From a virus (lineage: Duplodnaviria; Heunggongvirae; Uroviricota; Caudoviricetes): a stretch of DNA of 64,000 nucleotides. The stretch spans positions 1 through 64,000 of the IMG/VR virus record IMGVR_UViG_3300005326_000042. The stretch is one strand, 5' to 3'. The translations under genes were made by a program, and so were the position numbers. A model generated the notes under the pieces. The model had not been told where the DNA came from and made no database searches. It worked only from the letters and a program-made list of their open reading frames with translations. Of this stretch, positions 1 to 64,000 are shown one piece after another (position 1 is the stretch's first letter; every line of letters starts with the position of its first letter).

Positions 1-6
1 GAGAAA

Positions 7-348
7 TTATCTATTCATTTCTTTAAATTCCCATCTAAATCTCTTAGACTCCCCTCCACATCTGAGTTGATAATCAAATACATGACCAACAGCTTCTCCG
101 CAACCCAGTCCATGATTATCTCCGAACTCCATTACATTGGGTCCTGGCTTGATTTTCTGTTTAATCTTGCCAGCAGACTCTAGAAATTCCTTCTCGGTGA
201 AATTATAGTCGTATTCCTTATTAAAGTCGCGTAGAACCTGAAGATTCTCTTGGGCGAAATCCTTTACGGTTAAAGGATTCTTAGTCTTGTTCTCAATAAT
301 AAAGCTGGTGCTGCTAGAGTTTGAAACCCATCCAGATCTCTTAATCAC
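7..348 (-). CDS. hypothetical protein
   Basis: Track ORF, co-oriented with minus-strand block, no recognisable motif. Confidence 0.45.
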   Translation of the reverse strand: MIKRSGWVSNSSSTSFIIENKTKNPLTVKDFAQENLQVLRDFNKEYDYNFTEKEFLESAGKIKQKIKPGPNVMEFGDNHGLGCGEAVGHVFDYQLRCGGESKRFRWEFKEMNR

Positions 349-560
349 TCTTCTGCCTCCATAGAATTAGTATCTGGCTTAGTATTTAAAACTTCCTCAA
401 CCTCGTTGCCGAGGAACCACGTTAGATCATGAATCGAACTTAGAAGTTTAAACCAATTTTCTTTATTATTTAACCGGCTAGAAGATTCAATTTCCTCCAG
501 CCTCTTAAGTGTTCTTTCAATCATATCTAACCCGTTCTCATCAAACTTATATTCCTTCAT
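345..560 (-). CDS. hypothetical protein
   Basis: Track ORF with 4-nt overlaps to both neighbours (operon-like). Confidence 0.4.
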   Translation of the reverse strand: MKEYKFDENGLDMIERTLKRLEEIESSSRLNNKENWFKLLSSIHDLTWFLGNEVEEVLNTKPDTNSMEAEE

Positions 561-1308
561 TCTTTAGCACCTCTTTTGGATTCATATTCCATATCTCCTT
601 CTGATTACCAAACTCATCTTTCAAATACCTTCCATTACATCTAGGAGACCTTCGAATATACTTCGCGAGGAAATCGATCTTTTCTTCCCTTTCGACTCTG
701 TACACAACTCCCTCTGTTCTCTCCAGAGCACCGTGGAATCCAAATTCTCCAAGAAGATCTAGAGATTCTTCAATAGATAATGGGCCTCCTATATGGAGCA
801 ACTTGGGTCTTGGGAACCAGCCTGGAAGTCTGAAATTGAAGGTTTCGTAGTTAAGTCTATTTGGGATACCTTTAATTGATACTCCGCTTCGCTGCGTGTC
901 TATCATGATGTCGAACGGAACAAACGGTATGTGCTCCAACTTATAGAGAGTTCCGTGGGCCTGCATCATCCATTCTCCGCAAATTCTTTCTCCTTCTTCA
1001 AGAAAATCAAATCTATCATAATTCTGCATTACCCATTGATGGAAAATTTGATGTTGAGTCCGAGGAGAATCTGTTGCTCTATATCCTGCGCGAATTAGAG
1101 GGATTAATTCTCCGTTAATCTTTGCAACAGAAACGTTTGATCCGTCGAGTTTTTCCGATATCGATATTACATCTTTCTTATCTCTCGGTTTCAAGGTGCA
1201 AATTCTGTGCTGCCCTTCTCCAACATACTTATCTCCATCTGCATTAGAACCCAATAGATGAGGAATAGAACCATAGGATCTACAAAGAAGCGGTTTTATT
1301 TTCTTCAT
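547..1308 (-). CDS. ATP-dependent RNA ligase-like nucleotidyltransferase (Rnl2-like, NTase domain only)
   Basis: Covalent nucleotidyltransferase motif I KxDG (SEKLDGSN), motif IV EGVVYRV, motif V K-x-R near C-terminus; 253 aa. Confidence 0.6.
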   Translation of the reverse strand: MKKIKPLLCRSYGSIPHLLGSNADGDKYVGEGQHRICTLKPRDKKDVISISEKLDGSNVSVAKINGELIPLIRAGYRATDSPRTQHQIFHQWVMQNYDRFDFLEEGERICGEWMMQAHGTLYKLEHIPFVPFDIMIDTQRSGVSIKGIPNRLNYETFNFRLPGWFPRPKLLHIGGPLSIEESLDLLGEFGFHGALERTEGVVYRVEREEKIDFLAKYIRRSPRCNGRYLKDEFGNQKEIWNMNPKEVLKNEGI

Positions 1309-1601
1309 TTTTTAACCTCTTTCATTAGCTTCTGCCATTCGGGATTCAATCTGGACGTAAGCTGAAGCTCGGCAGGGTACACTTTCTTAAACCAATTATA
1401 TGTCCAGAAAGCGTTTAATCCAAATAGAATAAACCATATAATTATGCCATGCCATGAACTAAGTTGGTATCCAAATATAAATCTATTTTGAAAACTCAGA
1501 ATGAACATCAGAGCCATCATTGGTCCATTTACAAAAATGGAATACCAGAAGAAATACTGAGTTAGGAGTATTTTACCTAGAGCTAGTTTTTGGGAATTCA
1601 T
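1305..1601 (-). CDS. small hydrophobic membrane protein
   Basis: 98 aa, aromatic/hydrophobic, several predicted TM helices. Confidence 0.45.
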   Translation of the reverse strand: MNSQKLALGKILLTQYFFWYSIFVNGPMMALMFILSFQNRFIFGYQLSSWHGIIIWFILFGLNAFWTYNWFKKVYPAELQLTSRLNPEWQKLMKEVKK

Positions 1602-2358
1602 TTGAGATTACCTTTAAAATTTCTTTTTCAAACATCTTATTGTAGTGAGAATTGACGCTTATTGTAGTTAAACTTCCGACTTTTAAATTCGTACTGTTTG
1701 CTACAAACTCTAATAATCGTGTTAATCCATACGCATTATTTTCATAAGCTCCCCAGAAATCGTGGCTTCTAAAACCTACAGTTAGATGTAAGATATCATT
1801 GATGCTACTCCAAACCAACCAATTCATACATGGAACTTCTTCCTTTCTGAGGTCTACTGATGGAATCCAAGTTGTACAAACCGCGCGGCGGGAGGATGGC
1901 GATTTCTTTAAAAGATCTATGATCTCGCTTATTTGGTCTATATATTCAGAATCAACCAGTTTTGTATCTTCAAAAGACACAAATTTTTGTTTAGATAGCC
2001 TAGACCGCCTCTTTCTAAGCCTCTCATGATAAGAGTACTCAAAAGGGAAATCGCTCTCTTTGGGGCCATTTATAAGCTGATCTGCATAAGAATCTAGATA
2101 ATTCAGATTATAAGGAGATAGATGAGCTTTATTTAGTTTTTTTAGTTCCTTTAAGTTCTCTAGTGGTTTCTTAATCGTCATCATCAGATTAAAGAAAACT
2201 TTGGTTTCATCTCCGCGCTCGTCGAGGTAATCTATTCCGTGGCAGTAGATTTGAGTTAAGCCTTGAACCCAAGCTTGTGAGATATGATCTACTTTTATGT
2301 GAGTGGACATAAAAGATAGAAAGGAGTTGGATTTATTTGTAGGATGGAAGGGATACAC
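1573..2358 (-). CDS. thymidylate synthase (ThyA) family enzyme, possibly pyrimidine hydroxymethylase variant
   Basis: SRRAV..W.PS.DL...PC(M) catalytic Cys region, FRSHD and NNAYGLTRL (ThyA RS.D and N..Y.L), NSHY (His207 equivalent); Asn at the dUMP-specificity position; PCM replaces canonical PCH. Confidence 0.65.
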   Translation of the reverse strand: MYPFHPTNKSNSFLSFMSTHIKVDHISQAWVQGLTQIYCHGIDYLDERGDETKVFFNLMMTIKKPLENLKELKKLNKAHLSPYNLNYLDSYADQLINGPKESDFPFEYSYHERLRKRRSRLSKQKFVSFEDTKLVDSEYIDQISEIIDLLKKSPSSRRAVCTTWIPSVDLRKEEVPCMNWLVWSSINDILHLTVGFRSHDFWGAYENNAYGLTRLLEFVANSTNLKVGSLTTISVNSHYNKMFEKEILKVISNEFPKTSSR

Positions 2359-2362
2359 GAAA

Positions 2363-2575
2363 TCACTTCCATGCCTTTTCTGTTTTACTTAGTTCCTTAA
2401 ACTTTTTTAGTATCCTACCATAATTAACGTTTTTTGTAGTAGCGGTTGCAATCTCAAACATTTCGGTTTCTATGTCAGAATCTTTCTCTCCATTCTCTAT
2501 CATTTCTAAGAACAAGTTTTTCAAAGTATAGTCGTTTAAAAACATTTCGTATATAAGATTATGAGCTTCTGTCAT
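2363..2575 (-). CDS. hypothetical protein
   Basis: Track ORF, co-oriented, no motif. Confidence 0.4.
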   Translation of the reverse strand: MTEAHNLIYEMFLNDYTLKNLFLEMIENGEKDSDIETEMFEIATATTKNVNYGRILKKFKELSKTEKAWK

Positions 2576-2766
2576 TTTCTTTCCACCACCTTCAGTAATT
2601 CTTTCGGATAGAACATATCATATTTTAAACCCTCAATGCGAATATGAGCCGACCCATAATCTGGCCCCAAACTGTTGATAACGAGTGCGCGGCGGCCTTT
2701 TAAATTATTTTCCTGAAAATCCGTGCCGTCCAGGATTTCTACGATGTCGTGTTTCTTGACGAACAT
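2572..2766 (-). CDS. hypothetical protein
   Basis: Track ORF, 4-nt overlap with neighbour. Confidence 0.4.
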   Translation of the reverse strand: MFVKKHDIVEILDGTDFQENNLKGRRALVINSLGPDYGSAHIRIEGLKYDMFYPKELLKVVERK

Positions 2767-2767
2767 A

Positions 2768-3031
2768 TCAATCTCCTCTTTGAGCGCCTTTTACCTTTAT
2801 TGAACACCTTATTCTTTCATTCATGGTTCTTACAGGAAATTTCAGCGTGCTAGTTCCTATTTTAACCTCTTCGATTGTATCTTTAACAGGATAAATTTCT
2901 TTAACTGCCCAAGCACATTCTTCTCCTATACATTCTGTTTGATTTTTATTAATCAAACTAAAAATTGGACACACAATAACAAGATCGGAAATTTTAATCC
3001 CTCCTAAAAGAGTATCCTTATATAATCTCAC
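2768..3031 (-). CDS. hypothetical Cys-containing protein
   Basis: Track ORF. Confidence 0.4.
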   Translation of the reverse strand: MRLYKDTLLGGIKISDLVIVCPIFSLINKNQTECIGEECAWAVKEIYPVKDTIEEVKIGTSTLKFPVRTMNERIRCSIKVKGAQRGD

Positions 3032-3052
3032 AAAGTACTTAAAGGTTGCGGG

Positions 3053-3355
3053 CTATTCAACCAAATCATCAAAATAATCATCGGGCAGATGAGGCTTGCT
3101 TGGTAAGTGTTTGTGTACTTTTTCGAGTTCCATATATTTATCCAGTAATATCCTAATCCTCCTCAGCAGACACAGCGGTTTGCCGCCTTCCTCTCTTGGG
3201 ATTCCAGCATCGTTTAACATTTCGTGGATTGTCTTTCTTTGAGTATGCTTCGCATAGATTTCTATGAAACGTTTATTCAGGTCGTCGTAGTCGGATTGGA
3301 GTTGAGCGAGATTAGTCGTCATTTTCTTCTCTCCTGATATATTCTTCAATCTCAT
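3053..3355 (-). CDS. hypothetical protein
   Basis: Track ORF. Confidence 0.4.
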   Translation of the reverse strand: MRLKNISGEKKMTTNLAQLQSDYDDLNKRFIEIYAKHTQRKTIHEMLNDAGIPREEGGKPLCLLRRIRILLDKYMELEKVHKHLPSKPHLPDDYFDDLVE

Positions 3356-3405
3356 CTGCGGTAAATCCTGCGAGGATTAGTTGCTGGAAGGTTTCGCGGG
3401 ACAAG

Positions 3406-3720
3406 TTAACTCTTCCCTTGCTTTAAATCCCATTCAATAGATACGTTTCTTAGATTCTTTTTGTCTTTTAAATAATTATAAACTTTTGTTTTAGAAATGT
3501 ATTTACCATATCTTTTTTCAACTATGTCCATAATAAAACAAAAGAACGGATCAAAACCTGATGCATAATAGTATGAAGATGTATCAAATCTATCCAAATA
3601 TTCCATATAATCATCTATGGTAAAATTCTTTAATATCCAACTAATGATTTCTTTTGGAGAGGTTTCGTATTGGGTAGACTCTCCGTAGATTTGATAACTA
3701 TTGGGAGCTAAGATGTTCAT
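3406..3720 (-). CDS. hypothetical protein
   Basis: Track ORF, 4-nt overlap with helicase gene. Confidence 0.4.
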   Translation of the reverse strand: MNILAPNSYQIYGESTQYETSPKEIISWILKNFTIDDYMEYLDRFDTSSYYYASGFDPFFCFIMDIVEKRYGKYISKTKVYNYLKDKKNLRNVSIEWDLKQGKS

Positions 3721-5453
3721 AGCATCGCCTCCTTTGCCAGCACGAATTCACTTAACTTCGTCTTCTTACTCAAAATATTCTCAACCCTCTTTTCAATTAC
3801 CGAAGATTTATCTCTAATTTCATAAAACTGCATCGAACTCTTCTGTCCAGATCTTTCAATGCGGCCTAGAAGTTGTTGATGTTTGGCTGGATTATAAGCT
3901 TTATTTACGGTTAGGAGAAGGTGACAATGTTGAAGGTTCAAACCTTCCGCACCAGCTTCACTCATCAGAAGAATCCTGGTATCTCCTCTAAACTTTTCTG
4001 ATTCTTTTTGAATGTCACATCCTCCAACAATCATTGCGGAAGGCTCTTTTAAAATGCATCTTCTTATAAGCTCTAAAGCTCTGACATAAGTGCTAAATAT
4101 GATAAGCTTTTCTCCGGCGGAATCATCGACTATCTCGATCACCTCTTGGAGCCTCGGAGTCAGAATTATGTCCTTTGGTTTTAGCTCTCCGCTTATGAGT
4201 TGGTCCACTCTTGCGGGAACTCCAGTTTGAATTCCGTCTCCTATTTCTTCTCCAAGGAATTTAGCCCAAATATCCTTAAATCCCCGATCTTCGAGAGGCG
4301 GAATCAAATCAGGGCTAATAACTGCCTCCCGCGCATACGTAAAATACCTGAGTATATTTTCTGGATCTTCCTTTGCAAGCTCGAACAACTTCTTCTCTAT
4401 TTCTTTCTGTTTTTTAGATGATTCTACCCAACGAACTATTGTATTAGACGGAGGTAGATTTAAACACTCTCTCTTCTCTTTTCTGAAAACTAATGGTTGA
4501 ATTAGTTGTCTAAATGTTTGGACATTTTTTTCTCCTCTCACGAGAATGTAAGGTTTCTGTTTCATTTTCATTGTTTTCTTGTCGAAATATTCTTTATATT
4601 TTATCTCTGTGATTAAAAACGCTTCTGCAAACTTGTCGTAATTTGGGAGGAAAGACGGATTTACCACATTAAGCACATTCCAGAACTCCGTGATTGAATT
4701 TTCGAGTGGCGTGCCTGTGAGTCCAATGCAATATTTGGCACTTTTCCTTAATTCCTTTGCACATTTTGTTCTTTTAGATGTCGGGGTTTTAATTCTCATA
4801 ATCTCATCAAAAATAAGGAAACCATTATCTAAGGATTCTATAGCCTGACACAGATCTTCAGGTTGTTTTAAGAGATCGTAGGAGCATATAGTATACTTTC
4901 TATCTAAGGATTGATTCCACTGTTTATCGCGCTTTGATCTGGATTTACCATCTATGACTATTTTCTGGTTATCAGGTATGTCCGCGAACTTAAGCAACTC
5001 TCCCGTCCACTGATATTTCAGACTACTAGGAACAATTACCATATTTTTAAGACCAAGGAATTCTGCATAACCGATAGCAGTCGGGGTTTTGCCACAACCA
5101 ATCGCCAAGGCCACCAACCCCGATCTTGCCTTCTTGCAGAATTCCAGAGCCTCGGTTTGATAGTCCAAAAGCATTTCAGTTTTAAAAGTACTCGGATATA
5201 CCCTCTCTGGAAACGGACCCATACACTTAGAATACTCTTCAAGTACAGCATTGGATATGTCCACTTCATCTAGAGTCTTAACTACATCTACTGTATGGGG
5301 TTCAAATTCCTTCTTGAACCAGAATTTTTGTAAAGTACTATATGTAAAGCCCAAAACTCCAAGTTTGTCTTTCAGTTTTAGAGTATCTTGACCAATTAAC
5401 GCAAGAACCCTTTCGGTAAACCCCTCTGGCTTTCCAAAGCGCATCTGTATCAA
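3717..5453 (-). CDS. SNF2/SF2 family DNA helicase
   Basis: Walker A GCGKTPTA, DExH-like box LIFDEIMRIK, motif VI QQLLGRIERSGQ, helicase C region LLMSEAGAEGLNLQ. Confidence 0.7.
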   Translation of the reverse strand: MIQMRFGKPEGFTERVLALIGQDTLKLKDKLGVLGFTYSTLQKFWFKKEFEPHTVDVVKTLDEVDISNAVLEEYSKCMGPFPERVYPSTFKTEMLLDYQTEALEFCKKARSGLVALAIGCGKTPTAIGYAEFLGLKNMVIVPSSLKYQWTGELLKFADIPDNQKIVIDGKSRSKRDKQWNQSLDRKYTICSYDLLKQPEDLCQAIESLDNGFLIFDEIMRIKTPTSKRTKCAKELRKSAKYCIGLTGTPLENSITEFWNVLNVVNPSFLPNYDKFAEAFLITEIKYKEYFDKKTMKMKQKPYILVRGEKNVQTFRQLIQPLVFRKEKRECLNLPPSNTIVRWVESSKKQKEIEKKLFELAKEDPENILRYFTYAREAVISPDLIPPLEDRGFKDIWAKFLGEEIGDGIQTGVPARVDQLISGELKPKDIILTPRLQEVIEIVDDSAGEKLIIFSTYVRALELIRRCILKEPSAMIVGGCDIQKESEKFRGDTRILLMSEAGAEGLNLQHCHLLLTVNKAYNPAKHQQLLGRIERSGQKSSMQFYEIRDKSSVIEKRVENILSKKTKLSEFVLAKEAML

Positions 5454-5477
5454 TTTGTATCTCCTAAGAATAAATAC

Positions 5478-5771
5478 CTATTCCTTCTTTACTACAGCAA
5501 CTTTAACAAACCCGCTTATCTCATTTTTACTAGCACTAACAACGCTTATATGATAGTCATTGAATCTCGATGTATGTTCTAAGCTATATAGAATATTCCA
5601 AACTGAAGTCTTTTTAAGGTCATACTCAAAAATATATGTTACATTTTCACTTTCATCAATAGTAATTCTATCGAGTCTCTTTACTCCAGGAACCAGTAAT
5701 GCCCAACCAGCAAGATCGTTCATTAGTTGTAATTCCTCTGGAAGGATAGAGATTTTGAAATTAAAGTTCAT
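5478..5771 (-). CDS. hypothetical protein
   Basis: Track ORF. Confidence 0.4.
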   Translation of the reverse strand: MNFNFKISILPEELQLMNDLAGWALLVPGVKRLDRITIDESENVTYIFEYDLKKTSVWNILYSLEHTSRFNDYHISVVSASKNEISGFVKVAVVKKE

Positions 5772-5773
5772 AT

Positions 5774-5995
5774 CTATATCCTCTTTTTATTCGAATATTT
5801 AGCCAAATAAATCGCTCCACCATCTTCTTGATAGATTTTATCAAAACCAACTAAGAATGCCTCTTTGGACCTATCCAGCTCTGCTATTGCGTGCATTATT
5901 TCCCATTCATCGCGTTCTTTAGTCTTCTTGCCTAAGTCAGGAATCGTAACGCCATCTTCGGTTAATTCCTTTTTAATTTGTTCTTTTAGATTCAT
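5774..5995 (-). CDS. hypothetical protein
   Basis: Track ORF. Confidence 0.4.
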   Translation of the reverse strand: MNLKEQIKKELTEDGVTIPDLGKKTKERDEWEIMHAIAELDRSKEAFLVGFDKIYQEDGGAIYLAKYSNKKRI

Positions 5996-6360
5996 CTATC
6001 CTTCCATTCCGACTTACAAGGAACTTCAATTTCATAAAAAGACATCTCATCCTCAGAAGGCTCCATTTGAAACAGAACGCTAGCATTGCGAAGAGAGATA
6101 CAAACTTCCTCTCCACCCAACTCAAGAAACTCTTTAATTAATGGAATATTTTCTAACTCAAAACTTCCCTCAATAAAGATGTCGTCTTCATTGTGATGAA
6201 CAAACTTTATGCCTTCTTTAATTCGAAATTCAAGGACATTTCTTGGAACAAATTTCTCATTTGTAATAAGAAAAGAATTGTATCTTGTTAAGTCCAACAA
6301 TTCCTTTAGAAAATATCTTTTGACTATAATACAGGAATCGCCCATTAGGTCAGTTGACAT
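5992..6360 (-). CDS. hypothetical protein
   Basis: Track ORF. Confidence 0.4.
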   Translation of the reverse strand: MSTDLMGDSCIIVKRYFLKELLDLTRYNSFLITNEKFVPRNVLEFRIKEGIKFVHHNEDDIFIEGSFELENIPLIKEFLELGGEEVCISLRNASVLFQMEPSEDEMSFYEIEVPCKSEWKDR

Positions 6361-6367
6361 TTAATAA

Positions 6368-6796
6368 TCACCTTAGAGAATCCAAACATTCATCCATCAT
6401 TTTCGCGGCCTCTTCTAAACTCATTTCTCTATTTTGAGACATTCCACGGCCTAAATATTTGTACCACGAAACGAAAAATTCATGTCCATTCCAACGGAAA
6501 TTGTATGTTTGTGGGACTTCTTCATTCCAACTATAAGCATAAACTTCAAAGACTTTGTTTTCGTAAGAAGAACCTGTATTTCTAAAGGGGTTGTCATCAT
6601 CTCCAAACCTAAGAACAAATCTTGTTTCGATTGCCTCTAAAATTGATTCAACATACCAAGTACACTCTAGTTCTTGATGCGGCTGACCCCAAGCTAATTG
6701 CCCCAATTCTGGTTCGTAGGGTTTTGATTTCTTCGACTCTTCTTCAATTTGCTTCCAAATTTCTAAATCTTCCAGAAAATCTTCTTCTTGAGACAT
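6368..6796 (-). CDS. hypothetical acidic protein
   Basis: Track ORF. Confidence 0.4.
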   Translation of the reverse strand: MSQEEDFLEDLEIWKQIEEESKKSKPYEPELGQLAWGQPHQELECTWYVESILEAIETRFVLRFGDDDNPFRNTGSSYENKVFEVYAYSWNEEVPQTYNFRWNGHEFFVSWYKYLGRGMSQNREMSLEEAAKMMDECLDSLR

Positions 6797-6800
6797 ATAA

Positions 6801-7526
6801 TTACCTCAAAGTTCTTTCATAATCCTCAAATCTCAACTTTGCAATTATAGATCTATCTGATAATCTTGCTACAATTCCTTCTGGGCGACCAAGGGCTCCA
6901 CCATCGAGGGCTGCGTTGGTTATATGAATCATGCTCTTCAACCAATCATGGGTTTCTTTGACATCAATAGGCGGATGTCCAAGATTTATTCGTGGGGTTA
7001 GCTGGAATCCCGAATCCAAGAGTTGTGCCTCGCCATAGAACGTTTGGCCTCCATTGTCTCTCCATGTTGCTATTCTCTCAACGGGCATCTCCAAGATTTC
7101 TTTCCATTCGGGAATAGCTACGATATCAAATAACCTGTGCCCAACCGTCTTACTTCCCGTATATTGTTTGCTATTCTTGGTTACGTTTCCGCCGTATACT
7201 TCGAAATAATATACAGTTAGAATACTAGAAGGCTTGATCCGTTCCGCTATTGGTTTTAGAGCATCGACTATTCCAAGTTGCGGGTTGCCTATCATATCCC
7301 CTTTGGCATATAACAATTCTTCGCGGCTGCCAATGATGTATAGTCCGTCTGGCATCACGATAATTCGCCCATTGACGCCATCGATTTTTTCAGTCAGAAT
7401 CGCTGGGCTATCAAAGGGCACTTGAACTTCATTTACCAGTTTTCCGCGTTCGCCCATTTTGTGATAGGTTAGTATGCTCGGATACTTTGTCATAGAATTT
7501 AATTTGTTTAAATCCACCTTAATCAC
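6801..7526 (-). CDS. ATP-dependent RNA ligase-like nucleotidyltransferase, second paralog
   Basis: Motif I TEKIDGVNGR (KxDG), motif IV PEGIVAR, motif V K-L-R; 241 aa, NTase domain only. Confidence 0.55.
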   Translation of the reverse strand: MIKVDLNKLNSMTKYPSILTYHKMGERGKLVNEVQVPFDSPAILTEKIDGVNGRIIVMPDGLYIIGSREELLYAKGDMIGNPQLGIVDALKPIAERIKPSSILTVYYFEVYGGNVTKNSKQYTGSKTVGHRLFDIVAIPEWKEILEMPVERIATWRDNGGQTFYGEAQLLDSGFQLTPRINLGHPPIDVKETHDWLKSMIHITNAALDGGALGRPEGIVARLSDRSIIAKLRFEDYERTLR

Positions 7527-7786
7527 CCCAACTTAATCTCCAACTCTTTCGCAACAATAAAATAGCCATTTTTAATTGTAAATTTGGAGTCCAAAATTTC
7601 TCTCGAACTTTGGAACATCCTAGCATCGTTTGCTCTGATTTCGTATCTAATAATAGAGTTAAACGGCACAAATGCCAAGTTATAACCCTCTGGTATATCG
7701 GGGATCAATTGACGAAGCTTTTCTGGAATTTTCTTGTGTTCCCAGGATTGGATGAAGATGTTACTCATCTCCTCCACCTCTCGCAA
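7523..7786 (-). CDS. hypothetical protein
   Basis: Track ORF. Confidence 0.4.
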   Translation of the reverse strand: MREVEEMSNIFIQSWEHKKIPEKLRQLIPDIPEGYNLAFVPFNSIIRYEIRANDARMFQSSREILDSKFTIKNGYFIVAKELEIKLG

Positions 7787-8169
7787 ACATCGTCTTCCTT
7801 CGTAGTCGGATTTATCAGTCCATAATCCATGTGATCATCTATGCTGCAAACAGATCTTTGGGAATTATACTCTTTGCAGTACTTGCAATGTCTTTTCTCA
7901 TATGCAGGACACCATCCGCTGTCTTTCATAAAATACGTATTCCCATCAGAACTATGAACTTCACAGCTTCCGTGTTCATAAATAAGTTTTGAATCCTCAT
8001 TAAAATTCTTACACCCGCAACATTTCTCGTTTTGAATATACCTTGCAATAGGTTGCGCAATATTTTTAAGGTAGAGGTGATCAATAGCTGGATAATATTG
8101 GTCTAGATTTAATTTCTCAAGAATTTTAAAAATTAGATCTAGATCGGAGTAGGGATATTCAAGCTTCAT
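7765..8169 (-). CDS. Cys-rich hypothetical protein
   Basis: Multiple CxxC pairs. Confidence 0.4.
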   Translation of the reverse strand: MKLEYPYSDLDLIFKILEKLNLDQYYPAIDHLYLKNIAQPIARYIQNEKCCGCKNFNEDSKLIYEHGSCEVHSSDGNTYFMKDSGWCPAYEKRHCKYCKEYNSQRSVCSIDDHMDYGLINPTTKEDDVCERWRR

Positions 8170-8404
8170 AAAAATTCACTACCTCAATATGTCCTATAAT
8201 CATTTCTTCTCCTCTATCGGGGTTATCTCTCATATCTAAGTATATCTTATAATTGCTCAGTTTTCGTCCATTCTTTCGTGCAAATTCGATTAACTTATCC
8301 CAAACCATATCCTCATCATTTCCCGCGCAGATTGGAGTATCATTTATCATACCGACGAAAATAGTAGAGGACGGGAAGGGTGGAAAGCCGTCAGATATTG
8401 CCAT
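8159..8404 (-). CDS. hypothetical protein
   Basis: Track ORF. Confidence 0.4.
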   Translation of the reverse strand: MAISDGFPPFPSSTIFVGMINDTPICAGNDEDMVWDKLIEFARKNGRKLSNYKIYLDMRDNPDRGEEMIIGHIEVVNFYEA

Positions 8405-8818
8405 TCACTCCTCTCCCTTCAATCTATATTCCCCAGAATCCCGCGCGAAACAGGTCTTACATGTTTTACACTGAAGTATATCTAAGGCTTCATCTGGTTC
8501 TGTCTTCCACAATAGTCTTATGGCAACAGTGTTTATATCATCACTACCACATTCTGGACATTTTACCAAAGGATCTCCTTGATCTACCCAATCACAGTAT
8601 TTAAACAACCTTCTAGCCATTCCAGAGTCATCCCACTGGCCTTCATGGAACGGGATTACTTTCCCATCCTCGCGAAGATAATAGTCCGCACTAAATATTC
8701 CTCCATCCAAGTCTTCAAAACATCTCAGACTATACCCGTCTACATTGTCGTATCCATTCTCTTGAAGAGCCTCAAAGAGAGTCTTGTCTAGATATCTTTT
8801 GTCTGCCATTTTAATCAC
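8405..8818 (-). CDS. hypothetical zinc-ribbon protein
   Basis: CPECG...CKTCKTC. Confidence 0.4.
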   Translation of the reverse strand: MIKMADKRYLDKTLFEALQENGYDNVDGYSLRCFEDLDGGIFSADYYLREDGKVIPFHEGQWDDSGMARRLFKYCDWVDQGDPLVKCPECGSDDINTVAIRLLWKTEPDEALDILQCKTCKTCFARDSGEYRLKGEE

Positions 8819-9072
8819 TCCTCATAAGACACATGCCAAACATATCCAGCATTAGTCTGGACCGTTCCTACATAGATATAATCCTTCTCAATTTCCCAAC
8901 CAGTTCCAAATACTAAAAACCTAGTTCTTATAAGTTCCTTAGCATCCAGATCTACTAGAATCCATACATAGAGTCCGTCATTCTGTATTCCAACGTGAAG
9001 GGCTTTAAAATTCGCGGGCAGGTCTAGATAATTTTCTCCAACAGATATCTTATATTTGTATATCGATTTCAT
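8815..9072 (-). CDS. hypothetical protein
   Basis: Track ORF. Confidence 0.4.
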   Translation of the reverse strand: MKSIYKYKISVGENYLDLPANFKALHVGIQNDGLYVWILVDLDAKELIRTRFLVFGTGWEIEKDYIYVGTVQTNAGYVWHVSYEE

Positions 9073-9115
9073 TGTTGTACCTCGATTAGTGCTTCATCTC
9101 TCATTCTATTTAACC

Positions 9116-9646
9116 TTAACCAACGGTTTTAATCCACTTATCTAACTCTTCCTTATGCCTCAAATACCCCATCAATTTTGTTTCGTTAGCCTCGCACCAA
9201 TCCTGGTTTTTGCCATAATTCATTCCAATTTCTTCACACAACATTTTATTAACCCAAAGAAACAACTTCAAAAATTCAAAATCTCCTGCGCGAAGAGATT
9301 TTAGTTTCCTACAGCAATAATCGTAACTTGTGTAGTTGTGTCGCAGAGAAGATATAACCAAGCTTTTAGTTGGATGTTTGACCCCGCGAACCATAGAAAT
9401 GAGTTGTTTATAATTTGGAGGAATTTCCCAAAATTCTACCTCGATTTCTAGAATTGTTTCCTCTTCTTTAGTACACTCTTTATAAAAGATTTCTTTTTCT
9501 TCCTGTTTCTTTCGATTTCTCTGAATTACTTCTAGTTTGCGATCCTGTTTTTGTTGGACTTTGAATTCTTTCCACTTTCTCTTAGCTTCTTTTTCTCTAA
9601 TCTTGTATGCTTGCCTTTTGGCTTTCTTAGCTGCTTTTGAAGTCAC
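9116..9646 (-). CDS. hypothetical protein with highly basic N-terminus
   Basis: Lys/Arg-rich first 60 aa; possible nucleic-acid binder. Confidence 0.4.
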   Translation of the reverse strand: MTSKAAKKAKRQAYKIREKEAKRKWKEFKVQQKQDRKLEVIQRNRKKQEEKEIFYKECTKEEETILEIEVEFWEIPPNYKQLISMVRGVKHPTKSLVISSLRHNYTSYDYCCRKLKSLRAGDFEFLKLFLWVNKMLCEEIGMNYGKNQDWCEANETKLMGYLRHKEELDKWIKTVG

Positions 9647-9725
9647 GATAAGTCCCTCCTAAACTTTAATAAAAGAGTATCGCAAACCCATTGGTTTGCT
9701 TAGGAGCACTTATCTGTCTTGGTAT

Positions 9726-10016
9726 TTAACTCTTTCTAAATGGGTGATAGTTTATGCGTCCTCCCCAATTAGATTTAATTCCCCTCAAATTGAAAAATTG
9801 ATATAACCCGAATGTTACAACCATAGGTAGATTACCGAGGTTATAGTAATCATAAAGTAAAAATCCATTACTAAACAGCCACAAAAAGAATCCGAGACCT
9901 CGTAGAGTTTGACTTGTTCCTGATGTCAAAAACGCGCCTGCAATTGCTAAGACCATTGTAACATAGAAGAGAGGTTTTGAGAGGATGTCTTGGAGGATAA
10001 AATTAAAGTCAATCAT
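9726..10016 (-). CDS. small membrane protein
   Basis: Three hydrophobic segments. Confidence 0.4.
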   Translation of the reverse strand: MIDFNFILQDILSKPLFYVTMVLAIAGAFLTSGTSQTLRGLGFFLWLFSNGFLLYDYYNLGNLPMVVTFGLYQFFNLRGIKSNWGGRINYHPFRKS

Positions 10017-10239
10017 CGTCTCCCTCGCGAACCTTTTTGTCTCCTGAAATATAAACTATATCACAATCTCCAGGCTTTTGTACCATTATAAGCGAATTAA
10101 ATTCGTCTAAGATTTCCTGTTTGGTTGCGTTTTCAAGAATTTTGATATTTGCCTCTGGAACGCCGAATGTGTTACTTAGGGTATCTGCAAATTCGGAAGT
10201 CTCACTTGGTCTTCCGACGAGAAGGGCTTTGAGGGTCAT
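10009..10239 (-). CDS. hypothetical protein
   Basis: Track ORF. Confidence 0.35.
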   Translation of the reverse strand: MTLKALLVGRPSETSEFADTLSNTFGVPEANIKILENATKQEILDEFNSLIMVQKPGDCDIVYISGDKKVREGDDD

Positions 10240-10694
10240 TTAGAATTCTCCTTTACCAATTTAATTCCATAATTCTGTCCTCTCTTGCAGAAAGTGAATA
10301 TACTATGAACTTGGCCCCAAGAAATATCTCTATTCTTGATTAGTTCATCTAAATCCTTAAGAAACATGGTATATTTTACTCCCTCGCTCAAATCTAAGAA
10401 TTCGGCATATGCAGCACTGCGTCCTCTACAAAATCCCTGAAATTCAAGAACGGCTTCAAATTCACAGTTCTCTACCCAAGTGGGAGGAACAGATCTGGTC
10501 TCATAGTTTCTTTCTATATCTTCATTTAAATACGATTTGTAATTCTCAGATCCATATTCTCCTATAGAATAGTGAACTCCTCGAATCAGCATTTCATTTG
10601 TAATTTTATGAAAACCGCGATAACTGTTTTCTGGATAGTGCATCTGGTTTTCATCGGGATCGAAGGGAATTAAGAGAACCCCTTTCTTGGACAT
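10236..10694 (-). CDS. hypothetical protein
   Basis: Track ORF. Confidence 0.4.
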   Translation of the reverse strand: MSKKGVLLIPFDPDENQMHYPENSYRGFHKITNEMLIRGVHYSIGEYGSENYKSYLNEDIERNYETRSVPPTWVENCEFEAVLEFQGFCRGRSAAYAEFLDLSEGVKYTMFLKDLDELIKNRDISWGQVHSIFTFCKRGQNYGIKLVKENSK

Positions 10695-10948
10695 TCTTCC
10701 TTCTCCTTAATTTCAATCCATTCGTTTATCCTTTCAAGAAGAATCTTGCTGGAATCAAAAATATCAACCAAAATTTGTCTTTCTCTTTCAGATCCTTCTA
10801 CAGGACATCCCCAGTTTCCAGATTCTAGGGCACACTGGATATCTAGAGCAAAATCCTGAAAAGCGTCTATTCTATGCCACAGATCGTAGAGTTCGTCTAT
10901 ATCTGTAAAATCCCTCTTGTAATGGTAATTAGTATCGGAAATCGGCAT
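10670..10948 (-). CDS. hypothetical protein
   Basis: Track ORF. Confidence 0.4.
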   Translation of the reverse strand: MPISDTNYHYKRDFTDIDELYDLWHRIDAFQDFALDIQCALESGNWGCPVEGSERERQILVDIFDSSKILLERINEWIEIKEKEECPRKGFS

Positions 10949-11017
10949 GTTAATTCCTCTGACGCTCAGTTGCTTCGCAACGTCGCTTATCCTCCGCGAT
11001 CTGATGATCGCTGCGGT

Positions 11018-11323
11018 TCACCACAATCCCCAACTCCTCAGACCTTCCCATCCTTTGAAGTGTTCGCAAATTATTTCTCTAAGATCGACATCCTCAAGTC
11101 CCATTTCGAGAAGATCAACTAAATTTTCTTTCTGCTTCTCATCCAGAGTGTCCATAAGACTTGAGATAAGTTTAATTACCATATCTTTTCGAACTTCGGA
11201 ATAACAATTCCAAGAACAGTAGTGTTCTAGGTAATTATATCCATCGCTATAATATAAGTATTCATCAGAGACTTCATATTCTTTACCGCAGCGTTTGCAG
11301 GTTTTCTTTGTGTAGAAGGGCAT
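11018..11323 (-). CDS. zinc-finger hypothetical protein
   Basis: CKRCG...C..NC. Confidence 0.4.
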   Translation of the reverse strand: MPFYTKKTCKRCGKEYEVSDEYLYYSDGYNYLEHYCSWNCYSEVRKDMVIKLISSLMDTLDEKQKENLVDLLEMGLEDVDLREIICEHFKGWEGLRSWGLW

Positions 11324-11329
11324 GATTAA

Positions 11330-11581
11330 TCACCCTAAAATCTTTTTCAAATCCTTCAGATTATTTCCATCAAACAAATCATTTGTTGTATAAAATTTAT
11401 CATCTACTTGTAGGATCGGAGCAGATATAGTAAATACTCCATTTGTATACAACTCAGTCATTGCATCTGGAGTTGCCATATTCCATTCTTCATAAGACTC
11501 ACACAAAAGTCTTATTCTTTCTTTTAACATCTTACACTTCGGACAATTTTCTGTAGAAAAGATTCTAATCACGCAAAACAC
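11330..11581 (-). CDS. NrdH-like glutaredoxin/thioredoxin-fold redoxin
   Basis: CPKC redox motif after a beta strand (IRIFSTENCPKC); 83 aa; immediately downstream of nrdG-nrdD. Confidence 0.55.
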   Translation of the reverse strand: MFCVIRIFSTENCPKCKMLKERIRLLCESYEEWNMATPDAMTELYTNGVFTISAPILQVDDKFYTTNDLFDGNNLKDLKKILG

Positions 11582-12155
11582 CTTCTTGTTTTTTCCAAGT
11601 CAGATTACAATTTTCAACAAAATGTTCTATTCTTTTTAAACTATCAGAGTCTGGATAGTCTTTAAATATAGTTGTTCTAACTTCTAATTCGATTCCTGTA
11701 AATATACAGCAAATTATACTATCCATTACATCATGCCAAGATGTTTTAGATCCTGTAAGATTAAAGTAATTATCTTCACCCCAAGTTTTTAGATCTACAA
11801 AAACCGCATCAAGGTAGCCGCCAGAAATTAGGTCTTTTAGAGCAAGACTATTGTATCCTGAAGTCTCGATTCCTACCTTTAGACCCAAAGAATGGGAGTA
11901 GTGGGAGAGTTCTTGGATTACTAGGGGTTGAAGCATTGGTTCCCCGCCGCCGAGAATTACGGCTGAAATTAATCTTGAACTCTCCCTTATCATAGATTTT
12001 ACTTCTTCTAAAGATATATAGTTTTCACCAGATCGAAGGTCTTTGTTGTGACAAAACCAACATCGGTAAGGACAGGTTCTAAACCCGATTAAACTGGCTG
12101 CGTGTCTTGGGTAATCGGAAAGGGTTAGAGGGAGGAAGGAGGCAAAGTTAAATAT
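11565..12155 (-). CDS. nrdG: anaerobic ribonucleotide reductase activating protein (radical SAM)
   Basis: CPYRCWFC radical-SAM cluster motif lies upstream of the only in-frame ATG (11993); frame is open to 12182 with no canonical start codon; candidate ATA at 12153 follows AAGGAGGAG; 5' end uncertain. Confidence 0.55.
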   Translation of the reverse strand: MFNFASFLPLTLSDYPRHAASLIGFRTCPYRCWFCHNKDLRSGENYISLEEVKSMIRESSRLISAVILGGGEPMLQPLVIQELSHYSHSLGLKVGIETSGYNSLALKDLISGGYLDAVFVDLKTWGEDNYFNLTGSKTSWHDVMDSIICCIFTGIELEVRTTIFKDYPDSDSLKRIEHFVENCNLTWKKQEGVLRD

Positions 12156-14478
12156 CGTATTTTCTCCTCCTTCTTCTCTCCTCTAGTTTTGCCTCCGACC
12201 ATGCGCTCAGACCGGACATGTAGCCAGTAATTCTCCCGAATCCTTCTACATGTTGTGAATTACAGAACTCACATTTTTCTTTTATGCCTCTTCCGGTTTT
12301 ACCACAATCAAGGCATACTGTAAATTCCATGCCAAAATCGAAATACTCAACAGGTGTAGACCAAGCTATACGGAGAATTAGATCTAGTAGGGCTTTAGCC
12401 TCTGGTTTCTTTTCGCCAATCCAAATGTGAGTTATGTTTCCTCCATCTGTGGCTGGGAAGAAAACACCCTCTAATTTAAGACGCTCAGATAAAGATACAT
12501 CAGCAGATACATCAAGGTGACATCCATTTGAGTAATAAACTGGAAGATCTCTTGTGTTCTTCAAGTTTACTAAAGCCTTCTCGACATCTCCTTTAATTAC
12601 CATCGATGCTCTATCCCTATATCTCTTGTTAAGTAGATCAGATACCGCAAACCTCTGAGCTGTACTTTCAGCGGGTGTTCGAGCGAGAGCTAACTTAAGC
12701 CCCGATTCCTTTGAAAGTTGCCTTATATACTCTCTAAGATCAAGAATTAGTTTTATTCCAAATCTCCAAGCTTCGGTAGACTCATGAAGTTGTTTACCAC
12801 AGTGAGTTTGTACTAACTCATTTAAACCCACAAATCCGATCACATAAGATTGAAAATCTAGATCAACAAGTGGAGGAGCGCGTTTTGTAGGATCATTTGG
12901 GTCTATTGGAGTCTGCATCGCAAAAGGAAGCCCGCCGTGAGCAACAACGTCATCGATTCTCTGCCTCTTGAGTTTAAAGACTTCTACGGCCTTTCTACAG
13001 AGGAACTTAAGATACTTTAATAAAACTTCATTATTTCCTTTTGCAACATACGCGGCTCTTGGAAGATTTAGAGTTATAACCTGAGCAGATCCGAGGCTAA
13101 AATGTTCCCCATTTTCAAAGTTCATCTTTTTGTCATATTTAGGATCATTTTCTTTCTCAGATCCCATGCTGTAGCTGCAACATTGTCTACATAATTGTAA
13201 ATTGTCCCAATCTTTTTCTGAAGATAAATGACTCTCTATATAAGGTGATCCATGCGTTGCTGCAAGTTCGGCTGCAAGTTCTAGGAGTTCTTTGTAAGAT
13301 GGAGCAATCTTTATCTTATAAGGTTCACTTGGTTCATCTCCCTCATCCCAATCTGATTCATGGATTTCATAAAGAGGATTGTCCAACGGTTGTTTCGTCT
13401 CTAAATCAAAAAACTCTCTCATCAAAGTTAATTCATATTTGGGCATACTGAACCCACGACCAAATATGTCTCCCTTAATAAGGATCTCTGTTACAGCTTT
13501 AAAAGCAAGACGAACTTCTCGCTCAAATTCACCATATGTTCTCAAAGGAGCTTGGATACCGTTCCAGATCTTACCTTTATATACTGCTGGTTTATCTCGC
13601 CAATTCTTCGGTACTCCGCAAGTTAATTGAATTGAACTAAAGATAGTTTGATCTGAACGAGAAGTCATCATCTGACACATTTCCCAAATATACATCTGAC
13701 AGTTTTGGTAAATCTTTTTATAAGATAACCCTTCGAAATAAGGAGCTAAGAACACCAAGAAGTTCTGATATCCCATACCGCCAGAAAAACAACTCTGTTG
13801 AGATCCTAATGTTTTAGCAAGATGAAGAATAGCCACTTCTGGATTCTGAGCAGCCCTGGCAACGCTTACATAATTTCCTGTGCCATCAGGATAAAGGCCA
13901 TAGTAAAGAGGATATCTTGCATCAGAATCTTGACAGAAATTTCTCTGAAACATATAGTTAAGGTCGTGAAGGTGGATTGACCCTTTTCTGTGAAGATTAG
14001 CTATATTTTGCGGCATAGATAAAAGATTAAACTCCTTATTCATCTTATCCGCTTTATGTTGATGCGCTGCATTGGAACCGTTTGATTGTGTATTCGCATT
14101 CTCTTTAGCCTCAAATCCATTTCCAAGGTCCGTAGAATGAACATCGAAAACACTCATTCCCACTTTAACAGAACAGTTATACCATTCTATTTTACCTGTC
14201 TCCATCAGAATAGAGTTTACGATTTCTCGGACGAAAGCTCCGGTTGTTCTCTCTAAATTTAATTTTCTAATTCTTTTTTCTGCTTTAATGGCAATCTTGT
14301 TTGCCTCATCTCTTGTACAAGGCGGAACACCAAAAAACTTTGTTGCGAGAGTTGTATCCTTCATCAATCTATTTATAATAGCTTCTCGATTCCAATCAAC
14401 TGAGTGTCCATCAGACGTGAATACCTTCGGCAAAGAAACATTATCAGTAACCATAGTTAAACCTCTAGAATTAGGCAA
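12148..14478 (-). CDS. nrdD: anaerobic (class III) ribonucleoside-triphosphate reductase
   Basis: 776 aa; C-terminal Zn ribbon CLDCG...CEFC followed by glycine-radical motif RITGY; gene order nrdD-nrdG-nrdH-like. Confidence 0.75.
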   Translation of the reverse strand: MPNSRGLTMVTDNVSLPKVFTSDGHSVDWNREAIINRLMKDTTLATKFFGVPPCTRDEANKIAIKAEKRIRKLNLERTTGAFVREIVNSILMETGKIEWYNCSVKVGMSVFDVHSTDLGNGFEAKENANTQSNGSNAAHQHKADKMNKEFNLLSMPQNIANLHRKGSIHLHDLNYMFQRNFCQDSDARYPLYYGLYPDGTGNYVSVARAAQNPEVAILHLAKTLGSQQSCFSGGMGYQNFLVFLAPYFEGLSYKKIYQNCQMYIWEMCQMMTSRSDQTIFSSIQLTCGVPKNWRDKPAVYKGKIWNGIQAPLRTYGEFEREVRLAFKAVTEILIKGDIFGRGFSMPKYELTLMREFFDLETKQPLDNPLYEIHESDWDEGDEPSEPYKIKIAPSYKELLELAAELAATHGSPYIESHLSSEKDWDNLQLCRQCCSYSMGSEKENDPKYDKKMNFENGEHFSLGSAQVITLNLPRAAYVAKGNNEVLLKYLKFLCRKAVEVFKLKRQRIDDVVAHGGLPFAMQTPIDPNDPTKRAPPLVDLDFQSYVIGFVGLNELVQTHCGKQLHESTEAWRFGIKLILDLREYIRQLSKESGLKLALARTPAESTAQRFAVSDLLNKRYRDRASMVIKGDVEKALVNLKNTRDLPVYYSNGCHLDVSADVSLSERLKLEGVFFPATDGGNITHIWIGEKKPEAKALLDLILRIAWSTPVEYFDFGMEFTVCLDCGKTGRGIKEKCEFCNSQHVEGFGRITGYMSGLSAWSEAKLEERRRRRKYDI

Positions 14479-14673
14479 AACGATTAAATATCTCCTAAAC
14501 TATTTGAACCTTACGCTCGAATCAAAAATATTCAGGTGTCTTCCAAGAATAAAGATCCTCATAAGCCTTTTTCATCGACTCAATAAATAATAATTGATTT
14601 TCCAGCTCTGGAGGTTTCCAAGGTATATCCCATCTAATGTGCTTTAAACCTTCAAAAACTTCTGGATGATCGA

Positions 14674-15033
14674 TCATACTCTTCCTTCCTTTTTAAGTTG
14701 ATTATAACCAAAAATCATCTCATCTATAGTTTTAGTAATTCTGTTTTCTAAACCTTCCCTCATTCTAAACTGCATTATCATTCTAGAAACCTTACAATCT
14801 AGTTTGTCCAATTCTTTATTTGTGCATTCGCAACAAAGACTAATAACTCCGACAAAATCGCCTTCATTGTCACGAACAAAATAGTTATTTCCTGTGTGTT
14901 CTGTACAAACAGTCTTCTTACAATTTGCACAAACTTGTATTGGATTCTCATGTTCCCAAACATTGATCATATTTCCTTTGTATTCTACTTTTTCTTCCTT
15001 ATGGGAAAGGCCACATATCGAGCAACTCTTCAT
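14674..15033 (-). CDS. zinc-ribbon protein, paralog A
   Basis: CSICG..H...CANCKK..C.EH...C.EC; paralogous to next gene. Confidence 0.5.
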   Translation of the reverse strand: MKSCSICGLSHKEEKVEYKGNMINVWEHENPIQVCANCKKTVCTEHTGNNYFVRDNEGDFVGVISLCCECTNKELDKLDCKVSRMIMQFRMREGLENRITKTIDEMIFGYNQLKKEGRV

Positions 15034-15458
15034 TTTACTCTTCCCTCTTCCTTCAACTTCAGATATCCAAACTCCGTGTCGGTTGCAAGCCTGAAAATTT
15101 TATTCTCAAGAAGAATTCTATTACTAATTTGATCCATCATAAGTTGGACAAGTTTATCTAGCTCGTCAGGATGTTTACCCGCACATTCCCAACACAAATA
15201 TATGTTTCCTATCTCCTCATCGTTTATATCCCAAAGACACATTTCTCTAGCTGTATGTTCTTCGCAAATATCTTTCTTACAATTCGCACATTTATTAATT
15301 TCGTTATATACTTCTCTAACCCATCCATTTTCTGTTTCTACTTCAGTTTCGTGGGGTTTACCACAGATATCACAGCATACGGTCCTTATCTTCTTAGATT
15401 CTGAAACTTTAGTCATCTTATAGCTAGGCACATTAACTTCAATTTCTTTAACTACCAT
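15030..15458 (-). CDS. zinc-ribbon protein, paralog B
   Basis: Same Cys spacing and shared C-terminal ...GY..LK.EGRV; tandem duplicate. Confidence 0.5.
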   Translation of the reverse strand: MVVKEIEVNVPSYKMTKVSESKKIRTVCCDICGKPHETEVETENGWVREVYNEINKCANCKKDICEEHTAREMCLWDINDEEIGNIYLCWECAGKHPDELDKLVQLMMDQISNRILLENKIFRLATDTEFGYLKLKEEGRVK

Positions 15459-15612
15459 TTCCTAATCACTCCACATCTTCTACAATAACTCACATCAACA
15501 TCCAGCTCGGCAAAATCATGATAAATCGCCGCGCAAATTGTATATCTCTTTAAGAAATTAATAAACTTTCGTTTATAAAAATTTAGCTCTAGTTTGAGAG
15601 AAAGAGGAAGTT

Positions 15613-15897
15613 TCAATCTTCCTCATCCCCTTCATCGGACTCTTCTTCGTCCTGACTTGGTTCCTTAGTGCCTTTATGTAACCAAGTTGGATTCGGATTA
15701 CCCTTTCGCGTTGATTTTCTTCCGTTTAAATTGTACGGATGAAATGGAAAAAGAGGACATGCTTCAATTTCGCAAGATTCTCTCCCATCTATATAATCCG
15801 CACAGCAAGAAGCGCACATGGCCTTTATGGACTGACTTTTTGTAAGCTCCTCGCCGTTTCTATATTTTTCCCATTCTCTTGAGCCTTTACCAGACAT
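15613..15897 (-). CDS. Cys-rich protein with acidic C-terminal tail
   Basis: Start moved to internal ATG (MSGKGSREW) abutting upstream gene stop; track ORF extends to 15999. Confidence 0.4.
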   Translation of the reverse strand: MSGKGSREWEKYRNGEELTKSQSIKAMCASCCADYIDGRESCEIEACPLFPFHPYNLNGRKSTRKGNPNPTWLHKGTKEPSQDEEESDEGDEED

Positions 15898-15899
15898 AA

Positions 15900-16142
15900 T
15901 TAATCCTCCAATAAAATATAACCAATTAATGTTGCAATAATAGCTATGAACCATCCAATTACAAAATTCACGTGGCTCTGGAAATCCTGTAAGATACACA
16001 TTCCCGCTTCTTTCAGAAACGGAGAAGCTAGAATAAAGGACACAACAAGAAAACCTCCTGTAAGTCCTATAGCTATTATTCCCCCAAGAATCAAAAATAT
16101 AAATCCTAAAGCCTGTCTTCCTTCTCCCATCTTAATATCCAC
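15900..16142 (-). CDS. small membrane protein (2 TM)
   Basis: Two long hydrophobic helices. Confidence 0.45.
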   Translation of the reverse strand: MDIKMGEGRQALGFIFLILGGIIAIGLTGGFLVVSFILASPFLKEAGMCILQDFQSHVNFVIGWFIAIIATLIGYILLED

Positions 16143-16383
16143 TCCATTCAGCTATTAATTTTTCACCCTTCCCAATAACCTGATACCAGGTGGCCTCATC
16201 CAAGTAATAACCTGCATCTGGTCTGACTTCCAGCCGATAAATCTCATCCTGCCCAGAAATTGCCATCTTAATCCTAGTCCCATCCTCAGTCTGGCCCGCG
16301 AATGAGAACGAGTATTTGTAGTAAGATGTGAATTTTAGAGGAATTTTTCCGTAACGGCTTAGGACTTCTTCGTGAGAGATCAT
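16132..16383 (-). CDS. hypothetical protein
   Basis: Track ORF. Confidence 0.4.
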   Translation of the reverse strand: MISHEEVLSRYGKIPLKFTSYYKYSFSFAGQTEDGTRIKMAISGQDEIYRLEVRPDAGYYLDEATWYQVIGKGEKLIAEWSGY

Positions 16384-16406
16384 AGAATCACCTTACATTC
16401 AACTCT

Positions 16407-16673
16407 TCATCCCATCCTTTTGGGGAAGCCGTTGTCACACAAAGTTGCGTTACATTTCTCATCATTACAAACTTCAAAATAGTTGCAGGAATGTGGAAAC
16501 GGACAATTTCTTAAAACTCTATTCAACCCAACTTTTTGAAGCTTGGATTTGTATTTCACAAAGATTTGTTCACTCATCGGATCTAGTTCAAGGTTTTGGA
16601 AAATTTCTTTATAGATTTCTACGGATTCTTCTAGGAGTTTTGTTTTCTGCCAGAGGGACATGGGGATCACCAA
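16407..16673 (-). CDS. hypothetical Cys-rich protein
   Basis: Track ORF. Confidence 0.4.
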   Translation of the reverse strand: MVIPMSLWQKTKLLEESVEIYKEIFQNLELDPMSEQIFVKYKSKLQKVGLNRVLRNCPFPHSCNYFEVCNDEKCNATLCDNGFPKRMG

Positions 16674-16680
16674 AAAAGAT

Positions 16681-17646
16681 TTAGCTTTCGTTAGGATTAT
16701 AGATACAATCGGTTGCTTTCTTGTCGGGCCTAAGATTTTTTATCCTCGGATGTCTGAAGCGGCCCGTTTTAGGTATTCTTTCCTGTGCGGTAATTTCTAT
16801 GACTGTACCGATGTATTTCTCTTTGTTGTTGGACATGTCTTCTCTAAGGGCGTCACTCATCCCTGAGCAGTACCCGAATGATATTAATTTACCACTAAAA
16901 TATTGTCCAAACTCAACGGCCCCCACCCATCCGAGTTCTGCGAACTTCGAAATTGACTCAGTGCCATCGACTTTGGTAGTCATTTCTTTGGCATCTTTAA
17001 AATTTGTAACCACTACGTCCCATGTGGCAGATCGCTTCGCCTTGACCCATCCAGTTTTCTTGCCATAAGGTGCTGTGGTGTCTTTTAAAATTATTCCTTC
17101 GCCCCCGCTCTCAAGAACTTCTTCGTATAAAGATTTCTTGTCGCCTTTTACGATTTCTGTTATTGAAACATGATTTAAATCTAAATCTTCAAAGTACCCT
17201 TCGAGGACAGCCCTCCTATAAGACCAAGGCTTATCTCGGATATCCTGACCCTTATTCATCAAAACGTCAAATATTACGTAGTTCAACCATCCATTTTGAC
17301 GTTGAAACTCAATTGCGCGGGATGGGAGTGCGCCAGTTATCTTAGTTACATCCATGCTGTTGGAACCGAATACAAGCTCCCCATCGAAGATTGTTCCAGA
17401 AAAATCCCCATCTAGGTTATTATCTACGAAAATATTTTTCAAATGTGGGAAATTTTCTGTTTTTTCTGTGAATAAATTTGTCTTCTTAGATATGTGCCTG
17501 CTTGTGAACCTGTTTCCTCCAATACCGCAATGCATGAGTGCTCTGCTTCCATCGTATTTGATTTCACCAACATATTGCGAAGAATTCCACATACTTTCTT
17601 TCAATTTGCCGCGTGCCTGTGCGGGTTCGATTTGTAAGATTTCCAT
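16681..17646 (-). CDS. ATP-dependent DNA ligase (T7-like, compact)
   Basis: Motif I EIKYDGSR, motif IV EGIILKD, motif V WVKAKR; 321 aa. Confidence 0.7.
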   Translation of the reverse strand: MEILQIEPAQARGKLKESMWNSSQYVGEIKYDGSRALMHCGIGGNRFTSRHISKKTNLFTEKTENFPHLKNIFVDNNLDGDFSGTIFDGELVFGSNSMDVTKITGALPSRAIEFQRQNGWLNYVIFDVLMNKGQDIRDKPWSYRRAVLEGYFEDLDLNHVSITEIVKGDKKSLYEEVLESGGEGIILKDTTAPYGKKTGWVKAKRSATWDVVVTNFKDAKEMTTKVDGTESISKFAELGWVGAVEFGQYFSGKLISFGYCSGMSDALREDMSNNKEKYIGTVIEITAQERIPKTGRFRHPRIKNLRPDKKATDCIYNPNES

Positions 17647-17649
17647 AAA

Positions 17650-18972
17650 TTATTTCTCCTCTAATTTTCGCTTCTTTAGTTCCTTGTATTCTTCCTTAGT
17701 GTAATAAGATCTCCCTGAGTATATATAGTTTATGGATGTGTGGAAATTTTCTTCCCATCGTTGTCGGTCTCCATGCGTCGTTTTACTATGACACTTTTTA
17801 CAAAGTGGAACAAACATTACAATTTTATCATCACAACACGCATTTTTATCATATTCAACATGATGTACTGATAGTTCGCAGCCGTTCTCTTCTTTGCTTG
17901 TTCCACACATAAAACATTCGTTCTCAAAGAAATCTCTTACTCTCCGCCTCAAATCATTATTAAACTTAGGACAATATGGCTCAAAAGAGAGACCACCTTT
18001 CCAATTTGGGTTTTGTTCTCCTTTCTTTCCATACATTCCATTCTTTTCGCCCTTGTTAGATTCTGATATTTTAGCTTTAGTTTCCTCTGTATGACGTTTG
18101 CCAAAGAAAGTTGATTCTTCACCCCTTTTACCATAAAGGGGGTGCTCTTCACCTTTTCTCCTAAAAGCGGGGTCTTCCCTATTCTTTTGAGAAATAGACA
18201 TTTTCTTTTTAGTCTCGTCAGAAAACTTTTTCCCATAATTTGGAGATTTTTCACCACTTAAAACTTCCGAAAGTTTCTTTCTTGTTTCTTCTGGTAAATG
18301 TTTTCCAAACCAATGGTTTTTCTCACCTTTGTTCGCTTCAGAAATTTTTCTACGGGCTTCTGGAGAAGGGGAGTTACCTTTATTCTTCTCAGAAATTGTT
18401 TTCTTTGTTTCTTCTGTATGATGTTTTCCATACATACCGTTATTTTCTCCAGAATGGGCAATTGACATCTTTACTTTAGTTTCCTCACTCGCTTTCATTC
18501 CTCTATGGGCTTCCGCAATCTTCTCTCTATTTTCTGGATGACTCATTCTTTCTTTCGCTTTTTCAGAAAGTTTTTCTTTGGTTTCATCAGAAAGGTGTTT
18601 TCCAAAACGTGGATTTTCTTCTCCTTTTCTACCAAACATTGGATTATTTTCACCTTTATTAAGTTCTGCAAGTTTAGCTTTAGTTTCTTCCGTATGATGT
18701 TTCCCAGTCATTGGGCTTGGAACCCCATACATGGGATTATTTTCACCAGATAATTTCTGAGAAATGATTTCTTTTGTTTCTGGATGTTCTTGGTAATATT
18801 TTATTAAGGCTTCAGAAATCTTTCTTCCAATTTCTTTTGCGGGTTTTTTACCAAATAAGGGGTGATCCTTGCCTCTTCGTATCTTGTTTGGATTATCTTT
18901 GAAAAACTTCTTTTTAGATTCTGAAAGCTTTTTCTTAGATTCCTCACTCATCTTTTGTCCTTTTCTCATTCC
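17650..18972 (-). CDS. HNH homing endonuclease with multiple NUMOD3 DNA-binding repeats
   Basis: Repeated GKHHTEETK/GK.H.EE.K NUMOD3-like units; C-terminal HNH (HHVEYD...CKKCH); likely ATG at 18972 (track GTG at 18984). Confidence 0.65.
   Translation of the reverse strand, partial: GMRKGQKMSEESKKKLSESKKKFFKDNPNKIRRGKDHPLFGKKPAKEIGRKISEALIKYYQEHPETKEIISQKLSGENNPMYGVPSPMTGKHHTEETKAKLAELNKGENNPMFGRKGEENPRFGKHLSDETKEKLSEKAKERMSHPENREKIAEAHRGMKASEETKVKMSIAHSGENNGMYGKHHTEETKKTISEKNKGNSPSPEARRKISEANKGEKNHWFGKHLPEETRKKLSEVLSGEKSPNYGKKFSDETKKKMSISQKNREDPAFRRKGEEHPLYGKRGEESTFFGKRHTEETKAKISESNKGEKNGMYGKKGEQNPNWKGGLSFEPYCPKFNNDLRRRVRDFFENECFMCGTSKEENGCELSVHHVEYDKNACCDDKIVMFVPLCKKCHSKTTHGDRQRWEENFHTSINYIYSGRSYYTKEEYKELKKRKLEEK
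17990..18780 (-). repeat. intragenic tandem repeats encoding NUMOD3 units
   Basis: Periodic DNA repeats produce spurious ORFs in other frames (17949..18257, 18258..18461, 18505..18753). Confidence 0.5.
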
Positions 18973-19085
18973 TTCACCCTCCACGTTCCTTGGTCAAATC
19001 TGACCTTACATCGAGGGCAAGCTTTCGGATCGGCAACACGCGGAACCCATTTGTATAAACACTTAGGACATACTTTTTCTGTCAT
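18969..19085 (-). CDS. small zinc-ribbon protein, translationally coupled to HNH gene
   Basis: 38 aa; CPKC...CPRC; stop overlaps HNH ATG (ATGA); below track size cutoff. Confidence 0.4.
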
Positions 19086-19176
19086 AATATCATTATATTA
19101 ATATTATGATATTTAAAGATTTCGCATAAAATTAATTAAATAAAAATAAGTTGAAATGGAGAAGATGGGTAAGGAA

Positions 19177-19368
19177 TTACTTTATTGGTTCAAACTCATG
19201 CACAGCTCTGTCCCGAATAACATCCTTCGTAATCGAAATTTCAACTGCCTTTCCTTCTCCATTTTCCCACGCGCTAAGATTTAATTCTTCTCCTACAGCC
19301 CAACCGAGTTCTTCGACAAGCTCCATTGGGAGTTTTATATAGCCTTCATTTAGCATTTTAATTATCAT
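19177..19368 (-). CDS. AbrB/SpoVT-like small DNA-binding protein (tentative)
   Basis: 63 aa; IKLPMELVEELGW pattern. Confidence 0.35.
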   Translation of the reverse strand: MIIKMLNEGYIKLPMELVEELGWAVGEELNLSAWENGEGKAVEISITKDVIRDRAVHEFEPIK

Positions 19369-19372
19369 TCCG

Positions 19373-19801
19373 TCACCTGATCCATTTCTTCAACAGCCCA
19401 ACGCTTATCCACTCGTCATAATTCTTATTCTCATATGTATACTTTACGCGAGCAAAATCATAGTATACATCAACAACTTCTACCTCAATGGGTCTAGATC
19501 CAAACAAAATTCCATCAACTGTGACTATAAAATTTTCTCCAATTTTCCAAGCATGTTCTCTCGGATCGGGTATCATCTTGAAGTCATACGCCTCATCATG
19601 CGGCGGAACATGGAAAGTCACATTTCCTGAAAGTGGATGTGGGCCTAGAGTAAGTTCGTTTGTTCCATAAATTCCAAGTTTAGCGGTAGATATAGTTATA
19701 TTCCCTATCGGATCATCGCTAAGGTTCAAATAATCTTCATCTGCGACGCATACTACTGAAAGTAGAAATAGCAATGTTAAAGAAAATAAAATTGATTTCA
19801 T
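19373..19801 (-). CDS. secreted/lipoprotein-like protein
   Basis: N-terminal signal peptide MKSILFSLTLLFLLSVVCVA. Confidence 0.5.
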   Translation of the reverse strand: MKSILFSLTLLFLLSVVCVADEDYLNLSDDPIGNITISTAKLGIYGTNELTLGPHPLSGNVTFHVPPHDEAYDFKMIPDPREHAWKIGENFIVTVDGILFGSRPIEVEVVDVYYDFARVKYTYENKNYDEWISVGLLKKWIR

Positions 19802-19820
19802 TTAAATCTCCTCTTTCCCA

Positions 19821-20099
19821 TTACGTTCGAAACATTTTACCTTGAGCTATGCCTGAAAATATGAAGAACGGCTCCTCTAAATATCCTTCTTTAATCTTCC
19901 GTATCCACTTCTTCCTAGCCTCAGATTCCGCCTGCAAATGAAGGTTAGTTTCAGAAGTCAGCTTTGTTACAGATTGTCTTCTTATCTTTGGAGTAGTCGT
20001 AGTTGTTCCCGTTGAAACTACTATGATGTTGTTTTCTGTAGAAATTTCATAGGTTCTGGTCACTCCATCTTCGCTTTTGTAGAGTTTTGGTAATTGCAA
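19821..20099 (-). CDS. hypothetical beta-rich protein downstream of SPFH gene (possible NfeD-like partner)
   Basis: Position only; no TM helix seen. Confidence 0.3.
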   Translation of the reverse strand: MQLPKLYKSEDGVTRTYEISTENNIIVVSTGTTTTTPKIRRQSVTKLTSETNLHLQAESEARKKWIRKIKEGYLEEPFFIFSGIAQGKMFRT

Positions 20100-20146
20100 T
20101 TTAGATTCCTCCTCTAAAGTTTATTATCTGTCATTCTATAAAAGGG

Positions 20147-21082
20147 TTATGCCTTCACTGGCACAACCGCTGGGTTTATGGCAGAATCGGCCATTGCAAC
20201 TATACTGGCTCCCTCTGGAACAAACACCTTAGTATTGTTGGCAAACGTCTTTTCCGTAGCTTCAAGCCTTCGGAGTTCTACCGCAGGCCCCTTGAAGGTT
20301 TCGTTTGCTGCATCGTTGACCTTCTTAATGGCTCCAGCCTTTGCGTCTGCCTCGATTGTGATTGCTTGAGCCTTACCTTCAGCCTTCTTAATTTCCGCTC
20401 TCTTCTCACCATCTGCTTTAGTCTCAACAGCAGTAGCGAAGTCAATCGCAGCCCTCTTTTCACTTTCAGCCTTAACGATATTATTCATTGCAGCCTGAAC
20501 ATCTTTCGGAGCGTCAATTTCGGCAATCTCACAACGTACAATCTCTATGCCCCAATCGGTGGTTTCTTTTGCAATAATTGTTTGTAGATCGATATTTAAT
20601 TTACTTCTCTGAGAATTCGCTTCCTTTAGGGTGAGTCCTCCAATTACATTTCTCAGAGTTGTTTGGGCAAGAGAAACTATCTGATACTCCACATCATTAA
20701 CATTATACTGAGAATTCTTTACACTTTCCTTATCGGCCTTAATCTTGTAATAAACCTGAGCACTTACACCAGCATTCAGATTGTCTCCAGTAATAACTTC
20801 CTGCCTATCGCAAGTTACCATTGTTTCCGTAATATCTACCAAATAGAATCTTTCTACAATTGGAATGCAAACTACCAATCCAGATTCTGCATACCGACTG
20901 AATTTTCCAAACCTCTCAATCACACATCTCTGAGTTGGTCTCACTTGCGCTACCGAATTCTTAAAAACAACTGCAACTACGGCCAGTAGCACAATAAATA
21001 CTACTGTACTTGCAACAAAACTTAAAATATCTCCCATAAAATCACCTACTATCTCTCTGTTCTCTATATTCTTCCCATTCAT
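20147..21082 (-). CDS. SPFH/band-7 (stomatin/prohibitin-like) membrane protein
   Basis: N-terminal TM helix then SPFH core (VRPTQRCVIERFGK...VDITE...TGDNL) and Ala/Lys/Glu coiled-coil tail. Confidence 0.65.
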   Translation of the reverse strand: MNGKNIENREIVGDFMGDILSFVASTVVFIVLLAVVAVVFKNSVAQVRPTQRCVIERFGKFSRYAESGLVVCIPIVERFYLVDITETMVTCDRQEVITGDNLNAGVSAQVYYKIKADKESVKNSQYNVNDVEYQIVSLAQTTLRNVIGGLTLKEANSQRSKLNIDLQTIIAKETTDWGIEIVRCEIAEIDAPKDVQAAMNNIVKAESEKRAAIDFATAVETKADGEKRAEIKKAEGKAQAITIEADAKAGAIKKVNDAANETFKGPAVELRRLEATEKTFANNTKVFVPEGASIVAMADSAINPAVVPVKA

Positions 21083-21305
21083 CGTCCCGTCCAGGTCTCA
21101 CCTGTCCGATGACGCCACAAAAAGACTTCTTAAAACGAACTTTATCTCCATTTTCTTTTTCCAAGAAGAACCACATTTCGTTTACCTTCCGAAGCCAGCC
21201 CTTTATTTTAGATCTGCCTGACTCGGAATCTAAACGAACAAACTCTTCTTGAAACTCATCAAAATTGTCTTCTTCCAGACTATATTTATTCTCAGTTTCT
21301 GACAT
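21042..21305 (-). CDS. hypothetical protein
   Basis: Track ORF, overlaps SPFH start by 41 nt. Confidence 0.35.
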   Translation of the reverse strand: MSETENKYSLEEDNFDEFQEEFVRLDSESGRSKIKGWLRKVNEMWFFLEKENGDKVRFKKSFCGVIGQVRPGRDDEWEEYREQRDSR

Positions 21306-21323
21306 TTAAATCTCCTAAAATAA

Positions 21324-21518
21324 TTAACTATAACAACCACTTAAAACTTCTCTCGGAACTATTATTCCCTCGTTTAACTTTCTGATTCTTCCTAAAACAA
21401 CATCGTATCTTTTACACTTAAAATCTTCGCCCACAAACTTAATTTCAATTTTCTCAAGATCTACACAGCCCCAACAAGGCGTACCCGTTGGGATAATAGT
21501 CAAATCAGATGTTTCCAT
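21324..21518 (-). CDS. hypothetical protein
   Basis: Track ORF. Confidence 0.4.
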   Translation of the reverse strand: METSDLTIIPTGTPCWGCVDLEKIEIKFVGEDFKCKRYDVVLGRIRKLNEGIIVPREVLSGCYS

Positions 21519-21538
21519 AAAAATCCCACTAAAATTAG

Positions 21539-21724
21539 TTATCCCACTGGGACATTAAAATAAGAGCCATGATAGCTCCCCACAAAGAAGCCGCTCCAAA
21601 AACCTGCTATTTCTAAAGAAGCTAAAACTATAATCGCGGCCACATCACAATATACAAGCGCCATCCAATACATAGGATCTGTAAAATAACTGGAGGAAGA
21701 TTTTTTAAAAACGAACATTTTCAA
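21539..21724 (-). CDS. small membrane protein
   Basis: Hydrophobic. Confidence 0.4.
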   Translation of the reverse strand: MKMFVFKKSSSSYFTDPMYWMALVYCDVAAIIVLASLEIAGFWSGFFVGSYHGSYFNVPVG

Positions 21725-21737
21725 TCACCTTAAAAAT

Positions 21738-21899
21738 TTAATTATGTTTCCTGAACATCTTATTCCCCTTCTTAACTTCCAATCCTGGCTTGTGGCAGAA
21801 AGTACAGAATGGGATGTCTCCCTCAAACTTCACAAATTTTCTTCCTGTCTGAATAGTCGTGTGGCAGGATGGACATTTGATCTCTATCAGGTTATTCAT
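21738..21899 (-). CDS. small zinc-ribbon protein
   Basis: 53 aa, CPSC...CTFC; fills minus-strand gap; preferred over antisense track ORF 21744..22169. Confidence 0.4.
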   Translation of the reverse strand: MNNLIEIKCPSCHTTIQTGRKFVKFEGDIPFCTFCHKPGLEVKKGNKMFRKHN

Positions 21900-21974
21900 T
21901 GTAATTCCTCTTGTCTACCTTTACTATATCTCTCTTCCTATTTAAGGTTTTCCAGAACCAAGAAAAGAAGAGGG

Positions 21975-22841
21975 TTAAGCAGGAGCCTCTTCACTCTCCC
22001 CAGCTGGATTTGCAACTTGGACCTGTATATATTTCACAAACACCGTCTCCTTGATTCGGAAGGTAAACGATATCGGAGAGTCTGCGGCAATTGCGATCTT
22101 CATTTCTTCATCCTTCGCAGTCTTCGCGGCGGAAATCACAGCCGCCATTGGTTCAGGATAGAACTTTGAAGCGAAATTTTCCTTTACGTCCTCCTCTGGG
22201 AGATCATGTTTCGCAAACAGGAAATCGTCCGCTTCCTGAGAGATAATAGAGAAACCAATACCTTCCATAGATGGGTTAAGCGGACCTATTGAGGCATTTA
22301 AACTAAACTTCCCAACTGCGAAAATTGCTTCCCGTTCTATAGCTCTCGCACGCTTCAGAATATTTATCATCTTTCCGCCAGGGATACCAAACTGGATTGA
22401 ATTATCCGGTACATCTGGGATATCGCGACGAATATCGGGAGCCTGCCGCTTCTCAACTTTCTCTTCTGAGGTTCTTGATTTGAAAGTTACAGTATTTTCT
22501 TCGGGGATCGCGACCATCAGAATATCGTCAGAAACCCCTCCGCCAAACCCAGGTTGGTCGAAAACGTCCATCAGATCTCCCATACTTATGGCAAATCTCT
22601 CACCCTTTGTCCCTTCGATCAAGGGTTTCTTTCCCCATCCAGGTCTGATTCTAATTTCTCCAAAGGAGAATGACGGAGACGAAATTGTAATCTTTATTCC
22701 GCCTTCAGGACCGATGTATTCAAACTGCCCATATCCTCCCTCGTCTCTAAAACCCTCTGGTCCTGCGATTGCTGCTCCGGTTTGTACAATCTTACCAAAG
22801 GTTCTCGCGTCTAACATTAGCTTCATTCTTGTCCCTCTCAT
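21975..22841 (-). CDS. putative sliding clamp (PCNA/gp45-like)
   Basis: MKL..D...L....A.I N-terminus, 288 aa, C-terminal PISFTF.IKE..FVKYI resembling clamp C-terminal strand; tentative. Confidence 0.35.
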   Translation of the reverse strand: MRGTRMKLMLDARTFGKIVQTGAAIAGPEGFRDEGGYGQFEYIGPEGGIKITISSPSFSFGEIRIRPGWGKKPLIEGTKGERFAISMGDLMDVFDQPGFGGGVSDDILMVAIPEENTVTFKSRTSEEKVEKRQAPDIRRDIPDVPDNSIQFGIPGGKMINILKRARAIEREAIFAVGKFSLNASIGPLNPSMEGIGFSIISQEADDFLFAKHDLPEEDVKENFASKFYPEPMAAVISAAKTAKDEEMKIAIAADSPISFTFRIKETVFVKYIQVQVANPAGESEEAPA

Positions 22842-22913
22842 TTACAATTTTCTATTAAATAAAAGAGGATGTTGGAGAATAAGAACCTTTCGCCCGCTCG
22901 TTTAGCGGGCGTC

Positions 22914-23435
22914 CTAGATATTTTCGTTCTGGTAAATTCCAGAATATAACTTCTCAGCTTCTTTATCCAACCTTAGAAATATGATCTGCATTAGCCGCGC
23001 GTTTTTTGTAATTACAAGTCCATTTAGATTGTGGACCACCAGAAGAGAGGAAGATCTTCCTTTGTAGCCAGGATCCCACAAGGAGCTGAATATTGTTGCC
23101 CCTGCGCGAAGAAGAGAAGACCTTGGGCGGGCAAGTCCAATACAATCTTTTGGAACATCTACGATTTCGTTGAATGTTATTAGATAACACCCAGGACCAA
23201 GAAGCGAGACATCAATTGGATCTTCATCACCCCTTTTCATTGTTACAAGTCCAATTTCTTCCAGATTGGGCTTAGTTCTTCTAGAATTATCAAAGTCTAT
23301 CCAACCTGAATTAGTAAACCTCTCCACCTTCTGCACAGTCAGATCTATCCCTGCCATCTGGGTCTGCAAATCTGCATCTATAAGATCGGTTACGATTCCT
23401 TGTTTAATTATTTGATCGCCTGTAAGAACTGTCAT
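22914..23435 (-). CDS. dCTP deaminase/dUTPase family enzyme
   Basis: ARPRSSLLRAG (R.SS..R.G) and DPGYKG motifs of the Dcd/Dut trimeric family. Confidence 0.65.
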   Translation of the reverse strand: MTVLTGDQIIKQGIVTDLIDADLQTQMAGIDLTVQKVERFTNSGWIDFDNSRRTKPNLEEIGLVTMKRGDEDPIDVSLLGPGCYLITFNEIVDVPKDCIGLARPRSSLLRAGATIFSSLWDPGYKGRSSSLLVVHNLNGLVITKNARLMQIIFLRLDKEAEKLYSGIYQNENI

Positions 23436-23437
23436 AT

Positions 23438-23731
23438 TTATTCCTTCCTCCCATAAATATATTTTAGCGTATCCACTAAATCCTCAACTTCTCTCGGTAA
23501 AACATATACAACATTCTCTCCATCTCCTTTTATTTCAATGATTTCTTCCTCTCCCCAATCGTGGACAATGTTATATTCTTTCTTTTCAAGTTTTTCTATG
23601 AATGTAGGAATGTTATCTATACTCAGAAGATAAGATTCTTCTTCATAATTCCAGATTTCTACAACGTTTTCTCCTGTTTCACAAAATAAACCGAACTCAT
23701 CTTCGGTTTCTTCAGATATAACATATTTCAA
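23438..23731 (-). CDS. hypothetical acidic protein
   Basis: Track ORF. Confidence 0.4.
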   Translation of the reverse strand: MKYVISEETEDEFGLFCETGENVVEIWNYEEESYLLSIDNIPTFIEKLEKKEYNIVHDWGEEEIIEIKGDGENVVYVLPREVEDLVDTLKYIYGRKE

Positions 23732-23734
23732 AAC

Positions 23735-23986
23735 TTATTCCTCCACAGCAAAATTATTTAATCTTTTCTCAACTCTATCAGGCTTCAAAATCTCAATCAG
23801 TTTCTCCTCGGTAACATCATCTTCCTGACCCCAAGTATTCATATAAGGTCTACACGCCTGAGTTTGAACTATGGGAAAGACTTGAAGGTTTTCCAAAAGC
23901 TGACCAAATCGGAGGTCTGGATATTTTTCCCAAACTCGGTGTAAAAGATTGAGGATTCGGATAATACGGGCTTTTTCTCTTGACAA
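23735..23986 (-). CDS. hypothetical protein
   Basis: Track ORF. Confidence 0.4.
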   Translation of the reverse strand: MSREKARIIRILNLLHRVWEKYPDLRFGQLLENLQVFPIVQTQACRPYMNTWGQEDDVTEEKLIEILKPDRVEKRLNNFAVEE

Positions 23987-24177
23987 GGGAAATCAACTCT
24001 TAAGAAAAGATTTAATTTACATATTCGGGCGGATACCACATCTCCACTTTTCCTTTCACATTAATTAACTTCAACATATCTTCAATTGCGCCCGCGATTT
24101 CTGCGGCCTTTTCTTCATCAACTATCTGCTCAAGTTCTATAGAAATTCTATCTATTTGTGTCATTTAAAATATCTCC

Positions 24178-24414
24178 TTAACGCTCAGCTTCGCTAGGCA
24201 TCCGTACCCAAGTCCTAATTCTCGCTCCACTTGACAGAGTTTTGTTCACGTACATTGCCTCTCCATTCTTCCGCGCCGTCCACAATCTTTTAGAAACGGT
24301 TCTGGGATGAATACCTAATTTATCAGAAACCTCTTTTGCTCTTGGAGCATCTTCTGCGGTTTCTGGGAGAAAATTAACTATTTGTTCGCGAACAGTAATT
24401 GTGTCGTTTTGCAT
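24178..24414 (-). CDS. winged-helix transcriptional regulator
   Basis: LGIHPRTVSKRLWTARKNGEA HTH-like. Confidence 0.45.
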   Translation of the reverse strand: MQNDTITVREQIVNFLPETAEDAPRAKEVSDKLGIHPRTVSKRLWTARKNGEAMYVNKTLSSGARIRTWVRMPSEAER

Positions 24415-24415
24415 C

Positions 24416-25084
24416 TTAAAGTTTTCCCTCCCATTCCATCTTTCTTATCTTATAAAGATAATCCCTGAAAGGCTTCTCGTCTATTTCTAAAGGAAACGGG
24501 CTATCTTCAAACGCCTGATCAAGAGCGTCCAAGCACTTATTTACGTCTAATTCGCTTACGTCCAAGTTCACAATAGTCTCGCAAGGCTTAAAATTAAACT
24601 CCCATTTTGTTAGAAGATCCACTCCAAATAGAGCAGTCCTCGCGGCGGTTCTGTAACCTTTTCCACCAGCTAATCTAGGTCTCTTGGTTTCATCCAGCTT
24701 TTGACTTCCCGCCATGCCTTTTATTGCATAGTAATACTTTTTGGATGGATTATTAAGAACAATTTGTCTCAATTTTCTGAGCAGACCATAGTTCGAGGTA
24801 TTATCTTCTATAACTATAGAACTCGTCACATGCCACAAATAGTTTATGTTTCCTCTGAGGAGCTGATTTATTAGTTGTCCTATCTCAACGTAAGAGCAAT
24901 CACAATCTACTCCGTCTTTTAGAAAATGGGTTTGTGCCCATGTTTCCGGAATCCTATATCCAGCCAAAATATTCTTTGTTGGAACTACTCGACACGTAGA
25001 ATAATCGTGATCCGATATTCCCGACTTAAACATTCCCCACATAGAAGAACCATGTTCTGTAGTCCAGAGATCTTTAGGTTCCAT
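24416..25084 (-). CDS. Pol-beta-superfamily nucleotidyltransferase
   Basis: GS-x11-DHD signature (HGSSMWGMFKSGISDHD) near N-terminus; 222 aa. Confidence 0.5.
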   Translation of the reverse strand: MEPKDLWTTEHGSSMWGMFKSGISDHDYSTCRVVPTKNILAGYRIPETWAQTHFLKDGVDCDCSYVEIGQLINQLLRGNINYLWHVTSSIVIEDNTSNYGLLRKLRQIVLNNPSKKYYYAIKGMAGSQKLDETKRPRLAGGKGYRTAARTALFGVDLLTKWEFNFKPCETIVNLDVSELDVNKCLDALDQAFEDSPFPLEIDEKPFRDYLYKIRKMEWEGKL

Positions 25085-25399
25085 TCAGATAACCCCTTAA
25101 ATACTCTTTCCCTTCATCCAGAGTTCTAAACTTCTCATCTATTTGGGCTTCGTACATAGTTTTAAGTATATAACTGTAGTTGGGTCCAGGTTCTATTCCC
25201 AGTTCCATAAGGTGTCTACCCATAATGATAGGTTTGGTTTCATTCTTGATGTCATCGTAGATATCTAAAACATCCAGTAACCTGTTGTATTCTGGTAGGT
25301 CGTCTATTTTTGGTCCGCTTCTGGAAACTTGTGTTTTACGATTGCGCCGCTCGCATGACCATCGAGGTCACTTGCATGAAAAAAGCACTTTATTGCCAT
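25085..25399 (-). pseudogene. interrupted small gene (frameshift at A5 run): DHH-like N-terminal motif plus tRNA-NTase C-terminal-like motif
   Basis: Frame A MAIKCFFHASDLDGHASGAIV... stops after 33 codons at CAAAAATAG; -1 frame continues ...IIMGRHLMELGIEPGPNYSYIL...EGKEYLRGYL with no start of its own. Confidence 0.35.
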
Positions 25400-25400
25400 T

Positions 25401-25784
25401 TTAATTCATCTCCCCCAACCGTTTCTCTAAAATTTTCTCAAAATCTTCCACTCCATACTTGCCGTTCTCTACGTAGATAAACCCTTCGGCCAGCAACCGA
25501 TTTAGAGAGTTAGATATGGTTTCCCTCAGATAGATCTTTCCGAGAACAGATACAAGTTCTTTATGTGATATATCTGGATTTTCCTTAATGAAATCGTATA
25601 CATCACAATCGATGTCTACGGATTTCAAAATCGGATTTCTAGGACTGTAGATGCCATTATTATTACAGTACTTCGCAACGGTATCCGCAGCTACTCCAAA
25701 ATCTCGCGCGATATCTTCGTAGGTTCTGATTTGAAGTTGTTCTTCCAGCCAGATTAAGTCTTTGTTAAAAAGAGTTTGTTTCAT
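25401..25784 (-). CDS. HTH DNA-binding protein
   Basis: TYEDIARDFGVAADTVAKY HTH resembling N-termini of the HNH paralogs. Confidence 0.45.
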   Translation of the reverse strand: MKQTLFNKDLIWLEEQLQIRTYEDIARDFGVAADTVAKYCNNNGIYSPRNPILKSVDIDCDVYDFIKENPDISHKELVSVLGKIYLRETISNSLNRLLAEGFIYVENGKYGVEDFEKILEKRLGEMN

Positions 25785-25805
25785 GATTTAAAAGGTCTCC
25801 TAAAA

Positions 25806-26153
25806 TTAAATTATTCCATTTTTCTGAAGCGGTTTATAAACTCCTTTTCTAACTTCCTCGCGATCAGATTCTTTCTCACTCTCGGTTAAGTCTTTATAAT
25901 CGGTTTCAATTTGATGAGACCATCGTTCTACAGCCCACGCGGGAATAGTTGCAGTTCCGTCTGAGTTCATAATACATTTTGAGAAAAGATGTTTCATCCA
26001 GTGGGACCAACGAATATGCTCCTCATCCGCGAGGTCTTCCATTAGAGACTTAGACGTTAGAAGCCTTAATTGATATTCCATATCGGAGATTTTCTTGTTT
26101 TTTTCTCTTAATACCGATCCAGGTATTTCATAAAAATTTTCAGTTTCTTCCAT
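25806..26153 (-). CDS. hypothetical protein
   Basis: Track ORF. Confidence 0.4.
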   Translation of the reverse strand: MEETENFYEIPGSVLREKNKKISDMEYQLRLLTSKSLMEDLADEEHIRWSHWMKHLFSKCIMNSDGTATIPAWAVERWSHQIETDYKDLTESEKESDREEVRKGVYKPLQKNGII

Positions 26154-26228
26154 TTACACCACTCCAAATTAACCAAAAGTAATAAACGATAAATATAGCT
26201 GCAAATAAGATGAAGGATTCTATGAAAG

Positions 26229-26486
26229 TCATAGTAACGTCCTCATATTGATTCTTATTAACTTAGGAGAAATCCTACCAGAATCATATTCAATTTCTCT
26301 ATTAATAACTTCATACGAATAACGATGTGAATCATCGCTAAATGATACGGTATCTCCCTTATTTGGTAATACGGGGTTCGCATAATTTGTACCATAAGCT
26401 AGATGGTTTACCAATACGTCTTCATTGTAATAATAGACATCGGTTCGCATCTTACTCACCCCAAACCTTCTTATAATCTTCTTCAC
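26229..26486 (-). CDS. hypothetical protein
   Basis: Track ORF. Confidence 0.35.
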   Translation of the reverse strand: MKKIIRRFGVSKMRTDVYYYNEDVLVNHLAYGTNYANPVLPNKGDTVSFSDDSHRYSYEVINREIEYDSGRISPKLIRINMRTLL

Positions 26487-26880
26487 ACTCTTTCAGCTCT
26501 TTATAAGTCTCCGTTGAAGCCGCGCGGCCATCGTCTACTTTATCTATGAGCTTCTTTCCTATTTCTCTATATTTTCTCAAGAGACCCCACAAAGCTTCAT
26601 TCTCACCCTCTAATATGAGTCTCAGATCTCCCTCGGTAAGCTCGGTTTCATCTGCGAGGACTTGGATTTGATTTATAAGAACATCTATACTTCCCTGGAC
26701 TCCGTGAATGTAATGCTCAATTTCCATAGATTCATCAGAAGAAAGAAAATAATCTATACTAGACTCGGCTAAAGCCAGAAAATTTTTACTTATGTAAAGA
26801 TGATCTGATGCTTTTTCTAATTCTAACCAAGCTTGACGTATAAGGACACAGGCTTCAATTCGGTCGCGCATTTTAATCAC
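26452..26880 (-). CDS. hypothetical protein
   Basis: Track ORF. Confidence 0.4.
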   Translation of the reverse strand: MIKMRDRIEACVLIRQAWLELEKASDHLYISKNFLALAESSIDYFLSSDESMEIEHYIHGVQGSIDVLINQIQVLADETELTEGDLRLILEGENEALWGLLRKYREIGKKLIDKVDDGRAASTETYKELKECEEDYKKVWGE

Positions 26881-27221
26881 TCCGTAAATACAACTTCTTT
26901 ATGATCCAACATTATACACTCTATTACATCCTGTCCCATCATAGTATCTGCTCTTATGGCCAACAGTGGACTATTTCTCTCCTCATAGAGATAAAATTCT
27001 CCATTTTCCTCTAGGTACAAATCTTTATTAAATTTTCCTAACATTGGAAAGCTCCGAATAATGCCTTTTACAGAATATGGAAGATCTTTAATTAGTATCC
27101 ATCTATCTTGTCCGGGCAAAGATGTCCTCCACCAATCTCCATTTGTTACCAACCTATTCTTTTCCACTATTGTCCTGAAGGTTGGATATTTTTCTTTTAG
27201 GGTGAATGATTTATCTTCCAT
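26877..27221 (-). CDS. hypothetical protein
   Basis: Track ORF. Confidence 0.4.
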   Translation of the reverse strand: MEDKSFTLKEKYPTFRTIVEKNRLVTNGDWWRTSLPGQDRWILIKDLPYSVKGIIRSFPMLGKFNKDLYLEENGEFYLYEERNSPLLAIRADTMMGQDVIECIMLDHKEVVFTE

Positions 27222-27294
27222 TTTAATTCCTCAAAATAAGTATTATCTTTCATAAGATAAATAGATTTCTCCGCTCGCGGGAAGCTCGCTGCGG

Positions 27295-27669
27295 TCACTC
27301 GTATCCCAAGTCAAACAGAAGTTGGGTCGCCCGCGCGAGGATACCGTCTAGGGATTGCCAGAGCATTTTTTCAAAGCTGCAGCTTCGCACTAGGTTTAGA
27401 AGATCATAATGAAAACCCAAGCCTTCATAATAATCACCTGTATTCCACCAATCATTTTCTTTTGGATATAGAATAAATTTTGCTATATTTCTGCCGTTAA
27501 CCTCCCTAAAACTTCTAACTTCGAGAGTCCAGGTTGCAGGTACAATTTGATACCAACCTTTTTCAACCAATTCTGTTAAATTATCTGCCTCATTATATTG
27601 CAAATACGCCACAAAATTCTCGCCCTTCGCTACGTAAAGGGTGTTGTTGATTTTGGAAAAGGACATCAT
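27295..27669 (-). CDS. hypothetical protein
   Basis: Track ORF. Confidence 0.4.
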   Translation of the reverse strand: MMSFSKINNTLYVAKGENFVAYLQYNEADNLTELVEKGWYQIVPATWTLEVRSFREVNGRNIAKFILYPKENDWWNTGDYYEGLGFHYDLLNLVRSCSFEKMLWQSLDGILARATQLLFDLGYE

Positions 27670-27953
27670 AGTTCTTTCTCCATTTCCTTTATCTTCCTCA
27701 AATACTCTTCTGCTTTCAGAATATGAAATTCTGCATCATTTAATTGACATCTATATTCGCACTTTAAAGTATCAATTCTTCTGTAAATTACTAGCTTTCT
27801 TAACCACTCTACAGATTTTAAAACTCCATCCTGAGTTGTGTCACTCAACCAGAATCCAATCATTTCTGCGGGGTCTAGTGTGGTTTTGGGTGAATGACGG
27901 ATCTCGTACTTCATGCGATGATATAAGGGAGAGGATTTATTGCGGCGGGACAT
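27666..27953 (-). CDS. hypothetical protein
   Basis: Track ORF. Confidence 0.4.
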   Translation of the reverse strand: MSRRNKSSPLYHRMKYEIRHSPKTTLDPAEMIGFWLSDTTQDGVLKSVEWLRKLVIYRRIDTLKCEYRCQLNDAEFHILKAEEYLRKIKEMEKEL

Positions 27954-28324
27954 TAATATCCCTTCCTCAGTTGTCTATCCACAAACTTAGGATGTAAATC
28001 TCCTCCCTCAATCGTGATTTCGTCTGCGGGCCAGAGCCTGCCGTAACACTCTTCAGGACCATATTTTACCATAGTTCTGAAGGTATCAAGGAAAGTCCCT
28101 TCTGGATTTAAACAAAATCCACATGACAACATCCCATGCTGGATTATTTCACCGTCTTTGTCTGTGATGGCAAAGATTCCAAAATGCCGACTGGATACCT
28201 CGTCTTTGTACATCCACTTTCCGATATGGATAGACCAGATCTTCTCGTCTATTTCTTCTTCGATGAGTTTTTCAAACCAATAGTCATCCCTTTTCCAGAG
28301 ATCTAGTAATTGAGAGAGTTTCAT
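27953..28324 (-). CDS. hypothetical protein
   Basis: Track ORF. Confidence 0.4.
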   Translation of the reverse strand: MKLSQLLDLWKRDDYWFEKLIEEEIDEKIWSIHIGKWMYKDEVSSRHFGIFAITDKDGEIIQHGMLSCGFCLNPEGTFLDTFRTMVKYGPEECYGRLWPADEITIEGGDLHPKFVDRQLRKGY

Positions 28325-28773
28325 AGTTGCTCCTTATTTTTCATCTCCTCTTTAATAAATTCATCCTCGCAAAGATCAATCCACATTTGTCCATACTTTT
28401 CACATTCTCTAGAACAGACTATATCTTCATCCCAACCAGTAACACAGCACAATCTATTAATCCATCCGTTCCACTTATGTTCTATTGGCTTTCCACAAAT
28501 GAGACAAATCTCTTCTTTTGATTGGAACTTAGGACAAATTGTGGCAAAATCCTCTGGATTGAAATAATGAGATTGTCCGTTCGCAGTAAGAATTTTATGA
28601 ATTCCCCTAAGAGCCTCAAAATGTGTTATCTCTTCAAGGAACTTCTTATAATCTTCCTCGATCTCTTTAAACATTTCCTCGTCTTCGCATCCAGCAGATG
28701 AAGATAATCCAACAGAGGAATCACCTTCATCTATGTAGGCGAATTTGCAGTGAAAACATGTAGCGGGAATCAT
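28321..28773 (-). CDS. Cys-rich zinc-binding hypothetical protein
   Basis: Several CxxC pairs. Confidence 0.4.
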   Translation of the reverse strand: MIPATCFHCKFAYIDEGDSSVGLSSSAGCEDEEMFKEIEEDYKKFLEEITHFEALRGIHKILTANGQSHYFNPEDFATICPKFQSKEEICLICGKPIEHKWNGWINRLCCVTGWDEDIVCSRECEKYGQMWIDLCEDEFIKEEMKNKEQL

Positions 28774-29159
28774 GCGGAATCACCTAAGATTTCTTTTATC
28801 TTTCTCATTTCCTCAAGAGTACAATATTCCCATTTCTGCTTACTCAAACAAACAACCAAATTATATCTTTCATTTATATCCAAAATTCCTTGGGTTATTG
28901 GCACTATTCTATAATTATCGTCCCAAGTATCGGATATTTTTCTAATTCCGCTTGTTGAGTCTATAAGATCTCCATTATCAAGTCTGATTGCACCTTTTGG
29001 AGTAATCTTCTTTACTTTTGCGAAATTGTAATAACTTACAAATCTTGGGCCATATGCTATTTTGTCTCCAGGCTTGAGAGACTTAAGCCAGAGGTAGTAT
29101 TCGGGAACGGTCATTCTACCACACTCCCCTTTTCTCCAAATCTTGGGTAATCTAACCAC
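28770..29159 (-). CDS. hypothetical protein
   Basis: Track ORF. Confidence 0.4.
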   Translation of the reverse strand: MVRLPKIWRKGECGRMTVPEYYLWLKSLKPGDKIAYGPRFVSYYNFAKVKKITPKGAIRLDNGDLIDSTSGIRKISDTWDDNYRIVPITQGILDINERYNLVVCLSKQKWEYCTLEEMRKIKEILGDSA

Positions 29160-29410
29160 TCAATACTTCTGCCCTTAATATCTTTTATATTAGGTTTTCC
29201 GTCTCTTACAAAGAGGTTATTAAAGAGATGATAAGTTTCTTCCTCGGTTAAATCGATTCGTCCTCTATTCCCATCTTTGTCGGTTACTATGAAACTGACG
29301 TAGATTTCAGAGATTTTGACTTGTTCTGCGGGCATTTTTAAATCCTCCTTTTGACGCTCGACCTCGCTGTTGCTCGGCGTCGCTATGCCTTCGCGATTCT
29401 GTTGAATCAC
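29111..29410 (-). CDS. hypothetical protein
   Basis: Track ORF. Confidence 0.35.
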   Translation of the reverse strand: MIQQNREGIATPSNSEVERQKEDLKMPAEQVKISEIYVSFIVTDKDGNRGRIDLTEEETYHLFNNLFVRDGKPNIKDIKGRSIEWLDYPRFGEKGSVVE

Positions 29411-29416
29411 TACGGT

Positions 29417-29917
29417 TCACACCAGCTTCAAACTCTTCGTAATCTTCTTCAACTCATCGGTCTGTTTAAACCCAATACAAGTCATCGTCCCTAGAGGAAC
29501 TTCGGTAAGTCCTGCATCTTTTATGTAGACAACATCATCAAGAGTTGCAAGTTCCTTAAATGTCTCATGGTCTGCCTTAAGAATTATTGCTCTTCCAAGA
29601 CAGTTATATTTGTCCGCGAGCTGCATTGCTATATGGGAAATTTGTGCAGCAATTTTTCCTTTAGACATCTTCAAGCTTTCGTCGATTACGTAGATGAAGG
29701 TTGTGGAGAGGTCAACTTGTCTTGATATCATATTATCTTCAGAATAACGGTGTCTATGACAAAAACAAGTTCCAGCTATTGCGCCGCAGATTCCACAACG
29801 AAAAATATCGTGGTGGCCCGCGAATCCAAAATGTTCTTGACAATAAAAGGCGTTTCTATCTGAGTCAAATGTTCCAGGTTTACCACATTTAACGCATTTA
29901 TTATTTTCGTTATTCAT
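29417..29917 (-). CDS. zinc-finger fused to peptidyl-tRNA hydrolase PTH2 (archaeal/eukaryal type)
   Basis: N-terminal CVKCG...CQEH...CGICG...CFCHRH; then PTH2 core TFIYVIDESLKMSKGKIAAQISHIA and ...DAGLTEVPLGTMTCIGF. Confidence 0.65.
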   Translation of the reverse strand: MNNENNKCVKCGKPGTFDSDRNAFYCQEHFGFAGHHDIFRCGICGAIAGTCFCHRHRYSEDNMISRQVDLSTTFIYVIDESLKMSKGKIAAQISHIAMQLADKYNCLGRAIILKADHETFKELATLDDVVYIKDAGLTEVPLGTMTCIGFKQTDELKKITKSLKLV

Positions 29918-30156
29918 TTTAGTTACCTCAAACTACCTATTATCTCTCAAGGTATTTAATCTTTTCGTGAGCGAGAATTGGTGTATCTTTGATAAGCAAA
30001 GAAGATAAATAGCCTTAGAGATCATAATAGTACTAAAATCGAAGCATACCAAGAGACACCCAAAACTGGGCGACAACCTGCCTAACTTGGAGGCCGGGAA
30101 GGGCTTCCTCATCAGAACCAGCCTGGGCTGTCTCTCGGAAAGGATGTGTTTACAAC

Positions 30157-30699
30157 ATGAATCTAGGGCTTAAATCTATAAATACTTTGTGTTCCGACTC
30201 CCAACCCGGAGTCATAGTTTATAAATGGGATCTATTGAAAGCAACCGCTTGTGTTTGCACCCGAAATATTAACAGGATGTTGGAGAGACTTGAGAATAAA
30301 GGAGCAAAGGTTCTATACATCTATCCAGTTCAAGAAAGGGATACTCATGGTCGAAAGCTATGGAGATTCCTGCGGGCGAGAGTGAAGGTGGTGGGTGTAG
30401 ATGGGTATACGTTTTATTTTACATCGCGCGATGAATCTCTATTCAAAGTACTATCTGAGTCCTGGACTGGAGATACCTTGAAATCTAAAGTACAACTTAT
30501 GAAAGCGACGGTTAGAAAGGCAATAAAAGAAGTTGCTTTAGAGAAAGGTCATGTGAGTGTCTTAGACATAGTTTCTCGGACTCACAGGATAGTTGATGGA
30601 TTAGAGATAGAAAAGTGGCTGTACGCTTTTGTAAATGAAGGCGAAATAAAAATACAGAGATTTTCAGATTGGTTTGCAAGTAGGATAATACTGCTCTGA
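30157..30699 (+). CDS. hypothetical protein (isolated plus-strand gene)
   Basis: 180 aa track ORF between two minus blocks. Confidence 0.45.
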   Translation: MNLGLKSINTLCSDSQPGVIVYKWDLLKATACVCTRNINRMLERLENKGAKVLYIYPVQERDTHGRKLWRFLRARVKVVGVDGYTFYFTSRDESLFKVLSESWTGDTLKSKVQLMKATVRKAIKEVALEKGHVSVLDIVSRTHRIVDGLEIEKWLYAFVNEGEIKIQRFSDWFASRIILL

Positions 30700-31008
30700 G
30701 AATGCGTGGGATCAATCAAATAAAAGACTTTTAGTGGATAACATCTATTTTTGGTAAGATTGTACACTCTTTATAATTTATACTTAAATTTTCAATGTTG
30801 TATTTAATCTGGCGCGAGGGTTAGACCTTTGCTTCTGGTCGAACTCTTCAGGAATTTCTAATGGTTGGAAGTATACGTGGGCTAGAATAAAATATATCTC
30901 GGATTTTATAGAAGAAATATTATATTTATAAAAATCCGATAGATTTTATATTTGGGAATAGGAGTTCATTTTATTTAAGGATATCGGTGGCCCAGGAGAG
31001 GGTCTTAT

Positions 31009-31218
31009 CTAGCAGAGTGTAAGCGGAGTTCTATTGGAAATTGAGGGTTCTTCCTTTTCGAAGAACAACCAATACGTTGCCGCGAGGATTCCTAATATCG
31101 CTACTCCGTAGAGTTCCCAAATTCTGAAGTAGAAAAATCCGAAGCAGAAGAGGTAGATCTGTGCAGCAGACACGTATTTAATGATCTTTAAGTGAAGAAG
31201 AAGATTGGGGAAAGTCAT
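31009..31218 (-). CDS. small membrane protein
   Basis: Two hydrophobic helices. Confidence 0.4.
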   Translation of the reverse strand: MTFPNLLLHLKIIKYVSAAQIYLFCFGFFYFRIWELYGVAILGILAATYWLFFEKEEPSISNRTPLTLC

Positions 31219-31499
31219 ATCTTGCTATCCACCAAGTCCTTAAGATATTTCTTCGTAGCTTTATGGACCATATTGGATACTCTCCAAATAGGGACATCTT
31301 CAAGAGTCAAAGTTTCTCTATTAAATATTTTAATATTTTGAGTCTCCGCCGGATGTCTATTGGCAAAATGTTCTGCCATTGCATTAACTATTCCCTCTCT
31401 ATCTCCATAGATTACTGTACTTCCGAGGCTCGCGATGTAGTATTCACTTGGAATGCCATTGGGAAGTTCTACTAAGATTGGGTCTATCGAAATTGACAT
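31215..31499 (-). CDS. hypothetical protein
   Basis: Track ORF. Confidence 0.4.
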   Translation of the reverse strand: MSISIDPILVELPNGIPSEYYIASLGSTVIYGDREGIVNAMAEHFANRHPAETQNIKIFNRETLTLEDVPIWRVSNMVHKATKKYLKDLVDSKI

Positions 31500-31668
31500 A
31501 GATCTACTATTATCTCTCTTAATACTTATAGGTTGCGAGAGATGAAAGCATTACTTAAGTAAAAACTTAAAGTATTACTAAAGCCTTGTATGAAAGTTCT
31601 ATAAAACAACCGAAACATTTATATAGCTTGAGGTATATTTTATCTTAACTCTTTTATAGGTGAGTTGA

Positions 31669-31851
31669 ATGAGACCAATGATAAATGATGTTATGGTTTC
31701 TTTTGGTTTGTCAAACGACATAAAAACCAGAATGGAAACGCTTGCGCAGATTAAAGGATTATCCAGTTCAGCATTGATAAGAATGTTGATCCTAGAGAAA
31801 TATTCTGAAGAAATGAAGGCTGGGAATATACCCGAAGAAAAGGTGGTTTGA
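31669..31851 (+). CDS. ribbon-helix-helix (CopG-like) DNA-binding protein
   Basis: VMVSFGLSNDIKTRMETLAQIKGLSSSALIRMLI; SD AGGTGA 6 nt upstream. Confidence 0.5.
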   Translation: MRPMINDVMVSFGLSNDIKTRMETLAQIKGLSSSALIRMLILEKYSEEMKAGNIPEEKVV

Positions 31852-32544
31852 ATGAGTCGATTTCATGATGAGTTTTTCAGGAATGGAAGTCCAGCACACG
31901 ATTCTTTAATGATAAAGTGTATGTCTGAGAAAGGAATTAAGAAGATAATTGAGGAGTTGAATATAGAGAATACAGAGGTAAAACCTTTCTATGAAATATT
32001 TTGTAAGAAATCTTCAAATTACAGAAACGTTACAATATGTCAATGTGACAATTTCGAAAACAGAAAGAGGGCTTTTCTTGGCACAAAGAAGGAGTGCGAG
32101 TGGCGATGGGGTTGTGAGAATAAAAAAACGTGCGGTTTTGAAATAGAAGAACCAAAACCATATATCATTGAGGCAAGATCGATTACACATCTTTCTAAAC
32201 CAAATATATCAAAAGAAACTGAAGTTATTATTAAAAATGGAAATTTTATAATTGGATACGCGGACGGCCTAATCTCTGTTGCATATTATGCGAGTGAAGA
32301 TCTAGAGGTGGAAGAACGCCAAATAAATCATAGGAGCGATTCTATTGATTTTAAAATATTAATTGAAGTTAAACCAGAATTAACAAGTATTGGTGACACA
32401 ATTAGACAAATAAAAACCTATAAGAGTCTTTTGAGGAATAGCAATATTGTTTCGGTAATAGTAACTTATACCACTCTAGATGAGGCCGCACTAGAATATT
32501 TAAAAGGAGAAGGAATAATAGCTATCGTTTGGAAAGATAATTGA
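31852..32544 (+). CDS. zinc-finger / PD-(D/E)xK nuclease-like protein (tentative)
   Basis: Cys cluster then GYADG...D..ILIEVK resembling D-x(n)-E-x-K. Confidence 0.35.
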   Translation: MSRFHDEFFRNGSPAHDSLMIKCMSEKGIKKIIEELNIENTEVKPFYEIFCKKSSNYRNVTICQCDNFENRKRAFLGTKKECEWRWGCENKKTCGFEIEEPKPYIIEARSITHLSKPNISKETEVIIKNGNFIIGYADGLISVAYYASEDLEVEERQINHRSDSIDFKILIEVKPELTSIGDTIRQIKTYKSLLRNSNIVSVIVTYTTLDEAALEYLKGEGIIAIVWKDN

Positions 32545-32554
32545 GGTTCTTAAA

Positions 32555-35335
32555 ATGTCTGAAGAAAAGAAAATTGCAGGTGCGGCAAACACCTGCCAAG
32601 AGGATTTTATTCCTGATAATAGTGATGCTTTACAAGTAGATAAATCTTTCGGTCAAAAGGTTCCAAAGATTGAGAGACCCGCTACCGAGGAAACTATTAA
32701 ACACTACAAGAACCCCAAAGTAATGGCGGTTGTCAGAGAATTTTGCGAAGACCCAAATGGTTGGAGAGGTTGTAACGCCGGAACACATTGGTATAGATCC
32801 ACTCAAAACGGGAAAGTAAGGCTTAGGAATTTTCTAGACGATTATATAGATAGTATTGAACACAATAGAGTTCTGTATGCTACATTAGATTTCTTTGAGA
32901 AAAACTTAAAATCCAAAGACGAAGCTATTAAACCAGGAAGCAACAAACCTATACATCCAATAGGAAGTCTTGAAAATTTAATTTCTTATACTTTAACCTG
33001 TGATATTGACTTAAAAGGATCTGTAGATGATCCTTCTTCAAAACTCGCTTTAGAGTGTGCAGCACAATTTTTTGTAGACTACTTGAAAAAGCGCGGAGTT
33101 TTTAGAAGCGTATACACTCTTTTTAGTGGAAACGGCATATATATTTTAATCCACCATAATCTCTTTGCAGTAGAAAATAGAAATTATGAGCAGAGAGAAA
33201 AATTCTTTGGATCTTTAATTACAGCATATAATATGTTAATTGATAAAATTGAAACAGAGTTTTTCAAAATTCATCCAGAATATAAAGAATTAATAGCGTT
33301 TGATACTGTAAACAATAAGAAAAGAAAATTAAAATGTATTTTTAGTATTCACGCAAAGAAAAATTATGTAGTAATTCCATTAGATCCATCTAATATTAAA
33401 ATTGATTTGGAAAAAGCTAAATTACCTTTATCAGAAGAAGTAATTTTTCTTGGAGAAAAATGGTACAAAGATTTTCATCTCGGAGAAAAAGAAGTTCTCC
33501 TCTCTGTTCTAAAAGAATATATAGATTTAGACCGAAAGAGAAATTCTCACAAGAGAGGAGAGAAAGGAGAAAACGAGAAGGAATTACCTCCAAGAAGATG
33601 TGAACAACCCATTCTCACAGATGATATGCCTCCTTGTATTCAAACAATCATATCTGATCTACAACCAAAAGGTGCTACAGGAGCACTAACTTTTCTGGCA
33701 AGCTATCTATACGAAGTTGGATGGTCCGAAGAAGAGGCTTTTAAGCTCTGGAGTTCTCTAGCCGACAAGGTATGGAAGGATTACAGATACTTTGATGAAC
33801 ATTTCGGAGAACGCTGGACTCCATCTTGCGAAAAATTAAATAATGGTTTCCAATATCCCCGACCAGGAATCGGACATTACTGTAAGAAAGACAAATTCTG
33901 TAAACATTGTTCTAGACCGACAGAATATACACTGAAAGTCCCGAATTTCTCTTGGAACGATAAGGGTAATGGCGAAAGAATGGCATTTTATTTTGGAGAC
34001 ACGATAAAATATTGCGCACAATCGAGAGGATGGTATGTGTGGGATGGAAAGAAATGGTCCGCAGACGAGACGAAAGAGTTTATGAAATATGCAAAGAAGG
34101 TTGTCAGAAATATGTATAACGAGGCTTCAGAAATAGAAAACGATGATCTTAGAAAAAAGTTTGTAAAATGGATTCATTCAAAATGCGAAACTGCGGTAGG
34201 CATAAAACATATGGTAGAAATGGCAGAATCTGAGGATGAGATTTCCATTAGCCTAAAACAAATATATTCTGAATCAAAATATTTTAATCTAGAAAATGGG
34301 GTTCTGAATACAGAAAACCTAGAGATACTTCCACACGATCCATCTAGACTTATTACAATGATATCGAAGGTGGCCTACGACCCAAATGCGGATTGCCCAA
34401 GATGGAAAGAAACAATTAAATTAGTATTTGAAGAAAAAGAAAGTTTAATGAAATATTTCCAGAGAGTTTGTGGCTATATTTTAACTGGAAGACCAATTGA
34501 GCAGGCATTTTTCTTCTTATATGGAGAGAATGGAAAGAATGGAAAATCCACTTTGATGAATGCAATTCTTTATCTCATGGGAGATTATGGATTGAAAGCG
34601 GAAATTAAATCTTTCTTGGAGAGCGGAAATAACATGTCCATCAGAAACGATTTAGCTAGAATGGCAGGAAAGAGATTTGTTTGGGCATCAGAACCAGATG
34701 AAGGAAAGAAATATTCTATGGAAATTTTAAAACAAATCACAGGAAGCGAGCCTATTACTTGCCGTTTTCTTCACCAAGAATATTTTGAATATTTGCCTCA
34801 ATTCAGTCTTTTTATTTCTGCAAACAACAGACCAACCATTTCTGAAAAGAGCGATGCGGCTTGGAGAAGGGTTCAGAGCATTCCTTTTAATAAAACAATT
34901 CCAGAAGAAATGAGAGATAAAAACATAGATATATGTCTACAAGCCGAAGCTTCGGGAATTTTTAATTGGATGCTAGAGGGACTTAGAGAATATTATAAAA
35001 TCGGATTAAATTCTCCTTCAGAGGTATTAGCATCAATTAAAGAATATAAGGAAGATATGAACTCATTTGAGAACTTTATAAGAGACTGCTGCGTTACAAA
35101 AGACGCTAAATCAATTGCAATATTAAATTCTGAACTTTACGAGAACTATAAGTCATACTGTGAAGACCTCGGAATTGTTAGCAAAGATTCATTAAAATCT
35201 TTTATAAAACAGATGACTAAGCTCGAAGAAGAAGGAAAGGTTTCCCGAATTACTGTACATAAACAAACCGGATGGTTGGGGATTCACCTGAAAGATGACA
35301 TGGAGAGAAACACAATTGAAATTAGAAATCCTTAA
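32555..35335 (+). CDS. primase-helicase 1 (D5/P4-alpha-like SF3 NTPase)
   Basis: 926 aa; Walker A YGENGKNGKST, Walker B region, large N-terminal primase-like region; SD GAGGT. Confidence 0.65.
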   Translation: MSEEKKIAGAANTCQEDFIPDNSDALQVDKSFGQKVPKIERPATEETIKHYKNPKVMAVVREFCEDPNGWRGCNAGTHWYRSTQNGKVRLRNFLDDYIDSIEHNRVLYATLDFFEKNLKSKDEAIKPGSNKPIHPIGSLENLISYTLTCDIDLKGSVDDPSSKLALECAAQFFVDYLKKRGVFRSVYTLFSGNGIYILIHHNLFAVENRNYEQREKFFGSLITAYNMLIDKIETEFFKIHPEYKELIAFDTVNNKKRKLKCIFSIHAKKNYVVIPLDPSNIKIDLEKAKLPLSEEVIFLGEKWYKDFHLGEKEVLLSVLKEYIDLDRKRNSHKRGEKGENEKELPPRRCEQPILTDDMPPCIQTIISDLQPKGATGALTFLASYLYEVGWSEEEAFKLWSSLADKVWKDYRYFDEHFGERWTPSCEKLNNGFQYPRPGIGHYCKKDKFCKHCSRPTEYTLKVPNFSWNDKGNGERMAFYFGDTIKYCAQSRGWYVWDGKKWSADETKEFMKYAKKVVRNMYNEASEIENDDLRKKFVKWIHSKCETAVGIKHMVEMAESEDEISISLKQIYSESKYFNLENGVLNTENLEILPHDPSRLITMISKVAYDPNADCPRWKETIKLVFEEKESLMKYFQRVCGYILTGRPIEQAFFFLYGENGKNGKSTLMNAILYLMGDYGLKAEIKSFLESGNNMSIRNDLARMAGKRFVWASEPDEGKKYSMEILKQITGSEPITCRFLHQEYFEYLPQFSLFISANNRPTISEKSDAAWRRVQSIPFNKTIPEEMRDKNIDICLQAEASGIFNWMLEGLREYYKIGLNSPSEVLASIKEYKEDMNSFENFIRDCCVTKDAKSIAILNSELYENYKSYCEDLGIVSKDSLKSFIKQMTKLEEEGKVSRITVHKQTGWLGIHLKDDMERNTIEIRNP

Positions 35336-35379
35336 TTTCTTTTTTTTTCGATATATTTGTACTGATTAATAATAACAAT

Positions 35380-35620
35380 AAAGATTTCTTCCAACTCCCC
35401 CTTCAACTCCCCTTTTTTAAGCGCCCCGCGCATATTGAAAATTGTGAAAGGGGGAGTTGGGGAGGTAATTTTCAGTATTTTCCTATATAGTTTTTTTAAA
35501 AAATAAAATTAATACCTTCTAGATATCCCCAACTCCCCCTTCGATAGCAGGCGGCAGGGGGAGTAAAATGATCTCCCCTTTCTGCGGGCATTGTGTTACG
35601 ATTTTTAAAAATCGTAATAA
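35380..35620. promoter_or_regulatory. putative replication origin: repeats + inverted repeat + AT-rich spacer + palindrome
   Basis: CCCCAACTCCCCCTT at 35391 and 35527 (direct) and inverted at 35448-35462; AT-rich 35484-35515; palindrome ACGATTTTTAAAAATCGT 35599-35616. Confidence 0.45.
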
Positions 35621-35696
35621 TGGCCTACTGATATTGAATTATAATTCGCCGCAAATCTCACACCATTAATCATTACAAATCCCACCAATAAAAAAA

Positions 35697-35933
35697 TTAA
35701 ACCCACACATCCGTCCTAAATTCAACCCTAGTGTCGCAACCAGAAAGTAAAGTTAGCCCAACTGAATCCACGATGTCCAAAACTGATTCTGTATTGAAGT
35801 TAAACAAACTTGATATCCTGGTATGAATTATCAGGTACGCAAAAGGAGATCTGGTGTTTCTATCCTCTCGATACCTCACCAAAATATTTTCCATATCGTC
35901 TTCAAGAAAAGGGATGATTACTTCTTCGCGCAT
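35697..35933 (-). CDS. hypothetical protein
   Basis: Track ORF. Confidence 0.4.
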   Translation of the reverse strand: MREEVIIPFLEDDMENILVRYREDRNTRSPFAYLIIHTRISSLFNFNTESVLDIVDSVGLTLLSGCDTRVEFRTDVWV

Positions 35934-35934
35934 A

Positions 35935-36375
35935 CTAATCCCTAAACCTACACTCCTCTTTCGTCATCAAACACTCTTTCCTCGACCCGTCGCAAACAAA
36001 TCCCACAATCCCATTAGTAATTTTCACAATATACTCAGGCGGAATCATAACACCATCTCCATACCAATAATATGGGAGATGGAGATCAATGGAATCTTTA
36101 ACCTTCCTATCCAAGGTTGTTTGACCTTTGTTCTCTAATAGGTCTTTATATGTTGCATAAAGAACATGTCTAAATTCTCTACAGGAAAGTTCGGGCATTT
36201 CATGGATTATTTGAATAATGGTAAGAGCCAATGGTTTATAATACTCTGGTATCTCTTGAAACCTATCCATTACTTCTTCCTGAGATAACTTTCCAGCAGT
36301 ACTCCAAAACTCCTCTGGTCTGGATAATTCTAACCAGTTATAACCTTCTTCCTGATCTGTGAGATAATCGAACAT
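35935..36375 (-). CDS. hypothetical protein
   Basis: Track ORF. Confidence 0.4.
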   Translation of the reverse strand: MFDYLTDQEEGYNWLELSRPEEFWSTAGKLSQEEVMDRFQEIPEYYKPLALTIIQIIHEMPELSCREFRHVLYATYKDLLENKGQTTLDRKVKDSIDLHLPYYWYGDGVMIPPEYIVKITNGIVGFVCDGSRKECLMTKEECRFRD

Positions 36376-36539
36376 AATTTATCACACCAAGGATGCTCCT
36401 CTTTTTCAAACAATTTTCCGTCTGGTCCGCAGATGCCTCCAACCTCTCTTGCTGATTTACAAAATTGTCGTGTAAAAGACCCATCTATCGGATCGGGACC
36501 AGATTCTGTTTTCCACAGTAATGGTTGTAAGACATCCAA
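36330..36539 (-). CDS. hypothetical Cys-containing protein
   Basis: Overlaps previous by 46 nt. Confidence 0.3.
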   Translation of the reverse strand: MDVLQPLLWKTESGPDPIDGSFTRQFCKSAREVGGICGPDGKLFEKEEHPWCDKLCSIISQIRKKVITG

Positions 36540-36751
36540 TACCCATGATTTTTGCAGTGAATGCAGATTTTTGTCATTTCTTTTTCATCTCCTTCTCAAC
36601 CAAGTTCCTTCCATAGGATCTGGTCTTTCAATTGGCCGCAGACCAGATGTCCCATGTCTAAATGGCGATTTTGGCTCGTCTGCTACATGATTTTTGATTC
36701 TACAAATGCCATCAGCTATGACGTAAGATACGGCTAATGCGAATAAATATC

Positions 36752-36964
36752 CTAACATTCTGATTCCTTCCCAACCTCTACTATCCCATACCCCAGATTC
36801 TTAACTTTCAAATTAACCAGATTTCCTTTAAAAATAATAGAATCTTGCCCGCGAAGAAGCAATTCTCCCCACTCCTTAGATGTCATTCTCTGTTTAAAGT
36901 CTTCTTGGGTCCAATGATTAGGGTGAAGTTGAATCACACTCTCACCATTTCCTGTCCACAACAC
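36752..36964 (-). CDS. hypothetical protein
   Basis: Track ORF. Confidence 0.35.
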   Translation of the reverse strand: MLWTGNGESVIQLHPNHWTQEDFKQRMTSKEWGELLLRGQDSIIFKGNLVNLKVKNLGYGIVEVGKESEC

Positions 36965-37152
36965 GTATACGGATGCACAGGTAATCTATCCAAAGGTACA
37001 GGGAGTCCAGATGGGAATCCATTTTGAGTTATATCCCATTTCTCTTCAGTGACTTCTTGCTCCCATCCACAAATTTTACATTTGAGTTTCATCACCATCT
37101 CTCCTTCCAAGCCTTTAAATTCCACTTCAAAATCTTCTTCATTAAACTCCAA
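36934..37152 (-). CDS. hypothetical zinc-ribbon protein
   Basis: CKICG...CCGQE; overlaps neighbours. Confidence 0.3.
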   Translation of the reverse strand: MEFNEEDFEVEFKGLEGEMVMKLKCKICGWEQEVTEEKWDITQNGFPSGLPVPLDRLPVHPYTCCGQEMVRV

Positions 37153-37481
37153 CTCATCAGTCCTTCAGGAAAATCTTTCTTCCATAAATAACTACATCCT
37201 CCACGTAAACAAACTTCAGATATTTCGTCCTCCATGTATCCAATCTCTTTTAAACCTTCGTCCAAGAAGTTCTGGAGTTTATAACCATCTACGAGTTCAT
37301 GCCCTATAATGTGGCCTCGCGATGGAGAATCGTACTCGAATGTGAGTTCTTCAGGATTAATTTGATATTTTTCTAAAATTAAACTTACATCTGCCTCAAA
37401 CTCTTCTTTGGTTTTGGTGGGATGCAGATAGTCTTTAGGACTATATGATTCCCAATCAGAAACTGAAATACGAAAGATCAT
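37092..37481 (-). CDS. hypothetical protein
   Basis: Track ORF. Confidence 0.4.
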   Translation of the reverse strand: MIFRISVSDWESYSPKDYLHPTKTKEEFEADVSLILEKYQINPEELTFEYDSPSRGHIIGHELVDGYKLQNFLDEGLKEIGYMEDEISEVCLRGGCSYLWKKDFPEGLMSWSLMKKILKWNLKAWKERW

Positions 37482-37903
37482 TCATATCCCTCAAGTAACA
37501 TCTCTGTCATAGCTACATGTTCTTCCAGTTCTTTTCTAAAGTTGTTATCCAAATTCGGCGTAGTTAAAATAAGTTTCACAAGCGTAACTTGATTTCTAAG
37601 AGCTTTGGCTAGAGCTTTAGTTAAGCCCTCCTTCTCCTGCCGCGCGGATTCTAAGTCTTGTTTAAGTAGTTCTATGGCGTTATCTTTAACCTGCAATAAC
37701 GTTTCGGTGTCTTGATTTCTATAGTCTTGTTCCCATCCAGATTTCCAAGATTCGATTTCTTCTTCCATCTCCTTATATTCCATCAACAAATGTTCTGTGT
37801 AATTTGTCAAAGCCCAAATATCTAACATCTTTATATCAGAAGATTTTGTGTGCTTAATTTGGGTAACGTGGTCTTCTATGTTTTTAATGTCTTCAGAATT
37901 CAT
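37478..37903 (-). CDS. coiled-coil hypothetical protein
   Basis: Heptad-rich. Confidence 0.4.
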   Translation of the reverse strand: MNSEDIKNIEDHVTQIKHTKSSDIKMLDIWALTNYTEHLLMEYKEMEEEIESWKSGWEQDYRNQDTETLLQVKDNAIELLKQDLESARQEKEGLTKALAKALRNQVTLVKLILTTPNLDNNFRKELEEHVAMTEMLLEGYE

Positions 37904-38190
37904 TTTGTATCCTCCAAAATCCTACTTAATGTTATAATAGCCCTATTTTCAGAGTTTCCTTTAAATGGATTATTCTTAAAAGTTTCAATTACGTATCTAA
38001 GAACTTCTCTATCTCCATCAAATAGAATAACTGGTTTGCCGCCGCACCAATCTTTCACAAAATCCTCAAGATGTTCTCCAGCCATCATTTGCCATCCCAA
38101 CTCGCGTTGATCTTCGGGTTCTTCTAACATAGATGTTAGTTTTCTATTCCATTCTTTTAATTGGTCGAAGTTCACTCTTTCCACCACCAA
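37900..38190 (-). CDS. hypothetical protein
   Basis: Track ORF. Confidence 0.4.
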   Translation of the reverse strand: MVVERVNFDQLKEWNRKLTSMLEEPEDQRELGWQMMAGEHLEDFVKDWCGGKPVILFDGDREVLRYVIETFKNNPFKGNSENRAIITLSRILEDTK

Positions 38191-38292
38191 GGAGTATATT
38201 CTTCAGATTTAACTTTCCTTTTTGATAAAGAATTGATATTCTCAAGAGACTGGAGAATATTAATTATAGGAATTGTGGAGTCGAAGTTCATG

Positions 38293-38667
38293 TTAATCTC
38301 CTTTCTTCGCCATCCTAAATTCTCGGTCGCACTCTCCACCTAATTCCTCTGCATCATTTATCAATTTGTCAATAGCTTTTATTTTCGCTGCCAACCTCTT
38401 GTGTAATCTTATTAAATCTGGATTCTTTTCTGCGCAAGATTTACAGAATTGAGTGTGATGACTTGTTAGAGGTTCCCGACCCCCATCGTCGTATGTAATA
38501 TACTCGCTTTCATCATTAAACCCAATTATTTCCTCTCTACAGGAATGACAAGCAAACTTCCCGCAGATAGCACAGTATCTGTTTCCCCAATGTTCTACTT
38601 CTTTTTCCTTGCAGAAATCACAGATTTCTATGTCCTTGGTGGTTGTAATTGTTATTTGTTGTTTCAT
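38293..38667 (-). CDS. zinc-finger hypothetical protein
   Basis: CDFC...CAICG..CHSC...CKSC. Confidence 0.4.
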   Translation of the reverse strand: MKQQITITTTKDIEICDFCKEKEVEHWGNRYCAICGKFACHSCREEIIGFNDESEYITYDDGGREPLTSHHTQFCKSCAEKNPDLIRLHKRLAAKIKAIDKLINDAEELGGECDREFRMAKKGD

Positions 38668-38669
38668 TT

Positions 38670-38954
38670 CTATTTCTCCTCCACCTTCAAAACCCCACTA
38701 TCCTTTCCAGCAAGTGTATCTGAACTAATCGCGCGGAGGATAGGAGCGGTTTGTGAATCGTTATTGATATCTTCAGAAATAAATCTGTACCCTAGTCTGG
38801 AGTCATATACGACTGTCGGACTTCCATTTTCGTAGTGATAGATAGTTAGAGTGTTGGTTTCTTGTGTAATTTCTCCTTGGATTTGCCAAGATAAGAATCC
38901 TATCCAGAGAAACAGAATCATTAGTGCCGCGAGAGCGATGTAATTTTGTTTCAT
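38670..38954 (-). CDS. membrane-anchored hypothetical protein
   Basis: N-terminal TM/signal anchor. Confidence 0.4.
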   Translation of the reverse strand: MKQNYIALAALMILFLWIGFLSWQIQGEITQETNTLTIYHYENGSPTVVYDSRLGYRFISEDINNDSQTAPILRAISSDTLAGKDSGVLKVEEK

Positions 38955-39208
38955 GAAGATTCCTTTTCCAACTTCTTTTCTGCTTTTAACATCCTTGTTA
39001 CGATAATTGTAAATTCTTTCTCAAATTCGCCCCATGATCCATCTTTAGTGGCATATCCAAAACATCTTCCAATCTCTAACCAATGTCGAAGATAATCTTC
39101 AGGTTTGGCTTCTTTGTGGCGAATTCCAGTATCGATCAAATTTTCAATTGCGCCCCAATCGCCTTCTTTGGCAGCGGCTTCTAGTTTTGCTTTTATGGTT
39201 ATGGGCAT
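38951..39208 (-). CDS. hypothetical protein
   Basis: Track ORF. Confidence 0.4.
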   Translation of the reverse strand: MPITIKAKLEAAAKEGDWGAIENLIDTGIRHKEAKPEDYLRHWLEIGRCFGYATKDGSWGEFEKEFTIIVTRMLKAEKKLEKESS

Positions 39209-39641
39209 AATATCTCCTTATCCGACATCGTATTTATAGTTAACGCTAGGACGCTAAAATACTCCTTATCTTCTGTAAGCGATATCTATAATTGGTGTTA
39301 CCATTTTAATCAACTAAGACCTTTTAGAACAAAATAGATATTTATTCAGGATCATCGTCTTCTAATTCGTCTAATCTTCTATTTAGTTTAAAAATTACAT
39401 ATCCGATTCCTAATATGGCTATACTCTGAATCATATCAACAAACTGCTCAGGTGTCATTAAATACTTATTACTTGGTATAGTATTTATATTTACTGTTAA
39501 GGCGACTTAGAAATAAATTACAAAAGATAAAAATAGACTATCGCTTTTCTAATTTCCGAAGTCTAATTCTTGTATCCATGAGTAGATATATGATTCCAAG
39601 CGATATAAAAGTCTGCATCATGTCAAGAAATTGTTGGAAAG

Positions 39642-39980
39642 TCATTCTTTTGTTGCCTCCTCGTTTTCTGTTTCGAACAACATGTAATGAAGTTCGCCCG
39701 CGATGTTACATTTTACGTTGGAATCTCTGTTTACGGAATAATAGTCGTAACCTTCTTCAATACAAAATTTCTTGTCCTCTTCAGAATAGTCTGGAGCTAG
39801 GATGAAAGGAGGCGAGCATAGCGAATTTCCGTCTATCATAACTAAGATTGAGTGAGCCAGTCCATATAGTTTCTCTTTCTCAGTTCTGTCATGGACTTGA
39901 TCGGACCAGAATTCACATAGATTTCTCAGGTTTTGCAGGAATTCGTCTCTTACTTGTTCCATATTCAATTCGTGTGACAT
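39642..39980 (-). CDS. hypothetical protein
   Basis: Track ORF. Confidence 0.4.
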   Translation of the reverse strand: MSHELNMEQVRDEFLQNLRNLCEFWSDQVHDRTEKEKLYGLAHSILVMIDGNSLCSPPFILAPDYSEEDKKFCIEEGYDYYSVNRDSNVKCNIAGELHYMLFETENEEATKE

Positions 39981-40005
39981 AATTTAGTATTATATGGGAA
40001 AGTAT

Positions 40006-40875
40006 TTAAGCCTTTCTAAGTTTGTGACTTTTTCTTATAGCTTCTCCCTTTCTACTACAATTACAGTTTGCACATTCAAGTCTATAATCCTCTTTTAAAG
40101 ATTCGGGCCAGCCTTGTTGACGAAAATTGGAGAGCAATGCCGTACTATTGCGCTCTCCATTTCTTCTCCGCTCCGCGCCATCGTTATGTATGTGAGAGAT
40201 AGTTAAAAATTTTAATTCCGTTATTCCACATGGACAACCACCAAAGAATTCAAAAGCTTCTTTCCAGAGTTTAGCTGAGTATCTTTGATTTTTAGTTTGC
40301 AATTCCCAAGGTAAATCCAAATATTCCCTTCTTCTCGCCAAATTATGATTCCAACATAAAACTCTCAGATTAGATAATTTATCTTTCGGATAAGTATCAT
40401 TAGTAACGGCTAGACGTAAGGAATGTCCACTATATCCCTTCTTCTTGTCGATATATCCTGTCTCATCGATATGGTCTACGGTTAAATAATCGGGATTAGT
40501 CACATTACAAAGAGAACATTTACAGCCACCCAAGATTTCAAGTACTTGAATTTTATTTTCTTCGCGATATTTTTTATGGTGTTCTTTTATTTTATCTTTA
40601 TTTTCATTATAATACCTTTTCCCGTATTCTTTATTATGTTCTTTATTTTCCTTATAATACTTTTTTCCACATTCTTTCCTGTGCTCTTTATTTTCTTCAC
40701 GATATTTTATATCGTATTCTTTTTTGTGTTCTTTGTAGTTTGGATTATCCCAATTAGATATCGTTTGTTGACACACTCCACATTCCTTAGCTATTTCTCC
40801 CTGACTTTTCCCAAAAACATTAATTTGGAGATCCAACCATTCTTTATTTTGATAAATAGGTTTTTCTTCACTCAC
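40006..40875 (-). CDS. HTH + double HNH-motif endonuclease, paralog 1
   Basis: N-terminal KEWLDLQ...IAKECGVCQQTISNW HTH; K/E/Y repeats; GGCKCSLC...VDHID...LRVLCWNHN and GGCPCG...ISHIHND...ECANCN; GTG start after AGGAGGT. Confidence 0.6.
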   Translation of the reverse strand: MSEEKPIYQNKEWLDLQINVFGKSQGEIAKECGVCQQTISNWDNPNYKEHKKEYDIKYREENKEHRKECGKKYYKENKEHNKEYGKRYYNENKDKIKEHHKKYREENKIQVLEILGGCKCSLCNVTNPDYLTVDHIDETGYIDKKKGYSGHSLRLAVTNDTYPKDKLSNLRVLCWNHNLARRREYLDLPWELQTKNQRYSAKLWKEAFEFFGGCPCGITELKFLTISHIHNDGAERRRNGERNSTALLSNFRQQGWPESLKEDYRLECANCNCSRKGEAIRKSHKLRKA

Positions 40876-41029
40876 TTTTTGACCTCCTCTTAATATCTTC
40901 CTTGATTAATCCCCTTAGAAGAGCGGAAGCGGAAGTCTCATCGTCGTCAGCCATGTTTTCTAACTCATCTTTTAAATGTTTAGAGAGTTTGAAAATAAAA
41001 GTAGCTGTTTCTTTGTCAAGTTGTTTCAT
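40868..41029 (-). CDS. ribbon-helix-helix protein coupled to HNH paralog 1
   Basis: 53 aa, TFIFKLSKHLKDELENMADDDETSASALLRGLI; stop overlaps HNH start; below track cutoff. Confidence 0.45.
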   Translation of the reverse strand: MKQLDKETATFIFKLSKHLKDELENMADDDETSASALLRGLIKEDIKRRSKSE

Positions 41030-41303
41030 ATTAAACACCATATATAAAATTTGTAGTTATAATATAATAATTATTAATATTTAAATCTTTCGGTTGAATT
41101 TAATTTTATTCAATTAATTTTTTTAAAAACAAACTTAAATTTGCCTTTAGACAGTTAAATCAGAATTTAAAAGCGAGGTTCATAACGCGATCCAACCGCG
41201 CTAATTCCCTCGCCATGCGCATATGATCGGCATCCCATTTAAGGCTTGCTATCCGCGCCTTGGTGAGGCAACGTTCCAACTATAATATCTGTGAGGTCTC
41301 ACC

Positions 41304-42125
41304 ATGACAAATAAAGCTTTACTTGCGGGAATCAATGCCTATATGCAATCTCCGCTTAGAGGTTGCATCAACGATGTACTTGATGTAGAGAACTATTTAC
41401 TAGGAAAGAATTTCCAGTGTACCAAACTTCTCGACTCTTCCGCCACCAAACCCAATATTCTAAATGGACTTAACACACTTATAAACGGAAGCCACGCAGG
41501 AGATGTATTGGTGTGGTATTTTAGCGGCCACGGATCTTACATTTTAGATAATAATGGAGATGAAACAGACGATCAATATGATGAGTGCTTGATTTCTTAT
41601 GACTACTTCACAAACGGAAATTTCATTCGTGATGATGATTTAGCTGAAATATTTACAAGAATTCCAGAAGGAGTTTTAGTTGAGTGTATCCATGACTCCT
41701 GCTTTTCAGGAGATTCCACAAAACTATTTAATGATCTAAATTCAAATACCCGTTTTGTAGATATCGATACTAATTCTATAGATTTAAAATCTTCTGCTTC
41801 AAAATATATTCCTATCCAGCTTTCTAGACCTAAAAAGAAAGTTGTGAAAATTGGAAGGATAGGACATAAAGTCAGTAATATTACCATGAACCACATCTTA
41901 TCAAGCGCCTGTGGTGAAACTCAGACTTCAAGCGAGGTTCGGGTAAACGGTCAATATCGCGGAATTTTTACATACCTGCTTACAAGAAGACTCAGACTTT
42001 CTCCAACTATGAGCCGATCTGGAGTAATAAGTAATGTTCGAGCAAACCTTGCTGCACTAGGGTTGTCACAAATACCTATGTTAGAGTGTATCGATAGTGA
42101 AAAATTAGAGCCTTATTTCTCATAA
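41304..42125 (+). CDS. caspase-like cysteine peptidase (peptidase C14 / metacaspase family)
   Basis: Catalytic His in VLVWYFSGHGS and catalytic Cys in IHDSCFSGDS in caspase order (His before Cys); N-terminal KALLAGINAY; SD GAGGT. Confidence 0.65.
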   Translation: MTNKALLAGINAYMQSPLRGCINDVLDVENYLLGKNFQCTKLLDSSATKPNILNGLNTLINGSHAGDVLVWYFSGHGSYILDNNGDETDDQYDECLISYDYFTNGNFIRDDDLAEIFTRIPEGVLVECIHDSCFSGDSTKLFNDLNSNTRFVDIDTNSIDLKSSASKYIPIQLSRPKKKVVKIGRIGHKVSNITMNHILSSACGETQTSSEVRVNGQYRGIFTYLLTRRLRLSPTMSRSGVISNVRANLAALGLSQIPMLECIDSEKLEPYFS

Positions 42126-42142
42126 TTTTTTGAGGTTTTCCT

Positions 42143-42514
42143 ATGCAAGACTCAGAGGCTCGGATTTTGACCGCTATTGGCGAGTTGAAGACTGATATTC
42201 AGAATATAAAGGATGATTTGGACGAACTAAAAACGTTCAAGGACGAACTACAACGGACCCAACAATCATTTATAGATTATAAAGAAACTAGAAAAGATCT
42301 TCCGAAACAAATTTCTGATCTGAAGGAGAAAGTTACGGTTTGCCAAACAAATTGTATTAATGAGTCCAAGGTGTTTGAACAAGTTTGTAAAGAGGTTAAA
42401 TTCCTAATGGGATGGTATAAAACAGGAACAGGAGTCGTTATATCCGTGAATGTTCTTGTTGCTGTTTTAGTTCTCGTTTCTAAATATATTGATATTTCTA
42501 AATTATTTTCGTGA
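42143..42514 (+). CDS. coiled-coil protein with C-terminal TM anchor
   Basis: Heptad N-terminus, C-terminal GVVISVNVLVAVLVLV. Confidence 0.45.
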   Translation: MQDSEARILTAIGELKTDIQNIKDDLDELKTFKDELQRTQQSFIDYKETRKDLPKQISDLKEKVTVCQTNCINESKVFEQVCKEVKFLMGWYKTGTGVVISVNVLVAVLVLVSKYIDISKLFS

Positions 42515-42523
42515 GGGATTGAG

Positions 42524-42940
42524 ATGGATATTTCATTTTTAGCTGCTGTTATACTGTTCTTACTGGCTTCCGCTCTGGTTGCTTGGTATCTGGCTTCATA
42601 TAAGAGATTGTCTGTAATTCTAAAATTCCTCCTCATCACTCCTTTTATTCTCGGTTTTGCAATAGCTCAAGATGAGATCGAAGAAGGGCTTTTTGTAGAC
42701 GATCTTACGGGAATAGAAGTCACAGAAGACGACAAACCTCTCATCCTCAATCCCGATATTTTAACAAAATCCGCAGAAGCAATTAATAACGCGGTAGAAT
42801 CTGTAATTAAACTTCCAGAAATCATCCCAGACGGTTTATCTCAGGAACTTCAAATTCAGGAAAAGAATAGAGTCTTTTTGTTAGATAATACCTTGAATTT
42901 CACACCAAGAAATAACACTACGGAGTTGATTGTGGTTTGA
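42524..42940 (+). CDS. membrane protein with two N-terminal TM helices
   Basis: MDISFLAAVILFLLASALVAWYL and LLITPFILGFAIA. Confidence 0.45.
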   Translation: MDISFLAAVILFLLASALVAWYLASYKRLSVILKFLLITPFILGFAIAQDEIEEGLFVDDLTGIEVTEDDKPLILNPDILTKSAEAINNAVESVIKLPEIIPDGLSQELQIQEKNRVFLLDNTLNFTPRNNTTELIVV

Positions 42941-43107
42941 ATTCTGACGAAGAGCCGTTGGTTTGTAGAAAATGTTTTTGCAGGTTTTCTTGTGGGGAGA
43001 GGTGTGAGAAAGCAAAAGAAGTTAATTTTATCTAATTAATTTTTTTAAATTACTTTGTTAATATAGACAACTTCTAAACTATACTCTTTACAAGGAGAAT
43101 TGTTTGT

Positions 43108-43749
43108 ATGGCTAAATTATATAATGCTCCGTTTCAAGGTCCGAGGTACACGCTTCACGGACCTTTGGCGTCTCGTCCTACTACTGCCAAGGAAGAGACA
43201 TATTTTCACGATACTACGAATAATGAATGGTACTACTATACTTCGTCTGCTTGGAATAAAATAGGAAAATCTGACGTTCTCCTTAAAGACGGAACAATTG
43301 GATTAACCGCAGATTGGGACGCTGGATCTATAGATATCCAGGCAGAAACTTTTACTTCAGATGTTCCAATCGGAACCGCGCCTCTCACCGTTACCTCTAC
43401 CACAAAAGTTACCAATTTAAATTCTGATCAGGTCGATGGTTCAGACCTGTCAGATCTCCTTGCAAAAGAAGAGACGCCGTATTTAGGAAGAGGAACAAAT
43501 TATCAAATAACTGCGGGAGATTATATTATCGCGGTTACTTGTGTTGGAACAGATATTGATGTCACTCTTCCAAACCCGACCCTCAAGAAGACGGTGATTA
43601 TCAAAAAGCTAGATAGTACGTCTCATGCTGTTAACATTGAAGCCTACGACGGAGAAAACATTGAGGACAGCGCTACCGATCTTATTCTGACTCACCAGTA
43701 CGACTCTGTGACTCTTTCCAGTAACGGAATTAATTGGTTTATTGTTTAG
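43108..43749 (+). CDS. tail fibre / baseplate-associated protein
   Basis: Thr/Ser/Gly-rich beta-type composition, precedes fibre module; SD AAGGAG. Confidence 0.45.
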   Translation: MAKLYNAPFQGPRYTLHGPLASRPTTAKEETYFHDTTNNEWYYYTSSAWNKIGKSDVLLKDGTIGLTADWDAGSIDIQAETFTSDVPIGTAPLTVTSTTKVTNLNSDQVDGSDLSDLLAKEETPYLGRGTNYQITAGDYIIAVTCVGTDIDVTLPNPTLKKTVIIKKLDSTSHAVNIEAYDGENIEDSATDLILTHQYDSVTLSSNGINWFIV

Positions 43750-43759
43750 GTGATTTAAT

Positions 43760-44224
43760 ATGACTTATTTTGGTTTATTGAAAGGAAAGACCGTCCTCGG
43801 AGTCGTAAAAGAATGGCTCATGGACGATGACGGTCATGGGCAGGTGGATGTGGTGTCCACAGCAGCGCCAGCCACCCTACCTTTGCCCACAGGCGCGGCT
43901 ACGGAATCGACTTTGGCGGCGATGAACGGGAAGCTCGGTGCTCTCAGCAGAACTCCCCGCTCGGGTCAGCAAACGGTAGCCGCAGCGGGAACAGAAGTCG
44001 CTCTAGGTGCATCCCAAGTCTATAGGGAAGTTACAGTGATTGCCAACAGCGACAACACCGGAAACATCTATATTGGTAACGACGGGACTGATCATGTATC
44101 AAGTACCACGGGCGGCAAGCTTCCAGCGGGCGGATTTGCCACTTTCCACAATGTAGATATCTCTAAGATATTTGTAGATGTTGCGGTCTCCGGCGAAGGT
44201 GTCTCCTGGTTTGGTGAGATTTGA
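43760..44224 (+). CDS. fibre-associated structural protein, paralog A
   Basis: GQQTVAAAGTEVALG...VTVIANSDNTGNIYIGNDGTD...GEGVSWFGEI; paralogous to 44473..44865. Confidence 0.5.
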   Translation: MTYFGLLKGKTVLGVVKEWLMDDDGHGQVDVVSTAAPATLPLPTGAATESTLAAMNGKLGALSRTPRSGQQTVAAAGTEVALGASQVYREVTVIANSDNTGNIYIGNDGTDHVSSTTGGKLPAGGFATFHNVDISKIFVDVAVSGEGVSWFGEI

Positions 44225-44472
44225 TGTTCGGCCAGCATCACTGCTCAAAATGTGGCCTAAAATATAACAATGCGTCAGTAGACGGGCGAGATTACACTTA
44301 CACCTGCAAGAACTGCTGCCAAGTTGAAACCTTCCACATGGATGGTACTAGCACCACATTCGACTGCCCGATATGCGCGAAGACTGCATTGAATGCAAAT
44401 TTCGCGCCCAATAACGTGAACAGGAAGATGGATTTCTCGGATAAATATAACTCAATGTATCGGGTGATTTGA
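44221..44472 (+). CDS. zinc-finger small protein between fibre paralogs
   Basis: CSKCG...CKNCC...CPICAKT. Confidence 0.4.
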   Translation: MMFGQHHCSKCGLKYNNASVDGRDYTYTCKNCCQVETFHMDGTSTTFDCPICAKTALNANFAPNNVNRKMDFSDKYNSMYRVI

Positions 44473-44865
44473 ATGGCAGATAGCAATTTGAAGATTCTGA
44501 ATGCGGATGAAGATCCGAAATGGCAGAAGGTGAAGGGGGCGCAAACGGAGGGAGATCCCGGATCGCCGTACGTGTGCCTGGATGGGAGCAATACCCCGAA
44601 GAGTGGACAGAAAGCAGTGGCATCAGCAGGTACTGCGGAAGCCCTGGGAACGACCCAAGTATTCAAGCGGGTTACAGTGGTTGCCAATGCCGATAATACA
44701 GGAGATGTGTATGTTGGCAATGACGGTGCTGACGATGTCAGCAGCATCACGGGAATAATCTTACCCCCGGGCGGCTGGTTCGACTGGTTCTTTGTGGATA
44801 TCGCTGATCTCTATGTAGATGCTGAAGTATCTACTGAAGGCGTGTCTTATGGGGGAGAAATATGA
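44473..44865 (+). CDS. fibre-associated structural protein, paralog B
   Basis: GQKAVASAGTAEALG...VTVVANADNTGDVYVGNDGAD...TEGVSYGGEI. Confidence 0.5.
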   Translation: MADSNLKILNADEDPKWQKVKGAQTEGDPGSPYVCLDGSNTPKSGQKAVASAGTAEALGTTQVFKRVTVVANADNTGDVYVGNDGADDVSSITGIILPPGGWFDWFFVDIADLYVDAEVSTEGVSYGGEI

Positions 44866-47039
44866 GCGCAGGACAATTTATTCAGGGAGTGCTACGCGGT
44901 GCATATCGCATATATAATGTGCACGATTTTGGCGCGGTGGGGGATGGCGTCCACGATGACACAGCAGCATTCCAAGCATGCATAACAGCCGCCGCTGGAA
45001 AGGGGCCTGCCATCGTTCCCAAGCCACTTGTTCGATATCTAGTATCGTCTCAGGCCCCGATGGCGTATGGATCATGGAATTATTGCATCGCTGTTCCCAG
45101 CCACACGCAGATAATTGGTCTCGATAGGCCCGAAATTCAGCTCAATGCCGCAGATACAGATGTTTGCCGAACTATATTTACAAATTCGGATTGGGTAAAC
45201 GGGAATACTGATATCGAGATCGTGGGACTGTCTATAGATGGAAATTACAGGAACAGACAGGCGGGAACAGCTAATAATCTGGTACTTATTCACATGGGAG
45301 TATCAGACGCTGGCGCTACCGTTGGATGCACTGACATTCGAATAGAGTCAAATAAGTTGTACGATGGAATTCTCGGTATCGGACTATATAACTACATCAA
45401 AGGTGCTGCCAAAAACAGCAACTGCAAGGTCAATTCGAATGTCATCGACTCGATGCAAAATTTCTGCATAGAATTCGACTCCACCGATAACTCTGAGATG
45501 AGTGGCAACCAATCATCGAACAGTTTGAATTACGATGTCGGCGGGGCGTATAATCTAATATTTTGGTCAAACAACAACACCGTTGATGCAAACCAATTCA
45601 AGTCTTCGAATATCAACAACACGGGCATCTGGATCAAGCACGGCAGTTCGGGAAACATCATCACTAACAACAACATCATTGCTCCGATGGGGTGCATCTT
45701 CTTCGAGACCGAGCCGGTTGAAACCGCTTCGATCACTGAAAACAACACTGTATCGGAAAATTACTTCGAGGAAACCGGCGCTTCGTCCAAGTTCTTGATC
45801 TACAATGCAGCTGGATCGACATTCAGAAACAATACAATCCGTGACAACAAATTCGTAGGTTGGCCTCTGTGGATCAGGGCAACGCAAACCGCTGCGAGAG
45901 ATTGCACAATCGATGGTCTTTATATTCGTAACAATGAATTTATTGTGCCCGACAATGTTAAGAACATGTGCATAGGATCAGCCGCCACAGAGGGCGGCGC
46001 CGGCACGTCCTGGGACAATATATTCGTCGAGGGGAACACATTCAGGAGGGGGTATATTGCTCTAGTTGGAAAAGTCAATCGCCTCTTCATCCGACGCAAC
46101 AAATTCATAGCAGTGGCCGGAACTCAGATCAATATCGATACTACAACATCGATTACAGAAGCTTACATTGATGATAATACAGCGATTGGCGGAAATAACT
46201 TCGTCTACACAGATGGAACGCTCCTGGGGCTGAAAACTCTCAGGCGCAATACGATTATTGCAAGCGGTGGGACGGCGATAACAGTCGGATCTGCAAATGC
46301 AATAGACATTTCTGACAATGATATAGATGTACCGACGACAGGATACGCATTCAATATATTAGCCGGATCACATACATTTAAGCGGAATAAAATTCACGAT
46401 GGGCAATACGGAATTACCGCCCCAGTGGGCACCGTTCAAACAATAAAGGATTGTGAGTTTTCGGGGTTGACTGGAGCCACACCTCGCCTAAAAGGCGCGG
46501 CAACGTATATTACCGATGTTTCGACAGAGCATTTCCAAGGTGTATTAGCGGCATCGGCTACTGCGATTAGATCAAATGAAGATCTGAGCGCGGCAACACC
46601 CCTCACCTTTACACTGGATGCTCAACCCGATGTTCCGAGGCGGCTTGTATGGGCCTTTGATGCGCATGCTCAGATAACAGCATTCTCCATTACTTTTACT
46701 GGAGTGAATGCGAAGGACGTTGCCGTTACACAAACGATCACAGAAGCTTCTGGCTGGTCAGGTGTCACGAATGAAGCATTTGCCACTATCACATCTATCA
46801 TCATGACCGCCAGAACAGGAACTGGTGCAGGTGATACGATTGATATCGGTGTCAATGATGTGATTGGCTTGGCAACCTCGCTTGATGTCGCGGCGGATGT
46901 GTTTAAGGTGAAAAAGAACAGTGCGAATTATCCCGCAGCAAGTTATACGGTGGAAGATGTTTATGACACGATCGACTTGAGCACGGGCGGGGCGATAACA
47001 GGCGGGGATGATTTCACGATTTGGTACAAGGCACTATAG
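44862..47039 (+). CDS. tailspike/receptor-binding protein with pectate-lyase-like right-handed beta-helix
   Basis: YNVHDFGAVGDGVHDDTAAFQACI N-terminal motif of the pectate-lyase superfamily; many N..I/N.F beta-helix rungs; 725 aa. Confidence 0.6.
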   Translation: MSAGQFIQGVLRGAYRIYNVHDFGAVGDGVHDDTAAFQACITAAAGKGPAIVPKPLVRYLVSSQAPMAYGSWNYCIAVPSHTQIIGLDRPEIQLNAADTDVCRTIFTNSDWVNGNTDIEIVGLSIDGNYRNRQAGTANNLVLIHMGVSDAGATVGCTDIRIESNKLYDGILGIGLYNYIKGAAKNSNCKVNSNVIDSMQNFCIEFDSTDNSEMSGNQSSNSLNYDVGGAYNLIFWSNNNTVDANQFKSSNINNTGIWIKHGSSGNIITNNNIIAPMGCIFFETEPVETASITENNTVSENYFEETGASSKFLIYNAAGSTFRNNTIRDNKFVGWPLWIRATQTAARDCTIDGLYIRNNEFIVPDNVKNMCIGSAATEGGAGTSWDNIFVEGNTFRRGYIALVGKVNRLFIRRNKFIAVAGTQINIDTTTSITEAYIDDNTAIGGNNFVYTDGTLLGLKTLRRNTIIASGGTAITVGSANAIDISDNDIDVPTTGYAFNILAGSHTFKRNKIHDGQYGITAPVGTVQTIKDCEFSGLTGATPRLKGAATYITDVSTEHFQGVLAASATAIRSNEDLSAATPLTFTLDAQPDVPRRLVWAFDAHAQITAFSITFTGVNAKDVAVTQTITEASGWSGVTNEAFATITSIIMTARTGTGAGDTIDIGVNDVIGLATSLDVAADVFKVKKNSANYPAASYTVEDVYDTIDLSTGGAITGGDDFTIWYKAL

Positions 47040-47080
47040 GGCAAAAGGAGAACCCCAGTTCTCCTAAGTCCCTCATTTCA

Positions 47081-47485
47081 TCATTTTTGGCTGAGAACTT
47101 CCGTATTAGTCCTATGTGATATCATTAGGCTCTTCAGTGCAGCGTTCTGCGACTCTATGATATCCAAGGCCCGCTTTGACCAATCTGCTACTGATTCTCC
47201 TGGCTTCCCCGCACATTCTTTGAGACGGTCGTAATCCGCTGCATATACCCAAATCATTTTCTTTTCATCCGACTTCTTTTTCGCGGATAAAAACATGCAC
47301 TTATCGAAGGATACTTGCCCTGGATACAATTTAAAATCCCTTAAATTGATCTCCTCTATATCCGGATAGAAGGTGCAATTGATAAAACGCACTTCGGCGC
47401 TCTCGTTTATAGCATCCGCGATTATTGTTTCGCACTCCGATAGGTTCAGAACCTCATCAAATCGTCTTATTATTTTTGGCTCCAT
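47081..47485 (-). CDS. hypothetical protein
   Basis: Track ORF. Confidence 0.4.
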   Translation of the reverse strand: MEPKIIRRFDEVLNLSECETIIADAINESAEVRFINCTFYPDIEEINLRDFKLYPGQVSFDKCMFLSAKKKSDEKKMIWVYAADYDRLKECAGKPGESVADWSKRALDIIESQNAALKSLMISHRTNTEVLSQK

Positions 47486-47665
47486 GTAGAAAACTTATAA
47501 TCTTTATAATATTTATAACCATCGTACAACATAAGTCCAAAAGTACATGACTATTCAGCAAAGTCGATCATTCCAATCATTATAGGAATACATAGATCCT
47601 AGAGCGCGCCCCTATGCGGCAGATAGCGAAAATAGGAGTATAAGAAAAGGAGAATAAAAAATAGA

Positions 47666-47935
47666 CTAAAGTCCTAGATGCCGAAGAGTCGAGGATTTCC
47701 TTCGCTTCGGTCTCTCCTTCTGAATCTGATACGCAGGCCGCTCGACCTCTTTCGGCACAGCGTCCACGATGTCGGACTTGCCACAGTTCGGGCACGGTCT
47801 GCCCTCTGGTTCAACCTCGTGGATCTTGTCGGGCTTTAGGGTGGGCATTCTAATGCCTCTGTGGAGGTGGGTCCACTGGAGGAAGTGATGCTCGCAGTCG
47901 AGGCAGCGTTTCTCCTGGACGCCGACGATCTTCAT
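47666..47935 (-). CDS. zinc-ribbon protein (GC-rich operon)
   Basis: Start at internal ATG (MKIVGV) overlapping upstream stop (ATGA); CLDCEHH...CPNCG. Confidence 0.4.
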   Translation of the reverse strand: MKIVGVQEKRCLDCEHHFLQWTHLHRGIRMPTLKPDKIHEVEPEGRPCPNCGKSDIVDAVPKEVERPAYQIQKERPKRRKSSTLRHLGL

Positions 47936-48075
47936 GGCTTCCTCTTGCGAAGATCTATCTCCGCTTGAAGGGCCTTGCGACATACGGCGGCCACGTTGAT
48001 CTCCTCCAGATCCTCTAGGGATTTTTGCATCTCTTCGGAGATCTGGAAGGTTTTTGGGATGGGGTATTTCGCCAT
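47932..48075 (-). CDS. ribbon-helix-helix-like small protein (GC-rich operon)
   Basis: Internal ATG (MAKYPIPKTFQISEEMQKSLEDLEE...) coupled to neighbours. Confidence 0.35.
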   Translation of the reverse strand: MAKYPIPKTFQISEEMQKSLEDLEEINVAAVCRKALQAEIDLRKRKP

Positions 48076-48617
48076 CACTGCCTGCCCCCAAATTTCTCTA
48101 GGATGGGCGTCAGACAAATGTCTAGCGCCATTCCTCGGAAATGGCATTCGTGCATTGTTACGAGCGACGCGACCGCACGCTCCTCCTCAATTTCTGGAGT
48201 GGTGACCTCCCCGAGGTCGATCAATGCCTGGACAACCCAGTCAGGCATGGTCTCTATCGGGGTCGCTGGCTCCTGTGGCCACCATGGGCACCCCTGATTT
48301 GGCGGGGTAACTCGGAATCGCTGTATCTTCCCATCTTGGAAAGATACGAACTGGTAATATTGATCGTTTATCCCATACCAGGTGGCAATTACGCAACCTG
48401 GATGAGCTTTCAGCCAGTTATCCCAATCGTCCCATCCCACTCGAAGGGATGTCTCCCCGGCTATTCTCTCATGATCCGTACTCGCTGTTATCCAGCGAGA
48501 GTCAGTCCCATGATGGGACTGAAACGTTTTGCTCTCACCCGGTTGGGGCTCTTTCCGCCCCTTCATACTATCTCTCATATTTGGCATAGCATCTACTAGT
48601 ATCTCATAGTATATCAA
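48075..48617 (-). CDS. hypothetical protein (GC-rich operon)
   Basis: Start uncertain (possibly internal MPNMRD). Confidence 0.35.
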   Translation of the reverse strand: MIYYEILVDAMPNMRDSMKGRKEPQPGESKTFQSHHGTDSRWITASTDHERIAGETSLRVGWDDWDNWLKAHPGCVIATWYGINDQYYQFVSFQDGKIQRFRVTPPNQGCPWWPQEPATPIETMPDWVVQALIDLGEVTTPEIEEERAVASLVTMHECHFRGMALDICLTPILEKFGGRQ

Positions 48618-49006
48618 TGTATCGCCTTAATCAGTGTGTACTTTTGCCACCTACCATTCAGGTACATCAAGCAGAACAAGGACTATAGGAATAGAAAACA
48701 ACGCCTACCGATATCGGTTATAAAACAGCAAAATCGACCCTCTGATATCGATGTGCTTCTAGGATAGAATCTTGGCTGGAAGTACATGATTATCGAGGTA
48801 GCTCTGCCCTCCAAAAGAGCTTTTCACAGATAACCAATAGCAGTAAAACCACGCACTGCGAACAATGGACGCCCCAATGACTGTTCATAAGAATCCAATC
48901 GGAGAAACTAACAATCGAAATTATCCTCATTGAGAAATAAAATCTACTAAAAGAGAAGAAACCATCCATCGAAATCTTTTTATAGTAATAGATATATTAA
49001 TTCATT

Positions 49007-49597
49007 ATGAAAAAGAAACTCAAAGAATCCTCCACAGATATTCCTCTCGATTCTATATCTATTGATCCAAACCTGTATTCTGATTCCAGCAGTAATACCA
49101 GCACAGACTACGAGGGTTTAACCACAAGCTCAAATGTGACTTTAGATCCAGAGGAAGGCCAATGGAACTATACAAACGAGTTGCCACCTCTAGAAGGAGC
49201 AAAGTATGAACCTTTTGATTTAACTCCTTTCTCTCCAGACGAAGAAAGAGAATTTATCCCCAGCAAGAAATCTGCTCGTTTCTATGGACAGCTCGAATTC
49301 CCTAAAAACGTAACCATAATTCGCGCTCCAGAAAAGGAATATCAATTCTCCTCTCTCCTCGCTGTAAATCAGATCTTGGATTCTCTAGAATTCAACACCA
49401 ACGATTCCCGCGCGGCAAGTGAGGCGGTTAGAAACGCACTGATTGCGAAGTTTCCGAATCTGCCTGTGGGTTTAGCAAAAGACGATTCTGGTTTTGTGGT
49501 AAACGTAATCTGGTTTGCGCCTAATGTGAGGAAATATTTTGATTACGGAACGAAGAGTTGGATGGTGTTTCATCCGAGCAATGTCGTGATGATTTGA
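49007..49597 (+). CDS. hypothetical Ser/Thr-rich protein
   Basis: Track ORF. Confidence 0.4.
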   Translation: MKKKLKESSTDIPLDSISIDPNLYSDSSSNTSTDYEGLTTSSNVTLDPEEGQWNYTNELPPLEGAKYEPFDLTPFSPDEEREFIPSKKSARFYGQLEFPKNVTIIRAPEKEYQFSSLLAVNQILDSLEFNTNDSRAASEAVRNALIAKFPNLPVGLAKDDSGFVVNVIWFAPNVRKYFDYGTKSWMVFHPSNVVMI

Positions 49598-49705
49598 ATT
49601 CTGGATTTAAATATTTGGAGTATTTGGAAAGGATCAAAAGATGTAGTGTAGCATACGAAAGTTGGAAGAAAATTGTAGATAATTTTGGTAAAAAGGTGAT
49701 AAAAG

Positions 49706-49909
49706 ATGAGTGAAGATGGATGTTGTTCTGATGAAAAGTGTTGTTCCTCAGAAGATGAATGTAAAATAGTTGTATGTGAAGCTTGTGAAAATAAGGGATG
49801 GCAACTTAATCTGGTAACAGGAATGAACGAGATATGTCAGGTTTGTTGCGGCTCAGGAATTCGGTTTAAGTGTAATTGCGGAGACATTCCGAGTTATGAT
49901 ATGTTTTGA
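49706..49909 (+). CDS. Cys-rich small protein
   Basis: CC..EKCC...C..CEAC...CQVCCGSG..FKCNCG. Confidence 0.4.
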   Translation: MSEDGCCSDEKCCSSEDECKIVVCEACENKGWQLNLVTGMNEICQVCCGSGIRFKCNCGDIPSYDMF

Positions 49910-49922
49910 AGGGTGATGAGAA

Positions 49923-50300
49923 GTGAGAAAGCTGAAATGTGCAAATTGTTCTAAAATTGTAGAAACCGAAAAAGAATTGAAGAAATATGTGTGCCCCTCT
50001 TGTGGCGCAATAAATACCCCTGAAGATCCTAATGCTGGTTTTGGAGATCAAGCGTGTGGTTGTCTCTTACCGGATGGGTTTGAGTTCAGGCTACCAGCGG
50101 GCAAGATAGGAAACAAATTTACTGGATATAAGTACATTAGTCCTGATAATGGCGACGAGTTAACTAAGACTGAATGGATGCTCTCATTTGGACTTGACCC
50201 AGATTTGGCTCTGGAATATATGAGGTCAAATGCTGCCGCAGATGAGAGAGATGATGATGTGGATCTGTCCACTCTCGGCAAGAAGAAGGTGAGAAAGTGA
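49923..50300 (+). CDS. zinc-ribbon protein
   Basis: CANCS...CPSCG. Confidence 0.4.
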   Translation: MRKLKCANCSKIVETEKELKKYVCPSCGAINTPEDPNAGFGDQACGCLLPDGFEFRLPAGKIGNKFTGYKYISPDNGDELTKTEWMLSFGLDPDLALEYMRSNAAADERDDDVDLSTLGKKKVRK

Positions 50301-50713
50301 GACTTCTTTTAACTATCCTCCTTTTGGTTTCTCTAATTTCTGTTTCTCTTGCTGCTCCAATCGCACTGAAGCCAGATGAGATTGTTAAGAACCATAAAGG
50401 ATTAGCACCCGAAAAAGTGGATCTTTCTTGGACGGATGAAGGGGCTCTTGGAGAGATAGATGGTTCTATGAATCATTTATCTTCCTGGAAACCGATAGTT
50501 ATTCCTAGTTTTGGTCATTATAATACTGAATCTCTTGGTGTTACTCAGGAAAAGAGCGTCGGAATACCAACTGGACTCATAAATTTCAGTAAAACAATTG
50601 AGCCGATCCCAGTGAGCATAAAAGAGACAAATTATCTCCTTGAGCTTAATTTGTCTGAGTTAAACAACACAAACGTAACTGAAATTAGTTCTAAAGATTG
50701 GGTTTATCTATGA
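50297..50713 (+). CDS. secreted protein
   Basis: Signal peptide LLLTILLLVSLISVSLAAP. Confidence 0.45.
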   Translation: MRLLLTILLLVSLISVSLAAPIALKPDEIVKNHKGLAPEKVDLSWTDEGALGEIDGSMNHLSSWKPIVIPSFGHYNTESLGVTQEKSVGIPTGLINFSKTIEPIPVSIKETNYLLELNLSELNNTNVTEISSKDWVYL

Positions 50714-50725
50714 GATAAAGTCTAA

Positions 50726-51538
50726 TTATACTACATATTTTTTACTAAGGTTGCAGTTAGCACATTCTAATCTGTAATCTTCTTTCAGAGTTTCGGGCCA
50801 ACCTTGTTGGTAGAATCTTTCTAATAATCTGATTCCAGTCTTTTCTCCGTTTTTTCTTTGCTCCGCCCCATCGTTGTGAATGTGGGAGATTGTTAAAAAT
50901 TTTAGTTCTGATATTCCACAAGGGCAAGGACCGAAGAAATCAAATGCCATCTTCCAAAATTTAGTTTGTCGTCTTTGTTGTCTTGTCTGGAGGGTGGGTG
51001 GAAAATCTAAATATTCTTTTGTCCTTCCAAGATTATGATTATAACACAATACCCTTAAATTAGATAATTTTTCTTGTGGATAAATCTTATTTAAAATTGC
51101 AGAATATAAAGATATACTATATAATCCGTCTTTCCTATCTAGGTGTCCTGTTTTATCGATATGATCTATTGACAGAAAGTCCACGTTGGTCACATCACAA
51201 AGACTACATTTACAGCCTCCAAGAACATTTAATACCTGAATCTTTATGTTTTTTCGATATTCTTTTACTTTATATTTATTTTTTTCTTTCTGTTCTTTTA
51301 TTTTTTCTCTATTTTCTTTATAATAACTTTCTTGATATTCTTTTATTTTATGCTTGTTTTCTTCCCGATATTCTTTTTGTCTTTTTCTATTGTGTTCATC
51401 GCTCCAATAAGATATTGTAGACTTACCCACTCCACACTCTTTTGCAACTTGTCTTTGGTTCTTTTTCAAAACATTTAATTGATAATCCAACCATTCTTTA
51501 TCTCGATAAAGAGGTTCTTCTTTCTTAAAACCACTCAT
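50726..51538 (-). CDS. HTH + double HNH-motif endonuclease, paralog 2
   Basis: Same architecture as 40006..40875 (KEWLDYQ...VAKECGV...TISYW; LRVLCYNHN; ECANCN). Confidence 0.6.
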   Translation of the reverse strand: MSGFKKEEPLYRDKEWLDYQLNVLKKNQRQVAKECGVGKSTISYWSDEHNRKRQKEYREENKHKIKEYQESYYKENREKIKEQKEKNKYKVKEYRKNIKIQVLNVLGGCKCSLCDVTNVDFLSIDHIDKTGHLDRKDGLYSISLYSAILNKIYPQEKLSNLRVLCYNHNLGRTKEYLDFPPTLQTRQQRRQTKFWKMAFDFFGPCPCGISELKFLTISHIHNDGAEQRKNGEKTGIRLLERFYQQGWPETLKEDYRLECANCNLSKKYVV

Positions 51539-51696
51539 ATAACCAACTCTGGAAAAGGAAACGTTTCTCTGTATTTTTCTTTAATTATTTGCCTTAAAAA
51601 CGCGGCTTCAGAGAGTTCATTAAAATCTGAAAGTTTAGAAAGCATTTTTCGGGTTTCTGGTTTCATCCGAAACCCAACCATAACAGTATCTGACAT
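51535..51696 (-). CDS. ribbon-helix-helix protein coupled to HNH paralog 2
   Basis: VMVGFRMKPETRKMLSKLSDFNELSEAAFLRQII; ATGA overlap with HNH start. Confidence 0.45.
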   Translation of the reverse strand: MSDTVMVGFRMKPETRKMLSKLSDFNELSEAAFLRQIIKEKYRETFPFPELVI

Positions 51697-51974
51697 AGTT
51701 AACACCAAATAAAATTATTTTTATAATAATATAAACTATTAGTATTTAAATGTTTCGCTAGAATTAACCGAAAGTTTTAAATATTAAAAGTGATGATAGA
51801 TAATATCACGGAGATTTAAAAATGACAGATCTAGAATGGTTCTGTTGGATTGCTTATCAAGAAAATATGTGGAGCAAAGATCTAGAAATCTCTGAATACA
51901 TCCATGTTTTAATTGAAGAAACAAATTGGTCTAATTTACAGAATGGACCTATTTGCGGAATTTAAAAAAAGAAA

Positions 51975-52271
51975 TTAAAGGTAGGGATTAACAGACCCTA
52001 CGTACAAAATAGGTTTAGAAACATTTATGGGCTTTCCCAAGTCTTTACCGCTATTTAAAAATGCGTAAATGGACGGCGTATACACAGAACCGACTGCATC
52101 AACAGGTTTCATGCTCATAAAATAAGGCTCATCGAATACAGAAGCTTGCAGTCCAGATAGAGAAACTATTCCATCTTCTCCAATCGCGAATTTTGTTTTC
52201 TCATCGACCTGTCCACCACTGCCGCCCGCAAGAATTGCAAGTGCCGCGAGTAATAGAATTATTGTTTTCAT
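51975..52271 (-). CDS. secreted protein
   Basis: Signal peptide MKTIILLLAALAILAGGSGG. Confidence 0.45.
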   Translation of the reverse strand: MKTIILLLAALAILAGGSGGQVDEKTKFAIGEDGIVSLSGLQASVFDEPYFMSMKPVDAVGSVYTPSIYAFLNSGKDLGKPINVSKPILYVGSVNPYL

Positions 52272-52302
52272 AAAACATTACCTCTAGGATGTTAAATATC
52301 TC

Positions 52303-52572
52303 TCATTCTATAAAAAGTTGGTGGTCGTCATATTTCTTTTGGAATCCTTCTTTCTCAGATAACATCTCTTTCTTATGTTCTTCTAAGACATTAATAGAAC
52401 ATTGGATTGCTAATACTAATTGAAGTTGACTTGAAGGTGCTCTCATTCTATTCTTGAGAAGACCAATGGCAAAATTGAGAGAAATGATGCTCTGCTCTAA
52501 TTCAAATATTTTGCTTATTAAATTATTCATCTCGGAGACCGTCTTCCTCCACTTAACTTCTGATTCATTCAT
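52303..52572 (-). CDS. hypothetical coiled-coil protein
   Basis: Track ORF. Confidence 0.4.
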   Translation of the reverse strand: MNESEVKWRKTVSEMNNLISKIFELEQSIISLNFAIGLLKNRMRAPSSQLQLVLAIQCSINVLEEHKKEMLSEKEGFQKKYDDHQLFIE

Positions 52573-52798
52573 CTAAATACACCCTCGACTCCCTAATCTC
52601 AATACCCTCCATCTCAGAAATCATTCTCTCAATCTCCGCCACAGAAACACCTAACATCCAGGCAACGAAACCTAACGCTGGAGGATGTTTTCCGTGGGTG
52701 TTACAATCTTGGAGAAGTCTTAGAAGATCTTGTTTTGTTGGTTCGTAAATTGTGTCTTTAGAAAAGGTTAACATTTTACTCAATACGATCACATCCAT
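52565..52798 (-). CDS. hypothetical protein
   Basis: Track ORF. Confidence 0.4.
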   Translation of the reverse strand: MDVIVLSKMLTFSKDTIYEPTKQDLLRLLQDCNTHGKHPPALGFVAWMLGVSVAEIERMISEMEGIEIRESRVYLDE

Positions 52799-53126
52799 TC
52801 AAATGGGAGAACATATCCTTTACCCGACGATCATCTCCGTTTATACCTATTATATCACATTGGTGGCATTTATATGGCGATATAGAGTAACCTAGAAGTA
52901 CTCCATGCTTCTTACATTTCCACTCAGAGAGAGTTCGTCGCAATATCCTATATCAGAACATTTGCCGCAAGGATATCTCATCTATCGTCACCTATCATTT
53001 CCTCAAGCCTTTTGATCCGCTTTTCTAATTGTTTAATCGCTTCTTTATAATTTCTATTTTGAATTGGATTCCGTCCAAAACACCTGCAATCCTCATATTC
53101 CTCGCCGCAGCGTCTACAATGGTCGC

Positions 53127-53600
53127 TCATTCAAATATCTCCTCATTAATCTCATATTTCCCTTTAACCCGAACACATTTCGGATATGTCATAATTTCCT
53201 TAACCTTAAAGGATCTCTCTTCGGATTTATACTTTTCGTAAACATCTAAAAAAGGAACAAAATAAGAGATTCTTTTCTTCCCTACTCCCTCTCTGCACTC
53301 AACTACGAGGTATCCCTTGCGCCCTGAAAAATCTAGGAAAAAATGTTCTTTGTCAATTTGATGCACACCTTCTGATTCTGAGAATCTTGAACGAAAATTT
53401 AGTGTACCATATTTTGCAGTATTGATAGATTTACATTCTAGAAAGTAGTAGTATTTTTTGTCCGCGCTGTCGCTTAGAATGTCCGCCCATTGCCCTTTAG
53501 AATATTGTGATTGAAACAAACGGTAGCAGAGGGCTTTAATGTTATTTTCTTTATAAAAAAAGTTTAGAGATTTCGCAATCTCGTTTTCCATTGAGGTCAT
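53127..53600 (-). CDS. PD-(D/E)xK nuclease-like protein (Hjc/RecB-family-like, tentative)
   Basis: DILSDSADKKYYYFLECKS and LVVECREG resemble D-x(n)-E-x-K core. Confidence 0.35.
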   Translation of the reverse strand: MTSMENEIAKSLNFFYKENNIKALCYRLFQSQYSKGQWADILSDSADKKYYYFLECKSINTAKYGTLNFRSRFSESEGVHQIDKEHFFLDFSGRKGYLVVECREGVGKKRISYFVPFLDVYEKYKSEERSFKVKEIMTYPKCVRVKGKYEINEEIFE

Positions 53601-53633
53601 TAAATAAATATAATATTCTTTAACTATTTAAAT

Positions 53634-53834
53634 TTAACTAATCAAATCCTTCAGTTCCCCAATCAACCTCACAACATCCTCGTGCGAGAGAAGGACACTT
53701 GTCCAATGTTGATCTCTTTCTCTCCAAACGAGAACTTCAAAGGTTCCCGCATCTTTATCTGCGGGGCTAAAAGAAACTGTATTTTTACATTCTCCGCAAA
53801 CGCATTTGAAATCGGTCATAACAACACTACCCAA
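53634..53834 (-). CDS. hypothetical Cys-containing small protein
   Basis: Track ORF. Confidence 0.35.
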   Translation of the reverse strand: MGSVVMTDFKCVCGECKNTVSFSPADKDAGTFEVLVWRERDQHWTSVLLSHEDVVRLIGELKDLIS

Positions 53835-53861
53835 CTCTTACCAAACAATTCAACATACATT

Positions 53862-54245
53862 TTACTCACCATATAGCCACTCAAAGAAATCTAAATACAT
53901 AGAATAAAAATAACTTACGGGTTCTTGAATATCTTCCCAATTAGTTAAGGTTTCGTGGCTTAGTGTTTCTCGAAGTTCCTCTTTTCTATCTAATCTTCCT
54001 CTTTTGCCGCCTTTGAGGGGTTTCTTTCTGGTGTTTAACCTGCTCTGGGTACACCAAGAGCATTTGCAATGACCCTCGGTTTGTTTATAGGGATGGTATC
54101 CGATCCAAGGAAGGAACCATTTTGTGTATTTATACTCCAGCTCCTTGAGATCTTCGGCAGTAAGTTTTTGGCTCTTAATCCATCCCTTAAAACCTGGGCC
54201 GCCAATGATGGGTTCTTTATTGTAGGTTCTTCGCGTTTTGGTCAT
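53862..54245 (-). CDS. hypothetical basic protein
   Basis: Start moved to MTKTRRTY so it does not read through the tRNA-like element. Confidence 0.4.
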   Translation of the reverse strand: MTKTRRTYNKEPIIGGPGFKGWIKSQKLTAEDLKELEYKYTKWFLPWIGYHPYKQTEGHCKCSWCTQSRLNTRKKPLKGGKRGRLDRKEELRETLSHETLTNWEDIQEPVSYFYSMYLDFFEWLYGE

Positions 54246-54248
54246 ATA

Positions 54249-54296
54249 CGGGCGCGGCAAGAATCGAACTTGCTATGAAAACCAACTTTCGCGCCC
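54249..54296 (-). other. tRNA-derived minihelix (acceptor stem + T-arm only)
   Basis: GGGCGCG-AAAGTTGGTTTTCATA-GCAAG-TTCGATT-CTTGC-CGCGCCC-G: perfect 7-bp acceptor helix and 5-bp T-stem with TTCGATT loop; no D or anticodon arm. Confidence 0.45.
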
Positions 54297-54365
54297 AAAA
54301 AAAATAAATAAAACTAGGCAACCCCGCCTAGCCAAAGGATAGATCTATGCCTCCAAAATCCTTCC

Positions 54366-54773
54366 TCACATCAACCCCCAACTATCCCTCAATATCCCAT
54401 CGTACACGGCGTCCATATCAGGCTCTTGCCAGTTTTCTACATTCGTGTTTAGGGTGAATAGTAGGTCATAATCCATGCTGAACCAATCTGACATCATCGG
54501 GTCATAGAAATCGTTGTAAACGCTCTGAATCCCATCAAGATTATCCGTAGTCTGCTGGCTTGTGGTATCTGTGAAGAATATTGAACCATCGTCTCCGACT
54601 ACCATCTCCGAGTTCATGAATACGTCTTGCCAGGTTACTAGATTGTTGTTATCTCCCCAATAGTTGTCTCCCTCCAACAATGGATCTGTATATGCCATCG
54701 TCGTTGGTATTCCTACCGCTATACCTGCTGCCAGTATCAGCAGCAACACTATTCTATATGCTTGCATTTTCAT
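54366..54773 (-). CDS. secreted protein
   Basis: Signal peptide MKMQAYRIVLLLILAAGIAVG. Confidence 0.45.
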   Translation of the reverse strand: MKMQAYRIVLLLILAAGIAVGIPTTMAYTDPLLEGDNYWGDNNNLVTWQDVFMNSEMVVGDDGSIFFTDTTSQQTTDNLDGIQSVYNDFYDPMMSDWFSMDYDLLFTLNTNVENWQEPDMDAVYDGILRDSWGLM

Positions 54774-55053
54774 ACCTCAGTGTCGAATTAAAATCATTAA
54801 ATATAGCCATCCCGTTCGAATTTGCTCTCATCGCCCGCGTTTCTGTGATTGTGCCATTCCTGGTTAGAGCCACAACCACGCTATAATTTCCGCTTTCCTG
54901 CCAGGCGATAAATGTTAGCCCATCATCACTTAGATTTCCAACGAAACCTTTTACCACCAAAGGGTTTCCCTTTGTGTCATATGGAAGACGTATTGCTGCG
55001 GTCGCTGTTGTCATTAATAGCAGGAGTATTAATATTATTGGTATGGCTTTCAT
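54754..55053 (-). CDS. secreted/membrane protein
   Basis: Internal start MKAIPIILILLLLMTTATAA taken as true start. Confidence 0.35.
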   Translation of the reverse strand: MKAIPIILILLLLMTTATAAIRLPYDTKGNPLVVKGFVGNLSDDGLTFIAWQESGNYSVVVALTRNGTITETRAMRANSNGMAIFNDFNSTLRYENASI

Positions 55054-55235
55054 GTCTTTTCCCTCTTTAACCGCTCTATTTCGTCCTTCAACCGTTCTAT
55101 CTCTACCATCAGTTTCGGGTAGTCCTTGATTAATGCGTTCAGTGCCCTCCCTTGGTTTGAATGTCTCTCTTGTATCTTGTAATCTTTGAGTATATTGTGT
55201 GCTTCGTCGTCTAAGTCCTCGTTGATCTTTGGCAT
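55050..55235 (-). CDS. coiled-coil small protein
   Basis: Track ORF. Confidence 0.35.
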   Translation of the reverse strand: MPKINEDLDDEAHNILKDYKIQERHSNQGRALNALIKDYPKLMVEIERLKDEIERLKREKT

Positions 55236-55258
55236 AAGTAATTATTAGGTAATTATTA

Positions 55259-55627
55259 CTACTTAAAACTTTGCTCTCCCGAAGAAGTTTTATACGGAAC
55301 AATCTTTAATCCAGTGACATACATATTCAATCTGAGAACTTTTACGTCATTTTTAACAGAAGTGATTACTTCTCCAGAAAATCCTACAAATATTGGTTCT
55401 TCATTAGGTCCAGTTTTCATATAATGAAGATTTTCTATGAACTTCGAGTCCTCAGATGTTACAATCCTTGCGGAAATAGTAATATCCGTATAAAGCCCAT
55501 CTTCTCCATGAATGTAGTAGATAGCTTTTGCCAAACTTTTGTCTATTAAATCCACAATAACGGATTCTCTTTGAGTTTTTAGCTCTTCCATCTGGGTTTC
55601 ATTATTTTTGAGGTCAGAAATTTTCAT
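55259..55627 (-). CDS. hypothetical protein
   Basis: Track ORF. Confidence 0.4.
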   Translation of the reverse strand: MKISDLKNNETQMEELKTQRESVIVDLIDKSLAKAIYYIHGEDGLYTDITISARIVTSEDSKFIENLHYMKTGPNEEPIFVGFSGEVITSVKNDVKVLRLNMYVTGLKIVPYKTSSGEQSFK

Positions 55628-55786
55628 TTATAATCTCCTGAGCGTAATATCTTTTAAAATTATCTCTTCTTTCGCGAAGGAATCTACGAATTTTCCAAGT
55701 CAAACAATGTCGGCACGCGGAGAATTTGTTTAATCTCGCGTGGCCTGAGTTGCGGAGGGTGTGAGACATGATAAGATTTTCCTACT

Positions 55787-55963
55787 TCAACTCTTATCAA
55801 ACATTTCCTCCATTGGAATTTCTACAGGGGCCCAATCTTTCTGTCCTTCAAGTTTATAATATCCTACAAAAGACAACTCCTGTAATTCATTTTCTTTAAA
55901 ATGTGCTTTAATTCCTATATCTTCACTGAAGATGATGGTAACGTATCCGTACATAGATATCAT
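55787..55963 (-). CDS. hypothetical protein
   Basis: Track ORF trimmed to internal ATG so it does not translate the tRNA. Confidence 0.35.
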   Translation of the reverse strand: MISMYGYVTIIFSEDIGIKAHFKENELQELSFVGYYKLEGQKDWAPVEIPMEEMFDKS

Positions 55964-56076
55964 GGGCAAGGTAGGATTTGAACCCACATCGCGAGTTTTG
56001 GAACACACGACATCGGTCGTGTTAGAGCAAAACTAAAGTTTTGCGACTCGCTACTTATCCAATTAGTGACATGCCC
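55963..56076 (-). tRNA. putative intron-containing tRNA (anticodon CCA/Trp or CAA/Leu depending on intron placement)
   Basis: 5' GGGCATG pairs with 3' CTTGCCC + discriminator A; T-arm GTGGG-TTCAAAT-CCTAC; anticodon stem CGAGT/ACTCG; about 42-nt insert with two perfect 7-bp hairpins; 114 nt; no encoded CCA. Confidence 0.5.
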
Positions 56077-56402
56077 GATAAATTTTGAACTGTTAACCTT
56101 CTTTCAGCTATATCGATCTCAACTATGTAGCATATTTTTGGTGGTTGAGTTTCTGATATTCGCTTACTCTGGGCTGCAACCCGCGTCCATACACAGCAAG
56201 GTTTGGACTCCAGTTATTAGATGCTGGCAAACTCTTTGGACACCAGATCCCAATCTAAAACGTTGGGTCAGCAAATCATATTCCAGAGGTGGAATCAATG
56301 CCAATATCTGGGTTATCTTTTGATAACTATGAACCGGAAACGAATTAATTCGTTTCCGACGTTTTATCTGCGGAGTTAGCTTGCCTCCACTGAAGAATAT
56401 AC

Positions 56403-57509
56403 TTAATCCTTCTTGGTATTTATACTTTCCGCTTCCTCGCGACTTGTCACACAATAGGACATCACATTAGACCCGCCAGATGTCCATCTTCGCCTTCTGG
56501 GAATAGTAGATGGAGACGTAGTAAACGGCTGAACCGCGTATGCACTTACCTCATAAGGTTGCGACCAAGGATCTGTATCATCCTTCTCGGACCCAAAATC
56601 CTCTGGATTTGTTATAGGGACGACCTTTTCAAGAATCTCTCTTGTTGTTCCATCAACCTTTTCGGGAACCAACTTCTTAGTCTCTACCTTCTCATCACTG
56701 GGATACTCAATAAAATCGCGACAACATTTTCTATCACATGGGCCAAACCTTATATTCCTAAATCCAGGTTCCCAGATATTCGCAAGAGATTCTTTGAGCA
56801 GATTTCCCCAAGTATATAGACCAGTTGAATTGTAAGACCTCTCCGACAGACAGGTAATTACATCTCCATTATAGAGAATAGAACAAGATCTTATTCCAGC
56901 AGAACACGTGTGTTCAGACTGTAGATTGTCCGCGAGAACATAACTTACATTCTTCAGGCTTCGTATCTTGTCTCTAAGATACTTAATTCCATCTGCCAAA
57001 AGTTGATATTCTGATCCCATAGTAAGCTGAATCTGCCAGAGCTTAAAGTTCTTCGCGATTTCCGCCAGTTTATCAAATTCCCAGATATTGTGAGACCCGA
57101 AGTTTGTAACTATGGTTATATTATCGCAATATTCTGTTGTCGTAACAACGTGGTCTTCTTTATAGTCTGAAGGGAAATTAACCGATAATCCAATGCAGTA
57201 AACTTTATCCCAAGGAATAAATTTATCAAATATTCCACCGTTTGATATAATTTTAACCTTACATCCCGAATTATCTAGTATCTCTATTACTTGAGATAAC
57301 AACTCATCTGATAGAGTCGAAGGTTCTCCTCCCGTAAGAGTCACTTCATTCACTTTATATTCAACGATTCGTTCTGCGATTTTTAGAACTTGGTCGTCTG
57401 ACAAAGGTTCATTTTTAGTTATATCCTTAGAGCCGCAGTACTTACAGTTTTTGTTACACTTGGGTGTAATTTCCCAAAGTATTTCTTCTAGTTTTAAAAT
57501 AGGTTGCAT
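56403..57509 (-). CDS. radical SAM enzyme with C-terminal SPASM/twitch-like Cys cluster
   Basis: CNKNCKYCG (CxxxCxxC) at residues 18-26; later CSAGIRSC...C...C.RKCC cluster; 368 aa with low-complexity tail. Confidence 0.6.
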   Translation of the reverse strand: MQPILKLEEILWEITPKCNKNCKYCGSKDITKNEPLSDDQVLKIAERIVEYKVNEVTLTGGEPSTLSDELLSQVIEILDNSGCKVKIISNGGIFDKFIPWDKVYCIGLSVNFPSDYKEDHVVTTTEYCDNITIVTNFGSHNIWEFDKLAEIAKNFKLWQIQLTMGSEYQLLADGIKYLRDKIRSLKNVSYVLADNLQSEHTCSAGIRSCSILYNGDVITCLSERSYNSTGLYTWGNLLKESLANIWEPGFRNIRFGPCDRKCCRDFIEYPSDEKVETKKLVPEKVDGTTREILEKVVPITNPEDFGSEKDDTDPWSQPYEVSAYAVQPFTTSPSTIPRRRRWTSGGSNVMSYCVTSREEAESINTKKD

Positions 57510-57737
57510 TTCTTAATCACCTGAAAAGAGACTTATTTAGAAAAGATATGTTAAAGTATTTAAAGATATTGGTTCTTTCAATCTCTCCTAATTTTCTCCC
57601 AGCAAACTCTGCCATACCTACCGCCGAAAATCTTAGTTATTTTCCTTCTGCAACGGGCACATCGCCTTGGAGCAGAAGATTCTTTGGGTTTTTCGGTGGA
57701 TTGCATATATGGAGATTATCTGGCTTAGGATAAATAG

Positions 57738-57959
57738 TTAATCCTCGGAATACAAACTTCCTTCTTCGATATGTAGATCATTTAGTGGAGCACTACAGAC
57801 ATTTCCTTCTGTAATGTGCTCATACATTTCTAGTTCCATGATATCTTCATCTTCAAATCCTTGCGCGAATGCTTTATCTATTGCTTCTTCTTTACTGTCG
57901 GCTTCGATTTCTAGGCTTACGTATCCTGCTATTGGGATGTCAACTACGTATTTGGGCAT
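57738..57959 (-). CDS. small acidic protein (candidate rSAM substrate)
   Basis: 73 aa, pI acidic, single Cys, directly upstream of rSAM gene. Confidence 0.35.
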   Translation of the reverse strand: MPKYVVDIPIAGYVSLEIEADSKEEAIDKAFAQGFEDEDIMELEMYEHITEGNVCSAPLNDLHIEEGSLYSED

Positions 57960-58030
57960 ATGAGTAGATTATCTGGTTTAAGATATAAAGGTTTTGGGAG
58001 GACGGTTGAAATTATGGAGTATAAGATTAT

Positions 58031-58879
58031 TTAAAGAACACCTGTCTGTTTGCTTCGCTCCTTTTTAATTCTTCTACCACAATTGCAGTTTGCGCACTCT
58101 AAACAATAGTCTTCTTTTAAGGATTTGGGCCAACCTATTTTGTTGAAATCCATAAGTAAACGCACCCCAGTATGTTCCCCCTTCTTTCTTTTCTTGTTGC
58201 CATCATCATTTTTGTGCGATACTTGAAGAAATTTTAACTCCGTGATTTCGCAAGGACAACCGCCAAATAAGCTAAAAGCTTGGTTCCAAAGTCTAGTATA
58301 ATATTTTTGAATAGTAGTTTGTAATTCGGGTGGGATATCTAAATATTCTTTTTGTCTGCCATCATTATGATTCCAGCAGAGAACTCTGAGATTTGATAGT
58401 TTTTCTTTTGGATAAGTTCCTCGCGCAACAGAAATGTATAATTTTCTTCCCCCAAATCCAGATTTCTCATCTAAATAACCAGCTGAATCTATATGATCTA
58501 TTGTGAGTAGATCCGTATCGGTTATATCACATAACTGACATTTACAGCCGCCTAAAACTTCAAAAGCAGCCTTTTTAATATTTTGAGTATATTCTCTTCT
58601 TCTTTTACTTATCGCTTCTGAATTATTTCTTGCGTATTTTCTGGCGTGCCCTTTTAGGCGTTCTTTATTATTTTTTCTATAAATCTTAAAATAATTGTTA
58701 AAATGTTCTTTATTATTCTGCCGATATTGCTTCTGTGAATCATCATACCAATAAGATATGGTTGTATAGCAAACCCCACACTCTCTTCCAATTTGTGCAT
58801 AGCTTTTTCCTAAAACCTCAATTTGTTCCTTCAACCATTCTTTATCTCTATACCGCAGATCTTTTTCAGACCCGCTCAT
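58031..58879 (-). CDS. HTH + double HNH-motif endonuclease, paralog 3
   Basis: KEWLKEQ...IGRECGVCYTTISYW; GGCKCQLC...IDHID...LRVLCWNHN; GGCPCE...ECANCN. Confidence 0.6.
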   Translation of the reverse strand: MSGSEKDLRYRDKEWLKEQIEVLGKSYAQIGRECGVCYTTISYWYDDSQKQYRQNNKEHFNNYFKIYRKNNKERLKGHARKYARNNSEAISKRRREYTQNIKKAAFEVLGGCKCQLCDITDTDLLTIDHIDSAGYLDEKSGFGGRKLYISVARGTYPKEKLSNLRVLCWNHNDGRQKEYLDIPPELQTTIQKYYTRLWNQAFSLFGGCPCEITELKFLQVSHKNDDGNKKRKKGEHTGVRLLMDFNKIGWPKSLKEDYCLECANCNCGRRIKKERSKQTGVL

Positions 58880-59034
58880 TCTATTCCCCTCTTTTGTTGT
58901 TCTTTCTCAATCAATTTTCTCAGAAAAGCCGCAGTTGTGATTCCATCTGCAATCGACATTTCTTCTAAAGTCTCGCGCAAACTCTTTGAGAGCTTGAAGG
59001 TAAACAAAATAGTCTGAACTCTTTGTTGTTTCAT
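58876..59034 (-). CDS. ribbon-helix-helix protein coupled to HNH paralog 3
   Basis: ILFTFKLSKSLRETLEEMSIADGITTAAFLRKLI; ATGA overlap. Confidence 0.45.
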   Translation of the reverse strand: MKQQRVQTILFTFKLSKSLRETLEEMSIADGITTAAFLRKLIEKEQQKRGIE

Positions 59035-59183
59035 TCTAAACACCATATAGAAAAGATTCTATAATATAATAAATATCTCATACTATATAAACTTTTCTAT
59101 ATTATTTAATTCATGAACCGAAAGGTTTATTAATAAACAAAGATATTCTTAGTTTGTTGTCGATTTTGGTTAAGTGATCATAA

Positions 59184-61643
59184 ATGGCAGATTCTTCATT
59201 ATTTCAGAAATACTTAGAAATGGGCTTTGGGCTGATTCCCGTTCACGAACCGGGATCTGTTGACCCTAAAACTTTGGAGTCAATAGAGAAGATTCCTTAT
59301 ATTAAGTGGGGAAATTATAAAGATAAAAAACCGGAAGAATCTGAAATGCTCTCTTGGTTTGCGACCTACGCGCGAGCAGACTTCGCAGTACTCACCGGCT
59401 TTGACAATCTGGTCCTTTGTGATATTGATGACCCCAACATCTATGACCGCTATCTGGCGGGTACTTTTAAAAACATGGTGGCCCGTACGCCCAGTGGAGG
59501 GATCGGACTCTTTGTAAAAAGTTCTGTTGTACCCAAATCTTTTGCAGGATTATCGGGGCTTCCCGTAGATATAAGAGGGTTAAATGGTTATTCAGTTCTT
59601 CCTTCCCAAGACCTTACTCCTGAAGAAATAGCCCGCGAGGAACAGGAAGAGTTGGAAGGTAAAAAAGGGAAAGACAAAGGGAACCCTTGGATTCGTCGCT
59701 GGTTATCTTTTGAATCTCCCGAAGAGGTAACAGATATTGTAGCCACCCTCAAGAAACTATTACCAGAGATTAAAAAACCAAAAGAAAACATTCCAGTAAA
59801 CGGTATCGATTGGGTTCAAAATCACAACACCTGGAATATCGTTCGGCGCGGCCACGGATATATACAGGTTAGATGCCCCATAGAGGGTCATGTTGATAAT
59901 AATGCATCTTTCACGATTTACGAAGATGGTTTTATATGCTACGGATGTGGCGCAAAAGGAAATATAATAAAGCTCCTTTCTTTGGCTACCGGCCAATCCG
60001 AAGAACAGGTCTTGCAACAATATCCAGGAGCCGCAAGAGTCGGAACGACATTTAAGGATAAGCTCATCGAATTGGTAAGTGAAAAGACAAATTTGTTGAA
60101 AGATTATAATGAAAATACTTTTTATTACGTCAAAGAGTTAGATACTGAGTTTGGAATTTCACAAAATATATTCCCCATAAACTCAGATATAGCTCAATAT
60201 TGGATCAATAGAACGGCAGAAAAGAAGTTGGGTAAGAAAGTTCCAGATATAGATCTCAAATATGTGACAAAATGGATGAACGGAGAAGCAAAAGCGAAGG
60301 CGGCCAGGGTAAATATTTGGAGGCGTATAGGAGGAGATAGCAGTAATATATACTACGATATGGGAGATAATACATACACAAAGATTACTGCAAATTCTCT
60401 TGAGATTCTTCCTGAATCTGATATAGTATTTGTAAGAGAGGCTATCCAAGATGCCCAAGCCCCTCCTTCAAGTTATAAAAAAGAAGATATATTAAAAATA
60501 TTTGATTATATTAATATCGAAGGAGAAGAGAAGAAGCTTTTAGTTCTAACTTGGATTTTAACATGCTTTTTGCCAAATGCTCAGTATCCAATTTTACTTC
60601 TCTGTGGTACTAGAGGATCTGGAAAAACCGAGGCTGCTAAGAAAATAAAAAGGATTATAGATCCTGTATCGGGCGGTAAATTTGGACCAGAAACATTAGT
60701 GTATGCTCCGAATGATTTAGATAAACTGACTCATCAGTTATCTCACACAGCTTTGGCGGTTTTGGATAACATAAGTCATATTAACTTAAACACTGGAAAT
60801 TTGCTATGCCAAGCAGTCACGTCGGGGCACACTCAGACGAGGCTTTTATACACTACAAATGAATCTTTGTACATTTCAATTCGTACAAGAATCATTTTGA
60901 CAAGTATTAACAGAGAAATTTTCAATGTTGAGTCTTTAGATGCGTCAGAAAGAACAGTTTGTATAGAATTGGATCGTCCAGATGGGAAGTATATAGATAT
61001 AGATTTTTTAGACGAAACTTTCGAACTCGAAAAATCCAAATTTTTAGGATCTGCCTTTGCTCTTCTAAAAGGATATCTTCGCGATGGTAAGCCTAAAACA
61101 GGTGAAAGATCTGACTTTAGAATGACCGTGTTTGCTTCAATGGGAAAGTATTTAGCAAAAGAGTTAAATTTTAAATGTGATTTTAACAAAGTGTATGCAA
61201 GGAATCAAGGAATACTCTCACAAGGTTCGATAGACGCGGAACCACTTTCCCAATTCATTTTCTATTTCAGTCGCAAGTATGGGTCTTCCGACTTCAGTGG
61301 TAATAAAGGATGGGGGATCAGCAAGAATCGCATTTTTGACAAATGCTTTACCTCTTGGATCGAAAAGAGACATGGAGATTTTGGAAATAAAGAACTTCCA
61401 AGAAACGCAAACATCTTGTTTTCAAAGCTTCGTAAAATGAAGCCAGACCTTAAAAAACTATATGGAATCGAACTCAAGTTTAGCTCTCATAGAAATACAG
61501 ATTGGGTAATGATTTCCAAACCGACAGATGGGGCGCTAGAAGAAGAAGAAATTTCCGAGGCAATTATCGTAGGAGATTTTAACTCAGAGGAAGAAGTTGA
61601 TAAAGCTCTGGGTCAGACGGATTTAGAAGATGAATGGAGTTAA
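59184..61643 (+). CDS. primase-helicase 2 (Prim-Pol N-terminal domain + zinc finger + SF3/D5-like NTPase)
   Basis: ADFAVLTGFDNLVLCDIDD prim-pol motif; CPIEGH...CYGCG zinc finger; Walker A CGTRGSGKT; 819 aa. Confidence 0.65.
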   Translation: MADSSLFQKYLEMGFGLIPVHEPGSVDPKTLESIEKIPYIKWGNYKDKKPEESEMLSWFATYARADFAVLTGFDNLVLCDIDDPNIYDRYLAGTFKNMVARTPSGGIGLFVKSSVVPKSFAGLSGLPVDIRGLNGYSVLPSQDLTPEEIAREEQEELEGKKGKDKGNPWIRRWLSFESPEEVTDIVATLKKLLPEIKKPKENIPVNGIDWVQNHNTWNIVRRGHGYIQVRCPIEGHVDNNASFTIYEDGFICYGCGAKGNIIKLLSLATGQSEEQVLQQYPGAARVGTTFKDKLIELVSEKTNLLKDYNENTFYYVKELDTEFGISQNIFPINSDIAQYWINRTAEKKLGKKVPDIDLKYVTKWMNGEAKAKAARVNIWRRIGGDSSNIYYDMGDNTYTKITANSLEILPESDIVFVREAIQDAQAPPSSYKKEDILKIFDYINIEGEEKKLLVLTWILTCFLPNAQYPILLLCGTRGSGKTEAAKKIKRIIDPVSGGKFGPETLVYAPNDLDKLTHQLSHTALAVLDNISHINLNTGNLLCQAVTSGHTQTRLLYTTNESLYISIRTRIILTSINREIFNVESLDASERTVCIELDRPDGKYIDIDFLDETFELEKSKFLGSAFALLKGYLRDGKPKTGERSDFRMTVFASMGKYLAKELNFKCDFNKVYARNQGILSQGSIDAEPLSQFIFYFSRKYGSSDFSGNKGWGISKNRIFDKCFTSWIEKRHGDFGNKELPRNANILFSKLRKMKPDLKKLYGIELKFSSHRNTDWVMISKPTDGALEEEEISEAIIVGDFNSEEEVDKALGQTDLEDEWS

Positions 61644-61726
61644 TTTTATTTATTTTTTAAATCCAAAACCTTAAATACCAAAACCACCGTTAATCTAATA
61701 TCCACTCTTTTAAGGAGAATTTAAAA

Positions 61727-61909
61727 ATGGACTTAATTCGTATTCCAGAACTTGATATGACCTTGGACGAACTAGATTCTAAGCTTCAAAACTTAGCGAG
61801 ACAAAAGGTAGAACTTCAAGAAACCATGTTAAAACTAGAGGGAGAACTTGTTTTAGTTGCATCTGTCTTCGCCGTAAGAGCAATACAGGAATTGGATAAG
61901 AGGAAGTGA
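61727..61909 (+). CDS. small coiled-coil protein
   Basis: SD AAGGAG. Confidence 0.4.
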   Translation: MDLIRIPELDMTLDELDSKLQNLARQKVELQETMLKLEGELVLVASVFAVRAIQELDKRK

Positions 61910-62259
61910 GATTATCGAAGCATATTCCACCACATGTTATATCCCTTGCTCAGAAAATTTGCCTTAAGTCACAAATGAAACATAAACTTTCCTGTATAAT
62001 CTACAATAAAAAGGGTCATATAATCAACATCGGCTATAACAAATGGCTCACGATTGGAAAGAGAAGCAAAGTTCCATTAAAGTGTTCTATTCACTCAGAA
62101 ATGGATGCGATTGCGGGCTGCGACCGTCGCGAACTCTATGGGGCTAATATTTATGTTTATCGAAAAGGAAATTTGCTCGCGAAACCATGTGAGAATTGTA
62201 TGAAGGAATTAGAGAAATATGGGTTTAGAAATATAAGTTGGTCTGGAGAATTAGAATGA
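61906..62259 (+). CDS. CDA-fold (cytidine/dCMP) deaminase, minimal
   Basis: HSEMDAI (H-x-E) and PCENC (PCxxC) zinc motifs; GTG start overlapping upstream stop. Confidence 0.55.
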   Translation: MRLSKHIPPHVISLAQKICLKSQMKHKLSCIIYNKKGHIINIGYNKWLTIGKRSKVPLKCSIHSEMDAIAGCDRRELYGANIYVYRKGNLLAKPCENCMKELEKYGFRNISWSGELE

Positions 62260-62362
62260 AAATCCTATCTGAAAACAAATACACTTTGATGGTCATATGC
62301 GATTGTGGAAGAAAACATCGTCTTATCTTTAATCCAGACATGAATCTCTCTGTGGGAGAATC

Positions 62363-62560
62363 ATGGGTCGGGCCAACAAACCAAGAGCCTTGGTGGTGGA
62401 CGAAATGAAATTCTCTCAAATCCCAATAGAACCTATATGTGAATTCTGTAACTATTGGCGAAGATCTGTAGACCCATATGCTGGATACTGTACAATTAAG
62501 AAATCTCGCGGCGAAATAAATTATGGGACTTGGAGTTATCATACTTGTGACGAGGAATAG
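62363..62560 (+). CDS. small Cys-rich protein, paralog A (ends HTCDEE)
   Basis: CEFCNYW...C...HTCDEE. Confidence 0.4.
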   Translation: MGRANKPRALVVDEMKFSQIPIEPICEFCNYWRRSVDPYAGYCTIKKSRGEINYGTWSYHTCDEE

Positions 62561-62562
62561 AT

Positions 62563-62730
62563 ATGAAGTTTAAATGTCGTGAAGAGCAAACATGTAGGCT
62601 TTGTGAATATTGGGGCGGACCAGAATGGGATTGCAGCGGAGCTTGTGAATTTAAGGCAAAAAGACAAGCGAAATCAAATAAATGTATAGATGTGTTTACT
62701 TACATAGATCATAAGTGCGACGAGGAATGA
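62563..62730 (+). CDS. small Cys-rich protein, paralog B (ends HKCDEE)
   Basis: 55 aa, CRLCEYW...C...HKCDEE; below track cutoff. Confidence 0.4.
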   Translation: MKFKCREEQTCRLCEYWGGPEWDCSGACEFKAKRQAKSNKCIDVFTYIDHKCDEE

Positions 62731-62732
62731 AT

Positions 62733-62924
62733 ATGAAATACCACAACAAATATTTAAATTCTCAGACATGGGACGAACCCGAACTTAATATTTTTAAGTC
62801 TGAAATAAAACTTCCATGTTTTATATGTAAAGATTATACCGAATGGACTGATTTGTTGTTTGGATTCACAATATGCTCTGAGGAATGTAGGGATAAGCTT
62901 TACAAGAAATTTCAAGGGGATTAA
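62733..62924 (+). CDS. small zinc-finger protein
   Basis: Internal ATG (MKYHNKYL) chosen; CFIC...CSEEC. Confidence 0.35.
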   Translation: MKYHNKYLNSQTWDEPELNIFKSEIKLPCFICKDYTEWTDLLFGFTICSEECRDKLYKKFQGD

Positions 62925-62925
62925 A

Positions 62926-63084
62926 ATGCGTCAAGAAAACTGTAAACATATTGCCTTCAGATCTGATTGGGATCATACCTATCTGGAAGATGCTGCTTGT
63001 ATAAAGCTCAAGAAAGGATATCCCAAAGAATTAGATTGTGAAGGATGCAAAGAATTTGAAATAAATCCGTTAATGGAGAAATAA
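62926..63084 (+). CDS. small Cys-containing protein
   Basis: Internal ATG (MRQENCKH). Confidence 0.35.
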   Translation: MRQENCKHIAFRSDWDHTYLEDAACIKLKKGYPKELDCEGCKEFEINPLMEK

Positions 63085-63086
63085 CT

Positions 63087-63416
63087 ATGAACCTAACTCC
63101 AAATGATATGGTAATCGCCCTTGCCTATGTTGGTGGAATAAACGGCTTTGGCGAAAAAGAAATGCTGAAGATAAGCAATTTCTGTAACGACTTTGTGGAC
63201 CAAACTCGCGGGAAAACAAACCAGGAGATTTTGGATACATATAATAGTCTTGTGAAATCCAGGAAACTAAACTCAAAAGAGAAGATTCTTTTTGGGTCCA
63301 TGATGATTATTAGCTTCCTAATAGAAATTTCTCAGGCAAGAGAGATAGAATTGCAGAAGGTAAAACAGGAACAGGAAAAGAAGACTATTGAGGATACAAG
63401 TAATTACATTGGATAG
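63087..63416 (+). CDS. hypothetical protein
   Basis: Track ORF. Confidence 0.4.
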   Translation: MNLTPNDMVIALAYVGGINGFGEKEMLKISNFCNDFVDQTRGKTNQEILDTYNSLVKSRKLNSKEKILFGSMMIISFLIEISQAREIELQKVKQEQEKKTIEDTSNYIG

Positions 63417-63462
63417 CCGTAGTGAGCGAAGCCGAAAGGAGCGTTAGCGACTGAAGGATTAG

Positions 63463-63482
63463 CCCGCGTTTCTCAGCGGGCG
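63463..63482 (+). promoter_or_regulatory. GC hairpin just upstream of the SD of next gene
   Basis: GCCCGC-GTTTCTCA-GCGGGC; no clear U tract so not a confident terminator. Confidence 0.3.
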
Positions 63483-63492
63483 AGGTGGTTTC

Positions 63493-64000
63493 ATGACCTG
63501 TATAGTCGGCCTAATCGACCCAGAAAAGAATGTCTGGATGGGCGCGGATTCTATGACCTCTTTTGAGGATGATGTTTATATTTCTAGGGAACCAAAGATT
63601 TTTCAAAAAGAAAATATTCTAATTGGTTCTTGTGGAAGATCTCTTCTAGGAGACGTAATTGATTGTTTTGAACCCCCAAATGACAAATGGGTTAAAGACC
63701 TGAAATTTGGACCTTTAAAGTACATACGGACGGTTTTTATGCCGGAATTTAAGGATCTTCTTGAGAAGGAAAATATCTTAGAAGAAGAAAACAATCTTAA
63801 AGAGATCCCGAATTCCGAATTACTGATAGGTTATCGAGGAAGACTTTTTAGAATTTCTACAGACCTAGCGGTATTAGAAAACACTCTTCCCTATGAAGCC
63901 ATTGGTGGAGGCGGTCCCTACGCACTAGGCTCCCTCTACTCAACCGACCTAGAAGAGATCTACAAAACCAATCCTCACGCCAGAGCAATGACTGCTCTCA
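63493..64000 (+). CDS. HslV-like Ntn-hydrolase peptidase (partial, runs off window)
   Basis: MTCIVG N-terminal Thr; GADSMTS; later EAIGGGGPYALGS matching HslV AIGSGGPYA; SD GAGGTGG. Confidence 0.55.
   Translation, partial: MTCIVGLIDPEKNVWMGADSMTSFEDDVYISREPKIFQKENILIGSCGRSLLGDVIDCFEPPNDKWVKDLKFGPLKYIRTVFMPEFKDLLEKENILEEENNLKEIPNSELLIGYRGRLFRISTDLAVLENTLPYEAIGGGGPYALGSLYSTDLEEIYKTNPHARAMTAL

Follow-up and report, generated by a model that had tools for sequence, protein, structure and literature searches.

A probable iteron-type replication origin directly downstream of a P4-family primase-helicase gene in an uncultivated, probably archaeal virus

The 365-bp gap at positions 35336-35700 of the analyzed window (the whole stretch of viral DNA, 64 kb in length) is probably the cis-acting, iteron-type replication origin of the P4-family primase-helicase that is encoded directly upstream. 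Several traits of a SaPI/P4-type origin were found together at this locus: a locus-specific repeat cluster that is unique in the window, opposed iterons around an AT-rich centre, a position directly 3' of the presumed initiator gene, an adjoining protein with P4-family/D5_N and SF3 domains and a matching predicted fold, and the same order of gene and iterons in relatives. The preliminary description had placed a putative replication origin here. An origin-like cis element serving the upstream primase-helicase is supported by the protein family, by a survey of relatives and by the published layouts of SaPIs and pRN1. Together with the arrangement of motif copies and AT tract and the precedent of P4, this makes a cognate iteron-type origin the most likely function of the gap. 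Thus, a specific pair of origin and initiator is proposed for an uncultivated, probably archaeal, virus. As the mechanism is already known from SaPIs, P4 and pRN1, the finding will not surprise a specialist; the origin is credible but ordinary for a well-known protein family.

Repeat architecture of the gap

The gap is situated between convergent open reading frames, the primase-helicase gene on the plus strand and an ORF of 78 amino acids on the minus strand (35697-35933). The latter is not called in an identical public contig, so that the gap possibly measures up to 599 bp. The following features were located in it:

35340-35348, plus strand: run of nine T, 5 nt past the TAA stop of the primase-helicase gene
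35355-35370, plus strand: left copy ATTTGTAMTGATTAAT of an outer 16-nt inverted repeat that frames the element
35392-35415, plus strand: iterons 1 and 2, CAACTCCCCCTT and CAACTCCCCTTT, tandem direct copies 12 bp apart
35404-35415, plus strand: iteron 2 itself, CAACTCCCCTTT, a tandem copy missing from the preliminary description
35421-35431: small G+C-rich dyad GCGCCCCGCGC between the iteron sets, tip of the predicted 35391-35403/35448-35460 hairpin
35448-35466, minus strand: iteron 3, the reverse complement of CAACTCCCCCTT (35448-35459), with an overlapping core GGGGAG (35459-35464)
35467-35520: AT-rich tract between opposed iterons, presumed DNA-unwinding element
35526-35541, plus strand: iteron 4, TCCC-CAACTCCCCCTT, right arm of a perfect 16-bp inverted repeat
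35555-35582: dyad of degenerate iterons, ACTCCCCCTG (35555-35564, minus strand) and GATCTCCCCTTT (approximately 35570-35581, plus strand)
35596-35617: perfect 22-nt AT-rich palindrome TTACGATTTTTAAAAATCGTAA (z = -4.2 in the fold test)
35665-35680, minus strand: right copy ATTTGTAATGATTAAT of the outer inverted repeat
35690-35696, minus strand: run of seven T next to the stop of the 78-aa ORF

Four copies of the motif (C)AACTCCCC(C)TT are present, together with three copies of its core CTCCCC alone; all seven are located in 35392-35582, in both orientations. Their order is + + - -, AT tract, + - +, and iteron 1 starts 57 nt past the stop codon of the primase-helicase gene (35333-35335). With up to one mismatch allowed, CAACTCCCCCTT has four matches in 64 kb, all of them in 35392-35541, where 0.27 matches would be expected and none of 100 shuffled sequences contained four. 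This bears on the question raised before of whether the motif is scattered through the genome: in the 64-kb window the 12-mer was not found elsewhere, and no second cluster was detected. The core CTCCCC/GGGGAG has 24 copies in the window, and seven of these fall in the 365-bp gap (approximately 0.1 expected, Poisson p ~1.5e-11).

The repeats reported previously are real apart from small slips in coordinates and sequence. The 15-mer described as a direct repeat, CCCCAACTCCCCCTT, is exact at 35527-35541, whereas its first copy at 35389-35403 reads TTCCAACTCCCCCTT and carries two mismatches at the 5' end; the exact direct repeat common to both copies is CCAACTCCCCCTTC (35391-35404 and 35529-35542). 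The inverted copy at 35448-35462, AAGGGGGAGTTGGGG, was read correctly, and the perfect 13-bp stem that it had been proposed to form is present (35391-35403/35448-35460). Iteron 3 is also the left arm of a longer, perfect 16-bp inverted repeat (35448-35463/35526-35541), which flanks the AT tract and had been overlooked, with the 13-bp pairing with iteron 1 as an alternative. Core copies beyond those described before are GGGGAG at 35459, ACTCCCCCTG (35555-35564, minus strand) and CTCCCCTTT at 35573. The dyad of degenerate iterons (35555-35582) is predicted to form a DNA hairpin of -10.6 kcal/mol.

The AT-rich tract noticed earlier is genuine. When GC content was determined per 20 bp, 35476-35515 contained only 10% GC, and the tract ranks approximately seventh among the least stable 60-bp duplex windows of the 64 kb (99.8th percentile). 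Bracketed as it is by the perfect inverted iteron pair, this tract of about 10% GC resembles an unwinding element as found in SaPI origins (PMC9371898). The palindrome ACGATTTTTAAAAATCGT was likewise confirmed, although its position, 35598-35615, is shifted by one base from that given before. It is the inner part of the perfect 22-nt palindrome at 35596-35617, which could either bind a dimeric protein or provide another point that melts easily.

The outer 16-nt inverted repeat would also be compatible with a mobile insertion, MITE-like or other, with ATTTGTAMTGATTAAT at its ends, as the pair at 35355-35370 and 35665-35680 frames the element and is unique in the window (two copies, 0.38 expected). 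However, the framing repeat is marginal, with two copies reached in six of 100 shuffled sequences, the 64 kb contain no further copies of such an element, and a target-site duplication was not noticed. An exact 28-mer from the gap is absent from IMG/VR. An insertion of this kind is therefore regarded as very improbable.

The gap was also analyzed for transcription signals. The T9 run is likely an oligo-T transcription stop of the archaeal type for the operon, a function assigned from its sequence and position, and the T7 run is likely the corresponding oligo-T stop of the 78-aa ORF. The convergent position is one where transcription-stop signals are expected. Folding is predicted to be strong on both strands (z = -5.3 and -4.7), and the arm at 35448 can pair with either the iteron 1 arm or the iteron 4 arm in mutually exclusive predicted hairpins. 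These properties would suit an element acting at the transcript level, either a bidirectional terminator or 3'-UTR structure of the convergent genes or a gene for a small structured non-coding RNA. Yet the two T runs already supply oligo-T stops, and a terminator of the hairpin-plus-T kind (short G+C-rich stem, loop of 3-8 nt, T run) was not found on either strand of 35000-36200. No Rfam 15 model matched at its gathering threshold, and in E-value mode (E <= 10) the best matches, to generic hairpin models, scored no more than 24 bits, where the gathering scores are 51 or higher. The gap also lacks a TATA-like promoter word on either strand. Seven copies of one word would be needless for a terminator, and clusters of mixed orientation with lineage-specific words throughout the protein family would be left unexplained. 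For these reasons a transcript-level element has only a slim chance of accounting for the gap. A promoter scan by sigma-70 rules gave nothing useful; these rules are probably inapplicable here.

The cumulative GC skew of the 64-kb window, suggested before as a check on the origin, reaches a local maximum at the gap and decides neither way. The switches of the skew, at about 30, 35, 42 and 59 kb, coincide with changes in gene orientation. The skew follows the coding strand, and thus an origin cannot be located by GC skew in this window. Repeat-dense spots at 18.3-18.9 kb (in an ORF with NUMOD3), 40.3-40.9 kb and 51.0-51.6 kb were considered as origins and rejected, as their repeats are coding.

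The primase-helicase and its operon

Three ORFs on the plus strand lie upstream of the gap:

31669-31851, plus strand: ORF of 60 amino acids, possible ribbon-helix-helix (RHH, CopG/RelB-like) regulator, first gene of the replication operon
31852-32544, plus strand: ORF of 230 amino acids between the RHH-like gene and the primase-helicase gene
32555-35335, plus strand: primase-helicase of 926 amino acids, chimeric, presumed initiator

Judged by its domains, the primase-helicase is an initiator-type enzyme of the P4 family, with D5_N, an SF3 helicase and a C-terminal domain. It passes the NCBIfam model TIGR01613 ('phage/plasmid primase, P4 family') with 250.5 bits against a cut-off of 108.7. In Pfam, D5_N (2.7e-26), DUF5906 (2.2e-10) and Pox_D5 (6e-5) all exceed their cut-offs, and DNA_primase_lrg was matched at 8.6e-7. 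The two halves differ in their relationships. The N-terminal half (approximately residues 1-460) contains a PriL-like region and shares 33-44% identity with sequences from Methanothrix/Methanotrichaceae, whereas the C-terminal half (approximately residues 461-926), which harbors D5_N, the SF3 helicase and a Pox_D5-type C-terminal domain, is 35-46% identical to P4-family primases. A Foldseek search with an AF2 model (pLDDT 89) retrieved the PrimPol of ASFV, the PriRep of SaPI5 (7ola, E ~1e-17, TM ~0.6, matched by the predicted fold of the C-terminal half) and E5 of MPXV, while sequence searches of the PDB with the protein and with its last 126 residues gave nothing significant. Residues 398-452 of the model, where the Pox_D5 match lies, are predicted to form a helix, a second helix and a beta-hairpin. 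By predicted secondary structure and position, rather than by a fold match at the domain level, the C-terminal domain looks winged-helix-like.

We infer the following course of binding, melting, priming and initiation at the gap. The winged-helix-like C-terminal domain would recognize the iterons as sites of 11-12 bp, and protomers bound at the opposed sites would assemble into SF3 hexamers on both flanks of the approximately 50-bp AT tract, which would be melted. The 13- and 16-bp inverted repeats could extrude as hairpins and possibly aid melting. The N-terminal part, a primase of the archaeo-eukaryotic type, would then prime the exposed strands, and host or viral polymerases would continue synthesis.

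The labels given previously to the other two ORFs fared less well. For the 60-aa ORF, the RHH assignment is favored by a match to PHROG 7325 (CopG-like, E = 2.3e-5), but the score against Pfam DUF6290 (18.9 bits) is under the cut-off of 27, and matches to RelB antitoxin models (E ~4e-3) are also under the cut-off, so that the call is weak. The ORF is preceded by an archaeal-type BRE/TATA-like sequence, AAACATTTATATAG, and an AGGTGA ribosome-binding site. The 230-aa ORF had been called a nuclease, a label that neither Pfam (even at E <= 10) nor PHROGs nor NCBIfam supported.

An RHH-like gene at the head of the operon and a 22-nt palindrome that resembles a dimer-binding site raise the question of whether the repeats serve a DNA-binding protein other than the primase-helicase, as its operators in the case of the RHH-like protein, as a partition site resembling a centromere or as a packaging (pac) site. 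Iteron arrays are known in partition and packaging sites too. However, the motif is missing from the promoter region of the operon (31500-31669), where an autoregulator would act. Among the ORFs scanned, no ParA/ParB-like or terminase gene adjoins the gap, and the nearest weak match to a small terminase is 4.3 kb away. Furthermore, the conserved linkage of such clusters is specifically with the P4-type helicase half. An array for another protein is thus considered improbable, and the repeats are discussed further as probable binding sites of the primase-helicase.

Related loci and known replicons

The downstream regions of related genes were surveyed at 81 loci. The 300 bp past the stop codon hold the top cluster of repeated G/C-containing 7-mers of their locus, usually in mixed orientation (median percentile 0.98), and 62% of the loci are at or above the 95th percentile. 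At least four copies occur in 26 of 41 downstream gaps (63%), compared with one of 68 other intergenic gaps (1.5%). The corresponding Mann-Whitney test gives p = 1e-16, a value inflated by the phylogenetic dependence among the loci. The downstream gaps use twenty different words, which are lineage-specific. A clear downstream cluster is lacking in about one quarter to one third of the relatives. By the same score, the gap of the present virus is at the 99.8th percentile of the 64 kb. As a positive control, the score was applied to the P4 genome, where its two highest windows are the annotated crr and ori. As a control for specificity, Methanothrix relatives that share only the N-terminal primase half and possess other C-terminal halves show no downstream cluster. 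In phi105 and at the loci L126 and L128, inverted iterons surround AT-rich centres directly 3' of the gene. Iterons clustered at the 3' end of the gene or shortly after it are thus a family-wide feature, seen in the 81 loci, two archaeal viruses that were checked and P4. Pairs of loci with a common iteron word have more similar C-terminal domains (0.86 versus 0.67 at a core identity of at least 0.9). This suggests, without going further, that similarity of the C-terminal domain may track the iteron word when helicase-core identity is matched.

The survey suggests a rule of thumb, by which the strongest repeat cluster of mixed orientation would be the replication cis element if it lies at the 3' end of a P4-family primase-helicase gene or just past it. 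It held in many bacterial prophages and in the two archaeal viruses checked, and aids the annotation of viral contigs. Origins of Streptococcus thermophilus phages reportedly also lie downstream of the primase gene.

A close published layout is that of the SaPIs, where 6-12 iterons lie directly downstream of rep and enclose an AT-rich centre, with two or more on each flank, oppositely directed, and where Rep binds the ori through its C-terminal WHD (PMC9371898). The present locus shares the position directly past the ORF of an initiator-helicase and the opposed short iterons flanking an AT-rich centre (PMC9371898). The SaPI initiator is a self-loading SF3 helicase that is fused to or paired with a primase and carries a C-terminal DNA-binding domain (PMC9371898), and the fold match to SaPI5 PriRep agrees with this likeness. 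Differences also occur. The iterons described here are 11-12 bp long with a CTCCCC core, whereas SaPIs have penta- or hexanucleotides. The present protein is only about 13-15% identical to PriRep5, its primase half is of the archaeal AEP/PriL-like type and related to Methanothrix, and the virus-like genome measures at least 64 kb, compared with 15 kb for the satellite.

P4 is linked to this system by TIGR01613, which the present protein passes, and by an iteron cluster, + + - - +, right after the terminator of alpha, compared with + + - -, AT tract, + - + here. In contrast to the PriL-like, archaeal-type N-terminal half described above, alpha has a bacterial Toprim primase. P4 possesses two clusters, ori and crr, whereas the window contains one. 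The downstream cluster of P4 is a pair of 120-bp direct repeats, and its record annotates no AT-rich centre. According to this record the cluster directly 3' of alpha, with its type-1 repeats, is crr, a required helper site, and initiation takes place at ori (rep_origin 9086-9809), 4.5 kb from crr. This precedent indicates that iterons right behind the gene can act as a helper element instead of the initiation site. By analogy, the primase-helicase might bind the iterons and need the gap in cis while replication starts at a second cluster elsewhere, and the window is a part of the genome, so that such a cluster may lie outside it. Within the 64 kb, however, there is no second cluster of the motif, and a centre of about 10% GC enclosed by a perfect inverted iteron pair is the layout that an initiation site should have, as in SaPIs (PMC9371898). 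A crr-like helper role is therefore considered fairly unlikely, and initiation at the gap itself remains the favored reading.

The replicon of pRN1, which comprises orf56 (CopG) and orf904 and carries its origin 3' of orf904 (PMC4234260, PMC3869888), offers a parallel in the archaeal domain, to which its host belongs. There, and presumably here, a small RHH-type protein is followed by a protein with primase, SF3 helicase and winged-helix parts and then by a structured origin (PMC4234260, PMC3869888). The helicase half of the present protein is, however, of the P4/D5_N lineage, and an extra ORF of 230 amino acids separates the RHH-like gene from the primase-helicase gene. The pRN1 origin is a single stem-loop of approximately 100 nt without iterons (PMC4234260). 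An origin of this type was rejected for the gap, where folding yields arms of 13 and 16 bp with large loops of 44 and 62 nt, together with iterons, but no continuous 100-nt hairpin. An origin of the archaeal chromosomal type, with ORB elements and orc1/cdc6, was also rejected, since none of 34 ORFs scanned, neighbors included, matched Orc1/Cdc6.

The best homologues of the C-terminal half in bacterial viruses are gp40 of phi105 and other P4-family primases of Bacillus prophages (approximately 37% identity). In phi105 the gene is followed by a 268-bp gap, in which two inverted copies of TGTTACTTTTGTTACT, a perfect pair at a distance of 82 nt, enclose an AT-rich palindrome, and further copies occur. 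The Bacillus systems have another iteron sequence, another host and a different N-terminal primase domain (NrS1-1_pol-like_HBD type). Among archaeal tailed viruses, Methanoculleus virus L4768 (same locus as Blf4) and Methanosarcinales virus vir515 encode primase/helicases with 31-33% identity, and dense clusters of inverted repeats are located at or just after the 3' end of these genes (TATGCCCCAAA/TTTGGGGCAT in L4768, TCTCAGGTAG/CTACCTGAGA in vir515). In contrast to the present virus, their clusters overlap annotated coding sequences (in L4768 gp60, in vir515 the primase CDS at its 3' end) and do not lie in a clean gap, and the iteron sequences are unrelated to those described here.

Host assignment and a possible cross-domain cassette

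Database searches placed the virus apart from known sequences. A protein search of IMG/VR gave no close relatives, a scan of IMG/VR with a 14-mer of the motif returned single chance matches only, and a search of JGI metagenomes by protein yielded a single distant match. An exact protein look-up retrieved one contig, which is identical to positions 32063-44899 of the window. A simple scan for TATA words in front of the genes did not discriminate between host domains. From its genes, the element is probably a Methanothrix-associated archaeal virus: association with methanogens is suggested by the kinship of the N-terminal primase half with Methanothrix sequences, by an NrdD whose nearest counterpart is from a Methanobacterium virus and by an intron-like insert in a tRNA-like gene.

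The chimeric nature of the primase-helicase permits a further, tentative interpretation, which we rate as possible but rather doubtful. The helicase/winged-helix half, of the bacterial-phage P4/SaPI-like type, and its cognate iteron origin may have been fused to an archaeal primase/PriL-like half of the Methanothrix type, and this cross-domain cassette, a replicon complete in itself, may drive the replication of a large virus of methanogens of the Methanotrichaceae. If this were true, the block of approximately 4 kb at 31669-35700 would constitute a ready-made minimal replicon for archaea that are now without genetic tools.

Iteron cluster behind the primase-helicase gene

The gap at 35336-35700 sits between convergent ORFs. 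Both sequence reading and repeat and motif searches located in it, 3' of a large plus-strand ORF, a dense, locus-specific cluster of one motif (best form (C)AACTCCCC(C)TT), in agreement with a preliminary description that had reported repeats after the primase-helicase gene.

Motif copies in the gap and the adjoining ORF
35392-35403, +, near-full copy
35404-35415, +, near-full copy with one mismatch, in tandem
35448-35459, -, near-full copy
35459-35464, -, degenerate or core-only copy
35530-35541, +, near-full copy
35555-35564, -, degenerate or core-only copy
about 35570-35581, +, degenerate or core-only copy
35697-35933, -, 78-aa ORF, its end abutting a T7 run

Allowing a single mismatch at most, four 12-mer copies are present in 64 kb (0.27 expected), a count reached in 0 of 100 shuffles. 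Every copy falls in the cluster, so that the proposed search for the motif elsewhere found it confined to this gap. The core hexamer is similarly concentrated, with 7 of its 24 copies in the window lying within 365 bp (Poisson p about 1.5e-11). The direct 15-mer repeat of the preliminary description is present, with a first copy that differs at two 5' bases; the tandem second copy and a stronger inverted repeat had been overlooked. The latter is a perfect 16-bp pair (35448-35463 / 35526-35541) bracketing an AT tract. The AT-rich spacer described earlier is real, with 10% GC over 35476-35515, and is about the seventh least stable of all 60-bp duplex segments in the 64 kb. An AT-rich palindrome had also been recognized; it starts at 35598 rather than 35599 and extends to a perfect 22-mer (35596-35617).

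As single strands, the arms near 35391 and 35448 form the 13-bp stem suggested before, which folds far better than shuffles (z = -3.7), and the arms near 35448 and 35526 form a 16-bp hairpin (z = -5.2). A function of the region as a transcript-level element is nevertheless judged quite improbable. No hairpin-type terminator was found around the gap, and no Rfam family matched within it. The iteron region is framed by an outer 16-nt inverted repeat, ATTTGTAMTGATTAAT, at 35355-35370 (+) and 35665-35680 (-), which has only these two copies in 64 kb; insertion of a MITE-like element is considered very remote. Each ATTTGTAMTGATTAAT copy lies just inside the T-run that trails a flanking stop codon.

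A T9 run comes after the primase-helicase gene, whose last base is 35335. On the other side, the 78-aa ORF starts one base past the stop codon of the minus-strand gene that precedes it. Whether this ORF is coding is uncertain: it is uncalled in the identical public (ENA) contig, and the non-coding gap may therefore be 599 bp.

A chimeric, presumed initiator and known replication systems

The 926-aa product of the primase-helicase gene contains D5_N, DUF5906 (SF3 helicase) and Pox_D5 domains and a PriL-like stretch, and passed NCBIfam TIGR01613 ('phage/plasmid primase, P4 family') with 250.5 bits versus a cut-off of 108.7. Judged by sequence comparison, the protein is a domain chimera. Residues 1-460 share 33-44% identity with Methanothrix/Methanotrichaceae-associated proteins that carry other C-terminal halves, and residues 461-926 share 35-46% with hundreds of P4-family primases, of which many belong to Bacillus prophages such as phi105; the C-terminal half is nearest to metagenomic and Bacillus-prophage proteins. 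An AlphaFold2 model of this half, based on a 30-sequence alignment, was confident (pLDDT 89) and matched the folds of ASFV PrimPol, mpox E5 and the SaPI5 primase-helicase (7ola, E about 1e-17, TM about 0.6). Its last approximately 70 residues are predicted to form two helices and a beta-hairpin, at the position where SaPI Rep harbors its iteron-reading winged helix (PMC9371898).

The SaPI ori is located directly downstream of rep and comprises 6-12 iterons with an AT-rich centre and at least two iterons per side in opposite directions; the iterons are bound by the C-terminal WHD of a self-loading helicase, and SaPI5 has a primase-helicase fusion (PMC9371898). In P4, according to the GenBank annotation, crr comes immediately after the alpha gene terminator and is a replication region required in cis, with type-1 iterons in both orientations; ori is positioned 4.5 kb from crr. 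The iteron region resembles a SaPI or P4 origin in anatomy, in agreement with every sequence-level criterion that could be tested. We consider that 35392-35582 is probably an iteron-type origin cognate to the neighbouring primase-helicase, with the AT tract (35467-35520) as putative unwinding element. A helper site like crr, separate from ori, would be an unlikely alternative. The origin interpretation of the preliminary description is supported by family layout, protein family and known systems, but neither its label 'nuclease' for the gene before the primase-helicase nor the GC-skew test was supported.

The pRN1 minimal replicon consists of orf56 (CopG-like), orf904, which encodes primase, SF3 helicase and winged helix, and a stem-loop origin located shortly past the 3' end of orf904 (PMC4234260; PMC3869888). 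Comparable structures downstream of related phage genes were pointed out in the same work (PMC4234260). The iteron region does not fit a stem-loop origin of the pRN1 type, an Orc1/ORB origin, an intrinsic terminator or any Rfam family.

Repeat clusters at related loci

No close relative of the virus was present in the collections searched, and the recurrence of the layout across the protein family was therefore assessed. The set comprised 80 IMG/VR loci with relatives of the C-terminal half, phi105 and three metagenomic/genomic contigs; 81 loci with enough downstream sequence were scored. The score of each 300-bp segment was the copy number of its most repeated non-AT 7-mer, counted over both orientations and without overlaps. 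As a positive control, this score placed the annotated crr and ori as the top two segments of the P4 genome. Mostly, the segment directly after the stop codon scored highest, or nearly so, within its locus (median percentile 0.98; at least the 95th percentile in 62% of the 81 loci), and the gap studied here reached the 99.8th percentile of the 64 kb. Four or more copies occurred in 26 of 41 downstream gaps versus 1 of 68 intergenic gaps of 150 bp or longer elsewhere in these loci (Mann-Whitney p = 1e-16, which overstates independence because the loci are related to one another).

Even so, twenty different words are repeated in the downstream clusters. The anatomy recurs at single loci. In phi105, a perfect inverted pair of TGTTACTTTTGTTACT flanks an AT-rich palindrome; one related locus (L126) has two GTTGTGAAGG copies succeeded by CCTTCAC, also twice, in inverted orientation, and another (L128) has AGTTACTTAC copies around an AT-rich dyad. 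The Methanothrix relatives, which share the N-terminal primase half only, served as specificity control. In none of them was the best cluster downstream of the gene, which indicates that it is the P4-type helicase half that the repeats accompany. Correspondingly, an array bound by some other protein has a low probability. Locus pairs with a common iteron word have more similar C-terminal domains at matched helicase-core identity, a pattern that fits iteron reading by this domain but is only suggestive.

Methanoculleus virus L4768, the same locus as Blf4, and Methanosarcinales vir515 have dense inverted clusters located where the primase gene ends or a short distance past its 3' end. In L4768 (locus L124, 4373-4650; NC_074642.1, about 35818-36095), a very dense array of repeats, direct as well as inverted (TATGCCCCAAA / TTTGGGGCAT, GGGCAGGAA), immediately follows the primase/helicase gene and overlaps the annotated 'hypothetical protein' gp60; this array is probably the L4768 origin, instead of or besides a gene. 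In Caudoviricetes sp. vir515 (locus L123, 5716-5990; BK063672.1), the 'DNA primase' CDS as annotated contains, at its 3' end, eight TCTCAGGTAG / CTACCTGAGA copies in both orientations. This CDS either is annotated too long or has the origin lying inside it.

Virus genome and probable host

The window appears to derive from a large virus genome. Its gene products include NrdD, thymidylate synthase, dCTP deaminase, ATP-dependent DNA ligase, a SNF2 helicase, two RNA-ligase-family proteins, a beta-helix tail-fibre-like protein, a NUMOD3 homing-endonuclease-like protein and a second Prim-Pol primase.

Further features of the window
17650-18969, -, 439-aa homing-endonuclease-like ORF with seven NUMOD3 motifs
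41304-42125, +, caspase-like Peptidase_C14 domain protein (precomputed Pfam match)
55963-56076, -, tRNA-like gene (Rfam RF00005, 30.9 bits; gathering score 29)
59184-61643, +, second primase, unrelated to the first (Prim-Pol, DnaG-type zinc ribbon, P-loop)

The host is likely, though not proven, to be archaeal (a methanogen). Hints are the mostly Methanothrix/Methanotrichaceae contigs matching the N-terminal half of the primase-helicase, a Methanosarcinales virus as best virus match spanning this half, Methanobacterium virus PhiF1 as best viral NrdD match, a PTH2-type peptidyl-tRNA hydrolase gene, and AAACATTTATATAG plus AGGTGA ahead of the replication operon. The tRNA-like gene, not detected by ARAGORN, has 49 nt in place of the 7-nt anticodon loop of the model. 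This stretch looks like an intron, in keeping with a virus-borne tRNA gene of the archaeal, intron-containing type. The probable archaeal host and the chimeric initiator make the system of interest, and the block from RHH-like gene through primase-helicase to putative ori might be used as a minimal replicon.

A 23-nt, 87% inverted repeat in an AT-rich region upstream of the second primase (59045-59102) looks like an operator, and a 15-mer tandem, TTTAAATCCAAAACC / TTAAATACCAAAACC, lies at 61656-61685, 13 nt past the stop codon of this gene. The other repeat-dense spots of the window are explained by two AT-rich ORFs with lysine/glutamate-rich internal repeats (40006-40875 and 50726-51538, both -), one of which contains a 45-nt tandem of 4.1 copies (40552-40734). 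Weak HTH/HNH-like matches were found for the ORF at 40006-40875, and both may be homing-endonuclease-like genes. The NUMOD3 ORF adjoins the ATP-dependent DNA ligase gene (16681-17646). Between 43000 and 49000, G+C rises from about 36% to 43-50%; this block, which includes the beta-helix, tail-fibre-like ORF (44862-47039), may be a recently acquired or host-range module.

Follow-up and report, generated by a model that had tools for sequence, protein, structure and literature searches.

A metacaspase-like protease and two small membrane proteins are encoded by a three-gene cassette of a tailed prokaryotic virus

Organization of the cassette and its surroundings

The window, meaning the whole 64,000-nt stretch of viral DNA analysed here, carries a protease gene followed by the genes of two small membrane proteins, hereafter partner 1 and partner 2. 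The following features were assigned to this locus:

41096..41127, + strand: repeat copy 1, possibly a promoter or other regulatory sequence of the cassette (32 nt, GAATTTAATTTTATTCAATTAATTTTTTTAAA)
41128..41303, + strand: non-coding leader, with a GC-rich segment at about 41172-41290
41304-42125, + strand: metacaspase-like protease (Peptidase C14) gene, 273 aa, assigned by HMM, fold and catalytic residues
42143-42514, + strand: partner 1, coiled coil and tail anchor, 123 aa, assigned by hydropathy and homologues
42524-42940, + strand: partner 2, two transmembrane helices (TMs) and acidic tail, 138 aa, assigned by hydropathy and homologues
43018..43049, + strand: repeat copy 2, the 3' boundary of the cassette, 59 nt upstream of the tail-fibre gene at 43108

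The three genes are separated by only 17 nt (protease/partner 1) and 9 nt (partner 1/partner 2), and a GAGG-type Shine-Dalgarno sequence lies 5-9 nt 5' of each of them. Directly 5' of the cassette is an AT-rich non-coding stretch of 262 nt. On the 3' side, the ORF at 43108-43749 gave weak tail-fibre matches, and 44862-47039 encodes a beta-helix tailspike. A sequence-only reading of this DNA had described three co-oriented ORFs with Shine-Dalgarno sites and an AT-rich region of their own, placed just before the tail-fibre module, and our analysis agreed with it in coordinates, strands, ribosome-binding sites and neighbourhood. The viral setting of the window includes a D5-type primase, NrdD, a DNA ligase and homing endonucleases, with homing-endonuclease-like paralogues on both sides of the cassette block. 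Five ORFs of equal length (142 aa) were considered as paralogues and rejected, their sequences not being paralogous. None of the ~70 window ORFs matched a peptidoglycan hydrolase family; the window is part of a viral genome, and a conventional lysin could be encoded elsewhere in it.

The 26-nt core of the repeat occurs exactly twice in 64 kb (0 expected) and extends to 32 nt, with 29 of 32 positions identical. Copy 1 terminates in the TATA-like TTTTTAAA. The presence of this motif ahead of both the cassette and the tail-fibre gene suggests that the two are expressed together late in infection, while the repeat could also be an insertion scar and not a promoter. We found no plausible ORF, no Rfam family and no similar phage DNA for the leader at 41128..41303. 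One hairpin predicted there covers the Shine-Dalgarno sequence, and the fold is marginal (-42 kcal/mol, z=-1.9). A further motif, CCGAAAnnTTTAWATA, is present six times in the window against 0.56 expected. Every copy falls outside the predicted genes, in intergenic non-coding DNA, and in four cases a start codon follows 35-44 nt downstream. The motif appears promoter-like and would fit an archaeal BRE/TATA element rather than -35/-10 boxes.

The protease is a minimal metacaspase-like protein

The 273-aa protein had been read as carrying the caspase/metacaspase dyad in the order His, then Cys. Pfam Peptidase_C14 (PF00656) matched residues 3-262 well beyond chance (E=8.9e-20; 71.8 bits, cut-off 21.4), and a profile of the protease family searched against the PDB retrieved the yeast metacaspase Yca1 (E=3.2e-65). 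The AlphaFold (AF2) model (pLDDT 81.2, pTM 0.80) adopts the metacaspase, or caspase-hemoglobinase, fold. Foldseek placed metacaspases 9 and 4 at the top (probability 1.0, TM 0.70-0.73), with Yca1, MCA2, GSU0716 and MALT1 as further matches. The proposed dyad proved to be in place: His76 is part of VWYFSGHGS and Cys133 of HDSCFSGDS, both are invariant across 47 homologues, and Cys133 falls in the same alignment column as the mutated catalytic Cys of 6w8r (C139A) and 4f6p (C276A).

In AtMC4, the P1 pocket comprises S84, D137, S350 and D352, and the L5 loop is acidic (96EDDD99) (10.1101/2020.03.09.983940). The viral residues S74, D131, S209 and E211 align with the four pocket residues, and the acidic loop 86DETDD90 aligns with the L5 loop. 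These results demonstrate that 41304-42125 encodes a true Peptidase_C14 metacaspase-like protein with an intact dyad and a basic-P1 pocket; from this alignment, the protease probably cleaves after Arg or Lys.

The catalytic domain begins at residue 3, and its p20-like half precedes its p10-like half, the two being joined by a disordered linker at residues 141-192 (52 residues, 10 of them K/R). Type I was rejected since the early start of the domain leaves no N-terminal prodomain, type II since its linker measures about 150 aa or more against ~52 aa here, and type III since p10 would have to come before p20. The protease is a minimal prokaryotic-type form. Neither a signal peptide nor a TM helix was predicted in it. 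Its closest homologues are bacterial, and its identity to any cellular protein is about 38% at most. The PADLOC 'caspase' model matched residues 1-78 only (E=8e-15), and a weak NCBIfam match was to 'caspase, EACC1-associated type'.

The two partners are small membrane proteins matching no holin or spanin family

Partner 1 begins with a coiled-coil-type domain of ~95 aa that contains a conserved F-x-D-Y-K-E-x-R motif and a C-x3-C pair. Its C-terminal part carries FLM-x-WY and then a single TM at about residues 98-116 by hydropathy, and the protein is thus tail-anchored, as the earlier description of a coiled-coil protein with a C-terminal anchor had it. No signal sequence or lipobox was found in partner 1. 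It gave coiled-coil noise only against PADLOC, and no PHROGs or Pfam match.

The two N-terminal TM helices ascribed to partner 2 were likewise recovered by hydropathy (residues 3-21 and 29-47), with a short basic loop, YKRLS, between them. Its tail is strongly acidic (net -13) and ends with N-x-T sequons. The predicted topology is N-out/C-out, with the acidic tail probably external. PADLOC, PHROGs and Pfam returned no match for partner 2.

The sequence-only reading had called both partners 'holin-like', and this label was not established. Holins typically end in a basic cytoplasmic tail. Partner 2 resembles them in having two TMs and a charged tail, but that tail is acidic and predicted to be external, and no holin family was matched. 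A spanin was also considered and rejected, because the TM of partner 1 is C-terminal and the cassette has no lipoprotein gene. An i-spanin has an N-terminal TM and a periplasmic coiled coil, whereas the coiled coil of partner 1 is anchored in the reverse orientation, at its C-terminus; the o-spanin is a lipoprotein.

The cassette recurs in otherwise unrelated viral DNA

A search for the same three genes in other viral contigs found them together in two contigs, L090 and L091, with gene order kept, short spacers and 25-36% identity. With the window, this makes three instances. The strong C14 match with its caspase-hemoglobinase fold and this co-occurrence elsewhere both run counter to the outcomes that would have refuted the sequence-only reading. 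The relatives were detected only by exhaustive phmmer and by a pattern scan derived from the alignment. Partner 1 homologues lie directly after the protease gene in both contigs (pairwise E-values 5e-27 and 9e-17); a partner 2 homologue (P0123) came from exhaustive phmmer, and a third homologue is encoded in L091. Spacers between the genes of these two copies are 4-9 nt, and the partners are 108-138 aa long over the three copies.

L091 is a 56-kb virus that has only the cassette in common with the window. Its cassette follows a 507-aa ORF, is preceded by a 64-aa ORF with two TMs, and lies before the Mu-F and tail-tube genes; in L090, a further ORF begins 8 nt 3' of the cassette. Each of the three copies is placed within a late-gene neighbourhood. 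Since the same three genes stand in the same order in a virus otherwise unlike the window, these comparisons indicate a viral three-gene module that is conserved and moves horizontally. The proteases differ in detail. The basic-P1 pocket is kept only partly in L090 and L091; L090 has GCC in place of DSC, and the GCxND motif is absent from L091. Judging from these residues, the substrate may differ in L090 and L091, or the protease may be replaceable. In a neighbour-joining tree, to which we gave no weight, the three cassette proteases stood close together on long branches.

Beyond these contigs, word-indexed searches of 5.8 billion proteins matched both partners to themselves only, and single-sequence scans of viral contigs with the partners gave no match. 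Metagenome scanning with the partner 1 alignment, the partner 2 alignment or a degenerate DYKE...FLMxWY DNA pattern yielded no further copies. No component of L090 or L091 matched deposited phages by tblastn or blastn. When three cassette proteins (two proteases and one partner) were compared with 50,697 GenBank phage records, the sole match was that of one protease to a protein of the 485-kb huge phage LR745208.1, which has no partner genes. The giant-virus contig L009 encodes a homologue 37% identical to the protease, also without partners. The cassette and relatives of its partners were absent from the 80 cellular loci with the closest protease homologues; neighbours there vary, sugar epimerase and NusG-like genes being the commonest. 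CHAT proteins are encoded beside some cellular homologues of the protease. The suggestion that this arrangement is not a described system agrees with all searches made. On this sequence evidence, the cassette is a real but uncharacterised module.

The host is probably a methanogenic archaeon

Sequence comparisons point to a host that is probably an archaeon, and a methanogenic one, based on the BRE/TATA-like motifs, links to a Methanosarcinales virus and an archaeal-type PTH2 (Pfam) encoded in the window. The N-terminal region of the primase matches Methanosarcinales virus vir515, which does not carry the cassette, and among 50,697 records vir515 was also the sole match of one L091 protein. 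The C-terminal half of the primase matches Methanoculleus viruses and also Bacillus, Lactobacillus and Listeria phages (31-37% identity), the Bacillus phage matches having higher identity than those to methanogen viruses. Among deposited viruses, specific links led to methanogen viruses only. A tRNA-like gene with a 42-nt insert carries little weight for an archaeal host, as a bulge-helix-bulge motif could not be demonstrated in it. An archaeal host would alter the meaning of 'lysis'.

Possible role of the cassette

We propose tentatively, at a probability of about 0.4, that the cassette is a late-expressed envelope-disruption (egress) module. Its genes would be switched on late, along with those for the tail fibres, and the two membrane proteins would damage the cytoplasmic membrane. 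In metacaspases, low Ca2+ and an uncut linker prevent activity, and the same two factors could keep the protease inactive in the cytoplasm. Once the membrane is damaged, the protease might reach the protein wall of the probably archaeal host, whether S-layer or sheath; alternatively, it might itself fire the membrane step by cutting partner 1 at the conserved basic motif. We infer the late timing, the archaeal host, the Ca2+ gating and the substrate, and offer the lysis role as a hypothesis; the functions suggested in the sequence-only reading (cell death, lysis timing or anti-defence) are likewise hypothetical. Egress would fit the late-gene surroundings of the three copies, the 32-nt motif ahead of both the cassette and the tail-fibre gene, and the lack of a match to peptidoglycan hydrolase families among the ~70 window ORFs. 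Peptidase-dependent, holin-independent lysis that releases particles has a precedent in LypABC (PMC13236601). Against egress, neither partner matches holin, spanin or lysis families in the profile searches, the tail of partner 2 is unlike that of typical holins, and the protease is predicted to lack an export signal, so that access to the wall would hinge on a hypothetical membrane lesion.

The main rival is a virus-borne conflict module for superinfection exclusion, abortive infection or counter-defence, with the protease as switch and the membrane proteins as effectors or sensors; its logic would resemble that of protease-activated pore formers, although the components are unrelated. Caspase-fold proteases are frequent in prokaryotic defence, and the PADLOC and EACC1-associated matches, the mobility of the cassette between unrelated viruses, the CHAT proteins near some cellular homologues and the flanking homing-endonuclease-like paralogues all fit such a module, as does the tail-fibre neighbourhood, a classic site of morons and exclusion genes. 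However, the cassette has no sensor domain (NTPase, TPR or other), neither partner matches a PADLOC model, and the motif that precedes both the cassette and the tail-fibre gene suggests that they are expressed together at a late stage. Most defence systems are found in cells, whereas the cassette was missing at the 80 cellular loci. We consider a conflict role somewhat unlikely. A bacterial host would turn the cassette into an unconventional phage lysis cassette, with holin-type partners and the C14 protease as an endopeptidase acting on peptidoglycan stems or wall proteins. Gene position and architecture would serve this reading as well as they serve egress from an archaeon, and the SD-led genes, the bacterial phage matches of the primase and the bacterial origin of the nearest protease homologues are compatible with it; but the promoter-like motifs are of BRE/TATA rather than -35/-10 type, the specific deposited-virus links lead only to methanogen viruses, and the fact that we know of no C14 enzyme that cuts peptidoglycan also counts against it. 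We regard it as quite improbable.

The spacing of the genes bears on the two remaining readings. Conserved order with 4-17 nt between genes, at about 25-36% identity in otherwise unrelated viral DNA, is hard to explain without functional coupling. This makes it similarly improbable that the protease is a stand-alone auxiliary enzyme steering host physiology or cell fate beside functionally unrelated membrane proteins, even though partner-less homologues exist in bacteria, the huge phage and the giant-virus contig, structural matches lead to giant-virus metacaspases, and viral metacaspases have been reported as auxiliary genes (10.64898/2026.01.21.700432). Chance adjacency, or small ORFs that are not genes, might have been suspected from the orphan status of both partners in the word-indexed searches. 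That reading is effectively refuted by the homologues in L090 and L091, where both partners, with TM layout and motifs kept, follow a C14-like gene, at pairwise E-values down to 5e-27.

Returning to egress, lysis by tailed archaeal viruses of hosts without (pseudo)murein is an acknowledged gap, for which the cassette is a testable candidate with a recognisable dyad. A 2024 review noted that tailed archaeal viruses have no identified S-layer-degrading enzyme or holin and called the players 'completely uncharacterized' (PMC10791045). The boldest form of our proposal is that, for tailed archaeal viruses with protein-walled hosts, the cassette represents the first egress system to be identified. 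The two membrane proteins would breach the membrane, and a Ca2+-gated metacaspase would then become active and digest the S-layer or sheath, or would set off the breach by cutting the tail-anchored partner. We hold this form to be unlikely; if true, the cassette would do with a protease what holin-endolysin systems do in lysis. Even without a lysis role, it would be a new pairing of a protease with membrane effectors that moves between unrelated viruses, and it is relevant to how caspase-driven membrane death pathways evolved.

Relation to known systems

Holin-endolysin(-spanin) cassettes are alike in having a signal-less enzyme beside small membrane proteins, tight spacing and adjoining tail or late genes, but here the enzyme is a protease and not a known muralytic hydrolase, and holin and spanin families gave no match to the partners. 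PeiW and PeiP are cysteine peptidases that open a non-peptidoglycan wall for methanogen viruses and have no known export route (PMC10791045). They differ from the cassette protease in family and substrate and are restricted to pseudomurein hosts; the window encodes no recognisable Pei-like protein. Bacterial gasdermin operons, with their caspase-like or CHAT protease, and LypABC of Caulobacter gene transfer agents couple a protease genetically to membrane disruption as the cassette does, whereas the cassette has no gasdermin, NLR, CARD or ATPase and its partners, at 108-138 aa, are small and unrelated in sequence.

Metacaspases and orthocaspases (MEROPS C14B; Arabidopsis MC4/MC9, yeast Yca1, T. 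brucei MCA2 and Geobacter GSU0716) share with the viral protease the fold, the His-Cys dyad in SGHG and DSC(F/H)SG, the acidic P1 pocket, an acidic loop that follows the His, and a linker that is disordered and rich in K/R between the p20-like and p10-like parts. Unlike the cellular enzymes, the viral one is minimal (273 aa, without prodomain or accessory domain) and fixed to two membrane proteins, an association seen in 0 of 80 cellular homologues. C14 proteases of the cassette type are very rare in tailed prokaryotic viruses (1 of 50,697 deposited phage records). Giant-virus metacaspases (Fadolivirus, Clandestinovirus, Yasminevirus, Medusavirus) and the products of 'metacaspase-1' auxiliary genes from viromes are likewise virus-encoded C14 proteins, and the giant-virus enzymes were the best matches to the protease in the viral structure library (BFVD); they belong to viruses of eukaryotes and have no such partners, whereas the cassette protease is encoded by a tailed prokaryotic virus.

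The cassette encodes a metacaspase and two membrane proteins

The cassette consists of three genes, with transmembrane (TM) segments called by hydropathy:

41304-42125, +, C14 protease, 273 aa, no TM segment
42143-42514, +, partner 1, coiled-coil protein, 123 aa, one TM at the extreme C-terminus (about 98-116)
42524-42940, +, partner 2, 138 aa, two N-terminal TMs (3-21 and 29-47)

The genes are separated by 17 nt (protease/partner 1) and 9 nt (partner 1/partner 2), and all three have a GAGG-type ribosome-binding site in front of the start. The ORF positions and common orientation in the sequence-only reading were exact, and its Shine-Dalgarno sites and TM layout were likewise recovered.

In the protease ORF, residues 3-262 matched Pfam Peptidase_C14 (71.8 bits against a cut-off of 21.4; E=8.9e-20). 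A profile of this ORF and 48 homologues was run against structures and matched yeast metacaspase Yca1 (E=3e-65), followed by Candida, Arabidopsis and Trypanosoma metacaspases and Geobacter GSU0716. His76 and Cys133 were invariant among 47 aligned homologues, and Cys133 aligned with the position that is substituted in the catalytic-Cys mutants 6w8r and 4f6p. The AlphaFold2 model (pLDDT 81, pTM 0.80) was of low confidence only at residues 141-192, and Foldseek placed it with metacaspases 9 and 4, Yca1 and MCA2, and more distantly with MALT1 and caspases. The HMM match, the invariant dyad and the modelled metacaspase fold thus confirmed the caspase-family assignment first made from the DNA.

In AtMC4, the Lys/Arg-binding pocket is formed by S84/D137/S350/D352, and the acidic L5 loop 96EDDD99 is required in Ca2+-dependent activation (10.1101/2020.03.09.983940). 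These residues aligned with S74/D131/S209/E211 and 86DETDD90 of the viral protein, whose disordered 52-residue linker carries 10 Lys/Arg, in keeping with an autoprocessing site. From the dyad, fold, pocket, L5 loop and linker, we infer a putatively active, basic-specific protease that is probably Ca2+-dependent. It is of the minimal prokaryotic type, with neither prodomain nor accessory domains, and has no export signal. Virus-encoded metacaspases are already known from giant viruses, and this protease adds a member to an established family.

Identical protease copies were present on two further contigs of the same virus. Beyond these, the closest relatives shared just 32-38% identity and came from Chlorobiaceae, Spirochaetota, Desulfobacterota, Gallionellaceae and cyanobacteria, with a few archaeal relatives, including Methanothrix and Nitrososphaerales. 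Only one of 50,697 deposited phage genomes matched, a 485-kb uncultured huge phage; a viral structure library search returned giant-virus metacaspases, and one IMG/VR match was a giant-virus-like contig. Neighbours comparable to the cassette partners were absent beside the bacterial, archaeal, huge-phage and giant-virus-like homologues examined. On two bacterial contigs with a stand-alone C14 homologue, a CHAT-domain protein lies directly 3' of it (L004 8833-9981, 382 aa; L005 8922-12377, 1151 aa), a hint that caspase-fold proteases occur in pairs in some of the cellular relatives.

The three genes recur together in other viruses

Both partners were orphans against Pfam, PHROGs, NCBIfam and PADLOC and had no relatives in a word-indexed search of 5.8 billion proteins. 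An exhaustive phmmer search with partner 2 against 1.8 billion representatives yielded a single weak relative, P0123 (E=1.6e-4, 37% identity), whose 1.5-kb contig (L090, JGI 3300047552) carries the same three genes in unchanged order. A pattern built from the window and L090 partner 1 proteins then located a third cassette on L091 (IMGVR_UViG_3300028602_000017), a viral contig of 56 kb whose sample came from a municipal landfill (PMC10076291). Co-occurrence of the three genes, named as a check in the sequence-only reading, was thus seen on both contigs with gene order retained.

Cassette genes on L090 and L091
L090 gene 1: caspase-like, 5'-truncated; His motif FFGHGT, Cys motif GCCYAG; 26% identity, BLASTP 2e-15
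L090 gene 2: partner 1 homologue, 126 aa
L090 gene 3: P0123, partner 2 homologue
L091 gene 1: 230-aa protein, above the Pfam C14 threshold (27.4 bits)
L091 gene 2: partner 1 homologue, coiled-coil/TM, 108 aa
L091 gene 3: partner 2 homologue, 2-TM, 112 aa

Compared in pairs across the three cassettes, the proteases were 25-26% identical, the partner 1 proteins 28-46% and the partner 2 proteins 26-34%; gene spacers were 4-17 nt throughout. In a local tblastn comparison, the cassette was the sole similarity between the window and L091, indicating that the three genes move jointly between otherwise unrelated viruses. This joint travel is the strongest evidence available here for what may be a shared function. 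In L091, an extra 64-aa 2-TM ORF (9094-9288) with no window counterpart directly precedes the caspase-like gene, and this cassette thus has three membrane proteins.

Alignment of partner 1 revealed a conserved F-x-D-Y-K-E-x-R motif, a C-x3-C pair, and FLM-x-WY directly before the TM helix, past which only a very short tail remains. Since it has no signal sequence, partner 1 should be tail-anchored, with its ~95-residue domain predicted to be cytoplasmic. Partner 2 begins with MD in all copies; a basic Y-K-(K/R)-L loop connects its helices (3-21, 29-47), and its acidic tail (net -6 to -13) has N-x-T sequons at the end. The positive-inside rule predicts that the N- and C-termini both lie outside the cell. 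A canonical holin has a basic cytoplasmic tail and an i-spanin an N-terminal TM, whereas neither partner resembles either type. The label "holin-like" given to the partners is thus tentative, the partner 2 tail being acidic and predicted to lie outside.

The cassette lies among structural genes and repeats

Directly 3' of the window cassette are a weakly tail-fibre-similar protein and a 725-aa beta-helix tailspike, in agreement with the tail-fibre module expected there. The L091 cassette follows a 507-aa ORF with no assigned function and a metallophosphatase, and precedes Mu-F-like and tail-tube genes. The cassette is among structural genes on all three contigs; in L090, an ORF without assigned function starts 8 nt 3' of it. 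The window has a direct repeat and a set of paralogous units near the cassette or further 3':

41096-41127 and 43018-43049, +, 32-nt T-rich direct repeat ending in TTTTTAAA, 29/32 identical, flanking the cassette
40006-41090, 50726-51755 and 58031-59096, -, three paralogous units, each made up of a promoter-like motif (CCGAAAnnTTTAWATA), an ORF of 56-57 aa and an HTH/HNH-like protein of 270-289 aa

The direct repeat has only two copies in the whole 64 kb: the protease start lies 177 nt downstream of the first, and the tail-fibre gene 59 nt downstream of the second. We read it as a putative promoter, probably late, common to the cassette and the tail-fibre gene; alternatively, it could be a duplication scar left by cassette insertion. 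The HTH/HNH-like proteins are 51-60% identical, and the + strand block 41304-50713, with the cassette and tail-fibre genes in it, lies between two of their units.

The host is probably an archaeon

The motif of the paralogous units fits the archaeal BRE+TATA promoter consensus and occurs at six sites:

19110, 31613, 41078, 51743, 51771 and 59084, CCGAAAnnTTTAWATA, AAANNTTTAWATA

Only 0.56 sites were expected. All six are in non-coding DNA between predicted genes, four of them 35-44 nt upstream of start codons. The match of the window primase to the Methanosarcinales virus vir515 extended across ~830 residues and took in an N-terminal part that was not covered by any bacterial phage among the matches listed. 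The C-terminal half of the primase also matched Methanoculleus viruses, although this half had better matches in Bacillus phages. Two small window proteins likewise matched vir515, which was the sole match of one L091 protein among 50,697 records. One window ORF (among the A7 ORFs) has a PTH2 domain (Pfam), the archaeal/eukaryotic type of peptidyl-tRNA hydrolase. A tRNA-like gene (55963-56076, -), which scored 30.9 bits with Rfam but was missed by ARAGORN, has a 42-nt insertion with two hairpins in the anticodon loop, and a loop UUCCAAA, possibly for Trp, is left; the insertion could not be shown to be an archaeal-type intron and is a weak sign of an archaeal host. From the promoter-like motifs, the vir515 and Methanoculleus links, PTH2 and the tRNA-like gene, none of them decisive, we estimate a chance of roughly two in three that the host is an archaeon, probably a methanogen.

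A possible role in virus egress

No peptidoglycan hydrolase was found among about 70 ORFs of the window, which is part of the genome, and tailed archaeal viruses have no known S-layer-degrading enzyme or holin (PMC10791045; PMC12596118). These two gaps favour a late-expressed egress module, a proposal to which we assign a probability of about 40%. The metacaspase would stay cytoplasmic, restrained by its linker and low Ca2+, until the two cassette membrane proteins damaged the membrane, and would then be activated. It might attack a protein wall, or it might cut partner 1 at the conserved basic motif and thereby trigger the membrane step. LypABC, which mediates peptidase-dependent, holin-free lysis releasing particles (PMC13236601), is a precedent for such protease-based release.

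The main rival, a conflict module carried by the virus, we consider less likely than egress: the cassette has no sensor domain and no catalogued partner genes, and no cellular counterparts of it were found, even though caspase-fold proteases are common in defence systems, the protease N-terminus matches a PADLOC caspase model, and the cassette is mobile and occupies a moron-type site between homing-endonuclease-like paralogues.

In the libraries, genome collections and literature searched, no tailed prokaryotic virus was found to have a C14 protease fixed to these two families of membrane proteins, in line with the claim that this is not a described system. Coupling of a protease to membrane effectors is in itself known. 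The cassette would gain in novelty if the egress module does act in archaeal lysis.

Other features of the window

Viral genes of the window include a D5-type primase-helicase, an NrdD-type reductase, a DNA ligase, homing endonucleases and a radical-SAM protein, together with two RNA-ligase ORFs, thymidylate synthase, dCTP and dCMP deaminases and dUTPase. The protease gene has a 5' leader that is very AT-rich apart from one GC-rich segment (41172-41290, +; about 55%). This segment has predicted hairpins, one covering the Shine-Dalgarno sequence; it contained no ORF and matched no Rfam family or similar phage DNA. Before the tailspike, two small paralogous proteins (43760-44224, 44473-44865) have similar C-terminal halves (...GEGVSWFGEI, ...TEGVSYGGEI). 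GC content climbs from about 37% to 47% over the tail module (44000-48000), which suggests that this module is of mosaic origin.

What the first reader, a model, noticed from the sequence alone, without database searches (positions are those of the whole stretch)
43760..48650. Compositional island: fibre/tailspike genes and an adjacent 3-gene operon have much higher GC than the rest of the window
From about 43.8 to 48.65 kb the sequence is visibly GC-rich, with runs such as GGCGCGGCTACGGAATCGACTTTGGCGGCG. Long antisense ORFs appear in several frames there (44298..44750, 45567..45887, 48141..48599), which is a high-GC artefact. The rest of the window is roughly 35-40 percent GC. The island covers the receptor-binding genes (two paralogous fibre proteins and a pectate-lyase-fold tailspike) plus a minus-strand operon of RHH, Zn-ribbon and unknown genes. 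This fits recent horizontal acquisition of a host-recognition module from a higher-GC virus, or a chimeric assembly.
Basis: seen in the sequence. Interest (0 to 1): 0.6.

Follow-up and report, generated by a model that had tools for sequence, protein, structure and literature searches.

The report
Foreign high-GC tailspike island in phage
A 4.8-kb stretch of a large, AT-rich phage genome that holds a tailspike-type host-recognition module and a small neighbouring gene cassette really is compositionally foreign, and was most likely picked up by recombination from related phages with about 50% GC; this kind of mosaicism is well known in phages.

Summary
Window 43790-48560 has 48.7% GC against 37.5% for the rest (9 SD above any other window of equal length). 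The shift holds at fourfold-degenerate sites, in codon usage (RSCU correlation with the backbone -0.03 and -0.16; nulls 0.91 and 0.79) and in GC-corrected tetranucleotides. It is not a chimera at its borders: MEGAHIT, JGI and Logan contigs cross both borders with 100% identity. All of them, however, break at 44900-44933 inside the island, and they may all derive from the same reads. The island has at least two parts: a plus-strand virion module (two jelly-roll paralogs, a Cys-rich protein, a beta-helix tailspike with a widely shared C-terminal domain) and a minus-strand 170-aa/RHH-like/Zn-ribbon cassette, plus a 134-aa gene. Relatives of the island genes lie in 46-54% GC phage contigs. One of these, L012 (50% GC), is a relative of the whole neighbourhood. 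It has a within-genome-like tetranucleotide match to the plus module (r=0.76), and homology stops six codons into the tailspike. Best reading: recent recombinational acquisition from higher-GC relatives. This is ordinary phage mosaicism, unusually clear here. The "fibre" and "RHH" labels are not established.

The parts
43108..43749 (+). Native (backbone-GC) tail-fibre-like gene, 213 aa, abutting the left edge of the island
   Evidence: GC 0.419, fourfold GC 0.330 (z=0.1). Weak tblastn matches to annotated distal tail fibre proteins of Thermus phage phiFa and Synechococcus phage S-SCSM2R, and to HRTV-29.
43760..44224 (+). Jelly-roll paralog 1 (154 aa), first island gene; the GC jump occurs at about 43790, roughly 10 codons into the gene
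   Evidence: GC 0.529, GC3 0.52. 59% identical to paralog 2. 65% identical to P0003 of L012.
44224..44472 (+). 82-aa Cys-rich (CxxC-type) small protein between the paralogs
   Evidence: Translation. Only sub-threshold zinc-ribbon hits. Fourfold GC 0.517.
44473..44865 (+). Jelly-roll paralog 2 (130 aa)
44851..44882 (+). Conserved junction: end of the small gene, RBS, ATG and the first six tailspike codons (MSAGQF). Nucleotide homology to L012 ends here.
   Evidence: DNA alignment A6; blastn L012 568-832 = window 44615-44879; both beta-helix proteins start MSAGQF.
44900..44932 (.). Stretch spanned only by the window's own assembly. ENA contigs end at 44899 and start at 44922; the JGI contig starts at 44933. 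The only inter-record mismatch is at 44935.
44862..46523 (+). Tailspike body: right-handed beta-helix, polysaccharide-acting type, starting at about residue 18 with no separate N-terminal anchor domain
   Evidence: PF13229 E=4.7e-13 and PF12708 E=1e-8. PHROG tail fibre/tail spike families. AlgE4/AlgE6 mannuronan C5-epimerase, E=2e-6. Best full-body relative only 33% identical (P0161).
46524..47039 (+). Tailspike C-terminal ~170-aa beta-sandwich domain, widely shared among viral proteins with different bodies
47046..47065 (.). Perfect 8-bp hairpin (AGGAGAAC-CCCA-GTTCTCCT) between the convergent tailspike and 134-aa genes; followed by TTTT on the minus strand
   Evidence: Read directly from the sequence. 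Not reported by the terminator scan.
47081..47485 (-). 134-aa gene of unknown function, intermediate composition
   Evidence: GC 0.425, fourfold GC 0.478. No family or phage match.
47666..47935 (-). 89-aa protein with two CxxC pairs (zinc-ribbon-like), last gene of the minus-strand cassette
   Evidence: Translation. Fourfold GC 0.711. Sub-threshold Zn_ribbon_8 hit.
47932..48075 (-). 47-aa RHH-like protein, overlapping both neighbouring genes
   Evidence: Translation. No Pfam hit. Profile against PDB, best E=0.16. A small gene follows the 170-aa homolog in the same position in L013 and L014.
48075..48587 (-). 170-aa protein (called as 163 aa from 48566 in other assemblies), first gene of the cassette
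   Evidence: Five homologs, 47-59% identical, in contigs of 46-54% GC. No family or structure match.
49923..50300 (+). Right-flank 125-aa zinc-ribbon gene shared with L012 and three other 50-54% GC viral contigs; slightly raised GC
   Evidence: 48% identity to the L012 105-aa protein. L036-L038. GC 0.429, fourfold GC 0.451.
41304..42125 (+). Left-flank caspase-like (Peptidase_C14) gene, fully backbone-like in composition, shared with L012 at only 34% identity
   Evidence: PF00656 E=8.9e-20. Fourfold GC 0.205. L012 match.

Best explanation
The island is real, foreign DNA inside a large low-GC tailed-virus genome. It consists of at least two horizontally acquired units that have not yet drifted towards the recipient's composition. 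Unit 1 (43760-47039, plus strand) is a virion or host-recognition module that sits directly after a native tail-fibre-like gene. It holds two paralogous small jelly-roll proteins, a Cys-rich small protein, and a beta-helix (depolymerase-type) tailspike ending in a beta-sandwich domain that hundreds of other viral tail proteins share. It most likely entered by recombination with a related virus of about 50% GC, of the kind represented by contig L012. The tailspike body itself was exchanged at a junction only six codons into the gene. Unit 2 (47666-48587, minus strand) is a tightly overlapping three-gene cassette (170-aa protein, RHH-like protein, zinc-ribbon protein), probably regulatory or accessory. 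It was inserted separately, together with or next to the 134-aa gene. Shown here: the foreign composition, the contiguity across both borders, the gene content, and the higher GC of every relative's context. Inferred: the direction and mechanism of transfer, the number of events, and the functions (receptor binding or polysaccharide degradation for unit 1; a moron-like accessory role for unit 2).
For: Composition: GC 0.483 vs 0.375, 9 sd; fourfold-site GC 0.48-0.71 vs 0.324 +/- 0.084. RSCU correlation with the backbone is -0.03 for unit 1 (null 0.91 +/- 0.03) and -0.16 for unit 2 (null 0.79 +/- 0.10). GC-corrected tetranucleotide correlation of unit 1 with the backbone is 0.25 (null 0.78 +/- 0.04). 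Contiguity: ENA k141_183067 = window 32063-44899 crosses the left border; ENA k141_433156, JGI Ga0272380_10005341 and Logan SRR5248219_227431 cross the right border; all are 100% identical apart from one base. Donor-like relatives: small-protein homologs lie in contigs of 46-52% GC; 170-aa homologs in 46-54% GC; zinc-ribbon 125-aa homologs in 50-54% GC, one from the same sample. L012 shares the small gene (65-71%), the zinc-ribbon gene (48%) and the caspase gene (34%). Its remaining DNA matches unit 1's tetranucleotide signature at r=0.76, or 0.63 without its beta-helix gene; size-matched within-genome nulls are 0.64 +/- 0.06 and 0.55 +/- 0.07. High GC is not intrinsic to the protein family: CTD-bearing genes in 16 other viral loci match their own contig's GC (0.31-0.53). 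Tail association: CTD genes lie next to baseplate genes (L027) and minor-tail/tape-measure genes (L021), and the adjacent native 213-aa gene is tail-fibre-like. Junction: homology to L012 ends at about 44882. Two units: RSCU r=-0.02 between them, and the 134-aa gene, the cassette and the 196-aa gene are absent between the beta-helix gene and the 69/105-aa genes in L012.
Against: No close relative of the low-GC backbone was found in any collection, so it could not be shown that the island is absent from sister genomes. No donor with near-identical genes exists in the databases; the best matches are 59-71% for small proteins, and only the C-terminal domain of the tailspike is shared. The other assemblies may all come from the same reads, so their agreement excludes assembler artefacts better than it excludes library artefacts. 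All of them break at 44900-44933, so the continuity of the two halves of the island rests on the window's assembly, on reading-frame continuity, and on the same gene order in L012. The L012 comparison rests on one 4.5-kb contig. Unit 2 is not distinct from the backbone in GC-corrected tetranucleotides (0.47, null 0.55 +/- 0.07), and the codon statistics for its 0.9 kb are noisy. The functions of seven of the eight island genes are unknown.
Confidence: 0.78

Rival explanations
1. Assembly chimera: the high-GC stretch belongs to a different, co-occurring virus and was joined to the low-GC genome by the assembler.
For: A 54% GC virus carrying a homolog of the flanking zinc-ribbon gene occurs in the same sample (L038). 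ENA and JGI contigs all break at 44900-44933 inside the island, and the only mismatch between records lies at 44935. The other records may derive from the same reads.
Against: Both compositional borders lie inside contigs produced by three other pipelines (MEGAHIT, JGI, Logan) with 100% identity. Each of the two ENA contigs is itself mosaic, with low-GC backbone plus a high-GC end, so a chimera would need two independent misjoins at sites with no shared repeat. The backbone on the two sides shares composition and paralogous HNH-like genes. The borders fall at gene ends, and the tailspike ORF and its ATGA overlap with the upstream gene run across the break, with the same layout as in L012.
Confidence: 0.05
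2. Native genes kept GC-rich by selection, for example through the amino-acid needs of Gly/Ala/Thr-rich virion proteins, expression level, or avoidance of host nucleases, with no horizontal transfer.
For: GC1 and GC2 are also raised in the small proteins (0.58/0.49). Virion surface proteins are often compositionally odd.
Against: The shift is as strong at fourfold-degenerate sites and in synonymous codon choice and survives GC correction of tetranucleotides. The non-structural minus-strand cassette is the most GC-rich part. The native tail-fibre-like gene next door has backbone composition. Homologous CTD-bearing genes in other viruses follow their own genome's GC, down to 0.36-0.38.
Confidence: 0.07
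3. Capture from the bacterial host, from a resident prophage or chromosomal element, rather than from a co-infecting free virus. The island would then reflect the host's GC, with the phage being more AT-rich than its host.
For: The small jelly-roll family occurs in a prophage-like region of a 502-kb bacterial contig with 52% GC (L009) and in a temperate phage with a lysogeny module (L010). The CTD occurs on two MAG contigs.
Against: The best match in both sequence and signature is L012, which also shares flanking non-island genes (caspase, zinc-ribbon) with this virus and so looks like a related virus, not a host locus. The host is unknown. This is a variant of the best explanation, not a true alternative.
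Confidence: 0.1

Closest known systems
Phage mosaicism and 'morons': gene cassettes recognised by nucleotide composition that differs from the surrounding phage genome (concept from lambdoid phages HK97/HK022; my own knowledge, not checked in the paper library)
   Same: Sharp-edged segments with foreign GC and codon usage, borders at gene ends, unrelated neighbours on either side. The minus-strand three-gene cassette is transcribed against its surroundings and is absent from the equivalent site in relative L012.
   Different: Own promoter and terminator, part of the classic moron definition, could not be shown. Absence from close relatives of the recipient could not be tested. Unit 1 is a replacement within a host-recognition locus, not an add-on.
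Receptor-binding-protein (tailspike/tail-fibre) module exchange in tailed phages, e.g. P22-like, K1/K5, CBA120 and G7C-type tailspikes (established knowledge)
   Same: A beta-helix polysaccharide-acting protein at a tail-fibre locus. A body unrelated to that of the nearest relative. An abrupt loss of homology at a defined junction.
   Different: In the classic cases a conserved N-terminal anchor domain of about 100+ residues is retained and the C-terminal part is swapped. Here only six N-terminal codons are shared with the relative, the beta-helix starts at about residue 18, and the widely conserved piece is the C-terminal ~170-aa beta-sandwich. The exchange crosses an 11-13 point GC gap.
AlgE-type mannuronan C5-epimerase / pectate-lyase-like right-handed beta-helix proteins (PDB 2pyg, 5lw3; Pfam PF12708, PF13229)
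   Same: N-terminal cap motif (YNVxDFGAxGDG) and beta-helix repeats; significant sequence matches.
   Different: Only a distant match (E=2e-6 over residues 18-132/330). No evidence for epimerase versus lyase versus hydrolase chemistry. Carries an extra viral C-terminal domain.
Halorubrum tailed virus 29 gp42 and similar ~90-150-aa uncharacterised jelly-roll proteins of tailed viruses
   Same: 42% identity over 87 residues. Same predicted fold as many small viral proteins.
   Different: HRTV-29 gp42 lies directly after the major capsid protein gene. Here the genes lie at a tail-fibre/tailspike locus and are duplicated. No member has a known function.

Membership tests
Horizontally acquired compositional island / phage moron | Base composition deviates at silent sites, not only through amino-acid content | tested here: met
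   Fourfold-degenerate GC 0.48-0.71 vs 0.324 +/- 0.084 in 89 backbone genes.
Horizontally acquired compositional island / phage moron | Codon usage and oligonucleotide signature differ from the host genome beyond GC | tested here: met
   RSCU r=-0.03 and -0.16 vs nulls 0.91 and 0.79. GC-corrected tetranucleotide r=0.25 vs null 0.78 for unit 1. Unit 2 is not distinct by tetranucleotides (0.47 vs 0.55 +/- 0.07).
Horizontally acquired compositional island / phage moron | Homologs occur in other lineages whose composition resembles the island | tested here: met
   Contexts of 46-54% GC for all three traceable island/flank families. L012 signature r=0.76 with unit 1.
Horizontally acquired compositional island / phage moron | Absent from, or replaced in, close relatives of the recipient genome | not testable with these tools
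   No close backbone relative found in IMG/VR or JGI metagenomes. Only the higher-GC relative L012 is available, and it lacks the 134-aa gene, the cassette and the 196-aa gene.
Horizontally acquired compositional island / phage moron | Own promoter and terminator (classic moron definition) | tested here: inconclusive
   Consensus scans are at chance level (19 vs 12.2 +/- 3.8 promoters; 5 vs 5.5 terminators). There is an 8-bp hairpin at 47046-47065, and short motifs are shared by the two upstream regions, but these are weak.
Phage tailspike / depolymerase (beta-helix receptor-binding protein) | Right-handed parallel beta-helix domain | tested here: met
   PF13229 E=4.7e-13, PF12708 E=1e-8; AlgE4 E=2e-6.
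Phage tailspike / depolymerase (beta-helix receptor-binding protein) | Encoded in or next to the tail/baseplate module | tested here: inconclusive
   Adjacent to a tail-fibre-like gene, and CTD relatives lie next to baseplate and minor-tail genes. But no capsid, portal or baseplate gene was identified in this window, and the neighbours are replication genes.
Phage tailspike / depolymerase (beta-helix receptor-binding protein) | N-terminal virion-anchor domain preceding the beta-helix | tested here: not met
   The beta-helix cap motif begins at residue 18 and aligns to residue 3 of AlgE4. The conserved domain is C-terminal instead.
Phage tailspike / depolymerase (beta-helix receptor-binding protein) | Trimeric assembly and polysaccharide-degrading or -binding activity | not testable with these tools
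   Needs biochemistry or a multimer model.
Ribbon-helix-helix (CopG/Arc/MetJ) regulator (47-aa gene) | Significant match to an RHH family or structure | tested here: inconclusive
   No Pfam, NCBIfam or PHROG hit. Profile against PDB, best E=0.16. Only the strand-helix-helix pattern visible in the sequence supports the label.
Anti-phage defence or toxin-antitoxin cassette (minus-strand unit) | Match to a known defence or TA component | tested here: not met
   No PADLOC hit for any island protein at E<=0.01.

The most novel reading that the evidence does not exclude
The roughly 32-nt stretch conserved between this 37.5% GC virus and the 50% GC relative L012 (end of the small jelly-roll gene, ribosome-binding site, ATG and the six codons MSAGQF) may act as a dedicated recombination linker. 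Whole tailspike bodies would be swapped there between related viruses with very different base composition, and presumably different hosts. The reproducible contig break 17-50 nt downstream in three assemblies would then reflect several alternative tailspike cassettes coexisting in the sampled population. In this reading the shared C-terminal beta-sandwich, not an N-terminal anchor, is the constant part that docks the spike.
Probability: 0.15. Interest if true: 0.55.

Novelty: new member of a known kind. Interest (0 to 1): 0.33.

Why it matters
This is a clean, quantitatively documented case of host-recognition genes moving between related phages across an 11-13 point GC gap, and the likely donor lineage co-occurs in the same sample. 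It shows that host-range determinants can cross between viruses adapted to compositionally different hosts. It also draws attention to two widespread but unannotated viral protein modules: a C-terminal ~170-aa beta-sandwich on hundreds of tail proteins, and a ~93-aa jelly-roll family. For annotation it is a caution: binning or host prediction based on k-mers would be misled by this segment, and antisense ORFs in it are artefacts. It does not reveal a new kind of biological system.

Tried and rejected
- **Searches that found no match.**
  - blastn and tblastn of the island, the tailspike, the 170-aa gene and the 134-aa gene against 50,697 deposited phages.
  - Word-seeded search of 5.8 billion proteins with the full tailspike. 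The exhaustive HMMER search later showed this was a prefilter miss.
  - Exact-sequence lookups for the tailspike and for the 170-aa protein with my chosen start. The other assemblies truncate the tailspike and call the second gene as 163 aa.
- **Backbone relatives.** Scans of IMG/VR and JGI metagenomes with the 213-aa, 196-aa, caspase and D5 proteins found no close relative. L001, the one caspase hit, is a giant-virus-like contig with a 1,326-aa family-B polymerase and was rejected as a relative. L035 is only 25% identical.
- **Signs of site-specific integration.** No direct or inverted repeats bracket the island. Short motifs shared by the two minus-strand upstream regions are not collinear and are statistically weak. 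There are no tRNAs and no Rfam matches.
- **Transcription and translation signals.** Promoter and terminator scans are at chance level. Shine-Dalgarno usage does not separate island from backbone.
- **Defence or TA role for the cassette.** No PADLOC or NCBIfam hits.
- **Conserved junction in other viruses.** The pattern scan of IMG/VR found none.
- **Source sample.** Not found in the paper library.
- **DGR-type hypervariation as the cause of the assembly break.** Considered and dropped, because the break is at the N-terminus and there is no repeat of the stretch in the window.

Full report

Yes. The stated interval 43760-48650 has 48.3% GC against 37.5% for the rest of the 64-kb window. A two-boundary likelihood fit places the edges at 43790 and 48560 (48.7% vs 37.5%). 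No other window of the same length exceeds 40.3% (mean 37.6%, sd 1.15%), so the island is about 9 sd out.

The quoted GC-rich run and the three antisense ORFs are at the stated coordinates. The sense-strand genes opposite those ORFs have homologs elsewhere, so the antisense ORFs are best read as by-products of high GC.

The shift is not due to amino-acid content:
- Fourfold-degenerate GC is 0.48-0.71 in the eight island genes, against 0.324 +/- 0.084 in 89 backbone genes.
- Synonymous codon usage (RSCU) of the plus-strand genes correlates with the backbone at -0.03. Backbone subsets of the same size give 0.91 +/- 0.03.
- The minus-strand cassette correlates at -0.16 (null 0.79 +/- 0.10).
- GC-corrected tetranucleotide distance peaks at 0.34, against 0.162 +/- 0.014 elsewhere.

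**2. What genome is this?**

The window is part of a large tailed-virus-type genome. It carries an SNF2 helicase, NrdD, an ATP-dependent ligase, a NUMOD3 homing endonuclease, an SPFH protein, a D5-type primase-helicase, a radical-SAM enzyme and a PrimPol. About three quarters of its genes have Shine-Dalgarno sites. There are no tRNAs. It has no nucleotide match among deposited phages.

**3. What is in the island?**

On the plus strand, directly after a native-composition 213-aa gene with weak similarity to distal tail-fibre proteins:
- a 154-aa protein;
- an 82-aa Cys-rich protein;
- a 130-aa paralog of the first (59% identity over 92 residues);
- a 725-aa protein that overlaps the previous stop (ATGA).

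The 725-aa protein has a right-handed beta-helix (PF13229, PF12708; PHROG tail-spike/fibre families; AlgE-type epimerase at E=2e-6). The helix begins at about residue 18, so there is no separate N-terminal anchor domain.

An exhaustive HMMER search showed that only the last ~170 residues are widely conserved. 131 cluster representatives score E<1e-30, at up to 62% identity, and all align to residues ~555-724 while carrying very different N-terminal bodies. In IMG/VR this C-terminal domain occurs in 16 loci, sometimes as a stand-alone ~200-aa ORF. In two long loci it lies next to baseplate genes or near minor-tail/tape-measure genes. Its model has moderate confidence (pLDDT 70.6) and is a beta-sandwich with only generic structural matches.

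On the minus strand:
- a 134-aa gene of intermediate GC (0.425);
- an AT-rich gap;
- three overlapping genes: a 170-aa protein, a 47-aa protein with a strand-helix-helix pattern but no significant RHH match, and an 89-aa protein with two CxxC pairs.

None of these matches a defence, NCBIfam or PDB family.

**4. Is it a chimera?**

Exact-protein lookups found other assemblies of the same virus:
- ENA/MEGAHIT contig k141_183067 equals window 32063-44899 and crosses the left border.
- ENA k141_433156 (from 44922), JGI Ga0272380_10005341 (from 44933) and a Logan contig (48470-52548) cross the right border.
- Identity is 100% apart from one base.

Each contig is itself low-GC backbone plus a high-GC end. 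No repeats at the borders could have misled an assembler. The backbone on both sides shares composition and paralogous HNH-like genes. A chimera at the borders is therefore unlikely.

Two caveats apply. The records may come from the same reads. And all of them break at 44900-44933, inside the island, with the only mismatch at 44935. The join of the two halves rests on the window's own assembly, on an uninterrupted ORF, and on the identical gene layout in a relative.

**5. Where did it come from?**

Every traceable relative of island genes lies in a higher-GC context:
- Small-protein homologs lie in a prophage-like region of a 52% GC bacterial contig, in a 46% GC temperate phage, and in the 50% GC contig L012.
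- The five homologs of the 170-aa protein lie in 46-54% GC phage-like contigs. In two of them the gene is again followed by a small RHH-like gene.
- CTD-bearing genes in 16 other viruses match their own contig's GC, from 0.36 to 0.53. High GC is therefore not a property of the protein family.

The most informative relative is L012 (4.5 kb, 50% GC). Besides the small protein (65-71% identity), it shares the 125-aa zinc-ribbon gene of the island's right flank (48%) and the caspase-like gene of the left flank (34%). It is therefore a higher-GC relative of the whole neighbourhood.

Its DNA, with the homologous small gene masked, matches the GC-corrected tetranucleotide signature of the plus-strand module at r=0.76, or 0.63 with its beta-helix gene also removed. 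Size-matched within-genome nulls are 0.64 +/- 0.06 and 0.55 +/- 0.07. The module matches its own backbone at only 0.25.

Three more carriers of the zinc-ribbon gene are also 50-54% GC, and one of them comes from the same JGI sample as this virus.

The island gene is much more similar to L012 than the flanking shared genes are, as expected if it was exchanged more recently than the lineages diverged. With only three gene families this is suggestive, not conclusive.

**6. Mechanism**

Nucleotide homology between the window and L012 runs through the end of the small gene, the ribosome-binding site, the ATG and the first six codons of the beta-helix gene (both proteins start MSAGQF). It stops abruptly at about 44882. 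The two beta-helix bodies are unrelated by BLAST. This is the footprint of a recombination junction at the extreme N-terminus of the tailspike. It lies 17-50 nt upstream of the reproducible assembly break, which may therefore reflect heterogeneity in the population. That cannot be tested without reads, and a pattern scan of IMG/VR found no further example of the junction.

Relative to L012, the window also has extra genes between the tailspike and the 67/125-aa genes: the 134-aa gene, the three-gene cassette and the 196-aa gene. The cassette's codon usage resembles neither the backbone nor the plus-strand module. I therefore infer at least two acquisitions.

No integration signatures were found: no att-like repeats and no tRNA.

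**7. Limits**

No close relative of the low-GC backbone exists in the collections I could scan. The classic test, that the island is absent from sister genomes, was therefore not possible. No near-identical donor is known. The functions of all island genes except the beta-helix are unknown.

**8. Verdict**

This is a real, sharply bounded, compositionally foreign segment. It is best explained by recent recombinational acquisition of a tailspike-type virion module, and separately of a small accessory cassette, from related phages of about 50% GC (confidence about 0.78). Assembly chimera (about 0.05) and selection-maintained native composition (about 0.07) are much less likely.

The phenomenon, mosaic exchange of host-recognition modules and moron-like cassettes recognisable by composition, is well known in phage biology. 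I classify the finding as a new member of a known kind, of moderate-to-low interest. Its points of interest are the unusual position of the junction, the C-terminal rather than N-terminal conserved domain, and two widespread unannotated protein modules.

Noticed in passing
window 40006-40875(-), 50726-51538(-), 58031-58879(-): Three paralogous genes (51-61% aa, 67-71% nt identity) with an N-terminal HTH and tandem HNH-type Cys/His motifs, at backbone GC. The first two bracket, in direct orientation, the whole plus-strand block 41304-50713 that contains the island. Homing-endonuclease-like genes at these positions could promote recombination of the intervening block.
   Followed up: partly
window 46524-47036 (tailspike residues ~555-724); loci L016-L033: An unannotated ~170-aa beta-sandwich domain, conserved at up to 62-65% identity on hundreds of viral proteins with unrelated N-terminal bodies (beta-helices and others). 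It is sometimes a stand-alone ~200-aa ORF (L016, L017, L019, L028). It has no Pfam or named PHROG family.
   Followed up: partly
window 44900-44935: ENA and JGI contigs of the same virus all stop or start here (44899 / 44922 / 44933). The only base that differs between records is 44935 (C vs A; Ala to Glu at tailspike codon 25). No repeat or perfect palindrome explains it.
   Followed up: partly
window 41304-42125(+): A caspase-like Peptidase_C14 gene (E=8.9e-20) in a phage genome, followed by a coiled-coil/TM protein and a TM protein. Homologs occur in the 50% GC relative L012 and, at 37% identity, in a giant-virus-like IMG/VR contig (L001).
   Followed up: partly
window 47486-47665 and 48588-49006: The two regions upstream of the minus-strand units share short motifs that occur exactly nowhere else in the window (AAGTACATGAYTAT, CAGCAAARTCGAYC, YTATAGGAATA). 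The motifs are not collinear. They could be operator or promoter elements, but the statistics are weak.
   Followed up: partly
window 47046-47065: A perfect 8-bp hairpin with a 4-nt loop (AGGAGAAC-CCCA-GTTCTCCT) between the convergent tailspike and 134-aa genes, followed by TTTT on the minus strand. The terminator scan missed it.
   Followed up: no
L012 3113-3364: The higher-GC relative carries a Tad2-like (anti-Thoeris, PF11195) gene between its homologs of the window's 125-aa and 138-aa genes. The window has no counterpart at that position.
   Followed up: no
L025 and L029 (IMGVR_UViG_3300022212_000093, 54,099 bp): The CTD-bearing gene is split across the two ends of the same contig, which suggests a circularly permuted or complete genome opened inside this gene.
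   Followed up: no
window 51001-52000; 21975-22841; 54366-54773: Other, much milder compositional departures: an AT-rich trough (GC 0.286) over the second HNH-like gene and its upstream region, and two genes with raised GC (0.459; GC3 0.52) and no family match.
   Followed up: no
window 32555-35335(+) and 59184-61643(+): Two separate primase-type genes in one window: a D5-type primase-helicase with a PriL-like (DNA_primase_lrg) segment, and a PrimPol with a DnaG-type zinc finger.
   Followed up: no
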